DNA from: Callorhinchus milii | Lineage: Eukaryota | Direction of reading: 5' to 3' | Assembly (NCBI RefSeq): GCF_018977255.1 | Contig: NW_024704935.1 | Coordinates: 1 to 64,000, forward strand | DNA length: 64,000 bases | Shown here: one piece after another, positions 1-64,000 of the stretch | Layout of the letters: each line of letters begins with the position of its first letter | Numbering within the stretch: the first letter of the stretch is position 1 | Notes under the pieces: generated by a model | Seen by the model: only the letters and a program-made list of their open reading frames with translations | What the model was told of the DNA's origin: nothing | Databases searched by the model: none | Translations under genes and position numbers: made by a program

Positions 1-608
1 GGAAGCAATTGTTTTCTGATCATTTCTCAGAACCCGAAGCCTGCTGCGGACTCTACTGACCATCAGAATGTGCCTTATAATAAAAGCATTGAACAGGCAA
101 ATCAGAGCAAAACCAAACATGGGAGCAACAACACGGTGAAGCCTTTCAAACGCTTTCCAGGTGACCAAGGTATAACAGCTTGATTTCGTGATACAGTACC
201 ACGGCATATTGTTAAGTGTAACATAAGGATCAAACGTAAAATACCAAGGACTGTTCACTGAGCAGCTGAAAACAGACAAAATTACAATAACTACTGTGTC
301 CATTCTCTCAGTACAATAATTTGTTTTCATTTTTTGGCAGCAAATGGCTACAAAACAGTCGAAAGTGAAAGCAACTGTGAACCACAAAGAGCAGTGGATA
401 GCTGCAGACATTAACGCAACTCTAACGCTACACACTAAAGTGTAGAATAAGATACTTAATGGGAAATAGAGATTGTTAATTTTGTTCAAGAAATTATCTA
501 CAAGGACAACCAGGAAATCAGCCACTGCCATGGCTATCAAATAACGAGTGATGTAATTGGAGAGACCGCACTTTCCTCTTATCAGGATCACAATCGCCAG
601 TAAATTAA
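1..608 (-). pseudogene. Partial GPR139/142-like orphan GPCR, exon 2 (TM1-TM5, runs off the window edge); probably non-functional
   Basis: Acceptor ttcttgcag at 609-610 on the minus strand, then an open frame (V)NLLAIVILIRGKCGLSNYITRYLIAMAVADFLVV... colinear without net indel with 17914-18521. The TM3 motif reads FDCF instead of FDRF. No matching exon 1 found upstream. Confidence 0.75.
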
Positions 609-850
609 CTGCAAGAATCAACAACACAAAACGTAATATATGAACAAAAAGTGTTAGGTTGAAAATGCAAAGCTTTATAATATCGGATTCTATTGTCTTA
701 GAATTATTTAAAATACGTTTGCACAAAAGCTGTTAGTGCAATTTAAAGTATATCATTTAAGTTCAAAGTGACTTCTTCAAAATTTTATTGATTCTTGAAC
801 CAGAAACGTATTCATTTGCTTAAAACAGTTTCGTTAGAGATGTGAATGTG

Positions 851-1175
851 GAGTCCAGTAGCTCAGTGGTTAGAGCACTCGCTTTGCAAGCGAGAGACCT
901 GAGTTCAATTCCAGGTAGAGGGCGAAACCTTGGGCAAGTTTCTTTACGCCACATGACTAATAATAATCCCTCCAAAACCAAATACAATAATAAATTGGTC
1001 ATTTTCAATCTGCGACTCTTTGTGGGACACTGCTGTGCGCAATTGGCTGCCGCGTTCGCCCACAAATATAAAGTCAATTCGCTTTACAGTGTGTTCTGTG
1101 AAGCGCTTTGGGACGTCCTCCCGACGTGAAAAGCGCAATATCAAACGCAAGGATGATATTACTATTATTATTATT
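851..1175 (+). mobile_element. tRNA-headed SINE with L2-type 3' tail (main young SINE family; about 20 copies in the window)
   Basis: A-box/B-box head gagtccagtagctcagtggttagagc...gagttcaattcc, core gtgggacactgctgtgcgcaattggctgccgcgttcgccc, tail gcgctttgggacgtcctcccgacgtgaaaagcgc and (att)n end. Other copies at about 1181-1408(-), 6350-6725(+), 19075-19315(-), 21590-22200(-), 22580-22970(-), 28419-28740(+), 32670-33045(+), 34240-34600(+), 35700-36080(-), 36620-36980(-), 38040-38245(-), 52780-53000(-), 59127-59350(+). Confidence 0.9.
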
Positions 1176-1650
1176 AGAATACACTGTGAAATGGATTTAC
1201 TATATGCTATGCGGACGAAAAGCGGCAGCCATTTGCACACAGATGTGTCCCACAAACAGTAGTGGTTTCAAGTGACAGATTGTTTTATATTTAGGAATCA
1301 GTAAAGCGATCAGCCTATCGAGTAGCAATTGGGTTTTACGTACTGATAGGTAAACAGGCGCATGTCAATTGCGAAATGAGTGCTCTAACCAGTGAACTAC
1401 AGGACACCTGGCTGTCACCTTCAAAGCTCTCCGTGGTCCTTCTCCTCCCTAGCTCTATGACCTCCTAAACTTTCAACATGCTGTTTGCGCCCTCTGCTCA
1501 GTGGGCTCCAACCTAGTAACCAATTGTGCTTGAGCGATTCACATACAGAAACACACAAAAGAGTCAAAAAGTGAAGCCATTCTGAATGGTAAGAGATTCA
1601 CGTGAGAGTAAATACTCAGGCTGTGATCTACATTCCAACTTAACAAAAAA

Positions 1651-1723
1651 TACTGAAACCCGGTGTTGAAACAGGAATCTGTAGTTCTTCAGTCTAACGC
1701 TCTCCCAACTGAGCTATTTCGGC
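1651..1723 (-). pseudogene. tRNA-Phe(GAA) pseudogene
   Basis: Minus strand reads GCCGAAATAGCTCAGTTGGGAGAGCGTTAGACTGAAGA..., 73 nt, followed by a T6 Pol III terminator. T-arm/B-box mutated (GTTTCAACA). Confidence 0.85.
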
Positions 1724-2089
1724 TGTTGTAAAATTAAGTGTTTCCTCTTCTTTTCAACAACTGTACAAACTTTGTGTTCTGATGAAATTCATTTTATCAT
1801 CTGGTCACGCCTTTTCGGGACTTTATTACAACCTCATACTGACAAAAGTTTCCATTTATATGCGGCCCTTTCGGGTTAGGAGGATGTCTTAAGTGGATTC
1901 ATCACAAATGTTTGGGAGCTCAAAATGAGGCTGTGTTGAATGTCACCCTTCAGGCAGGTTTTGGTCACAGTAAGGGTCTAGGGACGACCAAGATCATAAT
2001 GTTGGGTTGGATGTAGAAGACCTTCGGGTCGATCGAATGTCATCCCTTTGCCTTAGTCTGTACCATCTTTCTTGACAGCATGTCCCAGT

Positions 2090-2430
2090 CTATAATACCT
2101 AGAAAACTATCAGATTTTTTGGAAACCTATACGGTTCTTAAGCATCTTGAATGTGTAGGTGCCGTGAGTCTGCTTTCCCTGGTTGGAGAATCTAAAACTA
2201 GGGCTCATAGTCTCAGGATTAAGAGTTAGCCTTTTCCAACAGAATTGAGGAAGGCTGCGGATGCTCAGTCCATGAACATATTCTACACTGATGTCGATCG
2301 CTTTCTGAAGGATAGAGGGGCTAAGACTTATGGGGAAGAGGATCAATGGAATCAGCTTACAATATCAGCCACAGTATGGCTCTATAGCAGGGCAGGCTCG
2401 AGGGGCCAAGTAGCCTACACCCTGCTGCTG
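2090..2430 (+). mobile_element. CR1 LINE 3' fragment
   Basis: Degenerate ORF2 C-terminus and 3' UTR (gcaggctcgaggggccaagtagcct) resembling the other CR1 copies. Confidence 0.65.
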
Positions 2431-3319
2431 CTTCTTACGGCTTTATGGTCTCTGCATAGCGTAACACGTACTGAAATCTGTCCGGAAATAAGACTTTACA
2501 GCTCCAAGCATATGCCATCTTGCTTTACTGTCTTGTTACATCCGAAATCACTGTCTGGTTATACTTTTACAACTCAATTCAGCATTTCATTCAACGCTGT
2601 GAAGCCCACTCTTAGTTGTTGTTTTCTCTCAGTACAGAAACGGCCTAGTTCGTCTGATCGTTGCTCTCCACAAATATAGGGTATCAAGGTGCCTTCTGAG
2701 CAGATGACTGTAAACCAACAAATATGTGTGTTTATTATGGTAATCCTTGCAGCGACTTCTGTTTAATTATTTGAACTGAGATCGCTAAATTCAGAGGCCC
2801 GAGTGTTCAAAACTGTACCCTAGAACCAAGGTCAAGGCGCTCTTTAGTTTCATATTCCCTTCCAGTTCTCAGTATTTTATAAATAGCCAATTGTGCGTGG
2901 GTCCTCCTAAATTCAAAAACGCGAAGAAGAGACTCATTAGAAATCACTCAAATCAGGACGGAATCACCGGCAATTTTAAATGGTATTTGGAGTTTATTCG
3001 AGTTAATTTCCATTTCATTAGATTGATGTAGTAATGATATTCACGTATATCTCAGTCAAGTCAAGGGAAATACAAAACGGAAAATTGATCATTGGAGAGA
3101 AATTCTTGATTTTGTTTGGATCCAATGTAAAGTAGCTGTTACATGTTTCCAAATCCTACAGACTGATGAGCGCAATATAAAAGCATTTTGTTGTAACAGC
3201 AAGAATGATTTATGTACATGAGGCCAGGGATCAGTCTCTGCTTCACCAATGCAAAGATTTAGTTTTATTCATTTGAAGGTTCCATAACAATTTATATTTT
3301 CAACCAAATACGCGTTCTC

Positions 3320-5785
3320 ACAGAATGATTCAAAGAATGTTGCGGCACAGAAGGAGGCCATTCGGCCCGTCGAGTCGGTGCGACTCTTTGACAGAGCCAA
3401 TCATTTTCACTAACCCCAATCAACAGCTTTCTCCCCATAACCTTGCAAACCCGTCTTCCCCCGATACCTATCCAGTTTTCTCTTAAAAGCTGTTATCGAA
3501 TCGGACTTCCCTGCCCTTTCGCGCAGATCATTCCAAATTCCAACAACTTGCTGAGTGAAAAAAAACCTTCTAACCTCTCTTCTGCTTCTTTTGATAGATA
3601 TCGTAAGACTGTGACCACTGGTCACAGACACACCTACCAGCGGAAACAGCTTTTCCTTATCTAGCCTGTCGAAACCTTTCATTCTTGAAGATCTGTATCA
3701 GATTCCCGCGTAACCTTTTCTGCTCTAATGGGAAAAGTCCTAACTTCTCCAGCCTGTTCTCATAGCTAAAGTTCCCCATTCCTGATATAGTGCTCGTGAA
3801 TCTCCTCGGTCCCCTTTTCAGTGCCTTAATGTCCTTCCTGAAGTAAGGTGCCCAGAACTGGACGCAGTACTCCAGCTGAGGCCTCACCAGTGTTTTATAT
3901 AGATTAAACATAACCTCCCTGCTCTTACACTCTATGCCCCTACTAATGAAGCTCAGTACAGCAAACGCGTTTTTTACTGCCTTATCTACCTGCCCCGCTA
4001 CCTTTAATGGTTCGCTTGCTTCAACACACAGATGTCTCTGTGCGTTCACCCACCTTAAGATTGAGCTTCCAAGTCTATAATGCCACCTATCATTCTTTCT
4101 ACCTAAGTGTGTCACCCAACACTTATTCACATTGAAATCCATCTGCCACATGTCAACCCATTTCACCATTCTTTGTATGTCTGCTGGCAGTTGATTACAG
4201 TCATCCTCACTATTTACTACCCTACCTAACTTTGTATCATCTGCATACTTGGAAATATTGCTCTCTATGCCCAAGTCCAGATGATTAATATATATTAGAA
4301 AGAGCAGTGGTCCCAATACCGATCCCTGGGGGACACCGCTGCACACTTTCTTCCATTTCGAGAAACACCCATTAATCACCTCCCTCTGCTTTCTGTCACT
4401 CAGGCAGTTCTTTATCCAAACTGCCACTGTCCCCTTAATACCGTGGGCCTCTATTTTTTGTATTAATGATAATAATAATAATCCTTGCATTTGATACAGC
4501 GCTTTTCACGTCGGGAGGACGTCCCAAAAGCCTTTTTGAAATCCATATAAAGAACGTCCACCGCAATTCCCTCAACAACCCGCGCAGTCACCTCTTCAAA
4601 AAATTCTATTAGATTTGTTAGGCAAGATTCGCCTTAAACAAATCCATGTTGGCTGTCTCTAATTACCTCACGTTCTTCGAAGTAGAGATTTATTCTGTCC
4701 CGGATTACGGTCTCCATTAGCATTCTTATTACCGATGTTAGGCTCACTGGCCTGTAATTTCCGGGCTTGTCTTTCTGCCCCTTTTTGTAGAGTGGGTTAA
4801 CATTAGCTACTCTCCAGTCTCTTGGAATCACTCCTGTGTCCAATGAAGATTGAAATATAATGGCCAAAGCTTCCGCTATTTGAACCCGTATCTCCCTCTG
4901 TAACCTTGGGTGAAACCCATCAGGTCCTGGTGACTTATCAATTTTGAGCCCAGTTAATCTTTTCAGAACTTCCTCTCTGTCTATAGTAATCCGATCTATT
5001 TCCTCTACCCTCTCATCCAATACTGCAGCATTTGGTGCATCCATTTCTGTTGTGAAGGCAGATGCAAAGCACTCGATCAGTAAGTCAGCCATGCCCTCTG
5101 CCTCCACAACAAGATTGCCGCCACTGTCTTTGATTGGCCCCATCCCTACCTTTAACTCACCTTTTTTCCTTTATGTGCTTGTAAAATAGTTTAGGATTCC
5201 CCTTTATGTTACCCGCTAACCTCTTCTCATGCGGACTTTTAGGCTCGTTGTCACTCTTTTAAGATCACTCCTGCATTCTCTATCAGGCGCTTTGCTATCA
5301 TCAGTATCTTGCGTCTTCCAATAGTCGTACACCGTCTTCTACTTTTTTATCCTGGACAGAATATCCTTGGTCATCCAGGCTGGCTTGGTTGTCGCACATT
5401 TGTGGGGATATATCCATTCAGACCTTGAGCTATCATATCTTTGAAGATCTCCCATTGCTCATGAGTCGTTTTACCTGCGAATCTTACGTGCCAGTCCACC
5501 AAGTCTGGGTCCCTTTTTAGCCCATCAAAATTAGTCACTTTCCAGTCAAGCATTTCACCCTTGACTCTACTTTGTCCCTGCCCATGATTAATCTAAATCT
5601 CACAATATTATGGTTACTGTTACCTAGATGCTCCACTACCGAAACCTGTTCAAACTGACCTATTTCATTCCCCAGGACTAGATCCAGCAATGCGGCCTTC
5701 CTCTTAGGATTGGAGACATATTGCTCCAGACAATTTTCCTCTACTCAGTCAATGAATCTTTCTCCTGCCTTGCCCTTAGCGTTGC
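3320..5785 (-). mobile_element. 5'-truncated CR1 LINE, ORF2 (end of endonuclease plus RT), frameshifted
   Basis: ORFs 3657-4490, 4634-5143 and 3410-3682 contain [43 protein letters not shown] and RPQLEYCVQFW; CR1 3' UTR near 3320-3400. Confidence 0.92.
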
Positions 5786-5789
5786 TATG

Positions 5790-6274
5790 TTGCCAGGCTA
5801 TATTCAAGATCCACATCCTCACCTACAAGGCCATTCACGGCCTCGCTCCCTCCTCGCTCCCCGACCTACTATCCCCCTATCTACCTGCCCTTACACTCCG
5901 TTCCTCTGGCTCCGGTCTGCTCCACATCCCCCGCCCCAACCGCCCTACCATCGGTGGCGTCGTCTTCAGCCTCTCAGAACCTCGGCTCTGGAACTCTATC
6001 CCCCAGTGCCTTCGCCTGGCTTCCTCCCTTTCCTCCTTCAAGCCCGGTCTCAAGACCTTTCTCTTTGACCGTGCCTTCAGCTCCCCCCTCGACGCTCTAC
6101 CCCCTCCTCGCCCCCTCCCTTCCCTCCCACTGACCATATCCCCCCTCCTCACTCCCTCCCTTCCCTCCCGTCACCCTGACCATTTCCCGTCTGCTCGGGT
6201 CCTGACCCAACTGACCATCGCTTTGGGACGTCCTCCCCACGTGAACGGCGCTCAAAAATTGAATCTTGTTGTTG
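5790..6274 (+). mobile_element. L2 LINE 3' fragment (young family)
   Basis: FKIHILTYKAIHGLAP...LRSSGSGLL...RLWNSIPQCLRLASSLSSFK; ends in gggacgtcctccccacgtg and (ttg)n. Confidence 0.85.
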
Positions 6275-6818
6275 ATATTGTGGTGTATTGGAAAGATTGA
6301 AATCCCCCATCACATGGGCAGCTTCCAAGTACATCACAAAACTGAGATTTGCAGGTGATGGAGAGCGATTCAAGCTCTCGCCTCCAAAGCCATGTTACCT
6401 AATTTCGCGTCCTAGGCTGGAATATACCCAAGGCAAGTTTCCTTACTCCATACACCGCTATTTACCTATCAGAAAGCAGGAAATCGCTTGATAGACTGGC
6501 GGATCACATTTTTGGGGAAAACAATCACTTAAATAAGAAAAGGAGAATATAGTAGCTTGTGAAATAACTCACAACTGTTTGTGCTGTGCACAATCGACTC
6601 TTGTGCTTCGCCCACAAAATATATAGTCAATGGACATTAGCGTATATTCAGCAAAGCGATTTGCATTTTCTGGAAGTCGTGATAAGGCACGATATCAAAT
6701 GCAAGGATGATTAGAATTATTATCATCTTTCTCCTCACAGCGCAGCGCAGAGACTTGCGAATCACAATCGTGGTTAAACGATCAAACTAAGTAACAGGTA
6801 AACTGTTATAGATTTCAT

Positions 6819-8799
6819 TCAATGCTTTACCCTGGCGATTAGATTTAAACATTGAGTGAATGGAAAAAGCAAAACACCATTTCTGAGCTCCTCTCTTAAC
6901 TTCCTCTGGCTCACCGCATAAATACACCTGTTTCTGCCGCAGCTGAAAAGCTGGAGAATAATCCCCACTTCTTCTCTGATGAACAACGTATCGTCGAGAC
7001 CTGTGTAGTAGTAGTTACCTGTCATTCGGCCGTATTTACCGTTGACCACGTAAGTCATCCAGAGGAGAACAAAAGTGCCTGAAATAGCGAAGAGTAAAAT
7101 AATGGAACCCTTGCGACTCTCCATCTCGGACCCTTCCGGTTCCTTGGAATATTTCCAGCCCGGAGCTTTGCACTGACTTTGCTGCTCACCAGTAGGTGTC
7201 TGACAGTGAAAGTATTCAATAGCAGAATCAACAGGAATGGGAGCAAAGTATTCCAAATATATATAAAGTAGGCATAGATTTTCCATCCTAGCAACAAGTT
7301 AAAGCTCTCAGTGTGGACACAGCCCATGAGACGTTGTTAATAACGTAGCGAGGACCAAATATAAAATAATCACCAATGCTCCTCAAACAGTTTATGATAA
7401 ATAATCTGCCGATCACCTTGACCGCGTTTTCTTCAGTACAAAATATTGTTTACAGCTTTTGCCTAAAAATGGCTATGAAGCGATTAAAGGTGAACGCAGC
7501 TGTAAACTACACTGAGCAATCCGTGGAGGCCTTAAATAGGACTATATTGACACGGCAAACTGGGGTGATATTCAGCACCGTGGTGGCAAAGTAAATGTAA
7601 CCAGTGTAGTAACATGTCATACCAAATATGACCAACATCAGATCTGCCGCTGCCATGGCCACCAGGTAGCCAGTGACGCATTTGGGGAGACCGCACTTTC
7701 CTCTGCACAGAATCACGATGGCCACTAGGTTTGCTGCAAGAGAAAGAGAGAATACAGCTTCAGCATTTGCCACTTTAATGTTTAGAAACCAGGTGTATTG
7801 TTATTTCGGAGCAAAACCAATGAAATTAGATATGGACGGATGAATGATAAATTTGCTGCATTTCACTCCACAACCAGGACAGGCTGGACGGAGATGAAAA
7901 GACAATTTCTTTCACAGGTTTTTCACAAAGACTTATAAAAGACTGCAAGCACAGAAACAGGATACTCGGACCAACCATTCTTTCTCAGTGTTTATATTCC
8001 ACATTAGTCCCCTTCCCCGACTTTTCTGCATACCATTATATTTCACTCTCCCTTACCTCTCTATCGTGCATTTTGTTCCTATGAAAGTGAGTTCCGCATT
8101 CTCACTCGTGAAGTTGTTCTTCCAAAATTCCCTTTTGAGTCACTTTATTATTCCTTTGTTCTCCTGGTTACGCACTCCCCATCTTGTGTGAACAGATTAT
8201 TGATACTATCCTTATCAAATCCTTTTGGGGTGTAGTTTACTATCTCGTGGTAAGGAGCTCGCCTCGCAGAGTAGGACATAAACTGCTTTGTGTCGTGTCC
8301 CCCTTGAAGTTCACAGTCCTTACGTGGGTCTTCGACCCACACCTTTCTGAAATATATGTGAGATTGCTACCAGTTGAGCCAGGCTGACACCAACGTGCAG
8401 TATGATTGGCAACACAACGGTGAATTCGATGTGGTTGCATTACACTTTCAGCTCCTTCAGGAAACTTCTCCATATTACCCCTCAATCTCTTCCTCACAGC
8501 ATCTCTGCATAACCTGCTCCAGTTCTCAGCACGGGATCGTGTCCTGTACCATTATGTCTCTGCTCTGTTGGCCTCTGACTCGGAGGGTTATGGTTTCCAA
8601 ACATGTCGTTCCAGTGCAGTGCTGGTGGAGAAGCTGCATTGACCGATATCAACGCACATAAGTGTTATGAAATCAAAACCGCTACCTGCTTGCTTGACTC
8701 AATGTTACTTGATTCTAAGCACTTACTGGGCACCTGAAGGGCTGCGAGGATGGGATAACAAATGTAAGTTATTGGAAAGATAATTGCCTGTCGATGCAT
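6819..8799 (-). pseudogene. GPR139/142-like GPCR pseudogene (exon 1 8727-8799; exon 2 6819-7733)
   Basis: Exon 1 MHRQAIIFPITYICYPILAALQVP with donor A|gtaagt; exon 2 NLVAIVILCRGKCGLPKCVTGYLVAMAAADL. TAG at 7507-7509 where paralogs have Trp, plus further stops and frameshifts. C-terminal part EMESRKGSIILLFAISGTFVLLW in ORF 6819-7286. Confidence 0.9.
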
Positions 8800-9599
8800 T
8801 TTCTGTGAGAAACAAACAGAAATGCTGGTGCAGGCCACACGGGATTCAATCAACAGTGAATCAGTCAGACGGCTTAAAAGTGCTTTATTTAAACTGCTGG
8901 AAGAATTCCCAGTGAGATATGCAGGTCTCACAAGCTGCAGTTAGTGACAATCTGGTGAACAATTCAATTAGTGAGCCTCAATCTGTGACATATGACGTTT
9001 CAATCAGTGCAACAGAAAATGAAAAAAAGAAAAACGAAATTAATGATTTCTCATTATTTTTATTCCGCAGATATTTGAAAATCTGACGTGTCTTGGGAAA
9101 CGTCTCCCATGCGCGGAAGATTGTTGCGTTTCTTTTTATATGTGTAACCATTGGAGCAGATGAACGGATAACTGCTGAAGTCAAAAACACTGTGGAGCTT
9201 TTTGCACATACCCAAACCACAACTGACTTAAAACACTGGGGATGCAGTTTTCGAATCACAACAAGTTGTGTCACAGAAAGTAAGGGAAAGAAATAATCCC
9301 TTTCTTAAACTAAATTGTGCTGCACAAAAACTAGCAATTGAAATGAATACAGGAACAACACACAACAATATACAGAATAATAATACTGATAAAAGTGCTT
9401 GAATTTGATAAAGCACCGATCGCAGCCGGAGGGTGTCCATAAAGTGCTTTATAGGATACATTATACTGGACATAGCTCCTTATTTTGTGGGCAACAAACA
9501 AAGACTTTTGCGCATAGCAATATCCCACAAACAGCCATGGATTCAGCAATAAAATTTATTTGGTCATTTCTCCCGTCTTTGGATCTTTGAACCTTGCTG

Positions 9600-10300
9600 A
9601 CAGGCATCTTCATCTTCTTGCTCTGATACTGCACAAGATGACAGATAAAGCGTCTTTCACTTCCAGAGGACGTACGACGGCGATGAACAGTCGGAATAGG
9701 ACACAAGCTGGGTGATTTGGGGCAATTTGGATCAGGGAGAGTGGAGCGAGAGATACAGGGAGGGTGGCCGAAGGCACGGTCGAAGAAGAGGGTCTTGAGA
9801 CGCGCCTTCAAGCAGCGAAAGTTGGGAGCGAGACGAACGGAATGAGGGATGGACTTCCTTCATCCTCAGCCATCAGACTATGATTGGGGGCAGAGTGATT
9901 GAAGGACCAACCACCGATGGTGGTGCATGCCGAATGCGGTGACACGGAACAGGCCGGAGTCTGCTGAACAGAAGGAGCGGGCAGGTTCATCAGTGGTTGG
10001 TTAGCTGTTCGGAGATGTAGGAGATGGCAAGACCATGGAAAGCATTGAATGTGAGTTGGAAAATTTTGATCGCGATGTTCAGGAACGGGAAGCCAGTGGA
10101 ATCTGTTGAGGGCGGCTGTATTGGGGTCACTGAGACAGGTACAAAAGAGTACACGAGCTGCAGAGGTCTACATAATCTGCAGCATGTGGAGGGAAGATGG
10201 GTAGATTGACATGCTGGGTGTTGGTATATTGTGATGACTGAGGATGAATGAAAATGAGTGAGAGATCAACGCTCAAACTCTGCCACTGTTCTGCGCTCCA
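9600..10300 (-). mobile_element. Degenerate L2 LINE fragment
   Basis: TIGGWSFNHSAPN and KARLKTLFFDRAF motifs homologous to the 5790 and 23656 copies. Confidence 0.7.
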
Positions 10301-13199
10301 AGAAACTACCCTCCATAAAAGATCGAACTTCTCTGAGACAGCTCTACAACGTAATAACGCAATATATGAAAGAAGATATTACATAACTTTTTGCAGCTGC
10401 ATGCGCAGCTCTTCATCCCTAATTTTGGCCGTGGCCCAGAAATATTTGATAATTTAATAATCCTTGTGTTCAATATGGCGCCTTATCGCTTGATTGAGAA
10501 GAACCAAATCACTTGACAGCATTTACAGTAAAAAAAGCGATTATCGCTCCCTCCCCTACCACATCACGACAACCCTGGAAAGCTCTCTTAATGCTTGGAA
10601 AACGGAGTTGTGCGGATTGAGGAAATATGCCTAAGTTTTCGCTATGTCCTTGAATTAAACGTGGATCTTCTAGATAGCGAGGAGAGAGTTATATCCACTC
10701 AGCTGCAGGAATTTAGTTGCAGCTGCGATGCTGTATACCTTCTTAGAATTGTTTTAGCAATTCTAAACGACCCTAAACTACCTTTAGGGTGTCAGTCTGG
10801 CTCACCTGGTAGCAGTTCTTTTCTAATACAGAGACTTGTCAATTCAATCCCTATTGTCTTTTGCTTGCTCTGACAGTAAAGCACTGCATTCATTCATTCC
10901 CAGCACTTCACTAGGGTGTCATCTACGGCTATGTGATTAAAGCACCACATTGGAACGTGAAACCCCAAGAACCTGTACACAAGTGCAACATGCATAAATG
11001 TTTATGCAGCGAACCTCACTCACGAAGATGGGGGAGCCGGGTGGAGCGTATACACAGTCCTATGTCTTTAGGCGCGAACTAAAGATAGGTTACGAAGACA
11101 CAAGGCGGAGCGACACAGGAAGATTATTCCTTAGATTTGGGGCCTGTGGTTGAAAGCAGGGCCACCAGTGGTGGAACGGATTGTACGAGGCACATGCAGA
11201 ATGTCGGAGCAAGTCGAGAAGAGGAAGCCGGTTGTGGTTTGAGGGGTAAGCAGGTCGGAGAGATAGGGATGTGCCAGGGCATGCAGGGATTTGGAAAACA
11301 GTGTAAGGATCTTGAAATCGATCCGCTCGGCAATAGGAAATCAGTGGATTCTGTCTAATACTAGTTTGGTCTGGCTGTGACGTTCAATACAGGTTAGTAT
11401 GCGGGCGATTTTCAATCAGCTGGATCCTGTAACATTTTCACAATCTTTCAGCCTATAATACATCGGTATTATGGGAATTCAGAAATCCTACTGCTGATAA
11501 ATGTTCAAAAAAAACTTATTTGGATTTTGAAACGCTGCAAGAATTTTATAGTAAATAGATATTATCTCCTACAGCGTTGGAAATGTCATGCGCTGATTTG
11601 CACTACAATGTTTTTTGTTAGATGAAAAGCTTTCCAGAAAGCTGTGGTTTCGCTGACGAAACTTGTACGTGTGAATCTAAAAGTTGCATCATCATTGTTA
11701 TTAGTGCTAAACAAGGGAGAGTCTTTACTCCAGAATTGAATATGTATTGATTGAGCCTGATTGATTATGCTGTAAAATTGTAAAATATTAACGGAATAAT
11801 ATTATTATTCAAGTCCTTGTACTGGAATTTTTCTATTAATGAGAGGAGAGCAGAGAATCCATAGTCCCCTTTCATCCTTCTAAATAGGCACTGTTGGCCA
11901 AGTGAAAATAGGCATTGATTTCATAACTCCGTGGGACATTTGATTGCCTGGTTCATCCACAATCATACACAGTTACTGCAACGCACTTCCTCCTCACTTG
12001 ACAGGCACCACGCTAAATGTGAAGATTATTATTTGGTGATTGAGGTTTACCTCACTCTATCGAGGTGACAATCAGCGATGGAAAGTAAGCTGGAACCAAC
12101 AACATTGTCAAGTTAAACTTTAATATTTTATCCGTTTGTCGGTTGTCTGGCAAATTCCCCGAAATCACCGTGGCAAACGAGTTTCCAAACCAAGCTGAGA
12201 ATTCCGTGCATCCCATCTACACAGGGAACTCCCAGGGATAGATTGCTAAAATGGAATGCCAAATTTCTCCTGAAGAGAAATATCCTGCTTTCCGAATTCT
12301 AGAAAGTATTAGGCGCAGCTTGACAAATGTCAAGGCTTGGCGACCCCAGTGTTTGGGTTCGGGTAGCTGCTGGAGTTTAACCTGCTGAAGCCGCACATCT
12401 TGCATTGATTTCATTGTCTGGTAAGCTTTCTCACTGGTTGCCAGCTGGCATTATCTTACCAATTAGTGCTTTGGCTGGCTGGGTTAACAGCAGCTTAAAG
12501 GGGGATTCCGTACCCAACCAATGATTCCGGGTCCTGTCGTTGAGCCAGGCTTGGCTGTGCTGTCAATAATGGTGCACTGCAGACGGACTGGCTGAGGAAT
12601 CCGACTGGACACATTCATATAGGGCTGCATCGGTGCCAATATTCAGTTGCCAAATAGGTCACCTCGGAGCCAGTTCTATTTCAAGTAGACACAAAGTACG
12701 AATACCTTGACAGTTCTGTTTGATATCCCTTATTCCCATTTTAGAGACTACATTAGCAACCAGAATTTGTATGCATATCACTCGCAGATGCAGGTTGTGT
12801 CCCAGAATACATGAGAATGGCAGAGCACTACGCCGAGGGAGGGGAAGGCCGCTATCGGCCTAGTCGGTGTGGTAGATTTTCAGCCATGAATTGAAGTTGG
12901 GGAAGGAAGGGGAAATGCGGAGGAACAGACGAATATTGTTCCATATTCTAGGGGATGCTGTGGCTAACATTATGCCACTGATGCTGGAACAGCGGGCAAA
13001 ATCGTCAAGCTGAATGATTGAGATTTAAGATTGTAAGGATCTTAAAATCGAGTCGTTCAGTGAAAGGGAGAAAGTGGAACCAGGATAGGACTGTTTTGAT
13101 GGGGCTTTAATACATAGGTTGCTTCAATGGGAGCCAGTGGAACCTGGTGAGGAGATGGTGATATGCAGTTTGTTGTTTATAATACAGCATAATACAGCA

Positions 13200-14560
13200 T
13201 TACATTTGTTAAAAAGCCTTTTGCGTCGGCTGGACGTCCCAAGGCGCTAAAAGGGAAAGAGTGGTGCTTAGCGAGGCATGGGTGATGGGGGTACATAGTT
13301 TATTTTGTGTGATAGGGAGCCAATGGAGCCTGGCGATGCATGATATGATGGGAGAACGAAGTTTGCTATATTTAAAAGGAAGCAAAAGGTGAGTGGCGAA
13401 GACTACTGCGATGGGATCGAAACTCCCACACTGCTGACACATTTCAATCCTACCCTTTCATGCCAAAGGTCTGGTATGCGTTGCTGCTAATCAGCATTTT
13501 TCGCAGCTCTCCCTCTGCATCCTCCTCGAGCCACCCGTGACGAGTTTCCACTCTTTCGGTTGCACAGAGATTGTCAAGGTCACAAACTGCGTCCTCTCTT
13601 TCTGTATTCCCCTTGTCTCCGTGTTCTCCTAGATCTCTCTGGACAGACACAGTCGACCACACCATCCTAATCCGTCAATTCTATTCAATCGTCCATCTCA
13701 GTGGGACCGCACTAGTCTGTTTAGATTCCTACCTAACAAACCGCATTCACTTGATCTCTGCATCTCGATCTGTTCACCTTCGTGTACCTAATGGTTTAAT
13801 CTATTATACCCTCCTCAAAGTTACCTATAAGTTTCCTCTTGGCGATGTCATCCGCAGCCATGGTGTAAACTTCCACATGAAGGTGGATGACACACTAATC
13901 TATTTCTCCTCCTCCAGCTGCGATTCCAGATTTGCCAATATTCTCTTGGAATATCTGGCGGACATCAGAATCTGGATGAGCGGAAACTTTTTCCAACTAA
14001 ATGTTGGCTAGATGAATGCAAAACTCATTTAATCCGATTAATATCTCCCATGGTGTGGCTGGAACCTCATGAACCTCCCAGGACTACCCCACAGATTTAG
14101 CGAACCAGTGCTCAACTTTGGCTTCAATATCAACTCAGGATTTTCCTTCGTTAGCCACATGCGGTCCATGATTTGGATCACCTACCTCTTCCTCCGCCAC
14201 ATTGACCTACTCAGACCGTACCTTACACCTGATTCAGCCGGTGAATTCGACTGTGCTTTCATCACCTCCCGAATTAACTTCCCAACTGGCCAATTTGCCA
14301 GTCTCCCCATTTCCACCATTTACAGCTTCCAAATGATCCAAGCACCAACATCAAGTTCACGCATACAAAACTCCGCATCCCCATCACTCCTGTTCTGTTC
14401 AACCTCCAATGTTTCCCCAACACTGAATGGGTTGATTTCAAGATCTTCGCACACATTTTAAAATCCCTTCATACGATGGCACCTCCCTATCGCTGACCTG
14501 CTTGCCCCCAAACCACAACACGCTGCCTCTGATCAACTGGCTTCAGCCTTGTGCATGTCA
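13200..14560. mobile_element. Old L2 fragments (13200-13440 minus; 13450-14560 plus, RT region)
   Basis: DTVDHTIL, LGDVIRSHGVNFHMKVDDTLIY and NFFQLNVG match L2 RT motifs; 3' tail near 13210. Confidence 0.7.
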
Positions 14561-15278
14561 GTCGTACTCTCTGTTCCATCATTGTTCGCCTCCATTCAAC
14601 AAAATTCTGGAACACTCTTCCTCTATCCCTTTTTTTTTCCTTTTCCTTCTCCATCTTTATGTCTCCGCTGAAAATATTCATATCAGTCATAGTTGCTCTT
14701 ATTTGACCACTGAATCAATTCAACTTCTTCAGTAGTTTCTCCTATCGCCCCTACATGGTCAATTGTGGTTTAGTTGAATGCTTTATTCTGGACTCGCTCA
14801 TTTTTTCTATTTTATTCATGGTGATATCATTTGCGGAATTAGGACTCTCTCCATATGTATTATGATGGCACCGAAATCTATCTCGAGAAAGAGGGTCCCA
14901 CTGGCCCATTCCTATCTCCTTGAAATATATTTTTCTTAGAGATCAGACTACAATCCTGCTGCTCCCTTCCATAAACAGAAAAAAGTGACACGAAATCTTC
15001 TTTGTACGCGAAAGTTGACATGAAAAATAAATCGTGAACGGCACAAATGTCTAAATATCTTATAAAGGCGCATGATTTATTTCCATTTCAAGTTCTGCTA
15101 CCAACTAATGACATTACTCCTGGATGGGATAAGTAGGGACTTCTCTGATCTGGACCCAAGATGACATGTTTCACAACAGAATCTAACTTCTGCGGTTGTC
15201 TACATAATGCAGCACCTGAGCCACGAAGATAGGTTGATTTCAGGAAATAATATCTCGGGATACAACAACAATACTAAT

Positions 15279-15308
15279 NNNNNNNNNNNNNNNNNNNNNN
15301 NNNNNNNN
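15279..15308. other. Assembly gap (30 N)
   Basis: Run of N. Confidence 1.
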
Positions 15309-15364
15309 GAAAATGAGAAAGTCACCGGTGAGCGTACGTCGCCTAGTCGGTTTGATGACGTTGA

Positions 15365-15605
15365 GACCTATTAGTGAATGGGTGAGGTAGTGCCCTAGTC
15401 TGGCGATGTTCCGAAGGTGATGGAAGGCGGTGCCAGTTGTAGTGCGGATGTGAGGGAGAAAGGACAGCTCAGGGTCGAACAAAACGCCGAGTTTCCTGAC
15501 TGGCTTTGAGAGATGGAGAGTGCAGCCTTGGATGCTGATGGTGTCAGCGCCTGAGGTGCGGAGGCGCTGACGTGAGCCAATCAGGAGGGCCTCGGTTTTT
15601 CGCAC
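15365..15605 (-). mobile_element. Young L2 internal fragment beside the gap
   Basis: Nearly identical to 24315-24545 ([15 protein letters not shown]...[16 protein letters not shown]). Confidence 0.85.
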
Positions 15606-15881
15606 GCTTATTGTGCTTATTCTGCTGCTTATTGTGTATTTATTTTATTGTAAGCTTTATTTTTATGTCTCTTTTTAATTCACAATTACGCATTTCATCC
15701 GAGTGTTACGTGTGCAATTCTCAAGTGAATATAGCATCTTGTTTGTTCACCTGTCTGGAAGTAATTGCATTCATGATGCAAGCGGTAGATTCATTCTCGA
15801 TATAAGTACACATTTCTTGCGGTGCGATCTCAGTGTGTTCAGTGCATCCTCTGCTTTCAGCAACAATATGTAAAACAGAGC

Positions 15882-18881
15882 ATGGAACTTTCAACGTTGT
15901 ATACTATAATAGGAATCTACTACCCCGTTCTTGTAGCATTTGGAATTCCAGGTACGTCTACTTGATCTATTTAATTTGCTATATTCAATAGGTTACTGCA
16001 TTGGGTGGCAGAAAATAGGAAAGTAGGTATGAGGAGCAGTAGCAGGAGTATGCCATTCAACCACTCGAGCCCGCCTCGCCATTCAACAAGGTCATGACTG
16101 ATCTTCTAACCTAACTCCATCTCCACGACTTGTCCCCATATTCTTTAATCTTTCTATCCTGAAGAAATATATGAATCTCAGTCTTGAATATGTTCAATGA
16201 CTGAGCATCTATAGCCTTCTGGCGTCAATACTTCCATAAAGTCCTACTCTCTGGGTGAAGAAGTGTTTCCTCAACTCTGTTCGAAAGGGCTGACCCTTAA
16301 TCCTAAGCTTGTGATCCCAAGTCACAGGTTCTCCTACCAGGGTAAAGAGTCTCACACGGTCTACTCTGTGAAGCCCCAAGATAATCTAATATGTTTCCAT
16401 AAGACCATTTTACAAAGACTTTTAGAAGTCATTTTACAAAATGACATAACAGGGTGCTGGAAAAAAAAAGTGTGTGAGGCGTGTATTTTGAAAGACAGTG
16501 ACCTATACTTTCATGTGCAGATGAGCAAAATGATTTGAGAATGCAGCTACTTAAGTCAATCAAAGTAGCATCAGAAGTGGAAACGGTTGTGATAAAAGGT
16601 TGACAACGATTTAGAAAGATTTACAAACAATGTACAACACGGAAAGAGACCTCTCATATCAATCAATCCATGTTGGTGTTTATAATCCACGTGTCTTATT
16701 ATTGCCTTCCATAGCCTTCTGTTTCCCTCTCCTACACGCGAAGTTACATCGCCATCTGGAATGCATCTAAATAAATCATTGATTCAGGCGGCAACTCCCA
16801 CAAACTCACCGCGTGAAGCAGTTACTTCTAGTTTATGTTTTTGATTCCATGACCGCTTTCATATATTTGTATCGCGTGGATACTGAATCCCCAAAACTGT
16901 AAGCAGCCCCAAATTGGCACAAGCAACACGGCAGCGTAGATCTATTCCGCGTCCCTGGTCATAATCGCTTCACAGCAGGTCCGCTGCGTTGCCCATCTCA
17001 GTCCATGTTTCATGCACAACAGCTGAAACTCTCATTGAATAACGGATCGATTTCAAGTTCATCACTTTTCCTCGCAAACCAATTCAAATCCTAGCACCTC
17101 CGTCACCTCTCTGTCTCTCTGACCTGCTTACACCACACACCTCTATCTCCTGTCACTCAGCGGTCATGCCACCTACATGTTCCTTGGCCCCTTTTGTCTA
17201 CCATCGCCGGGCATGGTTTCAGATAATGTCCATCTCAACCTCTAGAACTCTGCGTCCATCCCGCCATTAAGTTCCCTGCTTACCTCTCACAAGATCTGAT
17301 CTATCCTTTTTGATAGTTCCTAAAGACTTCCACGTTCTCTCCCAGCTTGACAATCAAGCCCCGCCACAGTTCCACACGCCTTTTAAGGAAGTTTTTCAAA
17401 CGTAATCTGTCCTTGTTGATATAGTACTCTAGGTTCACATAGGAGCATAGATTAGGAAACAGAAGCAATAATTCTGGCTTGGTAGCTCTAGCCGCAGCTG
17501 GAGATATGTATTCGCTTTTGGGCACCGATTTCCAGGAAACAAGCTAAAGCTTTGGAGAGTTGAAAAAAGCTTTATCAGATTGGCACCAGTGGAATTATTC
17601 CGAGAAATTAACTGCGAACGAAAGCAACTGAAACAACTGGAAAGAGAGTTTGCTGAACATAACACGGATTCGCATTTCTAACGAAATTGGTTTAAGCAAA
17701 TGAATACATTTCTTGTTCAAGAAGCAATAAATAGTTTGAAAATGTCACGATGCACTTAAATGACATACTGTAAACTGCACTAACTGCATTTTGTGTGCAA
17801 ACGTTTTTTAAACAATTCTAAGACAACAGAATCCAATATTATAAAGCTTTGCATTTTTAACCTAATACTTTTTATTCATACATTACGTTTTCTATTGTTA
17901 TTGCTTCTCGCAGTTAATTTACTGGCGATTGTGATCCTGACAAGAGGAAAGTGCGGTCTCCCCAAATACATCACTCGCTACCTGGTAGCCATGGCAGTGG
18001 CTGATCTCCTGGTTGTCCTTGTAGATGTTTTGTTGAACAAAATTAACAATCTGTATTTCCCATTAAGTATCTTATTCTACACTCCAGTGTGTAGCGTGAG
18101 AGTTGTGTTAATGTCTGCAGCTATCCACAGCTCTTTGTGGTTCACAGTTGCTTTCACTTTCGACCGTTTTGTAGCCATTTGCTGCCAAAGGTTGAAAACA
18201 AAATTTTGTACTGAGAGAATGGCCACAGTTGTTATTGTAATTCTGTCTGTTTTCAGCTGCTCAGTGAACATTCCTTGGTATTTTACGTTTGATCCTTATG
18301 TTACACTTAACGATATGCCGTGGTACTGTATCATGAAATCAAGCTGTTATACCTTGGACACCTGGAAAGCGTTTGAAAGGCTTCACCGTGTTGTTTCTCC
18401 CATGTTTGGTTTTGCTCTGATTTGTCTGTTCAATGCTCTTATTATAAGGCACATTCTGATGGCCAGTATAGTCCGCAGGAGGCTTCGGGGTCTGAGAAAT
18501 GATCAGAAAACAATTGATTCCGAGTTAGAAAACCGAAAGAAATCAGTAATGTTACTCTTTACCATATCGGGCAGTTTTATACTGTTGTGGACAACGTTTG
18601 TCATTCATTCCTTCAAATGGCAACTTTCCAATTTTAATTATAGCGAAACGTTTGTCAATAATACGCGGTATATTGTTCAAGAATCCGGAATCATGCTTCA
18701 AAGGTTGAGTACCTGTACCAACCCTTGTATTTATGGATTGACTCAGAAGAAGTTTAGAAAGGAGCTTAAAAAATTGTTAGTTTGTCCATTTCATATCTTT
18801 GGTAAATTAATGTCGATGTATCATAAAAAGAAGACAATAAAAGGGTTGGTTACGCACATTGTTGAACTTCAGCAGCATTAA
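15882..18881 (+). CDS. Intact GPR139/142-like class A orphan GPCR, about 345 aa (exon 1 15882-15951; exon 2 17914-18881)
   Basis: Exon 1 MELSTLYTIIGIYYPVLVAFGIP with G|gtacgt; acceptor cttctcgcag|TT at 17913. Phase-1 junction gives GIP-V-NLLAIVIL. Seven hydrophobic segments, FTFDRFVAICC, CTNPCIY, stop at 18879-18881. Confidence 0.9.
16020..16370 (-). mobile_element. CR1 3' fragment in the GPCR intron
   Basis: gcagtaggagtatgccattcaaccactcgagcc and ctctgggtgaagaagtgtttcctcaactctgtt are typical CR1 3' ends. Confidence 0.65.
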
Positions 18882-20761
18882 TGAATATCTCCACGAACAG
18901 CGAAGCCTTCAACATAAGGAGAAGTTATCAGCTTTACATTGTTTCCTTAGAAACCCATTCAATATATCTTACGTTTCAGCTCCTTCTCCCGAAACAATTA
19001 AAAGTGAATGTCTCTTAAACTTCGTGAAGAATTGTTTGATTTTGCATTCCGTGGGCCTTTCCTTTAGAAATAAATAATGATAATCCTTGCATTTGATATA
19101 GCGCTGTTCATGTCTTCTGGACGTCCCAAAGTGCTTCACAGAATATACTGTAAAGAGAATAGACTTTATATTGGTGGACGAACGCGGCAGCCAATTGCGC
19201 ACAGCAGCGTCCCACAAACATTCGTGGATTGAAAATTACCAATCTATTATTGTTTTTGTTTTTTGAAGGGATTATTATTAGGCGTGTGGAGTAAACAATA
19301 TATCATGAAACTTTACGAAACATGATCATTGCCCTCCGTCAAATATGTGCTGAAACATATTTGTTGGGAAGATTGGGAATTTATTTTTAGAATACATATA
19401 AATCTGTTTAAATAATGGGAAAGTAATAAAATATATTTAACACCAATTACAGTAACAGTAACCATTTCATTTGAAATGGCGTCTGATCACATCTACGTCA
19501 AGTCTCCAAGCGCTCTACAGTGTATACAGTAAAGTGGGTTGGCTGTGTATTTTGTGAGCCAAATGCGGAAGTGAATTGCGCACAGCAGTGTCCTACGCAC
19601 AATTGTTGATTGAGTGATCGATTTATTATTTTCTTTTAAGGTAAGTTTAGTTGCAGACGTAGGTTGCTATAAACTGTTAAGTAAGCAGGCGAGAGCAGTA
19701 AGGAAACTTGCCTAACATTTCTGCCTGCTTGCAATCTAAAACAATAACAACATGGGCAATTCATTAATTGATTTCTGAGATTCTGAAATGTGCTCATCAA
19801 ATTAGTTTTGTGCTGTGGTGTGAGGAAAAATCGATACAGGCACATGGACAGATATGCTTCGAAGTCTGCTTTAGGCGCAACCATTATGCACATGTTCAAA
19901 TTAGAAGAGTTCACCCCCAAAGATAGTGATTAGCAATATATTGTTACATATATATGTCATATTTTAAATATTTTATCATTATTATTATTTTGAAATACAA
20001 TTTTAAATGCACATTCATGAACATTGCATTTTGCATCGATGATTTGTTAACTACAGAAAAACATTTTAAAAAATCGACGTCATTATCTAAACCTACTTCA
20101 ACTGGATTATAGTTCACAAATTCCAAAAAAAAGATATTTCGGCATTGAATGAACTATTTCTCCGTTGAGGAAACACAAGTTCTTCTCCAGGCCCAGAATT
20201 CTCCTTGATCAGCAGAAATGACACTACATTGCGTGCAAGAAGACTGACTGTGGCATTTCAAATCATCTGTCGCAAACCTGTTTGATCTGGTGCAAAGAGG
20301 GCATTTTCTCAAAATATTTCCTTGAAAGTTTGATTTTTGTGATAGACATCTTAAGCAGATGAAGTCACTGTACGTTTGGATATTTCTCCGTGTTTCGTTT
20401 ATATACCATATAATTCAGGATCAGATGCTGAGGTAGCACAGGAATGAACAATGAAGGTTGTTCCCAGTTGCCTCTTCAACAACCATCTCAAGATTCAAGA
20501 CCTGCCGCTTCGACTTCGCCTTTAACTACCCTGCTACCTCCTGTCCTCCACCTTCCTCAATCGCGACCCCCAGATTGGGGCTGAAACACTGATTGTCGAT
20601 AGCGTTGGGACATCCTCCCGTCCTGAAAAGCGCTGTAGAAATTTAAGATTGTTGTTGCTGTTGTTTTATCCCCAGATACTATGTTCCTAACAGATATTTA
20701 TCTAAGTTTCTTTGAAACAAACAGCGCTTTCTGCTCCAGCGACTGTGTCCCTCGGGAGTTG

Positions 20762-21050
20762 GTCCCACACGGTCACTGCCCACTCACTGATGGGGCCGAG
20801 GGTTGGAGGCTGTGCTGCTGCTCAGGTTGGAGTGGGTCCACACGGTCACTGCCCGCTCACTGATGGGGCCGAGGGTTCGAGGCGGTGCCAGTGCTCAGGT
20901 TGGAGTGGGTCCCACACGGTCACTTCCCGCTCACTGATGGGGCTGAGGGTTGGAGGCGGTGCCCGTGCTCAGGTTGGAGTGAGTCCCACACGGTCACTCT
21001 CCGCTCACTGATGGGGCCGAGGGTTGGAGGCTATGGTGGTGCTCAGGTTT
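20762..21050. repeat. 74-bp GC-rich minisatellite, about 4 copies
   Basis: Unit gtcccacacggtcactgcccgctcactgatggggccgagggttggaggcggtgccagtgctcaggttggagtgg starts at 20762, 20836, 20909 and 20983. Confidence 0.95.
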
Positions 21051-22340
21051 GAGCGGAGGTTGTGACGGGAAGTGAAGGTCGGGGCTGAGCGACATCAGCT
21101 CCACATTGTGTCCCGTTCAGGGAAAGCCGTCTGTGCCTATCGTCGCTGAACGGCCACAACACGGCCTGACGTTCAGTTCCAATATTGAGCCCCTGTAGCC
21201 ACCAGGCAGCACAGCAACAGCTAATGATGTTCATTAACATCAGCCACAGCATCAGAGGGGCCTGACACACAATGTGCGGCAGCACTGTGTGACAATCTCT
21301 GTTATCTATGTGTCAAGCTCAGCGTCTGCTCCTCGTCTCACTGTGTTTAACAACATGTATATTACCCGTGTAACATTTTATAATCTGTGCAATTGCACAC
21401 GAAAGCTTGTCCTTCAGATTACCCCTTGCACATTGGGCCACCGTCTCAAATCCGATTTACAATCAAGTGAATGTTGCATTTGTAAACGAATGTGGCAGCG
21501 AATTTGCATAGAGCAAAGTCTACGTTAAGTAGCATTTCACAATATAAACAGCAGAATCTATAATTCAGCTCCTAATATCTGAAATAATAGTTATTGGATT
21601 TGGTACAGCACTTTTCGCAACGTCTAGACATCTCAAAATATTTCACAGCATAAACTGTAAGGTGAATTGATATATATTTGTGGGCGAAACAAAGTTGCCA
21701 ACTGTGCACAGCAGAATCTCACAAACAGTCGTGCATTGAGCTCACCAATTTATTATTGCTTTTATACTTTTCTTGAGGGATTATTTTCAGGCATGTGGAG
21801 AAAGGTAACTTGCCCAAGGTATGTCCCTCCGGGGAGCAGAATCCAGGTCTCTGAATTGTGAGGCGAACGCTCTAACCATTGAGCTGCATAAATCTACTGT
21901 TATAGTGTAAAATGTAGTAATTTTACAAAAGCGGCAGACAATTGCGCACAGCACTGTCCCACAAATATTTATTGATTGAGATACAAAATTATTATCATCA
22001 TTTTGGAGGGATTATTACCGAAAGAATAGCGATCTGCCGAAATCTGCGGATTGGCTGGATCCTGCTTGCTGCTTGGCAAACATAGACGTGTGGGTAGGAA
22101 GTGAGGAATATTGCCAAAGGTTTCACGCTGCTGGAAATCGAACCCAGGTCCTCTCGCTTACGAGGCGAGTGTTCTAAACACAACACTGCATGACTCCACT
22201 GAATATGTCTGTGGGTGAGGCGGGAATGAGGTGTGGGTAAATAAGTGGGTGAGTCTGTCGATGAGGGTGAGCCCTGCAGGCAGTAGAGGAGGAGGCGGTA
22301 TAACACAAAGAGAAGGCAACAGATGCATGTACGTATATAT

Positions 22341-22410
22341 CAGGTACTCCAATAACTGCGGGAATTGGATAGTAAATAATTGCAATGTCTAGTATTGTTC
22401 GAAGCCTCAT
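22341..22410 (-). pseudogene. Orphan duplicate of GPCR exon 1 with a dead splice donor
   Basis: MRLRTILDIAIIYYPIPAVIGVP then G|atatat (GT replaced by AT); paralog of 35454-35523. Confidence 0.85.
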
Positions 22411-23655
22411 TTGCTTGTGAGCGAAGTGTGTCTGTCACCGTAAATAATTCGACCTATGATGAACAGCAGACCAACACAATCACGTTAATATTTATAGAGG
22501 AAAGACTTGGCTCTTGAGACAGTGAGATAGCTGATCACATCATCATACTCACTAATGACGGTTATTTCAATTCAACATATAATAAAAAAGAAAAACCCTT
22601 TCATTTTATAAGTGCCTTATCATGTTTTCGAGATGTAACATAGCGCAGCACGGACTATAATGTGACATGAATTGACCGTATATTTTGTTGGCAAAACGCG
22701 GCAGCCGATGGTGCATAGCAGTGTCCCACAAAGAGTCACGGAATAAATCAGCTGGTTTTCTTCTCAGTATTATTATTTTCAAGGAGTTGTTAAACTATTT
22801 AAAGCAATCTGCCAATCAATGTATAACCGGGTTGCTACTTATTGCTCGGTAAACAGTGGCGTGTGCATCAATGAAACTTGCCCAACATTTCACTCTGCCA
22901 GGAGTTGAAACCCGTCTCTCACTTGCGGGCAGAGTGCACTAAACACTGAGCTACCGGACTTCACATTCCATCGCAGGATTTCGCCTCCTTGGAAATGTTC
23001 GTTTTCAAGGGCAAATCCTATTCCCTTTTGAAAGCAACTATCCAATCTGTTTCCACAACCTTTCATAGCATGCTCTCCACATGGTATCCACATGATGGGC
23101 AAAACAATTCTGACCGTGTACTCCTTGGTTATTTGCCAGTTCTGTGTCCGCTGGTTACCGACCCACCTTCCAGAAGAAACCGTTTCTACTTATTTACTGC
23201 ATAAAAACTAACATAATTTGGAGCAACTTTATTAAAATTCCCTTTAAACTTCTGTACTCTATGCAGAATAATTCAGAATCTCAGATCACGCCAAATTATC
23301 TGAACAATAGGTGCAGCTTATTTTTATTGTTGTTATCTTCATATATTGCTTTTATTGTTACCGTAACGGAGCAATTTACAACAGAAGAGATGGCATTTAG
23401 TCTGTGGTGGTTCTTCTCCATATACAAAGAAAACTACCAGCTAGGCGAAAAGCTAAAGAGTGGGACATCAAAAAAGGCGAACTCTGGATTAATCCCAGTA
23501 TATCTTGCAATTGAGCATCAAAATACCAGGGTCAAACACATAAATGCTTGCCTTGAGAATTGGTGCTGCAAATTGGGCTTCACTTTACGGCATCACTGGG
23601 AACAGTCCTGCGGCAGGTGGGACCTGCACAAAGTGGATGGATATCGTGAACAGGA

Positions 23656-26075
23656 CAACAACAACAACAAGATTCCATTTATAAAGCGCCTTTCACGTCA
23701 GGAGGACGTCCCAAGGCGCTGTACAGTTGGGTCATGACCCGGGCAGGGGGGAAATGGTCAGGGGGAGGGAAGGGAGGGGGGGGGGGGGGGGGGGAGGGAG
23801 CGAGGAGGGGGAAGAGAGTCGAGAGGGGAGCTGAAGGCACGGTCCAAGAGAAAGGTTTTGAGACCGGCCTTGAAGGAGGAAAGGGAGGAAGCAAGGCGAA
23901 GGCACTGGGGATGGAGTTCCAGAGCCTGGTGGCTGAGAGGCTGAAGGCCCGACCACCGATGGTAGGGCGGTTGGGGCGGGGGACGTGGAGCAGACCGGAG
24001 CCAGAGGAACGGAGGGTACGGGCAGGTAGGTAGGGGGATAGTAGGTTGGAGAGGTAGGAGGGAGCAAGCCCTGAATGGCCTTGTAGGTGAGGATGAGGAT
24101 CTTGAAATCAATCCTCTGGGGGATGGGGAGCCAGTGGAGGCGAGCGAGGGTGGGAGTGATGTGGTCGCGGTGTCTGGTGCGGGACAGTACACGAGCTGCA
24201 GAGTTCTGAATGACCTGCAGTGTGGAGGGAGGTGGCGGGAAGGCCGGCGAGGAGAGAGTTCCCATCGTCCAGCCTTGAGGTGACAAAGGCGTGGACCAGG
24301 GTTTCCGCAGCATGAGGGGTAAGGTAGTGCCGTAGTCTGGCGATGTTCCGAAGGTGATGGAAGGCAGTGCCAGTTGTAGTGCGGATGTGAGGGAGAAAGG
24401 ACAGCTCAGGGTCGAACAAAACGCCGAGGTTCCTGACTGGCTTTGAGAGGTGGAGAGTGCAGCCTTGGATGCTGATGGTGTCAGCGCCTAAGTTGCGGAG
24501 GCGCTGACGTGAGCCAATCAGGAGGGCCTCGGTTTTTCGCACGTTGAGCTGAAGAAAGTTGTCTCTCGTCCAGGACTCGATGTCGGACAGGCAGGCTGTC
24601 AGGACATCGGTGGTCGTGGAGTTGAGAGTAGAGGAGGAAAGGTAGAGTTGGGTGTCATCCGCATACATGTGGAAGTTAACTCCATGTCTGCGGATGATGT
24701 CACCGAGGGGGAGCATTTAGAGGGTGAAGAGGAGGGGACCGAGGACAGAGCCCTGAGGGACACCACATGAGACAGTGCGGGGGCTGGAGGAGAAGCCATT
24801 CGTTGAGACAAAGTGAAGACGGTGAGAAAGGTACGACCTAAACCATTCAAGGACAGTGCCTTGAAGGTTGAGGTGGGAGGACAAGCGGTGGAGTAGGATA
24901 GCGTAGTCGACCGTATCGAATGCTGCCGATAGGTCGAGGAGGACGAGGAGACAGAGGGAGCCCTGGTCACAGATGGTCACGATATCATTGGTGACCTTGA
25001 CCAGGGCAGTTTCTGTGCTATGGGCAGCACGGAAACCTGACTGAAGGGGTTCAAAAAGAGAATGGGTGGAAAGGAAAGAGCGCAGTTGGGAGGCGACAAC
25101 TCTTTCCAAGACCTTGGAGAGAAAGGGGAGGTTGGAGATGGGCCGGTAGCTTGATAGCTGCGACGCATCAAGGGAGGGTTTTTTCAGGGTGGGCGTGATG
25201 ATGGCAGTTTTTAATGGAATGGGGACAGAGCCAGAGGAGAGGGACAGGTTGATGATGTCAGTGATATGTGGGGCAAGAAAGTGGAGCTGGTAGATAAGGA
25301 GTGGAGTGGGGATGGGGTCAAGGGAGCAGGTGGTTGGTTTTAGGGATAGGATGAGTTCAGTGACAGAGGGTGGGGAAACGGGTACGAAGGTGTTTAGGGG
25401 AGGATGGGTAGGAGTCGGAGTGTGGGAGGGAAGGGGTGGCTGGTGGGTGGAAGTGAGGGAAGTGACCGGAGCGGATTGTCTGGTTCAGGAATCAGTCTGC
25501 GTNNNNNNNNNNNNNNNNNNNNNNNNNNNNNNNNNNNNNNNNNNNNNNNNNNNNNNNNNNNNNNNNNNNNNNNNNNNNNNNNNNNNNNNNNNNNNNNNNN
25601 NNNNNNNNNNNNNNNNNNNNNNNNNNNNNNNNNNNNNNNNNNNNNNNNNNNNNNNNNNNNNNNNNNNNNTCGGAGGGACTTTAACTGGTGCTGCGGGGAA
25701 TGAATTCATCTAATTTTGAGGGGAGAAGTGATTCTGGAAGTAGCATTAGAGAAGACGGTCAAGTTACATAGAGGGGGAGGGGTTGGGGTTGAGCCGTGGT
25801 GGAGCATTGACAGGAGGTTGAGAATGTGGTTGAGAGGGTGGCCCCGTAGACAGGGAACTTTGGGCCTTGCGGCGAGAATGAGGGATAGGGCAATCAGAGT
25901 GGCTGCTGTTGGAAAGCCAGCAGCGTCTGCAAACTTCGGCGTAAAGGAGGGTTCAAGGAGGTTGAAGGAGAGACGTTACGGGAAGGTTGATCAGGGTTAG
26001 GAGTAAGGAAGGACAGTGGGAAACGACGACAGAGTGGGAATAATGCAGCTTAGAGGACAGTGTTGGTAGCATTTT
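23656..26075 (-). mobile_element. Young L2 LINE, 5'-truncated, RT largely intact, spans the 167-N gap at 25503-25669
   Basis: ORFs with [34 protein letters not shown] and [16 protein letters not shown]; 3' stem-loop and (ttg)n tail at 23656-23720. Confidence 0.93.
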
Positions 26076-27269
26076 CGTTAAGCCGCTCAGGTACAATCCC
26101 ACTCAACCTCTTGGTTCCCAAAAGCAGTCTAAGCCTATAACCCCCACATTTCAAATCTGTTCTGCTTGACAAAGCACCCAGGAGTTGTCAACACGGCTCT
26201 GCATTGGTTTCCACAGTTGCTGTGCAGAGAAAGATAATAATCAACAAAAACGGAAATCGCTGGGGACATTCAGCCGATCAGGCAGCATCTACGGAGAATG
26301 GAAAATAAGTCAACGTTTGAGGTCCACGACCCTCTGTCAGAAATAATAATCCTTTCATTTGATATAGAGTCTTATCAGGTCTTCGAACCCTCAAAGAGCT
26401 ACACAGAATATACCGTAAAGTGAATTAAGTGTATGCTTTGTGGTCAGCAACAATTGCTCACATTAAGCCTAACAACCTTCTCTACATAGCACATTTCACG
26501 CGGGGCAAAGCGTTCACATCGTGTTTGTAATTTAAAACTAAAAATACACATTGGTTTACATGCTCCACTATGTGGGACCTCCATACAGTGACACGTTTCT
26601 ATTCAGCCTTTCAGAGGCCTGGTGAATGCATTTGTTCTCAATGTTGCTGAACTTAGTAACAGGATTCAGCCTGTGCTCCAGCTCCAGGGAGCACCATACA
26701 CTCTTCATGGGAGCGCAGCAGCTGAAGTTTGGCCAGGACAGTGTCAAGTTCTTTTTCACCGCATGAAATTCACATCATAGTTGGGCTGCAACATAATATT
26801 TGGAACTTTTATGAACAATCTGGTGTCTGATCCATGCGGAAAAACATTAACATTCTTAAGAGTTTCCATGAAAATCTGAAAATCCATGCATCCACTTACG
26901 CATGGGAATCTCAGAGGACAGATTGTTGAAACAGAATGAGCGCTGTGGGGCTGCATCCTGCTGACTAACTTCAGAGATTATTAGCTGCATTTCGGCAAGA
27001 GCCAATATATGTGCACCCCAAAATCAGCACCGTAGTCCTGCTTGTGTCTGACGAGCTAACACTACACAGCTTGCCCTCAACATTGCTGTTAGGCAAGATT
27101 TTCTGGTGCTTTTCCTGCTAGGACCACGTACATGTTAGTTGGTGCTTTTAGTTGCAGGGTTAAAAGGAGTTGAGCGCAGGAATCCCTACCCCAGTAACTG
27201 GTCTGCCATTTCAGTTCTTACCGATCAGCTCAGTTGGGCTGTGCTGTCACCAGTGCCGTGTTTTCATCA

Positions 27270-27900
27270 GCAGCCTGATTCCTAGCCTGGGAGTGGAGAG
27301 GTGGCCATCAGCATGCTGGAAGAGGAAAGTTTTCAGGCCTGACTTAAAAAAGGAATAAAGGCGGCAAGGCGGCTGGATTGAGCGGAAAGCTTCCAGAGCT
27401 TTGGGGCATAGTGGCTCAAAGACCCGATGGTGGGGCGGAGGTTGCGAGGGACAAGCAATAGGCAGGTGCCCTTCGAGCAAAGACGTTGACCGGTTGGTGC
27501 ATTTAGGAATGTAGAGGTCGGAGAGGTAGGGAGATGCCAGGAAGTGAATGTATTTCAACACCACTGTGAGGGTCTTGAAGTCGATCCGTATGTGTTGGTA
27601 AGCCAGTGGTGCCTGGGCCAGAGGTCAGGTCCACGGATGAGATGTGGGTACGAAGTTTCGCCGGCGTCAGAATGCGGCCGTAAGAGAATTGTATGATCTG
27701 ATCTTGTGTATGGTGTAGCTGAGGAGACTGGCGAGGAGCACATTGGAATAATCCAAGCGGGATGTGAAAAACGCATCTATGAGGGTTTCGGATGCATTTG
27801 TGCTAAGGTACTGACGAAGGCGGGTAATGTGGCGGAGGTGAAAGAAAGCGATCCTGGTCAGGATTCGGATGTGGGGCAGAAAGGACAGTTGGTGTTCGAA
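27270..27900 (-). mobile_element. Older L2 fragment
   Basis: Degenerate homology to the L2 C-terminus (SFFKSGLKTFLF). Confidence 0.65.
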
Positions 27901-28764
27901 CCGGACTCCTCGTTTTCGCTCTGGTTCGTTGTGTCAGAGAGAGAGCTCAGAGAGTTTGAGTAGTTTACAACCGCAGAAGTTTACATTTCCAGGTGACACA
28001 GGACTTACAAACTGATTTAAATATTCATAATCGCGGCAAACATCTCTTTCAAAAAGCTATCGCTTTATTTTGTATCTTCTACTTTGTTCTTTAAGATATT
28101 AATTCCCATTTCGATTGTTTTGTTTTCCATTCCCTCCTTCGGGAGTCTTCCTGCTGGACAGGCAATCGGCAGCTCTCAGGCTGAATGTAAACTGAAACAC
28201 TCCTGAAATGTGACTATCGCCAAACGGATCGGTGCTTCTCATAAACTGATATCCTACCAGTCTGATAAGTCATATGTGTATGATCATTGATAGACCAATT
28301 GAGGTTTAGGACAATCCACCAGTGAATCAAAGAAATACGAAATCCATATTTTATTTGTTCCTGGCCCCCAACACTTGCCTCCTTCAAAGCAGAGAAAGGG
28401 CAGCGAAGGAAGACAATTGTCCTGTGGCTCAGTGGTTAGAGCACTCGCTTTGCGAGTGAGAGACCTGAGTTCAATTCCAGGCAGAGGGCGAAACCTTGGG
28501 CAAGTTTCCTTACTCCACACGCCTAATAATAAATCCTCCAAAAAAACTAAACAAAAATAAATTGGTCATTTTCAATCCATATGACTGTTTGTGGGACATT
28601 GCTGTGCGCAATTGGCTGCCGCGTTCGCCCACAAATATAGTCAACACAGTGTGTACTGTGAAGCGCTTTGGGACGTCCTCCCCCTCCCGACGTGAAAAGC
28701 GCTATATCAAATGCAAGGATTAGTATTGTTATTATTATAATTGGGTTAACAGCAAGGGCTAACA

Positions 28765-29235
28765 ACTAGTTGAGTTAAGAGTGGGGCAGCAGAACTAGTT
28801 AGGGTGAATCACGGTGGTGGGATTATTTGCGGTAAGTGCGAGGGACTGCCATTACTTGGGGTAAGAGCGGAGGAGAGGGAATACTTGGGTAAGGTAAGCT
28901 CTTAGATTTCTTGAGGTAACAACTGGGAATGGTGATAATTTGGTGGGGTCGCCGCGAGGCAGTGAGACTACATGGGTTAAGTGTGGGGGACTGGGAGTAG
29001 TTGTGGGAAGAGCGCGGGACTGGGAAGTGTAGGGTTAAGAAAGGGAATTTGGATTAGTTGGGGCTAACCACGAGTAAGCCGTGCCAGTTGAGTTAAAAGT
29101 GGGGGAGTGGGTCTAGTTGTGAGAAGAGCGGGGGAGTGGGATCAGTTGGGTGAAAAGCGGGAAAGTGGGACTAGTTGGGGTAAGAGCCGCGGAGTCGAGC
29201 TAGTTGGGGGTAAGAGCGCATGAGTGGGACTTGTG
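28765..29235 (+). repeat. Degenerate ~30-bp G-rich tandem repeat
   Basis: Recurrent gggactagttggggtaagagcg-like units with strong G/C strand skew. Confidence 0.75.
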
Positions 29236-30539
29236 GTATTACAAAGAGGCGGCACATGCACGATGTACCGAATGGTCCTTCTGTGTTGTAAAGTTTTATG
29301 ATTCTGTGATGTTTCTGTGATTAAAAAAGCTGTAAGCTAAAGCCATGAGCGGTGGGACGGTTCTCAATGGACAATCACACTGAACCTGTCAGGGCTGCGG
29401 CTTACAGTGTACACTGTTGCTGCAGTGATCAGAGTGAGAACAATCACAACCCCTTACTTTTGCCAAGTAAACTGAAACTGGGATCTGTTTGTTGCCTCCC
29501 CAGTTCTCCGGGATTTTAGCGCAGTGAAACTGATCTGTTCAGACAAGGAACCTCAAATGGAAGCGGAGAGGCAATTGGCCTCATTGTTACTGGGCTATGG
29601 AGGAGGATTCAGGTTGCAGTCCAGCCTCAATCTCGCTCTATAGGTGGGTTCAGGGGCTGGCGGATGGCCAATAATCTCACTGGATTTTATAGTATATTCT
29701 GTGAAGCACTTTGAGACATCTTGAAGACGTTATAAGGCGCGTTATCAAACAGAAGGATTATTATAAGAATTCCTATTATAGCAGAATCAAGATATGTTTC
29801 ACTGTCTCAGCATCTAACCATACTGTGGACTGTGATATAACTTTTACAAGCAAAAACCCACAAAGCTTACAAGTCTCTGAACCAAACTAAGCGTTTCCTA
29901 CAACCCTCCTGCACATGGAGAACTCAGATATAGATTACTGGAATGAAATGCACACTCTCGTTCTCTCCGTGGTGGAATGCAGCCTGTTTTCCAAATTCCC
30001 GAGAGTATTAGGCGCAGGTTGGCAAGAGCCAAGATTTCGGGACTCTAGATTATGCGTTGCGAGAAAATGCTGGGATCTAGCCAGCTAAAGCCGCAAATGT
30101 CAAAGGAGTATCTGTGGAGAAAGTGCCCTAATTCACAAATGTTATACAGACAATCTCGGGAATCATGATTAATTATAAAACAAAGCTGAAGTGAAACCAT
30201 GTGTTCCAATAGTAGTGTTGATACTTTAATTGCTGAACATACATTATACATAGAAGCTGATATTGGCCTACAGATGATACTGCACTATTTCGAAAAGGAC
30301 AAGAGAATATATATCAAGTTAACCTACAGCTCACCTAATCTATTCCTCTGGTTATCAACCAAACCATTCCGTTCCCCAATGCGCTCCCCACAAAAGATTG
30401 AGTGACACAAGTTAGGATTCACAGTTAATTGTCTATTATGTGAAGCGCCTTAGACGACTCGAAGACGTGATGAGCCCAAATTCAAGGATTATTATAATTA
30501 GTAGTAGAGGTAGTAGTATTAGAATGTCAATCAACACTA

Positions 30540-30655
30540 GAGCTGGATTGGAGTATCAGCTCAGATTATATGTTTTCGATCATGACGTTCGAGCTTGAAC
30601 CCAGAACCATCTGATTCAGAGGCCAGAGGTTTATCAGTCCACCAGACTGACACAG
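30540..30655 (-). mobile_element. Old SacSINE1-like (Deu-type) SINE head
   Basis: Minus strand gcctctgaatcagatggttctgggttcaagc...aatctgagctgatactcca; same family as 37243-37595. Confidence 0.55.
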
Positions 30656-31021
30656 GCACAACAACAACTTGCATCAATATGAAGCCGATCACGCGGGGTA
30701 GCGTGTGGATTCTGACCATGAGCCATGGGGACAGGGAGGGAGAGGTGATCATAAGCACAATCAAAACGGAAGTTCTTTAGGCAGGATTTTTAAGCAGTGA
30801 GAAAGGCAGAAAGTACGTGGAATAGAGACAGAGTAAAAGCTTGGCGACATCGACGGTGGAGCGAAGGGTTCGAGAGACAAACAGGACACCGGAAACAGAG
30901 GAGCGGAGGCAGCGGATGGTGGAGTGGTTGGAATGGAGTGCGAGGCAGGACAGGAATTGAAAATCAACACAATCAAACACACACAAGACATAGAGAGCGG
31001 GTGTCGGAGACGCTGAGAGTG

Positions 31022-34000
31022 TTATTTACAGAGGAGCCGGCAGGGGGCGGTGAGGACATCTCGGATTTGCTGTCGGAAGCGGCTCTGTGTCAGGCCGTAG
31101 ATGGCGGTGTTTGTGCAGGTGCTGAGGAGCTGCAGCATCACGCCCGCCTCCTGCAGGATGTACAGAGGATCTTGAGCACCCACCGTATTGGCGTTGTAGC
31201 TGACCATTGGCCAGAACAGGAAGTGAATAATGTACGTCAGCCACAGCAGGACGAAGCTGCCAGAGACGGCGAAGAGCAGAACGATGGACTTCCTGCGGCT
31301 CTCCATCTCCGGGTCCTGCTCACTGCCTCCCGCCCCTCTCCCGCTCCTTCCTGCCCGCAGCCTCTTCCGCGCTCGGCCGGTCACCAGGATGTGCCGGACG
31401 GTGATGGAGTTGAGGAGAAAGATCAGCAGCACCGGCACGAGTGGAGTGAGCGCACGATGAGCTGCCAGAAGCCTGCCCCAAGCCGCCGAGGTATAGAACG
31501 ACATCTTACAAATGCAAAAGTAGGGCTGGTTCCCCAACACGGCCCCGGGCTCAAAGGTAAAGTACCAGGGAATGTTCTTCAGGAGGCAAACGCTAGCGAC
31601 TGATCCGATAATGATTGCCGCACTCCTCTCGGTGCAGAAGCGGAGCTTGAGGCTGGGGCAGCAAATGGCAACGAAGCGGTCGAGGGTGAAACTGACGGTG
31701 AGCCAGACCGAGGCGTCGGTGCAGGCGGACAACAGAGCCACGCGGGAACTACAGACAGGCGTGAGCATCAGGAAGCTGAGAGGGAAGTACAGGTTGTTGA
31801 TTCGGTTGAGAATGACGTCCGTGATCAGAACCAGTAGGTCTGAACCCGCCATCGCCACCAGGTACAGCGTGACGCATCGGCTCAGGCCACACTGCCCTCG
31901 GCACAGAACCACCATGGCCAGCACGTTCACTGTAACACAAAAGCAAATCAACTTGCCTTTACACAGCGCTCCTCATGCTAATGTTGGGGAATGAGGGACA
32001 AAGCTGATGGTTTGAGGAAGACAGTTCCAGTGTTTCGTGGTATGTTGTCCATTGCACGTAAATAAAAACAACTTGCCTTACGCAGCGCTCTTCACGCGGT
32101 GTAGCGTCCCGGAGCGACTAACAATTACAGTGACTGATACTGCGCCAGCGGTAGAGGTAAGTTGACAGTAAGCACGAACAACATTGAAGTGTCATTAGGC
32201 ATTATTTGAATTTTGGCAGGGAATGGGAATGGTGGAGGGATTGATGGAGAGGGTTCCAGAGTTTCGGGGCGTAATGTTTTAAAATATTGCCGCCGATGAT
32301 CAAGCGGAGGGTTCCCGTAGCAGGCCAGAGCTAGCCAAACCGAGGCACAGATTTTGGAAAAAGCCGTTAAGAAAGTTGGCCTATGCCCGGTATCAGGGAT
32401 TTGTGGTCGAATGGGATAACTGAACTAACGGGGTAGCGCCTATAGGGTGGAAGAGAATGCGAGTCTGTTGGAGAGCAGACTGGTGAGAGGATGCAGCCAG
32501 AGCCGAATCCTGGTGTCCCGAAGCAAAGTGTTTCGCTCGCTCCCTTCTGCACATCCATCACTCCATTACACCATTCCAATCTTTTCACGCCTTAGGACCT
32601 CACTGCCTCTCTGACCTGATCAATAGCCACTCCTCGGCTCGGCCATTGTTTGGCTGCATTCAATGTTGTGCCCTGTAGCTCAGTGGTTAGAGCACTCGCT
32701 CTCACAAGTGGGAGACCTGGGTTCGATTTGGAGCAGGGCGAATCGTTAGACAAGTTTGCTAACTCCACACGCCACAGTTTACCTTGCATTAACTCGGAAA
32801 CTGGTTGTTAATCTACTGATGAATCGCTTTTTATTCCGGGGATAATAATTCCTTGGAAAAAATAATAAATTGGTCACTTCCACATCCACAATATTTTTGG
32901 GACACTGCTGTGAGCAATTGAGTGCCACGGTGCGCTAATAGAGAATCAAATCACTTTGCAGTATATTCTGTGAAGCAATTTGAGACGTCTCGAAGACGTG
33001 ATAAGGCACGACACCAAATGCAAGGATTGTTAAGTATTATTATTATTTCAGGTGGAATCGCACTGAATAGATGCTAGCGCACTCGCCTCGTAAATTGGCG
33101 ACCCGGGTTTGATTCCCGGGCAGGTCGATACAGTGGTCAAGTTTATTTACACCTTGCACCGCTGTTTACCCTCAGCAAGATTTCGGTAGATAATCGATTG
33201 GAGATCGCTCTCTGGGCTTAATCTTGTTTCAGAATAAAAATTTGGTCATTCAATCACGTCGTACTTACGGCGAGCTAAACAGAGGGCGTGGAAACTTTCC
33301 TATAGTATCGCCCTGCCTGGCAATCGAACCCGAGTCCTTTTCATTGAAAGGCGAGTGCTCTTATCAATATTATATAACCAATACAGTAATCTACGATTAT
33401 TATGATTATTTTTGCGAGGATTATTTTCGGCAGCCATTCCCTGTAAATGCCTTTGAGACATTTCGATGTAACAGCACTCAATGAAATCGAATTATTGGAA
33501 GTATTCCAAACATTTCGTAACACAAACGTGTCAGAGCAGCAGCTGCCAGCAATAATCTCACCTTCTCTTTCTCAACGACATCCCTCAACGGCTGCTGTAT
33601 TCTACTAATGCTAATACATACATTTGATGTCGTTGGCCGAGATAGCAGGAGAAATGACAATAATAATAATGATAATAATAATAATAGTGAATTCAGTATG
33701 TATTTTGGTAGCGAAAAAAGGCTGACAAGTGCTCACAGCAGATTCCCACACAAAGTTGTTGATTATGACCAAATTGTCATTTATTTTTGGAAGGAATTAT
33801 TACCACCAGAAAATAGATCCACCAATCATCTAACAACCGGCTTCCTACTTATTTAAGTGAACGTATGGGCGTATGGAGTAAATATACTTCCACAATGTTT
33901 CACTCTGCCTGGAATCGAACGCGGATCTCTCGTTTGCACGGCAAGTGTTTAAACACTGAGCTACAGGAAGCCATAATATTTCGAATAGCGCTGGGGATCT

Positions 34001-35523
34001 TCGCAATTAAAATGAACAAGAACCGGAGAGCGCTGCATTGGTGCCTGATCCTGGACTGTGAGATAAACATTTCCAACATTAGCTTTCAAACCTCTGACTC
34101 TAAGGAGAAAATGGTGCAACTGCACCAGGACGGCAACCATTCCGTTATCCTTCTGCTTCGGAAGCTTAATATACCTCCCCTTTTGTTCTCTTCCATTCCT
34201 TTCTTAAGCGCTCGCAAAACAGGTTATTGGGACCATTGGAGTCCAGTAGCTCAGTCGTTAGAGCACTTGCCTCGCATGCAAAAGATCTTGGTTCGATACC
34301 CGTCAGGGCAAAAATTTCAACCAGTTCCTTACTTCACATACCAAGTGGAATCCAATTGTCAGTCGATTGGCTTTTCCGTGGGGTAAATCTTCCTTAAAAA
34401 TTTAATAGTAATAATAAATTGAAACTTCGTTTGTGGGAAACTCCAGTGGGAAACTCCAGTGCACATTTGCTTGCCGTGTTTTGTCCACAATATTTGCACT
34501 TAATTCACTTCACAGTTTATTCTGCTAAGAGCTTTGCGAAATCTCGAAGCCCCGATAATGTGTATATCACATCGAAGGAATATCGGTATTATTATTACTA
34601 TTATCCCAGTGATCACTTGCTGCGCTAACCACCCGATTAACTACTATGTAAACCTAAGCGTGTGGAGTAAGGGAACTTGTACAACGTTTCTCCCTGCCAG
34701 GCATTGAACCCGTTCTCTCGCTTGTGAGGCGAGTGCTCTAACCACTGAGCTGCTGGTTATTCCAAGCAAACAAGTCCTGTTGCGCAGTGCTTAGCGCACT
34801 CGGCTAGAAAATGAGAGGATCCAGGTTCAATTCCTGAAAGGGGCAAAACCTTCAGCAAGTTGTCTTACTCCACTCACCTTTGTTTATCAAGAAGTATGTA
34901 GAATTCAGGCAACGAAACTGAGCACTTTGAGGCGTCTCCACGAAGCGAGAAGATGTTATATCAAATGCAACGTTTCTTATCATATCTTAAGTCTTACATT
35001 GATCACTTCAGTTTTCCCAAAATATTATTTTCCAAAGTAAATCTATCTAATTCGTTTCTGAATGAATCAATTCTTTCTGCTTCTTCCATTTGCCTACGCA
35101 GCCTTTTCTACACATTTAGCAGCGATTCATTAAAATATTGCTTCCACATACCAGTTTTGAATTTATACTACTGTTTTGGACAAAATGCAACAGCTTTGAG
35201 GAACTCCTAAATTCCTTGACTCTAATTTTAAGAATATGCCCCTTTTCTGAATTCCCCCACGAGAGGAAATAGTCGATTGTCCTTATCGCTTCAGAAGTAT
35301 CAATAAGATTTCAAGACAAACTTCCGAACTCAGTGGAGTATATACGGAGTTTAAGCAACTTTTCCCCGTAATTAAAATCTTTAAGCCCTTAAAGCAGGGA
35401 AAATGGGGAGGCGTAACACAGACAAAAGGCAACTAAAATCTGTACATATTTACCAGGTACTCCAATAACTGAGAGAATTGGATAGTAAATAGCTTCAATG
35501 TCTAGAATTGTTGGATTCACCAT
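31022..35523 (-). CDS. Intact GC-rich GPR139/142-like GPCR, about 325 aa (exon 1 35454-35523; exon 2 31022-31929)
   Basis: Exon 1 MVNPTILDIEAIYYPILSVIGVP with G|gtaaat; acceptor tgtgttacag|TG at 31930-31931. Open frame VNVLAMVVLCRGQCGLS...FTLDRFVAICC...EMESRRKSIVLLF...CTNTAIYGLTQ to the stop at 31022. Confidence 0.88.
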
Positions 35524-37242
35524 TTGCTTGTGAGCGAAGTGTGTCTCTCACTGTGAACAATTCGGTCTCTGATGAACAGCAGATCAACACAATCACGTTA
35601 CTATTTATAGAGGGAAGACTTGGCTCTTGGGACAGTGAGGTAACTGATCACATCATCATATTCACTAATCACGGTTGTTTAAACCCAGTTTAAAATTAAT
35701 AATAATGACCCTTTCATTTGACACCGTGCCTTACCATTTTCGAGACGTCCGAAAGCGCCTCACCGAATATACTGTGACATGATTTGACCGTTTATTTTTG
35801 TGGGCAAAACGCGGCACCCTATGAAGCACAGCAGCGTCTCACAAACAGTCACGGAATAATTGAGCAGTAATTATTGGTCCTATTAATTTGAAGGAATTAT
35901 TAACCCAGGCAAAGCGTTCCGCCAATCAATGAATAACCGGGTTCCTACTTATTGCTAGATAAACCGAGGAATGTGGTGTAAGGACATTTGCCCAACGTTT
36001 CACCCTGCCAGGAATTGAACCCAGGTCTCTCATTTGCCAGGAAAATGCACTAACCAGTGCGCTACTGGACTCCACATTCCACCATAAGAATCATGAAAGC
36101 GTGGGATTTTACAGCACAAAAGTAGGCAATTCTGCCCTAAATTTAGTGGTTTGTTTTTGTTATCCCACCAGAGCAATTTTTAGCAGAAAACAACATATTG
36201 AGTCATTGATGGCTCTTCTCCGAACACAGAGGGAAAGTGCGATCAGAGTGAGAATGAGATCAGGAAACGAAGACCGAGGTACAGTCAGAGACTGAAGGAT
36301 TCAGATGCTGATACTAATAACAATAATATTATAATAATAATGAGAATGATCCCTGCGTTTAAAATAGGGTTTAATGACTTCCTTGAGACGGACTGAAAGT
36401 GCCTAACAGAATATATTGCAAAATTAATTGACTACAACAAAACAACAATTTGCGTTGATATCGCAGCCATTACAGATATTGATATAGCGGCCATCCCAGA
36501 ACGCTATCTGTACATATTTTGAGGGGAATTGAGCCAAACAATATCCCACATATAACAGCGGATTGAATTAAACTGTTTTCAAGAGATTGCGACTCGCAGC
36601 AAGTGTCAAACATTCGGCTACAAGTAATAAAAATCCTTGCATTTTGTTATCGGGCTTTTCATGATTCTTGGCGTCCCAATGCGCTTCACAGTGTATACTG
36701 TAAAGTGAATTGACTGTCTATTTGTGGGCGATACGCGAAATTCGATTGTGCACAATAGTGTCCCACAAAGCGTTGTGGATTGAGTGACCAAAGTTTTTTT
36801 TTAGATTATTTTCCGCCAAAAAGCGATCCGCCAATCGACGAACAAACAGTCTCTCACTTTCTTCAGGATAAACAGAGATGCGTGGAGTAAGGAAACTTGC
36901 CAAATATTTGACGCTGCCTGGAATGGTGCCCTGACCTTTCCACTGCGAAGCGAGTGCTCTAACCAGTGAGCTACAGGTCTCCGCTGCTAAGTATCAAAAT
37001 GAAGAACAACTTGGATTTATGTAGTGTCCTCCATGCTGGACGGCGTCTCAGAGCGCTTGGACAGTAAACAGAGGTGTGTGGAGCAAGCAAACTTTTCTAA
37101 GGTCTCCCGTCCTCGGAAATCGAATCAGGGTCCTCTGACTTGCGGGGCGAGCGTGCTAACCAATACACCTCAGGACTCCATAACGTAATACATGTTTCAC
37201 TTCAGGAGAAACTCTTAATAAACTGGTACTGAACAGCCTGTT

Positions 37243-37595
37243 TCAGCCTGGCTTAGTGGCAGCACTCTGGTGTCTCAGTTAGGAGATTATGCGCTCAAGA
37301 CCCAATTCTGACTTGGAGTAACCTAGACTAAGATTATTCTGTCAATGCAACGCTGGAAAGTGTTGCATAAACGGAGGTGCCATTTATCGTCGTTTAATTC
37401 AGAAGGATGTATTTAGGATCATCGCATTACATACAACAAGTTGTGTCAGCCGGGATCAATGGCAGCACTGTCACCTCTGAATCAGAAGGTTGTGGGCTCA
37501 AGCCCCACACCCGGACTTGGAATCACATTATCTAAGCTGACCTTCCGATGAGGTGCTGGGGTTGTGTTCCATTGTCAGAAGTGTCGTCCTTCAGT
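37243..37595 (+). mobile_element. Two tandem old SacSINE1-like SINE heads
   Basis: gtcagccgggatcaatggcagcactgtcacctctgaatcagaaggttgtgggctcaagccccac and a more decayed copy just upstream. Family assignment is from remembered consensus. Confidence 0.6.
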
Positions 37596-39974
37596 TTGTT
37601 AGAATTTAGTCTTTTTGTATAATGTTAGAATCACAATAGATGTAGCGAACGGGTTAACTTTTAAGTTAAGTGTGTTGTGGGCAGCTGGACTGAAACTCCC
37701 TGCACGTACACGAGATAACGTACTGTCTCAAGGACAGTATGTTTGTGTGCTGAGGCACGTACACCCCATGAGATGTTCACGTGAATCCAGCATGATTTCG
37801 AGCGGGTGATCTAAGGTCTGCACCAGTCTGCAGTGGTATAAGAGTTCCGAAAATTTTGTGTACGGGGCCGTCCCGGGTCGTGGAGACAAGGATACGGGAG
37901 ATGGGGCCGTCCCGGCTCGCGGAGACAAGGGTACGGAGATGGATGACTTAGAGCTAGAAACACTAAGACTGAGGATATCAGATGGAAGATTGAAAGCTGT
38001 AAGCAAGAAGAATGAAAGCATGAAGAATCAATCTTGTGTGCTGGAAAGACACAGTGTTGAACTCTTGAACACAACAATGTCCCACAAACAGTCGCACATT
38101 GAAATGAGCAACTCTATTATTGTTTGTGGTTTTGGAGGGATTATTATTAGGCGTGTGGAGTAAAGAAACTTTAGGGTTTCGCCCTGCCTGGAATTGAACT
38201 CAGGTCTCTCGCTTGCAAAGCGACAGCTCTAACCACTGAGCTATACAGCACAGAAGAAGGCCATTCGGGCCATCGTATCTGTATCGGGTCTTCGAAAAGA
38301 GTTAAGCAAATCAATTCCACTCGGCAGCACTCTCCACACAGCCCTGAAAACTTGTCCTGCCAAATTAGTTGTCTACTTCTCTCTCTAAAGTTGTTATTGA
38401 ATTGGCTTCTAACAGCCTTTCAGGCAAAGCAGAATCTGAACTAATCCAACGTAAGTGATTCGGGTGGGTGCCATGAATACGGTTCTGTGAGCAACGGTAA
38501 GTTTTGTTAGCAATCAACAAATAGCCAATAACCACAATTACTGAGACAATGGATGCAGTGAAATCGATTTTACTCAGTTCGCTCTGAGAAACGTGCTGAC
38601 CCGCTTTTCTCGCTGCGGCCCACACTTCAACTTTTCTTGTTGAGGTCATTTATTGATATAACCCTCCTGGTCCATGGCCTTATCCAGTTTTGTGTCCATT
38701 CTTACTTAAGATTCTCTGAGATCTTAGAATCCTTGTTGTAGGAATCTGTCCAGCCGCCCATTATATTCGCAGAATACATAGTTGCTCTTCCTTTCATGTG
38801 GAGAATAAATACAATGTGTGCTGTTCTGCTTTCACTGTTACCAAACCCACCATTAACATGTTGTCGCTTTTCAAGACTTCACCAACTAAACCCGCACAAT
38901 CACGTGCAACGCCATTATTGTTATTCTTTACTTCTTCCGTATCAATGTGGTCTCACTCCTTGACAACTAGACCTCCATGAAATCTAACTTTTTTCAGATG
39001 AAATTCAACAAGAAACATGCGTGTCCTGGGAGGAAGCTAAACGTTTCCTAACGTCTTCACAAAAAGAAAAACATTATATCAATGCAATTTTGACTGTATT
39101 ACATAATAATGTGGCAGCTAGATTCCACGATTCTTCAAAGAAAATTGTTTCAACTTCAACATCAATTGACATTAATTCACGGCTCTTCAATATGTGAGGA
39201 CACGGCAAAACGCTTCACATTACTGACAATGCCGAGCAGTGGTTTGGAGCTGAACAGGGTCAGCAAGGGAAAACTCGTCCGGCAAACAGATAGGTCTTGA
39301 GACAGACTTGGATGAGATAAGCGAATTTATGAGTCAAAAGAATTATGGGATGGATTACATAGAGTGTGGACAGAAGGTCCGAAAGCCCCATGTGAGGTAA
39401 TTGAAGCTGGTGATGTTTTTGGGTAGAGAATATTTTGATGGATGGATTTCTGGATGTGGCAGAATTAGGGTGGGGGCAAAACTTCGATCCGCTGGGGAGG
39501 GATAGCCAAAGGTGGATACCTAGAAGGTGAGTTTTAGGCTCGAGGATCTTTGTGTATGACAAACCATTGTTTCAATCAGCGAATAGTGAACTAAGGAGAC
39601 AGTTGAAGCAGCAAATGTTAATAACAGATAACACAGATAAGATAATTTTATTTAGGAAACAACATTGTACAACAGAGGACACAGGTAGTTGGGGACATTT
39701 GTTCAATCGAAAGCCAGGAAAGCGAAAAGCGAACTTGATGGGCTTTGACCGTTTTTCGTCCTTTCTTATGCTCTTATATTCCACGATTATGTTCTTATAT
39801 TCTTATATTCTTAAAGTACATCAGCTACCGAGTTCTTCGTATGCTGTCGATATTGTCAGGTAGAGCTGGCGACACCCACATTCAGAGCGCTCGTGTCGTC
39901 CTGCCGATGTTACATCAACAGCAACATCACAAGATTATATGTATCATAAAGTTATATAGTGCCCCACCCACAGG

Positions 39975-40990
39975 GTAGCACTTCAGAAGGTTTGACAGTG
40001 GTTAGGGTTAGGGTTAGTTCAGCACGCCGTTGAGTCGCGGGGTGGGGGAGGGGCAGGTGACCATAAGTAACTTCGAAGACAGGGAAGGAAGGGGCAAGGC
40101 GAAGCACAGAGGAAAACAGTTCCAGAGCTTCGGGTCGTAGTGGCAGAAAGCGTGGCCACCAATGGTAGAACATGGGGCATGAGGGACTTGCAGAAAGCTG
40201 AAGCCAATCGACCGGCCGGAACAGGTTGTGGGTTTGGAGGTAAGCTGTGTCGCTGAACCCTTCCTCCTCAAAATCTATATGCTGCATCTTGGTGACATCA
40301 TCCGCTGTCATGGAGTCAATGTCCACATATTTGCGGATGCACCCCATTGAATGCCTGTCAGATATCAAGTCCTGGACGAGAGAGAAATTATTTCAGTTGA
40401 ACGTCAACAAGATAAAATCCGTTCTGGTAGGCCCCTGTCAGCGCCTCCACAGCTCCGGCGCTGACAGCATCACCATTCACGGACGCACAAACCACATTTC
40501 TAAGCCAGTTCGGAACCTTGGAGTCTTGTTTGACCATCAACTATCTTTACCAGCCCAATTCCGTGCCATAACACATCGTGCCTTTCCCAACAGAGGGGAG
40601 AGCAAAGCCTTCCATGCCCTCAATCCCCACGACATCTGCGACCTCCTAACTCTCTACAAACATGTCCGCTCAGACTGCTTAGCGTGCTCCAACCTGCTTC
40701 CCATCCTCTCCGACCCCAACATTGCTAGGCGAGCCTTCAGCAGCTGTGCCCCCACCATTTGCAAATCCGTCCCGCAGTTCCACCGCCTCGACCCCTCAAT
40801 TTTCTTCTTAAGACCCAACTCAAGACACTTTACTCCGATCGTGCTTTCGATTACCCTCCTTACCGCTTGTCCTCCACACTCCCCGATCCCGATACTCAGC
40901 TCGGGTCCGCAACGCTGGTTGTCGAGCAATTTCGGACATCCTCCCAACGTGAAATCTACAACAGAAATGTAATGATGTTGTTGTTATAAG
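39975..40990. mobile_element. Two back-to-back L2 3' fragments (minus 39975-40245; plus 40250-40990)
   Basis: L2 C-terminal motifs on opposite strands; tail ggacatcctcccaacgtgaaat near 40935. Confidence 0.65.
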
Positions 40991-41289
40991 CACGGCAGTG
41001 AGTTATGGAGGTGTCATGGCATGAAGGGTTTTGAAAACGAGAGTGAGTATTTTACAATCGACCTGTTCTGTGCTGTAGAGCCAATGGAACTTGGCTATAA
41101 CTAATTTGATGGTGAAAAGGAGTCGAGTACGGCTAAGTATGTTGAGGTACGAATTTTGCTTCCGTTGAATATTGTGCATGGAGGATCCATGGAGACTAAC
41201 AAAGGGGGCATTAGAGATGTACACTTGAGAGGTGAAGAACACATGGACGAGTGGGCAACAAAATGATTGGGGGAATATAGGGAATCTAT

Positions 41290-42880
41290 GCTGCACACCT
41301 TAAAAAGCCAATCTATTCCTAATGAAGTAGATGCCCGAAACTGGAAGCAGTAAAATCCAGTCCTTATAAAGCTGAAACATCATTTCCTCCCTTTTATATT
41401 CCAGCCTCCTTGAGATTAAGGCCAACATCTTATCTGCCTATTTTGTAAAATTTTGCACCTGTGAACTTGATTCCAGTGCTTTGTGCACTTGGACACCCAA
41501 ATCATTTTGCTATTCCACAGTTCTTAGTTTCTCACCATATGGAAATATTCGGTTTTGCTATACCTGGACCCAAACTGGATTACCTAATGCTTCCCCGCAT
41601 TGACTTCCATCTGTTAAACTTTTGCCCACTCACTTAATCTAAGACCATTTGTAATTTCAAACCTCCAGTTGGTTGTGTCAAATTACTGAGTGTCGTCTGC
41701 AAGTTGGTACATAAAATTCTTCATTCCTTCATCCAAGTTATTTGCATTTACTTGTCGTTTAATTTCCTGCACAGCACCCTCTCCACCACACTCCACGCCC
41801 TTGCCCCTCTCACCTACAGAACTGCCTCCTATTCGCGAACCTCACCCTGGTTCACCTCCGGTCGCGAGTTCGGTGGACTTGAGCATAAGTATTTCTGAGC
41901 ATGAGGCGGCCTTCTTGATGGTCTCGGGTGAAAGCTGGGCAGAAATGTAGGGATGATTTCTTGATGGTGAGGGGAGGGATGCGAAAGCTGAAGGAGATGA
42001 GGAAGTGGTCGGAGATGGCCTTCTCCGTGATGGAAATGTCGAGGCCATATTTGATGACGGGGACTAGGGAATGGCCCCGCTTGTGTGTCGGCGAGATGAT
42101 GTGGAGGATGCAGTTTAGGGAGGAGCGGATTTCAGTGAAATTTGAGGATGTAGTGCAAAGGGATTTTCTCGGTGAAATTTGAAGTTGCCCATTATGAGCA
42201 GGCGGTCAGAGCAGAAGGATGGGAGAAGAAATGTCGGAGATATCGGAGAGGAAGGAGATGGGTTTGAGGTGGGGGCGGTAAGCCATGGAGAACTTTGAGT
42301 GAGAGAAAGGAGGGACCGTAGAGGGAGAGGTGCTCAATTGAAGAGAACCAGTCATAGGAATAATGGATTAGACGGAGGGACGCTCGAGGAATGAGGGTCA
42401 ACCCATCGCGTAGTTGCTGAGGGCGGGGTTTGTAATGGAAGATGTAGCCAGGAGGGTAACGTTACACTAATGCGGACGGAGACATTGGGTGAAAGAGAGG
42501 TTTCCCTAAGCCGACCGATATCCAGGTTCTCATCCAGGATGGGGTCGCGGTTAGTGAGGCTTTATCATGGAGGAAGTGAACATTTTGTGGAGCATTGCGG
42601 ATGGTTTTGTGGGTGGTGGTGGGAGAGCACGGAGTAGAGAGTGGTATGGGAAGTATTTGGGTTCGTAGGGGAGAAATGACCGTCGTATTTGAGGAAAAGT
42701 TTGTGATGAGAGGGCATGGCTGAGCTTGGAAGATGGGCTTTTGCCTTTCGGAGGGACGGAGCGACTGAACGGTGCTGTTGGCTGATCTCTGACGACCAAC
42801 GCCGGTTACCACGATGGGCCTGTCGGAGGGATCCCAGGCGACAACAGTTGGTGTCCCGGCGGGAAAGAAGACGGGAAGAC
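41290..42880 (-). mobile_element. Degenerate CR1 (41290-41760) and L2 endonuclease/RT (41765-42880) fragments
   Basis: cagtaatttgacacaaccaactggag (DDTKL region) and pyrimidine-rich L2-type ORF2 5' sequence. Confidence 0.55.
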
Positions 42881-42884
42881 CGGT

Positions 42885-43264
42885 GGGAGACGCACACGCA
42901 CATAAAACGCACACATACATACACCTACTAACACAGATACAAACACAGACGCAAACACAAACACACACAGACACACACAAACATAGACTCATCCGCACAC
43001 ACCACACACACACAGATATACATAGACACAGACACAAACAGACACAGTAACGCAGTCTCACAACCATACGCAGACAAACATAGAAAGACACACATAGACT
43101 CACACGCACACAGACACGAACCTGGATCTAGGGACACGCCCAAACATAAAGATACAAACACGCAAGCAGTCACACACGCACAATAAAACACACACACAGA
43201 CACATACAGACGGACACAAAGAAACACACATAAATAATCACCAACACACACAAACACACACACA
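42885..43264. repeat. CA-rich degenerate microsatellite
   Basis: (ca)n/(caga)n mosaic. Confidence 0.9.
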
Positions 43265-43584
43265 GTTCTTCCCGGTGTTTTCCACAGTCACATTTAACGC
43301 CAATGTCTGTCGTGACCAGGCTCCAGGCTGATTTCTCGTGCTTTCTCTGCTAGACTTGCCAGTGTCCGATTAACCCAAAGTTTCCTTTCTGGAAAAATCT
43401 GCTGAGAAACAGCACAGGGGTTTGTTTCCTGATTTTCCCAGCACCGCGCAAAACAGGGGCGACAGAAGTTGTGGCCGCACTGAAGGTTGACAGCAACAGT
43501 GAAGAAATCCAGACAAATCGGACAAATTATCTTCTCAATACAGATCCCAGCCTGGAGTCTTGAAGCAATTTTCACCATAACCAT
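43265..43584 (-). pseudogene. TRIM-family RING plus start of B-box, pseudogene
   Basis: CPICLDFFT...CGHNFCRPC...CAVS (last RING Cys lost)...VNRTLASLAEKAR; after a frameshift, CGKHREEL runs into the CA repeat. Confidence 0.85.
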
Positions 43585-44365
43585 TTTCTGATTGTAATTG
43601 ACTTTAGTTTCAGTGTGAGTGTGTAGCGGCTCCCAGTGACTTGTCTGTCAATTCCTCTTCTTTAGTCTGTTCTTGTGAAATCAGCTGATATTGACTGTGA
43701 TCCCAGGAAACCATGAGGAAGCCGTGTGCAAAAGCCACAATCTTCTCCTCTTATTACGTTGTTCACGACTGTAAGACCCATTGATATTACTGGGCTGAGA
43801 CACGGGAATAATACAACAAACCATATAATTGATACAGAACCTGTCGCGTTTCAAAGCTCTGCACATTTCTGTACAGTGTAGTGATTGCAGAGTTTTAGTG
43901 AATATACAGCCACTCTCCACACAACCAAGTGCATCAAACAGTCATGTAGTGACTGGCCATCGTTTGGACTTGGCCCAGAGACGCCACGTTTGAAACCTCC
44001 CGTCTAAATCAATGAACATCCTTCAAGGAGGCAAGAAAGGAAGCGAGGTGAAGTGACTGTGGGATGGAGTTCCAGATTATCGGGCCAGAAAAGTTGAAAG
44101 CTCGGCCACCGAAGGTAAGACGGGTATTCTGGAACTCTCTGCCACATTCCTTCCACATTATCCCCTTCCTATCCATCTTCAAGTGGCTCATTAAGGCCTT
44201 CCTTGTGCAATGAACAGTGAGAGAATTAACGTGGAGAGAGGATGAGGGAGGCAAGTTGGCCGTGTAAGTTGGTTGACTCTGCAATATTCATTCAAAATAG
44301 CTCGCTGTTTATATCACATACTGTATGACACTTACATCCTGAGCAAAATATGTTTTCTTACACAC

Positions 44366-44436
44366 GCATTGGTGATTCAATGGCAGAATTCTCACCTCCC
44401 ACGTGGGAGACCCGGGTTCGATTCCCGGCCGATGCA
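44366..44436 (+). tRNA. tRNA-Gly(CCC), variant or pseudogene
   Basis: GCATTGGTGATTCAATGGCAGAATTCTCACCTCCCACGTGGGAGACCCGGGTTCGATTCCCGGCCGATGCA, 71 nt. All four stems can pair, perfect T-arm, T9 terminator; A-box is altered. Confidence 0.75.
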
Positions 44437-44787
44437 TTTTTTTTTGTGAAGGAAAAGTGCATCTGACACAATAGCAAATCAACAATCCCCAGGCCTCAAA
44501 CAGGGGGTGTTGAGTCAAAACTAAAGGAGGAAAACGGTTGGGGGTCACCTCAGTGAACCAGCCAGCTCAGAAATGTGAAGTTGGAAGTGTGCAGCTAACT
44601 TAGTCTGGACTGAGAGTGATCAATCGGCCATCGACTCTATCACGTTCCTCGGGGATTGCATCACCGACAAAAACGCTGGCTGCTGATTAATGAATGGACA
44701 TTGATACCAATATGCACACATGCTGTTGTTGTTCATAATACACATCTAACGTGGATGTTGTACAAGATGAACAACGTCATAAGTGTT

Positions 44788-44874
44788 TGGTAGGGTTGGG
44801 TTTCCAACCCACTTCCCCAAAGTAACTGGAGTCTAAATCCAGCGCCTTAGATCATTCGCAAACCGAACTCTACC
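44788..44874 (-). pseudogene. tRNA-Leu(TAG) pseudogene
   Basis: Minus strand contains TCTAAGGCGCTGGATTTAGACTCCAGT...GTGGGTTGGAAACCCA; D-arm and T-loop disrupted. Confidence 0.75.
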
Positions 44875-46009
44875 AACATTTCTCACTAATTATAATCAAA
44901 CTTCTCCTCCTGCCACGACGGAGAACCGAGTCCATACTCAGACAATCTGTCCACCACTGTAGCAAGTTTAGAAAACTCATCAATAATTTCAAGCTTTACT
45001 AAGGCGATATTCCAAGAAAACCGTTTTGGCGAAATCATTTACTCACTGGCTTGCAGCATACCTTTGCAAATAAATGGTCAGAAACTAAACTTTTTGTTAG
45101 GTGAAATGGTGTTCATTTTGAAAATGTTGCAGCGCATCAGTCACTTGTTTCTTGGCAGAGTGGCCTTGTGTTTCTACCGTTTGGCTGTTCGTATATTTGT
45201 ATTTCCAGGGCTTTTTACTTCGTTTCTTCAACCTGCATTCGGGAGATTCCAATTGTCACTTATTATAGCCCAATCCAGCAATATCAGGAGTTTGGGAAAA
45301 GATCCGAAAGGTGGAGCAGCATCTGATTTTTAGCCGTTTCTCGAAAGTCATTAAGGCCCTGAAGTTTCCGTATTTTAGCGGATATCACGTTTGCTGAAAC
45401 ATCTATTTAACTTTTATTTTTAAAAAATGATTCTTCGGTATTGCTACACATTCACTGTTTCAATTGCAGCGCCTGAAGCAGATAAACGATTGTTACTATG
45501 AAAATAAGTGACATTTTGCAAAGAAAGTGAAGATTTCAGGCTACAAAAAGATAAGACTTAATTCCTGCGGCTGAATTGAATTCTATTGCAGCTGTAGTTT
45601 TGAAGCAAAAGATGTGACATAAAAATGTATGATAGTTGGTTCCCGTTTGATCTTATGTTGTCGAAATATCAGTGAACAGAATCCAATAAAGTGAGAGAGT
45701 GTGATGATCAAACCATTGATTGCAATTAATATAATCTCCTGTTGCAAAGACAGTCAGTTTAGAGTTTGCCAATCATAGTAAATCTGAGGCCAATCTTTCT
45801 AATTTTCAGCAGCACCGGCTCGCATTTCACACAGGATAATAGAGTGGGAAGGATAGACGTCAAGGTACAGGATGGAACTGGAGGTGAGGACAGGAGAAGT
45901 GGACCATTTGGTTTCACAGTGGAAATTGAAGACAGATTGAGAAGGATCGAGGTGGAGACACCCAGGAGGATTTCCACAGGTTGTTGTTTTGTAATTGAAG
46001 GTGAACATT

Positions 46010-46036
46010 GCGTGGGCTCGAATCCCACCGTTGCCA
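46010..46036 (+). pseudogene. tRNA-Leu 3' fragment
   Basis: GCGTGGGCTCGAATCCCACCGTTGCCA matches a tRNA-Leu T-arm and acceptor 3' strand; no 5' half seen. Confidence 0.55.
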
Positions 46037-47029
46037 ATTTGATTTTCCTTTGTATTTTCTCCCCATTCTTTCAAACTACAGTATTGTGTGGGAAATAACA
46101 AACTTGAACAAATGCATTGTTTTGCAGCGATTGCCAGTGTCCTCCTTGTAACCCTCTGTTTTTTCAGCAACTATTTTAAATCGTTGTCCTCGTGATACCG
46201 ACTCACCCGTCATTAGAAATATTTGCTCATTTTGCACCTTATCGAATACAATGATCAATTGAAAAACTTCTGATCAGTCACTTGTTAACAGCCTGTGCTC
46301 CAAGTAGAACAATCCTTGCTTATCTAGCCTCTCCTCTTAAATTACTGCTCAGCTCCAGGGGAAAAGTAGAGATGTACAGGACCAATATTTCGGAGGTGGG
46401 GGAGAAATGAGTTCTTCAAACCACGAATATGGGATTAAAGGACAGTTGGGAATTCATCCCGGATTTGGTGTCTGAAAGGAAAATGGTTGGAACATCCGTG
46501 TCCCTGGAATGGCGGGCAGACAAAGAGGTAGAGAGATTGAAACCAGGATAGGGCAGAACGAAAAAGTTGGAGAATAGAGGACAAGCGGCAGAGAAGATTA
46601 CTGAATGACAAATATGTTTGAAGAATTACATTTTAAGTGAATGGTCGATAGTGTTGAGCGGAACAGGTCCCCTCAATATGGAGGTTTGGAAAACCAGTGT
46701 CACATATGGAGTCAATGTCATTGGAAATTGGATCAGTTTAGTGCTGTTAATGAGGGTGAGGCACTGCGGGGAAAAGAAAGAGCAAACTTGGAAACAAATG
46801 TCTTGCTCCACGGAAAGAACAGGCAGTTAGGGGATAAGACCTTCAATTGACAGCATGTGGATTCTCGTGAGCTCTGTTACTGCTCCTCAGGAGGATGCAG
46901 TTTTGAAGGAGTTTGCGAGTTTCACAAAGCTGTTAATGAGTAAATCAGTAGAATCGGGAGAAAAAGTGAAGGGTGGGGCTGGTAGTGGCAGTGGAGTCTG
47001 TCGACGTAGAGTGTATGATTTCTGTCTTG

Positions 47030-47400
47030 GAAACAAGGAATACCGTCATCTCATGTTTGGAATTGGGACAGAGGACAGTGGGGCATGGGAAGGTTTGTGA
47101 AGCAGGTAGATGGTAATGGAAAATAGGAACCTAGTCTTTTCCTTTGCCTCAAGGTCGATCAATGAGAAGAAGAACAATTTTGCTGAGGTTCAGTGTGGCA
47201 GCTGATATGGTTTCTTGTGCCCCAAGAAGATTTGGTTTTGGACCATGAGGATGGATTGTAGCCACGAGCTTTCGTTGAAACATACCTGAGATTTGAGGGA
47301 GTGGGAGTGACCTACAAGAGTCACGGTATGGGGAAAGGCGAGATAAAATAGATTGAGATGACTGTTCTTGATGGCGGGTGATACAGACACATTGGGTTGA
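47030..47400 (-). mobile_element. Possible Penelope-like retroelement remnant
   Basis: PYRDSCRSLPLP...SGMFQRK resembles the LRDSLVxSxLP...GTFPC segment before the GIY-YIG domain; highly degenerate. Confidence 0.3.
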
Positions 47401-48274
47401 ATGGCCTTCTTTCATCACCTAAATATTTGTGAGTCTTCATTTGAAATATTTGATTGTATTTGGGCGGCTCTCCGTGAGGTATAGTTTCTTTATTGGACAC
47501 TGAAGAACGTTGACATTATGGCTCTCAAGGAAAGAAGGATGACCCCAGGTGACACCCCCCCCCCCCCTCACTGAGGGCACACAACTCGGCTACACCTGCG
47601 GCCATGCCACACGCACCAATCGTCGTGCAGGTGGGGTGGCCCTCATCTCCAGGTCGTCACTTGGCTCTCGTCCGAAAGCCTCACCATCCTAGGTGACTTC
47701 AATCTCCACATCAAACCCTCTTGCTCCACCGCCTCAGACTTCTCCTCTCTCAAACTCTCCCTTCTAATCCACTTGGTGCCTAGGATTTTTTTCTCTTTTT
47801 TGCGCGCGCATATTCCTAAATCTGAACTACGAAGTCAGCGGTTCACCGCTCCGCCCCCTTCTCTCCCAACCCCACCGAGCAAAACTCCCTGCCGCCTCTA
47901 GCTTTATACTACCTGAGAATGTAGGCCCAGGTTTCTCCCCGCGCTGTCATGAGTTTGGGTTGGATATATATTTTTTAAATAATTCAAAATTTGTAACAGT
48001 CCATGTTCTTCTAAAACAATAATAATTCTACAGCTGTAATATAAATTTTTCAGATTATATTGTATTATCATTTTTTGTAAGAAATGTCTTCATATTTATA
48101 TGGACTTTCACAAAGTGGCATATGAAAGATTTGGTAAAAATGGACAGTGGCAGCACGGATACAGTACAGACTGGGAGACAGAAAGCAGAGGGCCGTGGTG
48201 GATGGATGCTTTTCCCAGTGGAGGCAGGTGTGGCATCTTCCAGGCATTGGTATTAAGACCACTGCCCATATAAA

Positions 48275-49245
48275 TACATATAAATGATCTGCATTTGTGT
48301 ATAGAACGTACCATTTCCAGATTTCCGAACGAAATAAAGTTAGTAGATTGATAAACAGTGAGAAGGATACTCACCAACTGCAGGAAGACATAGACAAAAT
48401 AGGAAAATGGGCAGACAAAGGCCAGATGAATTGCAGTGTGGAGAAATGAGACGTGATGCCTTTTGGTGGAAAGAATGAGGGTAGGCAATGCAAGCTATGT
48501 GTACAATCCTTAGGGGGTAACATAACAGAGAGACCTGAGGGTGCAGGTAAATTAATCATTGCAGGTGTCAGGACAGCTAGATAAAGCTGTGAAAAGGGCA
48601 TATGGGTTACTAGGCTTTATAAATAGGGGCACAGAGTACAAGATTAAGGAAGTTATGATTAACGAGTATAAACACTGGTGAGGCCTCAGTTAGAATATTG
48701 CGCCCAGTTCTGGGCAGTACACTTCAGGAACGATGTTAAGGCATTTGATAGGGTGCAGTGGAGATTCACAAGAATGGTACCAGGAATGAGGGATCTTAAT
48801 TATGAGGAAAGGCTAGATAGGCTGGGATTATTCTCATTGGAGCAAAAAAGTATACGAGGAGAACTAATAGAGGTCGTCAAAATCATGAGCGTATTTGATA
48901 GGTTAGAAAGGGAGAAACTGTTTCGACTTGTGGGTGTGTCGTTGAATCGAGTTCACAGATTTAAAATAGTCTCCAAAAGAAGCCGGGGGGAGGTAAGCAG
49001 CGTTTTTTTCACGCAGCGAGTTGTTCGAATCTGGAAGGCATTGCCTGACAGGGTGGTGGTGGCCGATTCGATAACAACTTTTAAAAACGCGGTGGAAGGG
49101 TACTTGAGGTGGACTGGTTCGCAGAGATACGTGAAAAGGGCTGGGGAGTGGGATTGAATTTACAAATGCTCTTTACAAAGTGCTGGCACAGACTCGATGG
49201 GATGAATGGCCTCTTTTTCTGCTTTACGATTCTATGAATCTATGG
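48275..49245 (+). mobile_element. CR1 LINE 3' fragment
   Basis: ORF 48678-49157 RPQLEYCAQFW...RLGLFSLEQK...FFTQRVVRIWKALP; tail attctatgaatctatg. Confidence 0.9.
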
Positions 49246-49889
49246 GCATGAGCATGGAAAAATTCTGCATTCTCATCCTGACTGTGGTAAACAAAAGATA
49301 AACGCTGTATGGCTGAACTGTATTTTGTGCCGCCTATGATATAAGATATCAGGGGAAAGCTACACAATCATCTTTGTTGTGACGATACGAAGCGAAGAAT
49401 GTTACATTCCGGACTAAAATTCGCAACAATTAGAATGATCCATCGATTCATCAACTTGAGTTGTTTCCAGTGATTTCAGTATTTGGGGTATTTGAGAGGT
49501 GTTTGCTTCATGGGGTGTGGGAGGTTGTACGTTTGAAGAGTGTGTTGGAGGGTTATGTGAGTGTCTGAGGGTGTTTGTGTCTGACGTTGTGTGTGTGGGT
49601 GATGGTTTGAGTGTGTGAGGGGAGGGGCCACTGGGGGTGAGGTAAAGTGAGCCAGGGACAAAAGCGTCCTGTGTTCAATCAGCAACCAACTGAGGAAGGG
49701 CACTGAGGTTGTCGAACAGGTCCATTGCTCAAGGAAACAAAACCGTCAATCAAACACCTTCTACTGTCCTGACAGCAGCAGGAACTGTCGCCAGTTCAGT
49801 GTTATACACACTACCCCGGGATTGGTTGAAAATTGTAGCCACCCTACCCTGGATCGACAAGCAAACGTTGCGTTACTCTGCACATGCTA

Positions 49890-50330
49890 TCGGTGTGCGC
49901 TAGGCTATGTTGGGGCTGTGGGCTGGGCTTTTTTGGCGGCGGTCTACCGGGTTAAGCTGAGGTCTGTGGGTGTGCCATACTGGGGTCTGTGTACTGGGCT
50001 ATCCTGGAGACCATTTGCTCGGCTACTTTGAGGTCTGTGAGATTGACTATGCTGGAGCTGCGTTTGGGATATCCTGGGGGAGGTGCGCCGGGCGACTTTG
50101 GCCGCCTGGAGCTGGTCTATGTTGGTGGCTGTTTCCTGGGCTATGCTTGGAGCTGCATCCTGGGATACGTTGGGGGCTGCGTGATGTGATATTCTCAGTG
50201 TTTTGTGTTGGGCTATGCTGGAGCCTGAGTTATGTGATATGATTGGTGCTGTGTGCTGGGCTATGCTATCGGCTGTGTGCTGAGTTATGATGGGCGGCTC
50301 TGTGCTTTCCCTGGGTGTGCGCTGGAGACG
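49890..50330. repeat. Degenerate 24-bp tandem repeat
   Basis: gctgtgtgctgggctatgct-like units; the minus-strand translation has 8-aa periodicity. Confidence 0.7.
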
Positions 50331-51284
50331 ACCTGAAATAATACGGTTTAAGATCACACAATAAGAAGTGATTGGTTTCTGCTGCATTGTCGGAGCTGGT
50401 GTTCACCTGTTTCAGCTGAAAAATGGCGAATCAGTCGCCATTTTCCGGGGATCATTAATGGTCACGTGACATTACTGGAAAAGTGGAGGGATTGTGTACC
50501 AACAAAAATATCGACATAAAATTCGTCCTTTGCTTAATGACTGATTGAGGGACATTGATGCGTCTGCTGCAGTCGCCTCCAAAATCCACTGGCACCCGAC
50601 CATATCAAATGCGTCATATGAAAAACTATTATTATTTTTATGACTAAGCACCATGGCTTATCATTCAGAAGCGACACGCACTACATATATTCGTGTTTAT
50701 CTTGTTGCATCATACAATCATTAGATAATGTCTTTTTGGGATCACTTGACTGCCTCAAAGCTATTCCTCGTTAGCCAAGACAAAGAGAAGAATAGCAGCA
50801 TCTTGAAGGACACATGGGTATGTGGGACACCTCCACCAGCTTTTTACGGGACTCTGAACCCAGATATATCTCTAGATGCGGATTATTTCTGCTCCATGCG
50901 GCTAAGTGTAGGGCGTGAAATTGAAGCGACTTTACAGATTATGTTTGAAGGTTTGGGAATCACATCACAGGATACTGAGACAAACATTTGTCTCCATTGT
51001 TCAATAAATTACAAAGCAAGTTGCTAAAGGCCTGAGATTTCCAAAGAGCCAATGGGGGGCAGATAGAGCGTTTGGTTATGAAACTGATAGTTGTCAGTCA
51101 TCAAAGGGAGAAGGCGGGTCGCTAAGGCTGAAGGAAATCGCAGAGATACGTGAGGCGAATTCTTGAGAAAAGCTGACATGAAAGGAACTTACTACGTTTC
51201 AAAGAAAACCATCTGAAGAATGTTGAGACTTTCTTCGTACGTGAAATAAATTGTGTCAAGTTGAAAGATTTTTACCTACTAAAG

Positions 51285-51540
51285 TTAATTTTTATTCCCA
51301 CTCTTATTATTTCATCCGACAGTTCGAGATGACCAGACAGTTTCAGATGACCATAGAGTTTGAGATGACCAGCAGCTGTTGCTGCAGTTGCTGCTGTGGT
51401 GTGAAGGGAAATTAATTTTTATTCCCACTCTTATTATTTCATCCGACAGTTCGAGATGACCAGACAGTTTCAGATGACCATACAGTTTGAGATGACCAGC
51501 AGCTGTTGCTGCAGTTGCTGCTGTGGCAGGTGTGAAGGGA
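51285..51540. repeat. 127-bp direct tandem duplication, each unit with three 18-bp subrepeats
   Basis: ttaatttttattcccactc starts at 51285 and 51412; cagttYSagatgacc at 51320, 51338 and 51356, repeated in the second unit. Confidence 0.95.
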
Positions 51541-54500
51541 AATAGTCTATAAAAGGTCAGGCTGTGGCTATGCGGTGTGAGGGCAGGAAGCTTATCATTG
51601 GCTGACTGCACACAATCACAGCTGCTTCCTTACATTTGTGCTCTGAGTTTCCTCCCCACCTGAAGACAACCTGACTCCTCCTGTGCACAGAGTCTTTTCA
51701 CAATGCGCTGAACAAAAAAACTCCACACATAAAAAGAAGCAACTTGTTTAACCTTTTGGTGATAAGCTGCCCTTACATATAAGATATTCGATTACATTTG
51801 CAAACAATCAATGCCTCTAAATTTACAGTGTTCAATTGTAAGTAACAAAAAGAAACACATACCAACATAACAATATAACGAGATAGAGAACTTTCCATCA
51901 TTCTTGTCGGTTGCTAAATAAAAACAGTTTATTTATTTATATGTAAGCATACTACAGGCAATGTTCTGATGCCGGCTTATCTCTCCAGGGAATAACAAGC
52001 TACATCACAAGCTGAGAGAATGAGGCAGCATTATTTTGTTCAGGATAATGAGTCTTTATATCTCTCGTTCATTGCAAGAGTGTTATACACATGAACAAAG
52101 CTCATTGTTCAGATAATCGAACAATTGTCATTATTACAATAATACTTTAATACTACACATTCCATGGAATCAATAGCCACAGAAGGCCCGAGGGACAGTC
52201 ATTTTGTGACGGTGGGCAAAGGAATGAATTGTTTTCTAATAAATCTAATATCTAATAATACATGGATACGAAGCTGAGAATTGGAGTTAGAGAGAATTGG
52301 CACAGGAGCCCGTGCAGGCTCCAGCGGCCGTGACATCACCTTGATTACAATATTAAATAATATTAACTGCTTTGCGGGAGAAACTGTCAATAAATCAAAA
52401 AGGCACGAGCACAGGCAAACATTTTATCAGAAATAATTCAATGTCCTTTTTCAAATGTATTAAATAGTTAAAAATGTCAATTTATTAGGACATTTTGCTG
52501 AATCCAACATCTGTGAAGTGCGGAAATTTCGTCTCAGACACATCGCCGAGTGATGTTCACCATGACAGTCCTCACATACAGCAAATAAAACTCATGTGAA
52601 AAGTTTCTTGAATAACAATTATAAATGAAATTGATAAAAGCTAATGGAATTGGTTGCCGTGTTTCGTCCACAAAACATACAATCACTACAATGTACAAAA
52701 TATTCTGTGAGCCCTCAGAGACGTTTCAGAGAACTGATAAGGGGCTATATTTTCTGACGTGTGAGAAGGTCGATTGTGTTTTGACAAGTTTGGTGTAAGA
52801 AAGCCTTATGGCTCTTTTCACAGTGACCAGACACAGTGCATTATTATTTTGTTGGAAGGGAATATTATCCTCAGAAAAGCAATCCGCCAATCGATTTAGA
52901 ACCGGTTTCCTGCTTACTGCTAGGTAAACAGAGACATGTGCTTGGAATAAGGAAACTTGCCCCACGTTTTGCCTTGCCAGGGAATCAAAAACATGTCCTA
53001 CCGCTTGAGGGGAATTTGTGTAAGCACCGAGCAAAGGAATCCACAGCCTTTGCTCTTCCATCAGACTTAAAGCTGGAATTTTCTTACTGAGCTGCGGTTG
53101 ACTGTGTGACCATGCAATGGGTTAGAGAGAATTACAATCCAAAAAAATGAAATCTGCTCGACCAACAAAGGAGGTTGCAACTTCAGACACATATATAACC
53201 AGACAGTCAGGGAGCACTACGCAAAGTGTCTAACGAGAATCCCTATCTCACTCTCCTCGCAGTTACTGTCATCTGAAGGGATTCAGGAGTTACTAATCGG
53301 TGCATTTGATGAACAACTATATCACGCATTCGATATGCCTCAAAATGCTTCACAGAAAATAATATAAGGTGAACTGACTGTACATTTTGTGGGCGAAAAG
53401 CGGCAGCCAATTGCATATTGCAGTGTCGACCAAAGAATTGTGGATTCAGTGACCAACTGATTACACTTTTATCAGGAGTTTAAGATCCCGCCAACACCAG
53501 AAGAGTGATCAGCCAATCGACACAAAATCAGGATCCTCCTCACTGCGGGGTAAACTGGTGTGCGGAGTAAAGGAATTTGAGTTGGGGGAATGCGTCACTG
53601 ATTTCATTTCTAATTCAAGCTTCACGTCACATTCAATTTCTTTTTCAGTTTTCTTCTTCAGTTTCTTCCCTGCTTGTCCTGAAGGAGTTTGACTCTCCTT
53701 AAATTTCACTGGACACTGATTACACAAGCAGCCCTCGTCACCCGGCTTCATTCCCTAAATGATCCTTTCATGCTTGACTTGAAAGCATGAGCCGCCCCAT
53801 CAAACCGCTCCGAATTATTAAACTAGTCCATGACCAATCAAGCTTGCGATTTCAGTAAATACAGCGACTGAAGGTTGAAAGGAATACCGCTGGAAGTGTG
53901 CTGATAGCTGAATCTGTAGGTGTTTTCCATCAGAACAATTCTACATATTGTGGGCAGACACCAAAAGAGACATCGCCTAAAGTAATAGAGAAGAGAGGAA
54001 ATAGTTGTAGGAAGATAAAAAAGCATTGACAGTTTACAAGATCACAGCCGATATGCACATCAAGTCCATATGCCTGCCTTTGCCACGTGTGATTTAATAT
54101 CCTGACCTAACAAATATCTATCTACCTGAATCTTGGAAATATGATTGCGTACAACAACCACAATCCTTTGGGGAGAGAGTTCCAAATTTCCAGTCCTATT
54201 TTATCCTTTTCACTTCTACATGGCCGAGCTCTGATTGTAGATAGTGCCCGTTCTTCTGGATTCCCCTTAAGGTTACATTATTATTTTTGGGACACAAAGT
54301 GCTCAGTCACTCCACGTCGCATTAAATTCCGTGAAGAGCTTTGCGACTTTTCAATGACCTAATAAGGCTCTGCATGAAACACAAGAATTATTATTATAAA
54401 TATTATTATAATTATTACAAAAATAAGAACATCGTAATTGCTAGATGGGTAAAGACCAAGGTATATCCGTTTCGACTTCCTCCACCCAATCAGTCGCATG

Positions 54501-54778
54501 AATGTGTGATGTCCCAAATGTCATACTTTGTCACCAGAAACCATGCATTAACTGCAGTCTACCGAATTTGGTTTCAAAAGATTTGATACTTTCTAATCCC
54601 ACCATCTTTCCAGGGAGCCTGTTCCATACATTTGCCACTCGGTAACTGAAACAATATTTCGTAAGATGTTTTTTTAATTAGCCGCCCCCCCCCCAACCCT
54701 CTTTCCCAACATACAACCACATTGAATGAAGCACCTCATGATGCTTCCAGGTCAGCAATAGGCTAGTACTATTGAGAC

Positions 54779-54928
54779 TGACGTTAAAAATAATTTGCTG
54801 TAAATGCTGAATGTAAACCATCAATTATTGATCTGTGCAGGTCAGAGGGAATAAAACACGTGACTCTCCTCAGTCCTGGAGCTATTGGTCGATTCCCATA
54901 CGCCTGCCCCACTAGATCTTATTAAATA
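54779..54928 (+). promoter_or_regulatory. Putative IgH promoter (CRE-like TGACGTTA 54779-54786, E-box CACGTG 54857-54862, TATA-like TTATTAAATA 54919-54928)
   Basis: Motifs lie 90-240 bp upstream of the leader ATG. No octamer ATGCAAAT seen, consistent with the octamer-less IgH promoters known in cartilaginous fish. Confidence 0.55.
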
Positions 54929-55019
54929 GCGGTCACTGGTACCTGAGGTCATCTGTCCGGCTGCACTTCTTCCCTCGGTTATTCGGCACAAGTCTCAGTT
55001 CTGACAAGAGCCCAGAAAC

Positions 55020-55065
55020 ATGAGCTCCCCGATTTCTCTCAGTCTGCTGCTGGCTGTATTCACCT
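55020..55065 (+). CDS. Ig heavy-chain leader exon
   Basis: ATG...MSSPISLSLLLAVFT + T|gtaagg (phase 1); resembles chondrichthyan IgM leaders of the MRSAISLSLLL type. Confidence 0.88.
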
Positions 55066-55181
55066 GTAAGGTCTATTTTTCTAACAGACTCACTGTGCGT
55101 CTGTGGGTATTATTCTTTCTGTTTTGTCTCCGAGGCACTCGATTTCACAATAATTCATCTTCGGTTATTTATTCTTTACAG

Positions 55182-55216
55182 TTGTCCAGGCCGATGTGGT
55201 GCTGTCAAGTGAAACT
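55182..55216 (+). CDS. Micro-V exon: end of leader plus 8 mature residues (FVQA/DVVLSSET)
   Basis: Acceptor attctttacag at 55180-55181; 35 nt in frame with the leader; directly abuts the heptamer. Confidence 0.85.
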
Positions 55217-55255
55217 CACAGTGATCGGAATCGGGGTTGAACTCCTACAAATACA
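55217..55255 (+). other. V 23-RSS
   Basis: CACAGTG + 23-nt spacer (55224-55246) + ACAAATACA. Confidence 0.9.
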
Positions 55256-55657
55256 CAAGCGGGAGAAGGTAGAACCTCCCTACATAAACTGGCACAGCCG
55301 TGATGTCAATGCAGTGTCTTTAACGGAGATTAAAGGAGAAGCTTAAGACGGATTTAATATCACACTAAAGCTACATAGTGAAACGTAGTTTGATTGGGAG
55401 AATGAGATTTTTTGTGCTGTGATATTCTGCGAATTCAGATGGTCAGTGACACTTTGCTGTTGAGGCGGGTAGGACTCCGATTGGAGGCTCACAATGCGAC
55501 GATTCACATACATCATCTCCGTATACGCTGTTGGAAGTAACAGTTTTCTGTTTCTGTGGAAATGAAGAAACTATTAGACAGACTCCATATCATGTCAGAG
55601 AGGAATAAGCACTTTCAGTAACTTTTGGCAGCCTGTGTTGAGCAGATATCGGTGGTC

Positions 55658-55735
55658 AGTATTTGTATGGGACTGTGTCACTGTGCAAACAACGAGCCAC
55701 GATGCTGCATACAGCTGCATCCTCAGACAAAAAAA
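55658..55735 (+). other. D1 segment CAAACAACGAGC (55686-55697), 12-RSS / 22-RSS
   Basis: AGTATTTGT-12-CACTGTG [D] CACGATG-22-ACAAAAAAA. Confidence 0.88.
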
Positions 55736-56047
55736 ACAGCCACAGAGACTGCTAATCACTTACATCACTACAAAATCCAAAGCACCAAAATAAGTGTTAC
55801 TCAAACTGGATTATTCTCAGAAACAAATTGGTGCATAGCAGATAAATTGAGATTAATTTGATTGCAGAGTGTTGATAAACAAGTTTGAGATTTGATCAGC
55901 TGCTTTCACATAAATCCAAGGCCAGTGATAAATATAAGAATTTATTTTGACGGAAAAGTTATAGGAGGCCTCACTGGAGAATGTGAAATGAGGTTCAGTG
56001 TTTCTCTGATATTATAGATGAATATTTATTAGTACATCCTGTGCAGG

Positions 56048-56113
56048 AGTTTTTGTCATATTGTGTATCACTGTGTAACAGCAACCACAGAGTTAACTGT
56101 CAATACAAAAACC
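56048..56113 (+). other. D2 segment TAACAGCAAC (56076-56085), 12-RSS / 12-RSS
   Basis: AGTTTTTGT-12-CACTGTG [D] CACAGAG-12-ACAAAAACC. Confidence 0.93.
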
Positions 56114-56450
56114 CTTCAACACCAAACCACCTGATATCTCACACAACTCGCTTATGTGGTTTCCTCTGAATATGCGGGGAAATGGTATGTGTAAAACAGT
56201 GTCGACCGCTGAGGAGGCTGCCAGATTTTAATAGGATTAAAGCATCACATTTTCTCTTCAATCTGCTGATGACAAGAAAAAGTGTTCAACAGGAACACTG
56301 CAAAATGGCAAACGTACACACATTTATAAAGTAAACAAAGAGCCAAGCAATTGTTTTAGAAAATTACAGATATATATTGTGCACTGTGTTTGGTTTGAGG
56401 AAACCAACATTTATAGTAATATTGTATTTGTGTGCCCTGCCCGCACAGCA

Positions 56451-56526
56451 GGTTTTTGCAGTGGGCCGCCACTGACTGTAGCACTGTGATAAGGGAACCA
56501 CGGCGTTAACTGGCAATGCAAAAACC
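56451..56526 (+). other. D3 segment ATAAGGGAAC (56489-56498), 22-RSS / 12-RSS
   Basis: GGTTTTTGC-22-CACTGTG [D] CACGGCG-12-GCAAAAACC. Confidence 0.9.
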
Positions 56527-56853
56527 CTTCAACACCAAACCACCTAATCTCTCTGACTTCTCCCTTGTGTGAGTTCCACTGAAGATACGGGGATTAGGTA
56601 CTTTTAAAAGCTGTTGACTGCTGAGGATTTTACCTGATTTCAATAGACATGAAACATTGCATTTGTCCGTCGATCTGCTCCTGACAAGGAAATGTGTTTG
56701 ACAGGAACACTGTAAGCTGGCAAAGATACAAGCATTGAACAGGTAAACACAGACCTTGTGAAATCGTTTACAAAAAGTTGCAGAAATATATCGTGGATTG
56801 GGCAAGTCCATATTTACAGAAATATTGTATTTGTGTGTCCTGCCCTCACAGCA

Positions 56854-56928
56854 GGTTATTGCAGTGGGCAGGCACTGACTGTAGCACAGTGACAAACCAG
56901 ACTACTGCGAGCATAGAAGTGACTCACG
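56854..56928 (+). other. J segment (coding 56892-56928, TNQTTASIEVTH) with 22-RSS; lacks WGxG
   Basis: GGTTATTGC-22-CACAGTG, then 37 nt ending G|gtaaga, a phase-1 donor compatible with the C exon at 60915. Confidence 0.85.
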
Positions 56929-58427
56929 GTAAGAAACAGATACAAACTCACTCGCTACACTGAACTTGTCTCTTTATATATTTGATATGTTCACTTTAAC
57001 AGCTATTTAATGTAATGAACTCCGCGTTGCTGGGTATCCCACAGTTTAATCCATGCTAAATTTGTTTAGCTTTTATTGCTTCCTGCAACCACCGTTTGTT
57101 TATGGATTATTCACCAAATAATTGATTAATTCTTTGTGATCTTTTTGATGTTTTGTGAATATCCCCATCCAGAAAGGTTATACTGATGGACGTTCTGCAA
57201 TGTCTAGTTTCGGTGACTGTCGGCTGCTGAGTTTCGGCTATAACGTTAAAGGGAATTTTATAAAGTGTTTGAAACTATGCTGAACATTGGAAATAAGGGT
57301 CTGAAAGTTGTGGGCTGAATGAAGAGAAGGTTATCAGATAGATTCCATCAAGTATTTCATTCCGTTTTTTTAATGTCATGAACGTGGCTACGATTTAAAG
57401 TGGTTGTTCTGGGAAAGGGGTTGAGTCTGACAGTAAATCGGATTTGTATTGCTACGATATGAGTGAAACTATAGCAGCTCAACCACCACGGACTGAAAGG
57501 TTTTATTTCTGTCAGTGTTAACATTAATGATTTGCTCACAGTATATTTTCCCTAACGATTAGTGAGCAACAGTTTGAGCTCAGGCTTCATTTCAGTATTA
57601 ACAGCGATTCAGTGAACATCACTTCGATTTCACGCCGTATTAGAGACACAAGAGGTCGGTGTTGATCTACTATCATCAGCTTCCTGTTTTACGATAACGA
57701 GTAGCAGAAAAACATTGATTTGTCGATTAAATATTTGATAAAATTTGAATACATTTGCTGTATTTTAAGAGATCCTATAGTTCATGGGATGTTCAGCACA
57801 CAGCGACACTGCAGTGAAGGGGGTGAAACGACGCAGTTACTTATTTTACTGTAACATATTATTTAGTTATTCTGTGTAAGTTTTTGTGCTGCAGGGCATT
57901 GTGACTGTGAGATACATTGCAAAATGTACAATGCTTCACGCTTGATGTGGAAGAACGGTGTGTGAGCTGATTGTGCAGTTACTGGGAGAGTCAGCCGGAG
58001 AGAAAATAATGTTAATTCACTTCTGGAATAATGGATGGAAAGAGTTTGTGCTGGAGATGAAAGGATCGAGTCTAGGATAATGTGTGAGACCCGATTAAAC
58101 AGCTTTGAGCAGTGCAACAGCAAATGGCTGAAGCGGGATGTTTGAGTGTGTGTAGAGCGGCTGGGAGCTGGGTTCGTGTTTAACACACGGTCCCACGGGT
58201 AGGAAAGAGCAAGGTGAAGGTTTGTTTTGTAATGATCTTACCAGAGGTCGAGAAATCCACTGCTGAATAATTGTTATATTCAGTGTGATTTCTGAAACCG
58301 GTTTTCCCGAGTTCTTAAGAAGAAACGGATTCAAAATTTAAAGGAAATTTAAGAATTTTATACGCTTCCATGAAATCTTAAGATAAAGGCATAATGATCT
58401 CCCAGTGTTTATTATTAGCTGAGGATT

Positions 58428-58858
58428 CAACAACAACAACATTCCATTTATAAAGCGCCTTTCACGTCAGGAGGCCGTCCCAAGGCGCTGCACAGTTGGG
58501 TCATGTCCCGAGCAGGGGGAAAATGGTCAGGGTGAGGGGAGGGAAGGGAGGGAGTGAGGAGGGGGAAGAGAGTCGAGAGGGGAGCTGAATGCACGATCAA
58601 AAAGAAAGGTCTTGAGACCGGCCTTCAAGGAGGAAAGGGATGAGGCAAGGTGAAGGCACTGGGGGATAGAGTTCCAGAGCCTAGGGGCTGAGAGGCTGAA
58701 TGCCCGACCACCGATGGTAGGGCGGTTGGGGCGGGAGACGTGGAGCAGACCGGAGCCGGAGGAACGGAGGGTACGGGCAGGTAGGTAGGGGGATAGTAGG
58801 TTGGAGAGTTAGGAGGGAGCAAGGCAGTGAATGGCCTTGTAGGTGAGGATGAGGATTC
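58428..58858 (-). mobile_element. Young L2 3' fragment in the J-C intron
   Basis: Highly similar to 23656-24100; (caa)n tail at 58428-58440. Confidence 0.9.
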
Positions 58859-60484
58859 TTATTTCAGAAGCGAACAATGTCTCTAGTTTTATCATTATTA
58901 TATTCAATGTATTTATAGCTGACAAGACGGAGGCCGCGAGTGTAGGAAACAGAGCCACGGATACCAGGGCCGCTTGTTGTTCAGTGTTTATAGCACCTGC
59001 CTCTGTCTGTCAGCCTGTGAAACATGAATACAACATGACCGCAGTACATTTAACTGTCAGCCAAAAAATCTAACACAATTCAGAATAATACAGGCTGTGA
59101 AGCAAAGTAGAGAGTTATCCTTACTGGGTGTCCTGTAGCTCAGTGTTTAGAGCTATTAACCGACTGCTTTTCTGTGGTTATTAATCACTTCAAAATAATA
59201 ACAATAATAATAATACATTGGTCACTCAATCCATTACTGGTTGTGGGCACTGCCGTCTGCAATCGGAAGCCCTTTTCACCCACAAATATACAGTGAATTT
59301 CCTGTACAATATATTCTGCGGAGCATTTCGAGACGTCTCTAAGATTATATTCTGAAATATGAATGTTGAATATTTCTGTGACTCCTTTTAGCGCTGTGTG
59401 GCTCCTGCAGGTTCCGCTGAACCCAATCACAAATCAGACAGTTTTCCCTGTGAGAGGCTTTTGTGGGGCACAACACAGATTGCAGTCCTTCATTCCTCAT
59501 GTAAAACACTGAATCGGCCCTTTCTGTGGGCTCTCCTGTGAAACAGACAAACAAATATCTGTGGCACGGAAAATATAGTAACCTCACTTGACAATATATT
59601 CTGTGAAGCGCTTTGAGATGTCCCGAAGACGCGCTAAGGCACTATATCAAATGCACGAAATATTATTATTATTATATAATAATTAATGTACAATTTTAAC
59701 ACCACACAGCGGCTGTCTGCTTCGCATCTGATTGTGGCGATTCTATAATCAGTCTGAACGGAGCAATTTGTTTTAATAAATGTCAGAGCCAGAAAGACTC
59801 ATGCTTTAAATTTTCAGACGATTGCATAAAAAATTAAGATTATGCAGCTATCTGATTAACCGTGAAATACATATTTTTGGGCAAATTAAATAGACCATTT
59901 GAAAATAGAAAAAAGTTTTAATTTCAGCTGCGTATCTAAATGGCACGCAGACATAAGTCTTAAAACAAAGTTGCTGTTGTAAGAACAGGAAATATTTTAA
60001 TCTGGAACAGTTGATAATTAATTTTGTAAGAAAAGAGACATTATCGCTGTGTCTAAACTTAAACTGGTCACGTGGTGACTTTGATCTACTACTCAGTCAA
60101 CGCAGCGTCACTGACACCAGATTCTGGGACAGATTTATTTAATGAATAAATCTCTGCATTTGTTTGACTATTTCGCTGCTGAAACGTGACCCATGAGACG
60201 TAGAAAATTCTGGCACATGCCAAATACAGGACATGTCCCACAAACCGTCGTAGACAGAACGGTCAATTTTATTTCGGGAATTTTTGACCGGGAAAAGGGA
60301 GAGAGAGAAAGCGAGTGAGGGAAATGGAAATAGTAAAATGGACAAAGAGCAAAGTAATTGTGAGTGAGATGGTAACTGCCTTCTGTTTTCAAATAGGCCG
60401 TGGGATCTTCGACGTCCGAATGAAGGCAGACGGGGTCTCGGTTTCAAGACTCAATAAATACATTCCTAGATATATACATACATG

Positions 60485-60505
60485 CATACACACACACACA
60501 CACAC

Positions 60506-60542
<37 letters not shown>
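60485..60542. repeat. (CA)n microsatellite
   Basis: Near-perfect CA run. Confidence 0.95.
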
Positions 60543-60546
<4 letters not shown>

Positions 60547-60914
60547 GCAACAGAAAAACTAATACAGTTCAGATACGAACGGGATAGCAATGACGTGACC
60601 CAGTTCAGTTGGCCCGGAGAAGACCGAGGAAGGCTCAATTGTAGCCAACAGGGCAACGAGAATACCAGCGTTTTTAACTCCACACCAACTTTGGAGTTTA
60701 GCATAACAGTTGAGACAAAACGATTGCGGAGATTGCAAGGTTTTTTTTTTAAAAAATGTTTGTTTACTGGGAAGATTAAAAGAGAAAAGCCAATGAGAGA
60801 GAAGATGTCACTTCATGGCTGAGTTCAATGTCTGTTTCAAAATTAATATCAATTTCACGCAACAAAAAATGCCCCAATCGAACTAAGTATAAACTATTAT
60901 TTAATGTATTGCAG

Positions 60915-61241
60915 GTAATCAAACGAAACCGTCACCCCCAGTTGTTATCCTCACACAGCCTTCCTCTGAAGATATCACAATGCATAAACCGGTAACTGCT
61001 GTCTGCTTAATATCCGGTTTCCATCCGGACAAACTGAGTGTTAAATGGCTGAAGGATTGGCAGCCCATCATCTCAGGTATTGTGACCTCTTCCTCGATTA
61101 AAGAAGACAATATGACATTCAGCACCAGCAGCCGCCTGACTGTCCCCGCCAGAGAGTGGAGGAGTGGCGTGGTTTACACCTGCCAGGTGTCCCATGAACC
61201 CACCCAGACCATCATTGTCAAGAACATCACCAAGTCCTCAG
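60915..61241 (+). CDS. IGHM: IgM constant exon Cmu2
   Basis: gtattgcag|GT...TCA G|gtaggg, 327 nt. GNQTKPSPPVVILTQPSSEDIT...AVCLISGFHPDKLSVKWLKD...TSSRLTVPAREWRSGVVYTCQVSHE matches shark Cmu2 motifs (FHPxS, WLKDG, TSRLTVPAREW, YTCQVSH). Confidence 0.88.
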
Positions 61242-61897
61242 GTAGGGGGCACGGCACCATCTGACACACACGGCAACAACATGGCACTCAGTATCCTTTC
61301 AAATGTCCACTTGTGGGAGCTGCTGCGTCAGTTTGACTTTCACCCTTTTGGGATATTTCAACCCGAACAATAAATATGTGAACTTTGACCGAAAGTTTAT
61401 TTATCTGTACAACATGAGGAAATCGCGCCCCAATCCTCACCATGTTAACAGGAGATGGCCAGGAACACCATGTTTCTAATCTGCTACTCAATTGTAGATC
61501 TCGCATCTGTCACAGGATCACGTGACTGTGAATTGTAATTCCCATATTCTACACTCTTCTTCAACATCTGCTTTCACTAAAATTTCTCGTCCCAAAGCCA
61601 CAATTTGGGTTAATCCGAATATATGTACAATTAAGTGTACAGTTGCAGCTCATCCAATGCATGCGTTTAATCCGCAGTTTTGTCAGTCGGACGTAATTGA
61701 AAATCAATTAGCAGATTATCATTGAATGTTTCAGGAAGCCTTATTCAAATCTCCAGTAAATTATTCCAACACCAACTGATACTTATATTAAGACACATCA
61801 TTCTGTGTTCAGCTCATCCGGAATTGTTTAACTTGATTGAATAGGAAATCCTGGAACTTGGTTTTTATTTGTGTTTCATTTTCTTTTGCTTTTCTAG

Positions 61898-62209
61898 AGT
61901 GTGAGCTTCCCATTGGAAGTGTCAAGGTCTCTTTGCTGCCACCCTCACAGCAACAGGTTTTGATGGAATCCTCTGTAACGCTGACATGTGTTGTGGTTAA
62001 TGCACCTCCTGACGTCACCGTGACTTGGACACAAGGAAATACACATTTACAGTCTGGAAATGGGAAACCGTCTGCTACTGAGCCTCAGGAAGTGATCAGT
62101 AAATTAATCATTTCTTCACAAGACTGGAACAGTGGGAAAGAATTCTTCTGTGTTGCCAGCCATGACGATATGCCAAATCCAATCAAAGAAATGACATTGA
62201 AGAGGAAAG
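61898..62209 (+). CDS. IGHM: IgM constant exon Cmu3
   Basis: ttttctag|AG...AAA G|gtgagt, 312 nt. ECELP...LLPPSQQQVLMESSVTLTCVVVNAP...VTWTQ...WNSGKEFFCVASHDDMPNP; the N-terminal Cys is available for an inter-chain disulfide. Confidence 0.9.
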
Positions 62210-62720
62210 GTGAGTAGCCAGGTTTCAGGAAATAAATCATTTATTTATTTACTTATTTATTTATTTATTTATTTATTGTAATTTCAGGTTGAAGACGACA
62301 GATGCAATTGTGAATACAATTATATGCTCTCTGTTTTTTACTGCTTGACGATAGATAAATTTATTCCCTCGCATGCTGGCCAAAAACCAATAGATAGATA
62401 TAACTTGATAAGTACATTAATTCACACGAATTATATCGAAGCAATATCTAGTCATTACATCTGGAGGCTATTTACATATTTTCTTATTGAGTTAAGGTAG
62501 CCACATCTAAACTGCTGGTCACTTGGTGCAAATAATAAAGTGCTGTCGGGACATTAGAATCCACGCTAGAGTTCCCAGTTACACCCGCAGTTACAAACCA
62601 CTGAGCACAGCCTGAACAGATACACACATTATTCTCAGATTGTTCTGCAGGACCTGGAGCTTCAAACTTCTCTCAGATTCACATCATCAGTGTACTGATT
62701 CGCTTGTTTACTTCCCACAG

Positions 62721-63112
62721 TTGAGTACACAAAACAACCGTCGGTGTATCTCCTCCTCCCCTCGGCAGAGGAATTGTCTGCTCAGTACACTGTCACCCTC
62801 ACTTGCCTGGTGAAGGACTTCGCTCCCAAAGAGATCTTTGTGCAGTGGACTGTGAATGACCAGGTGATTGATGCTAAGAACTTCAGGAACACTGAGGTGA
62901 TGGCAGACAGTGCAGATCACAACTATTCCATGTACAGCATGTTGTCCATCTCAGCTGGAGAGTGGAACAGTGGTCTCTCCTACTCCTGTGTGGTCGGACA
63001 TGAAACCTTCCCACTGAAGACCCTGACCAGAACCGTTGATAAATCGAGCGGTAAACCGAGTTTTATAAATACTGCCCTTGTCCTGGTGGACAGCATGAAT
63101 ATGTGTCAATAA
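62721..63112 (+). CDS. IGHM: IgM constant exon Cmu4 plus secretory tailpiece
   Basis: ttcccacag|TT; VEYTKQPSVYLL...TLTCLVKDFAPKEIFVQWTVND...YSCVVGHETFPLKTLTRTVDKSS/GKPSFINTALVLVDSMNMCQ*. Internal donor G|gtaaac at 63050/63051 for membrane exons, which were not found in the window. Confidence 0.93.
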
Positions 63113-63203
63113 GTGTCTCTCAATACCATTTCGCTTATCCTTTTTTGCATCCGCCTCAGTATCATTGCATTGTCATGTTTGATTTCATAGCAAAATGAAC
63201 TCA

Positions 63204-63209
63204 AATAAA
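63204..63209 (+). terminator. Poly(A) signal for the secretory form
   Basis: AATAAA 92 nt after the tailpiece stop. Confidence 0.7.
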
Positions 63210-63689
63210 GATCATTGGTGTAGTTATGAGTCACGTACAGAGGTGTTGATTTAAAACTAATTACACATACAATCTCTCGAGTGAAGAGGTACATCCTTTG
63301 TTTGAGCGGATATCAGCACCAAGTTAATACAACCATCATTTTGTTTTGAATACTCATAAGCGTGGGCAAAGGTTTTAATAAGTGTCAGACACTCTTCAGA
63401 TGTCCCCCAACCCCCGCAACCCCCCAAAAATAAAGGTAATATTACTGTTACAAATCAATCGACATCACTACCGAAAATCCAATCTCAGCCTGGATTTTAT
63501 TTGCAACTTGCTTTAGAATTGCAAAGGAGAGCTGCACCAGGAATTTTCTTTTTCACTCTGTAACACCGCATTCTACGCGTAGCAGCATTTCGGATGTAAA
63601 ACTATGGCCTTTATTGCCACACTTCCTATACATATTCACTTCAACAAGCAATTAGCCACACATGTACATTGTAAAAAAATTACACTCAT

Positions 63690-64000
63690 TCGCACTCACA
63701 TCCGCTCCCGCTCACACACACACAACTTACAGTCACACTCACACGCACACACATCCACCCAGATCCCCACAAATTCACACACACTCACTCATACATCCAG
63801 ACCCACACACAATCACTCACACCCAGGCCCAGACACACTCACGCACACTGAATTCCACCCAGACCCACCCAAACTCACATGCACTCGCATCTACCCAGAC
63901 CCCCACACACTCACACACACATAATCATACACCCAGGCCCACATACCCCCATACCCACCCAGGCGCAGAGACACTCACATGCATTCAATTACACACAGAC
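63690..64000. repeat. CA-rich degenerate repeat
   Basis: cacccagacccacacacactcac-like units running to the window end. Confidence 0.85.

Follow-up and report, generated by a model that had tools for sequence, protein, structure and literature searches.

CH1-less IgM has already been described in chimaeras, in the 'HCAb' cluster of the spotted ratfish (Rast et al. 1998, cited in PMC3149040), and fishes are known to have secreted forms of IgW and IgD without V (PMC5192425). An earlier note on the DNA analysed here presented its antibody locus as a candidate new receptor form, a framing that needs to be tempered in the light of these systems and of two C. milii gene models without CH1 (P0013 and P0016), where splicing joins V-J to Cmu2. 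Mu or gamma chains without V and CH1, and hence secretable without a light chain, occur as heavy-chain-disease proteins and as the mouse D-mu protein. These are somatic, however, arising in tumours or pre-B cells, whereas the structure considered here is in the germline.

The locus resembles the holocephalan CH1-less IgM clusters (ratfish HCAb; C. milii P0013/P0016 and P0048/P0050) in being a chimaera IgM cluster that has no Cmu1 and carries Cmu2-4 with a secretory tail. It also shares the loss of the tailpiece sequon with the C. milii P0024/P0048 lineage (NLA there, NTA here). However, the described clusters keep a full V with a hydrophilic, VHH-like FR2 (WKRQFPGKQRENFL or WYRQLPGKQQENLL in the C. 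milii models) while here V, and with it an autonomous V domain, is absent. In the C. milii CH1-less clusters V is germline-joined to J whereas here D and J are unjoined, and the duplicated Cmu2 of the ratfish cluster contrasts with a single Cmu2. The RSS spacer pattern is that of the IgNAR gene, V(23)-(12)D1(23)-(12)D2(12)-(23)D3(12)-(23)J, but the leader and C exons are those of IgM rather than NAR and there is no NAR V. D3 is visibly a hybrid generated by duplication of the J RSS and D2, and this accounts for the IgNAR-like layout. As for shark IgW-deltaV and catfish secreted IgD, the leader could be joined in frame to constant exons, which would give an Fc-only secreted chain. Transcripts are documented for IgW-deltaV (leader spliced directly to C-delta-1) and V-less IgD, which are either splice forms or dedicated genes; the present cluster differs in being of the IgM isotype and in lacking CH1 as well. 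Finally, the locus is a stand-alone cluster with a defective V(D)J, as are those elasmobranch IgM clusters that are pseudogenes (G6-G8 and G2C of nurse shark). Unlike in these, its C exons, RSSs and splice sites are intact and the defects are selective for the parts of the V domain.

The window (the whole stretch analysed, 64,000 nucleotides) carries one cluster, in which the elements follow each other in the order leader, 8-codon V stub, 23-RSS, D1, D2, D3, J, an intron of about 4 kb, Cmu2, Cmu3, Cmu4 with the secretory tail, and AATAAA (Table 1). Its C region belongs to holocephalan IgM, with identities of 72-77% to Callorhinchus milii and 58-60% to Hydrolagus. This is a real chimaera-type IgM heavy-chain gene cluster. 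The leader-V stub-D1-D2-D3-J-Cmu2-4 anatomy proposed in the earlier note was recovered at the coordinates given there, far beyond chance, and the three losses listed there, of the V-domain core, the J WGxG motif and Cmu1, were all borne out by tblastn and profile HMM searches and by J comparison. The parts for V folding and light-chain pairing are all lost; those for recombining, splicing and secreting are all retained. The cluster has GPR139-like receptor genes, retroelement fragments and a RING exon as neighbours and stands alone among them, and upstream of it neither tblastn nor profile HMM searches identified another Ig cluster over at least 55 kb. The assembly is free of gaps at 55-63 kb, the only N runs in the window being at 15279-15308 and 25503-25669. 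No octamer is present within 1 kb of the leader, which is weak evidence for a relic since one Chiloscyllium cluster is also without it. No match to a transmembrane exon was observed in the 888 bp between the stop codon and the end of the window.

Table 1. Features of the IgM-type cluster (positions in the window)
Feature	Position	Strand	Details
Leader exon 1	55020..55065	+	MSSPISLSLLLAVFT, GT donor, phase 1
12-RSS-like motif within leader intron	55070..55097	+	GGTCTATTT-12-CACTGTG; heptamer 7/7, nonamer 6/9
Exon 2	55182..55216	+	leader end (F)VQA and 8-codon V stub DVVLSSET
V 23-RSS	55217..55255	+	CACAGTG-23-ACAAATACA, directly abutting exon 2
D1 5' 12-RSS	55658..55685	+	heptamer 7/7, nonamer 7/9
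D1 coding	55686..55697	+	CAAACAACGAGC; could reach 55740 if second 3' RSS used
D1 3' 22-RSS, as first placed	55698..55735	+	CACGATG-22-ACAAAAAAA; heptamer 5/7, nonamer 7/9
D1 3' 22-RSS, better alternative	55741..55778	+	CACAGAG-22-ACAAAATCC; heptamer 6/7, nonamer 8/9
D2	56048..56113	+	12-RSS 56048-56075, coding TAACAGCAAC 56076-56085, 12-RSS 56086-56113
Two tandem units of ~410 bp (D2-to-D3 and D3-to-J intervals)	56064..56895	+	71-84% identical, spacing 403-413
D3	56451..56526	+	22-RSS 56451-56488, coding ATAAGGGAAC 56489-56498, 12-RSS 56499-56526
J 22-RSS	56854..56891	+	GGTTATTGC-22-CACAGTG
Crippled J	56892..56928	+	TNQTTASIEVTH in splice frame; GT donor (gtaag) intact
J-Cmu2 intron	56929..60914	+	3986 bp
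Cmu2 exon	60915..61241	+	327 nt, phase 1
Cmu3 exon	61898..62209	+	312 nt; starts with conserved extra Cys (ECELP)
Cmu4 exon, secretory tailpiece and stop codon	62721..63112	+	tailpiece GKPSFINTALVLVDSMNMCQ; penultimate Cys retained, sequon lost
Polyadenylation signal AATAAA	63204..63209	+	

The leader is split by a phase-1 intron, as in chondrichthyan IgM clusters, here 116 nt long. Its two exons encode 19 residues, 15 of which match the C. milii leader exactly and 13 that of H. colliei. The V stub opens with DVVL, the first four V residues of C. milii IgM, and the remaining V (about 95 codons) is missing beyond it. A complete VH exon, from FR1 to the Cys-Ala-Arg end, is not present before the 23-RSS, where only 8 codons are found, and tblastn and profile HMM searches show the V core to be absent across the entire 64 kb. 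Germline read-through from the stub stops at the TGA already pointed out in the earlier note (55238-55240).

Nine RSS-like matches scoring at least 13/16 are packed within 1.7 kb while about 0.11 would be expected from the rest of the window (P ~5e-15). Adjacent RSS pairs obey the 12/23 rule throughout and the heptamers all begin with CAC, as had been stated; the regular segment spacing also claimed corresponds to measured gaps of 312-402 bp between elements. D1 (12/22-23), D2 (12/12) and J (22-23) are present at the 250-500 bp spacing of chondrichthyan IgM, together with an extra D3 (22/12). The boundaries first given for D1 may need revision. Its CACGATG RSS exists, but a second, better 3' RSS was overlooked, whose heptamer context is homologous to, and aligned with, the 3' heptamers of D2 and D3. 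Use of this alternative would allow a D1 of 55 nt with no stop in any of the three frames. The D2 signals score 7/7 and 8/9 on one side, 6/7 and 9/9 on the other. The D elements are A-rich, with TAA in one frame of D2 and of D3. D3 combines a J-type 5' RSS with a D2-type coding end and 3' RSS: it originated from an old tandem duplication of the D2-to-J interval with its breakpoint at the heptamers.

As the earlier note reported, the J motif WGxG is gone, but the lesion, which removes the WGQG beta-bulge, is more than a simple absence. Measured against Chiloscyllium J DNA (L001 9972-10019), it consists of an 11-nt frameshifting deletion and 4-6 substitutions across the WGQG codons, which now read C-E-H-R, and no in-frame WGxG with a donor is left. 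The two halves are in different frames: GACTACTG (D Y W; GAC TAC TG) persists in the 5' half, in another frame than the 3' half. The J-Cmu2 intron contains interspersed repeats (transposable elements) at 58428-58856, 59206-59340 and 59570-59680 and a (CA)n run at about 60490-60540. It encodes no Pfam domain, and no Cmu1 exon was identified by tblastn or profile HMM in this intron or in the rest of the 64 kb.

The constant exons are in a very different condition. As described in the earlier note, they are bounded by AG/GT, in phase 1 and open; they encode 343 aa of Cmu2-Cmu3-Cmu4 and tailpiece (1032 nt, with five of five splice sites intact). Cmu2 is 72.5% identical to residues 247-347 of P0001 and 85% to the Cmu2 of P0003. 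The distinctive C-region sequences of the cluster are GNQTKPSPP... in Cmu2 and FINTALVLVDSMNMCQ in the tailpiece. Every conserved Cys and Trp of the Fc is retained, the inter-chain Cys and the tailpiece Cys are both present, and only two of the 61 sites conserved at 95% or more are changed, both conservatively. There are 21 private residues in 337 columns. In the Cmu2-4 tree, the sequence falls in a polytomy at the base of the holocephalan sequences, grouped with neither CH1-less C. milii lineage, and its terminal branch is 0.16, where the cDNA-backed C. milii lineage measures about 0.25 from root to tip. The constant exons do not show the stops, frameshifts, lost conserved residues or long branch of neutral decay, the only signs of which are lost sequons and tailpiece drift. 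Four of the six N-glycan sequons conserved in relatives are lost, including that of the tailpiece, whereas other holocephalan sequences lost 0-2; and the tailpiece (20 residues) holds 4 of the 21 private residues (Fisher P = 0.028). Both features may be read as signs of relaxed constraint on the Fc.

Overall, the cluster is most likely a dead or dying antibody gene. More precisely, we give a probability of about 50% to its being a V-dead relic of a holocephalan IgM cluster of the rearranging kind, with Fc exons that either were orphaned recently or are homogenised with sister clusters. The V loss would be a single germline event, either an internal deletion fusing codon 4 to the last V codons or a RAG 'open-and-shut' cut at the V RSS in which the coding end was deeply resected. 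The second possibility, if it holds, would explain the perfect V heptamer. RAG could probably still join the D and J elements, and since every exon is in phase 1 transcripts can still splice in frame. However, the rearranged products would have no V fold and would not be antigen receptors. Disabling V(D)J lesions (V deletion, J frameshift) are present and Cmu1 is absent from the window. The lost sequons, the J deletion, the A-rich D elements with TAA and the transposable elements of the intron look like relaxed constraint or accident rather than design. As a base rate, IgM pseudogenes represent three or four of about 13-15 clusters in nurse shark, about a fifth to a quarter (PMC5192425, PMC2435157). 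The solitary setting of the cluster and the failure to find a protein above 77% overall identity also fit a relic.

Against a V-dead relic stand the undecayed Fc and the intact leader, splice sites, RSSs (all eight), J donor and poly(A) signal. In simulations, the probability that the Fc exons remain intact falls from 0.24 at a neutral divergence of 1% to 0.075 at 2% and 0.002 at 5%, and that of at least 4 independent substitutions in the 13-nt J core is 1.5e-4 at 2%. One neutral clock therefore cannot account for both an intact Fc and a heavily changed J core, and something further must be assumed, whether a complex J event, gene conversion or a chimeric origin. This makes a simple decaying cluster awkward and is a point in favour of the earlier note. 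The Fc of a V-dead relic might nevertheless look healthy if a small number of large, recent events disabled the cluster, the J lesion being one complex event, or if gene conversion or recent recombination kept the C exons similar to those of functional sister clusters.

An alternative that would account for Fc conservation with no need of V, J or RSSs is that the cluster produces an invariant V-less mu-Fc, secreted for some innate or regulatory function, with D and J persisting as leftovers. Because the micro-V exon offers no usable donor in the germline, leader exon 1 would be spliced straight to Cmu2. Leader donor and Cmu2 acceptor share phase 1 and the frame is open (predicted joint MSSPISLSLLLAVFT-C-NQTKPSPP...), and IgW-deltaV of dogfish and nurse shark and secreted catfish IgD without a V are precedents (PMC5192425). 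We nevertheless regard it as unlikely. Its signal peptide would lack the usual FVQA end, good RSSs are not required by it, and the lost sequons and drifted tailpiece speak against strong constraint on secretion or polymerisation features. In addition, no matching protein was found: among 5.8 billion proteins searched, none exceeds 77% overall identity and therefore no transcript of the cluster was found there.

The earlier note itself, correct in its structural reading, had proposed that the cluster still rearranges and that V-D1-D2-D3-J joining yields a light-chain-free mu Fc (Cmu2-4), secreted as a dimer or polymer, with a diversified N-terminal peptide. This peptide would be about 25-35 residues long. 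The 12/23-compatible RSS pairs with CAC heptamers would allow such joining; the leader is intact with a VQA|D cleavage motif; and the V stub and J are in frame with Cmu2 in the splice frame, J being open. Absence of CH1 would mean no BiP retention (established CH1 biology, as cited in PMC3149040), and the inter-chain and tailpiece Cys are kept in an Fc conserved while the constraints on V and J are gone. However, no transcript, rearranged junction, sister cluster or ortholog that would directly support the randomised peptide was found in the searched collections. A short unstructured peptide would be a poor antigen-binding site and the window shows no membrane form to support clonal selection. 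The D elements look unselected (A-rich, TAA in two), the frameshifting deletion in J resembles an accident, four sequons are gone and the tailpiece has drifted. Given also the low prior for a wholly new receptor format, at a locus picked post hoc from a genome-wide scan, we consider this reading improbable. If true, it would describe a germline-encoded 'peptibody', an IgM cluster lacking the whole V domain and CH1 with a RAG-randomised peptide on a secreted, polymerisable mu Fc, in which selection would keep the Fc, RSSs and splice sites while the fold determinants of V and J would be free to go.

Equally improbable is a role as switch acceptor, VDJ from other IgM clusters being joined to this Cmu2-4 by shark-type inter-cluster switching in the J-C intron. 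The local V-D-J would be dead and the product would be a CH1-less heavy chain with a V domain, of the type known in chimaeras (PMC3149040; C. milii models P0013 and P0016), which would fit an Fc conserved despite dead V and J. Sharks are documented to switch isotype between clusters (Zhu et al. 2012, cited in PMC5192425), but such switching is not known in holocephalans. Moreover, the nearest 55 kb or more upstream hold no other Ig cluster, and a conventional VH without CH1 or light chain would leave its VL interface exposed.

Least probable is an artefact, the assembly having collapsed or dropped the V core and/or Cmu1, or these having been lost from one haplotype only: although Ig clusters are multi-copy and difficult to assemble, the region is free of N runs, the V stub adjoins a perfect heptamer with the frame kept, unlike a collapse, the J lesion does not depend on any collapse, and unique repeat insertions in the intron point to a real, distinct locus.

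The window contains one immunoglobulin heavy-chain cluster in which the V segment is reduced to a stub (see the table of features). Its leader exon (46 nt) ends at a GT donor, and a 116-nt intron separates it from exon 2, which completes the signal peptide (FVQA) and then codes for DVVLSSET only. This stub abuts a perfect heptamer (CACAGTG-23-ACAAATACA) and, in the unrearranged exon, read-through ends at a TGA. The residues DVVL match codons 1-4 of chimaera VH. The other 12 nt could be the last V codons, as CAAGTGA is similar to the CAAGAGA found 3' of the conserved TACTGTG, or they could be diverged FR1 or junctional filler. Whatever the origin of this remainder, V was probably lost through one deletion of about 290 bp, and the heptamer stayed perfect. 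The deletion may have been a simple internal one, or it may stem from a RAG open-and-shut event in the germline in which the coding end was deeply resected. Even as a relic, the cluster offers a natural case in which a V exon has been cut back to an RSS that is itself untouched, perhaps a footprint of germline RAG activity. The leader intron also carries a 12-RSS-like motif (GGTCTATTT-12-CACTGTG; heptamer 7/7, nonamer 6/9) oriented towards the stub, which may be due to chance or be a relic. The Ig promoter octamer was dropped as a test of function because a Chiloscyllium cluster also has no exact octamer.

Features of the window and their coordinates
Feature	Coordinates	Strand	Remark
Immunoglobulin heavy-chain cluster	55020-63209	+	
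12-RSS-like motif, leader intron	55070-55097		
TGA ending exon 2 read-through	55238-55240		
Second 3' RSS of D1	55741-55778		
Stretches with the lost sequons	61898-62209, 62721-63112		
Interspersed repeat, ~430 bp	58428-58856		in the J-Cmu2 intron
Interspersed repeat, ~430 bp	23659-24100		
Interspersed repeat, ~430 bp	5809-6274		
Shorter SINE-like repeats	59206-59340, 59570-59680		many further copies in the window
(CA)n/CA-rich low-complexity run	60476-60542		just 5' of Cmu2
(CA)n/CA-rich low-complexity run	63700-64000		3' end of the window
Similar CA-rich run	42.9-43.2 kb		
GPR139-like ORF	1-732	-	
GPR139-like ORF	6822-7800	-	spread over several frames; probably a pseudogene
GPR139-like ORF	17784-18878	+	
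GPR139-like ORF	31025-31972	-	91% identical to C. milii GPR139-like protein P0177
TRIM-type RING finger exon	43297-43647	-	Pfam zf-RING_UBOX and zf-C3HC4_4
LINE-type ORF fragment	3660-5170	-	Pfam RVT_1 at 3660-4505
LINE-type ORF fragment	24111-25484	-	Pfam RVT_1 at 24720-25484
LINE-type ORF fragment	48672-49154	+	
Masked or gap run	25503-25669		

The loss of the V core and of Cmu1 claimed in the earlier note was borne out. Neither was found anywhere in the 64 kb by tblastn with eight complete IgM chains, and custom V and Cmu1 profile HMMs, run on every ORF of 20 aa or more in the six frames of the window, revealed no remnants. The J-Cmu2 intron (3986 bp) contains a (CA)n run as well as interspersed repeats, and a Pfam scan of its ORFs identified no substitute N-terminal domain. 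The ~430-bp repeat in this intron is 90% identical to the 23.7-kb copy and 80% identical, in inverted orientation, to the 5.8-kb copy.

Scanning both strands mechanically for RSSs confirmed the placement of D1, D2, D3 and J proposed from the sequence alone, giving spacers of 12/22, 12/12, 22/12 and 22, respectively. All heptamers start with CAC, the elements are separated by 312-402 bp, and 9 RSS-like matches fall within 1.7 kb, against ~0.11 predicted from the rest of the window. D1 carries a second, better 3' RSS, which aligns with the 3' heptamers of D2 and D3. The interval from D2 to D3 and the one from D3 to J form a tandem pair, each copy ~410 bp long (71-84% identical). On its 5' side D3 has a copy of the J RSS, and its coding end and 3' RSS duplicate the D2 counterparts. 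This mosaic indicates that D3 originated from a duplication that broke at the heptamers, and the divergence of the copies indicates that the duplication is old. Such an event converts an ordinary V-D1-D2-J cluster to the IgNAR spacer pattern in a single step. The cluster, even as a relic, documents a one-step route, by heptamer-to-heptamer duplication, to an IgNAR-type three-D layout.

Genuine J DNA from an IgM cluster of Chiloscyllium punctatum (L001) served as a yardstick for the J segment. In the window J, GACTACTG (D Y W) is still present, as is the terminal GTGACTNACG/GTAAGAA. The codons for WGQG have become TGC GAG CAT AGA and 11 nt are deleted, so that the two halves of J lie in different frames. 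In L001 itself, V, D1 and D2 are germline-joined (positions 9104-10019 of that sequence) and J has an in-frame TAA immediately 5' of the WGQG codons.

The constant region consists of three phase 1 exons with AG/GT borders and no stops, and an AATAAA lies 92 bp 3' of the stop codon. The 343-residue product corresponds to Cmu2, Cmu3, Cmu4 and the secretory tailpiece of an IgM heavy chain. Its top match among solved structures is the human mu Fc (E = 8e-59), and its top matches among public proteins are IgM of Callorhinchus milii (72-77%), with Hydrolagus colliei at 58-60% and elasmobranchs at ~50%. The first exon aligns with Cmu2 of full-length chains (85% to the C. milii protein P0003) and not with Cmu1. 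The Ig exons are 72-85% identical to their best C. milii matches, and stretches such as FINTALVLVDSMNMCQ and NQTKPSPPVVILTQPSSEDITMHK would yield peptides unique to this Fc. No transcripts, sister clusters or orthologs were found, the closest of 5.8 billion proteins being 77% identical. The chimaera matches were all UniRef, nr or NCBI entries, none coming from Logan or ENA assemblies, and the junction between the V stub and its RSS has no exact match in JGI metagenome contigs.

By protein-level tests the Fc is not decaying. No conserved Cys or Trp residue has been lost; both the tailpiece Cys and the additional Cys at the Cmu3 start are still there. The 61 positions at least 95% conserved among cartilaginous fishes show two changes, both conservative, and 21 of 337 residues are private. 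In a maximum-likelihood tree the terminal branch of the Fc measures 0.16 and that of the ratfish chain 0.57; the cDNA-backed C. milii lineage reaches ~0.25 from root to tip, as a sum of the printed branches of the same tree. In places, constraint shows signs of loosening: of six N-glycan sequons that relatives conserve, this Fc has lost four (NVT to TVT, NIS to IIS, NKS to DKS and, in the tailpiece, NIS to NTA), against 0-2 in other chimaera sequences, and the 20-residue tailpiece holds 4 of the 21 private residues (P = 0.028). The tailpiece sequon was rejected as proof of decay since a C. milii lineage with a V domain has lost the same one. A private NQT has been gained at the very start of Cmu2; an NQT sequon is also present in the window J reading frame.

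The states of J and of the Fc are difficult to reconcile. Neutral simulations with the real exons and splice sites give probabilities of remaining intact of 0.24, 0.075 and 0.002 at 1%, 2% and 5% divergence. The 13-nt J core carries 4-6 changes. If these were independent neutral hits (P = 1.5e-4 at 2% divergence), a divergence of roughly 10% or more would be required, whereas the intact Fc permits ~2% at most. A model in which everything has evolved neutrally since the death of V therefore fails. Nor does the cluster look like a pseudogene that died long ago. Three ways out remain: J was damaged in one complex event and the cluster died recently; gene conversion refreshes the C exons, or a recent recombination joined them to a V-D-J that was already long dead; or the Fc is selected for V-independent use. 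The locus was chosen from a genome-wide scan for this very appearance, so the surprise of the pattern must be discounted. We assign a probability of about 0.5 to a V-dead relic, explained by a complex J event with recent death or by conversion or recombination of the C exons.

If the Fc exons are still in use, this would be the first known IgM locus working without any V domain. An invariant V-less mu-Fc produced by leader-to-Cmu2 splicing is unlikely; the junction is in frame, and precedents (IgW-deltaV and catfish IgD) are mentioned in PMC5192425. The earlier note had proposed a rearranging cluster displaying a diversified peptide on the Fc. The anatomy it described is confirmed, the function is unproven and improbable; if true, no earlier antigen-receptor-like molecule would be known to carry its diversity on a free peptide and not on an Ig fold. 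A role for the C exons as acceptor in inter-cluster switching, for which PMC5192425 cites Zhu et al. 2012, is improbable to the same degree. An assembly or haplotype artefact is the least probable reading, and the remaining probability is assigned to none of these.

CH1-less IgM is already known in chimaeras: a ratfish cluster that lost CH1 and duplicated CH2 is described in PMC3149040 as a likely heavy-chain-only antibody. Even a relic would add to these a third, independent-looking CH1-less IgM lineage. In C. milii gene models a germline-joined V is spliced to Cmu2 (P0013, P0016) or to Cmu4 (P0048, P0050). Both C. milii CH1-less lineages (P0013/P0016 and P0048/P0050/P0024) have a VHH-like V with a camelid-like hydrophilic FR2 (WKRQFPGKQRENFL and WYRQLPGKQQENLL); the second has the J motif VGRGT and a tailpiece without an N-glycan sequon (NLA). 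The window cluster differs from a functional IgM cluster in lacking V, the J motif and Cmu1, from the chimaera heavy-chain-only type in lacking V, and from IgNAR in the nature of both V and C. Nurse shark IgM1gj, as had been pointed out, lacks Cmu2 and keeps V. The literature searched describes no counterpart in which V and CH1 are both absent, three unjoined D elements form a NAR-like array and the Fc is intact.

The remainder of the window carries an array of single-exon GPR139-like GPCR ORFs, all nearest to C. milii sequences (82-91%). Together with the identities of the Ig exons, these values point to a chimaera as the source, though probably not to the C. milii gene set in the database. 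The RING finger exon is on the strand opposite to the Ig leader, 11 kb upstream of it. The window also has pieces of LINE-type retroelement ORFs, one of which adjoins a masked or gap run.

What the first reader, a model, noticed from the sequence alone, without database searches (positions are those of the whole stretch)
56086..56891. Birth of a new D segment by tandem duplication of the D-J interval, with RSS ends preferentially conserved
Seen: 56086-56488 and 56499-56891 are homologous ~400-bp units, each running from a D 3' 12-RSS to a J-type 22-RSS. D3 is the 10 nt between the J-type RSS of unit 1 and the D-type RSS of unit 2, which explains its unusual 22/12 polarity and keeps the 12/23 chain valid. 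The middles have visibly diverged, while ~50-70 bp at each RSS end remain nearly identical. Inference: purifying selection on recombination signals long after the duplication, supporting a functional locus and adding a fourth junction.
Basis: partly seen in the sequence, partly recalled or inferred. Interest (0 to 1): 0.7.

Follow-up and report, generated by a model that had tools for sequence, protein, structure and literature searches.

The report
Third D segment born by duplication
A chimaera-type antibody heavy-chain mini-gene carries a real 0.4-kb tandem duplication that created a third, correctly signal-flanked D segment, but the gene around it has lost its V domain body, the core of its J segment and its CH1 exon, so the new D cannot now feed a normal antibody.

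Summary
Windows 56086-56488 and 56499-56891 are homologous units (74% identity, E 4e-72). Each runs from a 12-spacer RSS to a 22-spacer RSS, with 10 nt (D3, 56489-56498) between them. Identity is not uniform: 91.5% over 47 + 71 bp at the ends against about 68% in the middle (0/300 permutations).

The locus is a holocephalan (Callorhinchus-like) IgM-type cluster with the chain V23 | 12-D1-22 | 12-D2-12 | 22-D3-12 | 22-J.

D3 is best read as a diverged copy of D2 that acquired the J-type 22-RSS. The repeat is therefore D2 plus the D2-J interval, exchanged heptamer to heptamer.

The conserved blocks reach 19-33 bp beyond the nonamers. Shark clusters do show RSS-plus-flank conservation, but at about one-third the strength seen here, so later homogenisation between the copies probably adds to selection.

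The "functional locus" inference fails for a conventional antibody:
- The V exon is 35 nt.
- J lacks WGXG.
- CH1 is absent.

CH2-CH4, the leader and the splice sites remain intact and constrained. It is a new variant of a known kind, of moderate interest.

The parts
55020..55065 (+). Leader exon (MSSPISLSLLLAVFT + 1 nt), donor GTAAGG
   Evidence: Read directly. tblastn with C. milii and Hydrolagus IgM leaders gives 75-80% identity.
55182..55216 (+). Remnant of the V exon: 35 nt (F)VQA|DVVLSSET, running straight into the RSS heptamer. The V body (FR1 codon 5 to FR3) is absent.
   Evidence: There is no tblastn match to V residues 25-117 anywhere in the window.
55217..55255 (+). V 3' 23-RSS, CACAGTG-23-ACAAATACA
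55658..55685 (-). D1 5' 12-RSS (CACAGTG-12-ACAAATACT in RSS sense)
55686..55697 (+). D1 coding, CAAACAACGAGC
   Evidence: Lies between the two RSS heptamers.
55698..55735 (+). D1 3' 22-RSS, CACGATG-22-ACAAAAAAA. A second 22-RSS-like site follows at 55741-55778.
56048..56075 (-). D2 5' 12-RSS (CACAGTG-12-ACAAAAACT)
56076..56085 (+). D2 coding, TAACAGCAAC
56086..56488 (+). Duplication unit 1: D2 3' 12-RSS (56086-56113), intervening DNA, and the D3 5' 22-RSS (56451-56488; CACAGTG-22-GCAAAAACC in RSS sense)
56489..56498 (+). D3 coding, ATAAGGGAAC. Probably a diverged copy of D2.
   Evidence: Its 3' 5 nt match D2 at 4/5 (p 0.012-0.04). A gapped match to A+D2 is 8/11 (p 0.003-0.04).
56499..56891 (+). 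Duplication unit 2: D3 3' 12-RSS (56499-56526; CACGGCG-12-GCAAAAACC), intervening DNA, and the J 5' 22-RSS (56854-56891; CACTGTG-22-GCAATAACC in RSS sense)
56892..56928 (+). J-like segment of 37 nt with donor GTAAG. It reads TNQTTASIEVTH in the splice frame. The DYW and VT edges are kept, but the 22-nt WGQGT core is replaced by 11 nt.
   Evidence: No other J-like exon is present.
60915..61241 (+). CH2 exon (phase 1)
   Evidence: tblastn gives 73% identity to C. milii IgM residues 247-347. Pfam assigns C1-set.
61898..62209 (+). CH3 exon
62721..63112 (+). CH4 exon with secretory tail (GKPSFINTALVLVDSMNMCQ) and stop codon

Best explanation
WHAT IT IS. The region is the V-to-J part of a holocephalan (Callorhinchus-like) IgM-type heavy-chain cluster. 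An approximately 413-bp segment was duplicated in tandem. That segment comprised D2, its 3' 12-RSS, and the D2-J intervening DNA up to the J 22-RSS heptamer.

HOW D3 AROSE. The junction placed a copy of the J-type 22-RSS directly 5' of a second copy of D2. That copy has since diverged into D3. This gives the chain V(23) | (12)D1(22) | (12)D2(12) | (22)D3(12) | (22)J, which obeys the 12/23 rule. It would allow V-D1-D2-D3-J (four joints) or joining that skips D3.

SHOWN VERSUS INFERRED. The duplication, the RSS types and the uneven identity are shown.

Inferred point 1: both breakpoints sit at RSS heptamer borders (D2 5' heptamer and J 5' heptamer). The event was therefore a heptamer-to-heptamer exchange between misaligned chromatids. 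It happened either by microhomology-mediated crossing-over or by a germline RAG hybrid joint.

Inferred point 2: the near-identity of the ends is a mixture. One part is the modest RSS-plus-flank constraint seen in shark clusters. The other part is later homogenisation (gene conversion) between the copies.

PRESENT STATE. The cluster cannot encode a conventional V domain. The V exon is 35 nt, the J FR4 core is gone and CH1 is absent. D3 is therefore at present a structurally valid but probably idle recombination element. CH2-CH4 remain under constraint for an unknown reason.
For: - Duplication and boundaries.
- RSS chain and spacers.
- IgM identity and holocephalan affinity.
- D3 resembles D2, and the alignment runs through D2/D3 and the 5' heptamers (56064-56492 against 56477-56895).
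- End-versus-middle contrast: 91.5% against 68%, K2P 0.09 against 0.305.
- The conserved blocks overrun the RSS.
- Shark yardsticks: paralogous intervals give 0.86/0.80 and 0.73/0.72 at the ends against 0.67 in the middle. Flanks beyond both nonamers are conserved across elasmobranch genera.
- V truncation, J lesion and absence of CH1.
- CH2-CH4 open, with only 1 change (R to K) at 56 columns invariant in the other lineages.
- Germline RAG activity and hybrid joints in sharks are documented (PMC2193153).
Against: - No second holocephalan cluster could be fetched, so selection and conversion cannot be separated directly.
- The shark yardstick is one paralogous pair plus two cross-genus pairs, about 400 My away from this lineage.
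- Ten nucleotides cannot fix the breakpoints. A J-start/D2-end chimera also fits at 7/10 (p 0.015-0.15).
- Intact RSSs, promoter-like TATA, leader, splice sites and constrained C exons sit oddly with a dead locus.
- The window's RSS variants lie within the natural range seen in sharks, so recombination competence is not excluded.
Confidence: 0.6

Rival explanations
1. After the duplication, purifying selection on the recombination signals alone kept the RSS ends alike. The locus is functional, and D3 adds a fourth junction to expressed antibodies.
For: - The ends are significantly more alike than the middle.
- All eight RSSs keep CAC, an A-rich nonamer and correct spacers.
- The variants match natural shark RSSs.
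- Elasmobranch clusters conserve the RSS plus about 30 bp of flank across genera.
- The C exons are constrained.
Against: - The V exon is reduced to 35 nt, J lacks WGXG and CH1 is absent.
- Heptamers and nonamers are not the best-conserved parts (27/32 against 81/86).
- Yardstick-strength constraint predicts about 78% identity at the ends, not 91.5%.
- Older paralogous RSS flanks in the same cluster are not conserved.
Confidence: 0.15
2. De novo D by a germline RAG signal joint. A trans (sister-chromatid or inter-cluster) D2-to-J recombination in germ cells left the reciprocal chromosomal signal joint 22-RSS|12-RSS. D3 is the junctional insertion, as postulated by Lewis and Wu (2000).
For: - The architecture is exactly the predicted reciprocal product.
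- Unit boundaries coincide with RAG cleavage sites.
- The hypothesis and germline RAG activity in sharks are in PMC2193153.
Against: - D3's 3' 5 nt match D2's 3' end at 4/5 (p 0.012-0.04), and D3 aligns to D2. A random insert would not do this.
- A 10-nt insertion at a signal joint is unusually long.
Confidence: 0.08
3. Ordinary illegitimate unequal crossing-over, with breakpoints inside J (after about 4 nt) and inside D2 (before its last about 6 nt). D3 would then be a J-start/D2-end chimera with no involvement of RSS or RAG.
For: D3 begins ATAA against J's ACAA and ends GGAAC against D2's GCAAC. The best chimera matches at 7/10 (p 0.015-0.15).
Against: - It needs two random breaks that each fall within 10 nt of a heptamer border.
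- The whole-D2 model fits at least as well.
Confidence: 0.15
4. The cluster is not dead but makes a V-less, CH1-less mu chain. This could arise by splicing the leader directly to CH2 (both phase 1, in frame). It could also arise by rearranging the V stub, the Ds and the J stub into a short variable glycosylated peptide fused to Fc(mu2-4).
For: - The three lesions remove just the Fab-specific parts. Leader, splice sites, RSSs, J donor and CH2-CH4 are intact.
- The C exons are constrained.
- J is open only in the splice frame.
- V-less IgW transcripts (PMC5192425) and CH1-less holocephalan IgM (PMC2150980, PMC11659936) are precedents.
Against: - No transcript or protein from this cluster is in the protein database; the best hit is 77% identical.
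- A recently dead pseudogene cluster gives the same picture.
- Pseudogene IgH clusters are known in sharks (PMC2435157).
Confidence: 0.07

Closest known systems
Canonical cartilaginous-fish IgM cluster (VH-D1-D2-JH-Cmu1-4)
   Same: - Cluster layout with segment spacing of about 350-400 bp.
- V 23-RSS, D1 12/22, D2 12/12, J 22-RSS.
- IgM-type CH2-CH4 with a secretory tail.
(PMC2435157, PMC3308330)
   Different: There is a third D with 22/12 polarity. The V body, the J FR4 core and CH1 are missing.
IgNAR clusters (V-D1-D2-D3-J, four rearrangements)
   Same: Three D elements in one cluster, and a potential for four joints (PMC5192425, PMC4279169).
   Different: The constant exons here are IgM-type, not IgNAR or IgW type. 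IgNAR is reported absent from elephant shark (PMC4279169). The IgNAR RSS polarities could not be read from the held texts.
Holocephalan CH1-less IgM heavy-chain-only antibodies (ratfish COS5; C. milii models such as P0013)
   Same: J or VDJ is followed directly by CH2, and the sequence sits in the holocephalan IgM lineage (PMC2150980, PMC11659936).
   Different: Those genes have a complete V domain and WGQGT. In the tree the window's C region is not inside the P0013 clade. The key paper (Anumukonda et al. 2022, Eur J Immunol 52:247) was not readable here.
Germline RAG remodelling of shark Ig clusters (joined genes; hybrid-joint RSS swap; postulated D genesis) - Lewis and Wu 2000
   Same: A new segment bounded by one 12-RSS and one 22-RSS, with breakpoints at heptamer borders (PMC2193153).
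   Different: RAG involvement is not shown here. D3 looks like a copy of D2 rather than a junctional insert.
Pseudogene IgH clusters of sharks (nurse shark groups 6-8, G2C)
   Same: A cluster with defective V(D)J parts within a multi-cluster family (PMC2435157).
   Different: Here the C exons show no sign of decay.

Membership tests
Cartilaginous-fish IgM heavy-chain cluster | Cmu2-Cmu4 exons with an IgM secretory tail | tested here: met
   72-77% identity to C. milii IgM. PDB hits are to IgM Cmu2-4, and Pfam finds three C1-set domains.
Cartilaginous-fish IgM heavy-chain cluster | Complete VH exon ending in YYCAR followed by a 23-RSS | tested here: not met
   The 23-RSS is present, but only 35 nt of V exon remain. 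There is no V-body match in 64 kb.
Cartilaginous-fish IgM heavy-chain cluster | JH encoding WGXGT..VT with a 22/23-RSS and a splice donor | tested here: not met
   The RSS and donor are present, but the WGXG core is replaced. Shark J segments and holocephalan cDNAs all have WGQGT.
Cartilaginous-fish IgM heavy-chain cluster | CH1 exon | tested here: not met
   There is no CH1 match between J and CH2, even at E = 50.
Cartilaginous-fish IgM heavy-chain cluster | Two D segments, 12/22 and 12/12 | tested here: met
   D1 and D2 are as expected, with an extra D3 of 22/12 polarity.
Recombination signal sequences obeying the 12/23 rule | CAC-heptamer, a 12- or 22/23-bp spacer and an A-rich nonamer at every segment border, with each successive pair being 12 against 22/23 | tested here: met
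   Eight or nine RSSs, with 0-2 heptamer and 0-2 nonamer mismatches. Hits number 11 against 1.5 in shuffles.
Recombination signal sequences obeying the 12/23 rule | Cleavage and joining by RAG | not testable with these tools
   This needs recombination substrates or lymphocyte DNA.
Holocephalan CH1-less IgM (heavy-chain-only, COS5-like) | J spliced directly to CH2, with no CH1 | tested here: met
Holocephalan CH1-less IgM (heavy-chain-only, COS5-like) | Single-domain-type V region present | tested here: not met
   There is no V body.
Holocephalan CH1-less IgM (heavy-chain-only, COS5-like) | C region groups with known CH1-less genes | tested here: inconclusive
   The window is sister to a clade that holds both CH1-bearing (P0003) and CH1-less (P0013) genes.
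IgNAR-type three-D cluster | Three D segments between V and J | tested here: met
IgNAR-type three-D cluster | IgNAR V and IgW-like C domains | tested here: not met
   The C exons are IgM-type.

The most novel reading that the evidence does not exclude
D3 is a sequence-level fossil of germline RAG activity creating a new D segment. In this reading, a trans hybrid joint formed in germ cells between the 12-RSS 5' of D2 on one chromatid and the 22-RSS 5' of J on the other. This is a legal 12/23 pair. It would give exactly this product: the duplicated interval, a precise J-type heptamer, and a D2 copy with a processed 5' end (the extra A could be a P nucleotide). It would be the missing example for the D-genesis and RSS-swapping scheme that Lewis and Wu proposed in 2000.
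Probability: 0.22. Interest if true: 0.75.

Novelty: new variant of a known kind. Interest (0 to 1): 0.45.

Why it matters
How D segments arise, and how 12- and 23-spacer signals come to be distributed so that the 12/23 rule still works, is an old question in the evolution of antigen-receptor loci. This locus preserves both parental copies and the junction of one such event. A single duplication produced a new D with the opposite signal polarity, and the chain stayed legal.

The same cluster raises a second question. It is an IgM-type gene whose Fab-encoding parts (V body, J core, CH1) are gone while its Fc exons stay under constraint. If the duplication is shared with, or absent from, other holocephalan clusters, it can date the event. 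That comparison can also separate selection from gene conversion on RSS-adjacent DNA.

Tried and rejected
1. Dispersed repeat or assembly artefact. The units occur only here and differ by 25%.

2. Another J exon or hidden CH1 or V remnants. None was found.

3. My impression that the flank upstream of D2's own 5' RSS matches the D3/J flank. It is not significant (p 0.35-0.41).

4. Conservation of the window's RSS flanks with shark flanks. It is not significant (p of at least 0.08), although shark-to-shark flanks are conserved.

5. My interim argument that the D3 3' RSS and J 5' RSS had decayed. I withdrew it. Shark D2 3' heptamers are CAC(A/T)GCA, and shark J nonamers carry T at position 5.

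6. A pure signal joint plus a random insert as the origin of D3. This is disfavoured.

7. Fetching holocephalan cluster DNA. The window's CH4 ORF and P0013 are not on record. All C. milii Ig proteins in the database lack contigs.

8. Reading Anumukonda et al. 2022. It is not held under its PMC id, DOI or PMID. The supplement of the elephant-shark genome paper is not held either.

9. An octamer upstream of the leader. None was found. There is only an 18-nt TATA-region match to the catshark VH promoter, at 15/18.

Full report
OBSERVATION

Repeat families with start-to-start spacing of 403-413 bp cover them. A gapped alignment gives 74-75% identity over about 405 columns, and blastn gives E = 4e-72. 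Neither unit has any other copy in the 64-kb window. With a quarter of positions different, this is an old duplication and not an assembly artefact.

- CACAGAG-12-ACAAAAACC at 56086-56113.
- CACGGCG-12-GCAAAAACC at 56499-56526.
- In the opposite sense, CACAGTG-22-GCAAAAACC at 56451-56488.
- CACTGTG-22-GCAATAACC at 56854-56891.
- Ten nucleotides (ATAAGGGAAC, 56489-56498) lie between the two inner heptamers.

A simple RSS scan finds 11 sites in the window against 1.5 in shuffles, and eight of them lie within 55217-56891.

Identity along the units is not uniform. The best two-breakpoint split puts 56086-56132 and 56418-56488 at 91.5% and the middle at 67-69%. This holds under three scoring schemes, and no permutation out of 300 reaches it. 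K2P distances are 0.090 and 0.305.

WHAT THE LOCUS IS

Downstream lie three phase-1 exons:
- 60915-61241
- 61898-62209
- 62721-63112

They splice in frame to the J donor and encode 343 residues with three C1-set domains and an IgM-type secretory tail. The best relatives are Callorhinchus milii IgM heavy chains (72-77%), then Hydrolagus (58%) and the sharks (about 50%). Solved structures match Cmu2-Cmu4.

In a tree of CH2-CH4 the window sits inside the Callorhinchus radiation on its own branch. A GPCR gene elsewhere in the window is only 82% identical to its best C. milii match. The organism is therefore a holocephalan near Callorhinchus, with the species not fixed.

The segment chain is V(23) | (12)D1(22) | (12)D2(12) | (22)D3(12) | (22)J. 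This is the canonical cartilaginous-fish VH-D1-D2-JH arrangement (PMC2435157, PMC3308330) plus one extra element.

THE SURROUNDINGS DO NOT LOOK LIKE A WORKING ANTIBODY GENE

After an intact leader exon (55020-65) and intron, the V exon is 35 nt long (VQA|DVVLSSET) and runs straight into the 23-RSS heptamer. Full-length C. milii, Hydrolagus and nurse-shark chains find the leader and the first FR1 codons. They find nothing for V residues 25-117 or for CH1, even at E = 50.

The J-like segment keeps its edges (GACTACTG ... GTGACTCACG|GTAAG), but the 22-nt WGQGT core is replaced by 11 nt. It reads TNQTTASIEVTH in the splice frame. Two shark J segments align to each other without gaps at 40/48, and every holocephalan chain in hand has DYWGQGT. 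No other J-like exon exists in the cluster.

CH1-less IgM is a known holocephalan speciality: ratfish COS5 and 'holocephalan IgM HCAbs' (PMC2150980, PMC11659936). C. milii gene models such as P0013 run VDJ straight into CH2. Those genes, however, have a full V.

In contrast to V and J, CH2-CH4 are open. They deviate at only one of 56 columns (R to K) that are invariant in fifteen other lineages, no worse than expressed genes.

HOW THE DUPLICATION AROSE

The homology runs through D2/D3 and into the 5' heptamers (56064-56492 against 56477-56895).

D3 resembles D2. Its last five bases match at 4/5 (p 0.012-0.04), and with one leading A it aligns to D2 at 8/11 (p 0.003-0.04). A J-start/D2-end chimera also fits at 7/10 (p 0.015-0.15).

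The simplest reading is that the repeat unit is D2 plus the D2-J interval. The exchange would have taken place between the heptamer 5' of D2 and the heptamer 5' of J. D3 would then be a D2 copy that received the J-type 22-RSS, which explains its 22/12 polarity automatically.

That exchange could be a microhomology crossover. It could also be a germline RAG hybrid joint in trans, because the two signals are a legal 12/22 pair. Germline RAG joining and a hybrid-joint RSS swap are documented in sharks, and de novo D formation by germline recombination has been proposed (PMC2193153). The variant of that proposal in which D3 is a junctional insert at a chromosomal signal joint is disfavoured by D3's likeness to D2.

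WHY THE ENDS ARE MORE ALIKE

The conserved blocks are not confined to the signals. The 19 bp beyond the 12-RSS nonamer are 19/19 identical, and the 33 bp before the 22-RSS nonamer are 31/33. Heptamers plus nonamers score 27/32 against 81/86 for spacers plus flanks (Fisher p = 0.13, so not significantly different).

Older paralogous RSS flanks within this cluster show no similarity.

As a yardstick I fetched shark IgM clusters.
- Between bamboo shark and catshark, the roughly 30 bp beyond both nonamers are significantly conserved (p of 0.012 or less). The next block is not.
- Two bamboo-shark paralogous intervals with the same overall divergence (70%) reach only 0.86/0.80 at the 12-RSS end and 0.73/0.72 at the J end, against 0.67 in the middle.

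That corresponds to roughly 30% constrained sites. It would predict about 78% identity for the window's ends, not 91.5% (about 3.5 standard deviations).

I therefore think that selection of the usual strength is supplemented by later homogenisation between the two copies. I cannot separate the two without a second holocephalan cluster.

An interim idea that the D3-3' and J-5' signals had decayed was withdrawn. Shark D2-3' heptamers are CAC(A/T)GCA, and shark J nonamers have T at position 5.

WHAT REMAINS ODD

Three localized lesions remove just the Fab-specific parts: the V body, the J core and CH1. The following all survive, and the C exons are constrained:
- the TATA region (15/18 to a catshark VH promoter)
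- the leader
- the splice sites
- eight RSSs
- the J donor
- the Fc exons

This could be a recently dead cluster, since pseudogene clusters are known (PMC2435157). It could also be a gene that now makes a V-less mu chain. Leader-to-CH2 splicing would be in frame, and V-less IgW transcripts exist (PMC5192425). No transcript evidence was available.

COMPARISON AND NOVELTY

- Three Ds and four joints are the hallmark of IgNAR (PMC5192425, PMC4279169), not of IgM-type clusters.
- IgNAR is reported absent from elephant shark (PMC4279169).
- In the texts I could read, I found no description of an IgM-type cluster with a 22/12 third D.
- The one paper most likely to bear on this, Anumukonda et al. 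2022 on holocephalan heavy-chain-only genes and their CDR3 repertoire (cited in PMC12227049), is not held.

I rate it a new variant of a known kind. It is moderately interesting as a clean record of how a D segment and its signal polarity can arise. It is less interesting as evidence of function, which it does not provide.

Noticed in passing
window 55182-55216: The V exon of the cluster is only 35 nt. It has four FR1 codons, then a few bases resembling the ...TGT GCA AG V end, then the 23-RSS. This looks like one internal deletion of about 290 bp, possibly at a CTG microhomology.
   Followed up: partly
window 56892-56928: The J-like segment has intact edges and donor, but its WGQGT core (22 nt) is replaced by 11 nt. 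It is open only in the splice frame. Together with the start of CH2 it carries two NQT glycosylation sequons.
   Followed up: partly
window 56929-60914: There is no CH1 exon between J and CH2, so the cluster is CH1-less like the holocephalan heavy-chain-only IgM genes.
   Followed up: partly
window 60915-63112: CH2-CH4 are open and conserve 55 of 56 family-invariant residues despite a long private branch (0.17). The secretory tail has lost the usual N-x-S/T sequon (FINTA instead of FVNIS).
   Followed up: partly
window 55698-55778: Two 22-spacer RSS-like sites lie in tandem 3' of D1: CACGATG-22-ACAAAAAAA, then 5 nt, then CACAGAG-22-ACAAAATCC. The short stretch AACAGC before the second heptamer resembles D2 (..AACAGCAAC|CACAGAG).
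   Followed up: no
L001 about 9560-9590, L004 about 7716-7770, L002 about 4159-4220, and the regions before their J RSSs: In elasmobranch IgM clusters, about 30 bp beyond the D2 3' nonamer and about 30 bp before the J nonamer are conserved between bamboo shark and catshark (p of 0.012 or less). The 5' half of the J RSS spacer ((C/T)TACA(G/T)TC..TGG) is shared even with the holocephalan window. These may be unrecognised RSS-adjacent functional elements.
   Followed up: partly
L003 about 7296-7320: This bamboo-shark unjoined cluster appears to lack the D2 3' 12-RSS and the first 150 bp or so of the D2-J interval, relative to its paralogue L004. It may be a defective cluster.
   Followed up: no
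window 17793-18881 (+), 31022-31951 (-), 6819-7327 (-): These are GPR139/142-like rhodopsin-family GPCR ORFs (7tm_1). They belong to a family greatly expanded in cartilaginous fishes. The best C. milii match is only 82% identical. The Ig cluster sits among them.
   Followed up: partly
window 3410-5143 (-), 24108-25109 (-), 40247-40972 (+), 48678-49157 (+): These are reverse-transcriptase (RVT_1) fragments of LINE-like retroelements. One lies next to the N run at 25503-25669.
   Followed up: partly
window 43294-43584 (-) and 42462-43263: There is a RING-finger (C3HC4) ORF like a TRIM first exon. It lies beside a long TG/CA-rich low-complexity stretch.
   Followed up: partly
window 54922-54939: TTAAATAGCGGTCACTGG upstream of the leader matches the catshark VH promoter TATA region at 15/18. 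No octamer (ATGCAAAT) occurs within 1 kb upstream.
   Followed up: partly
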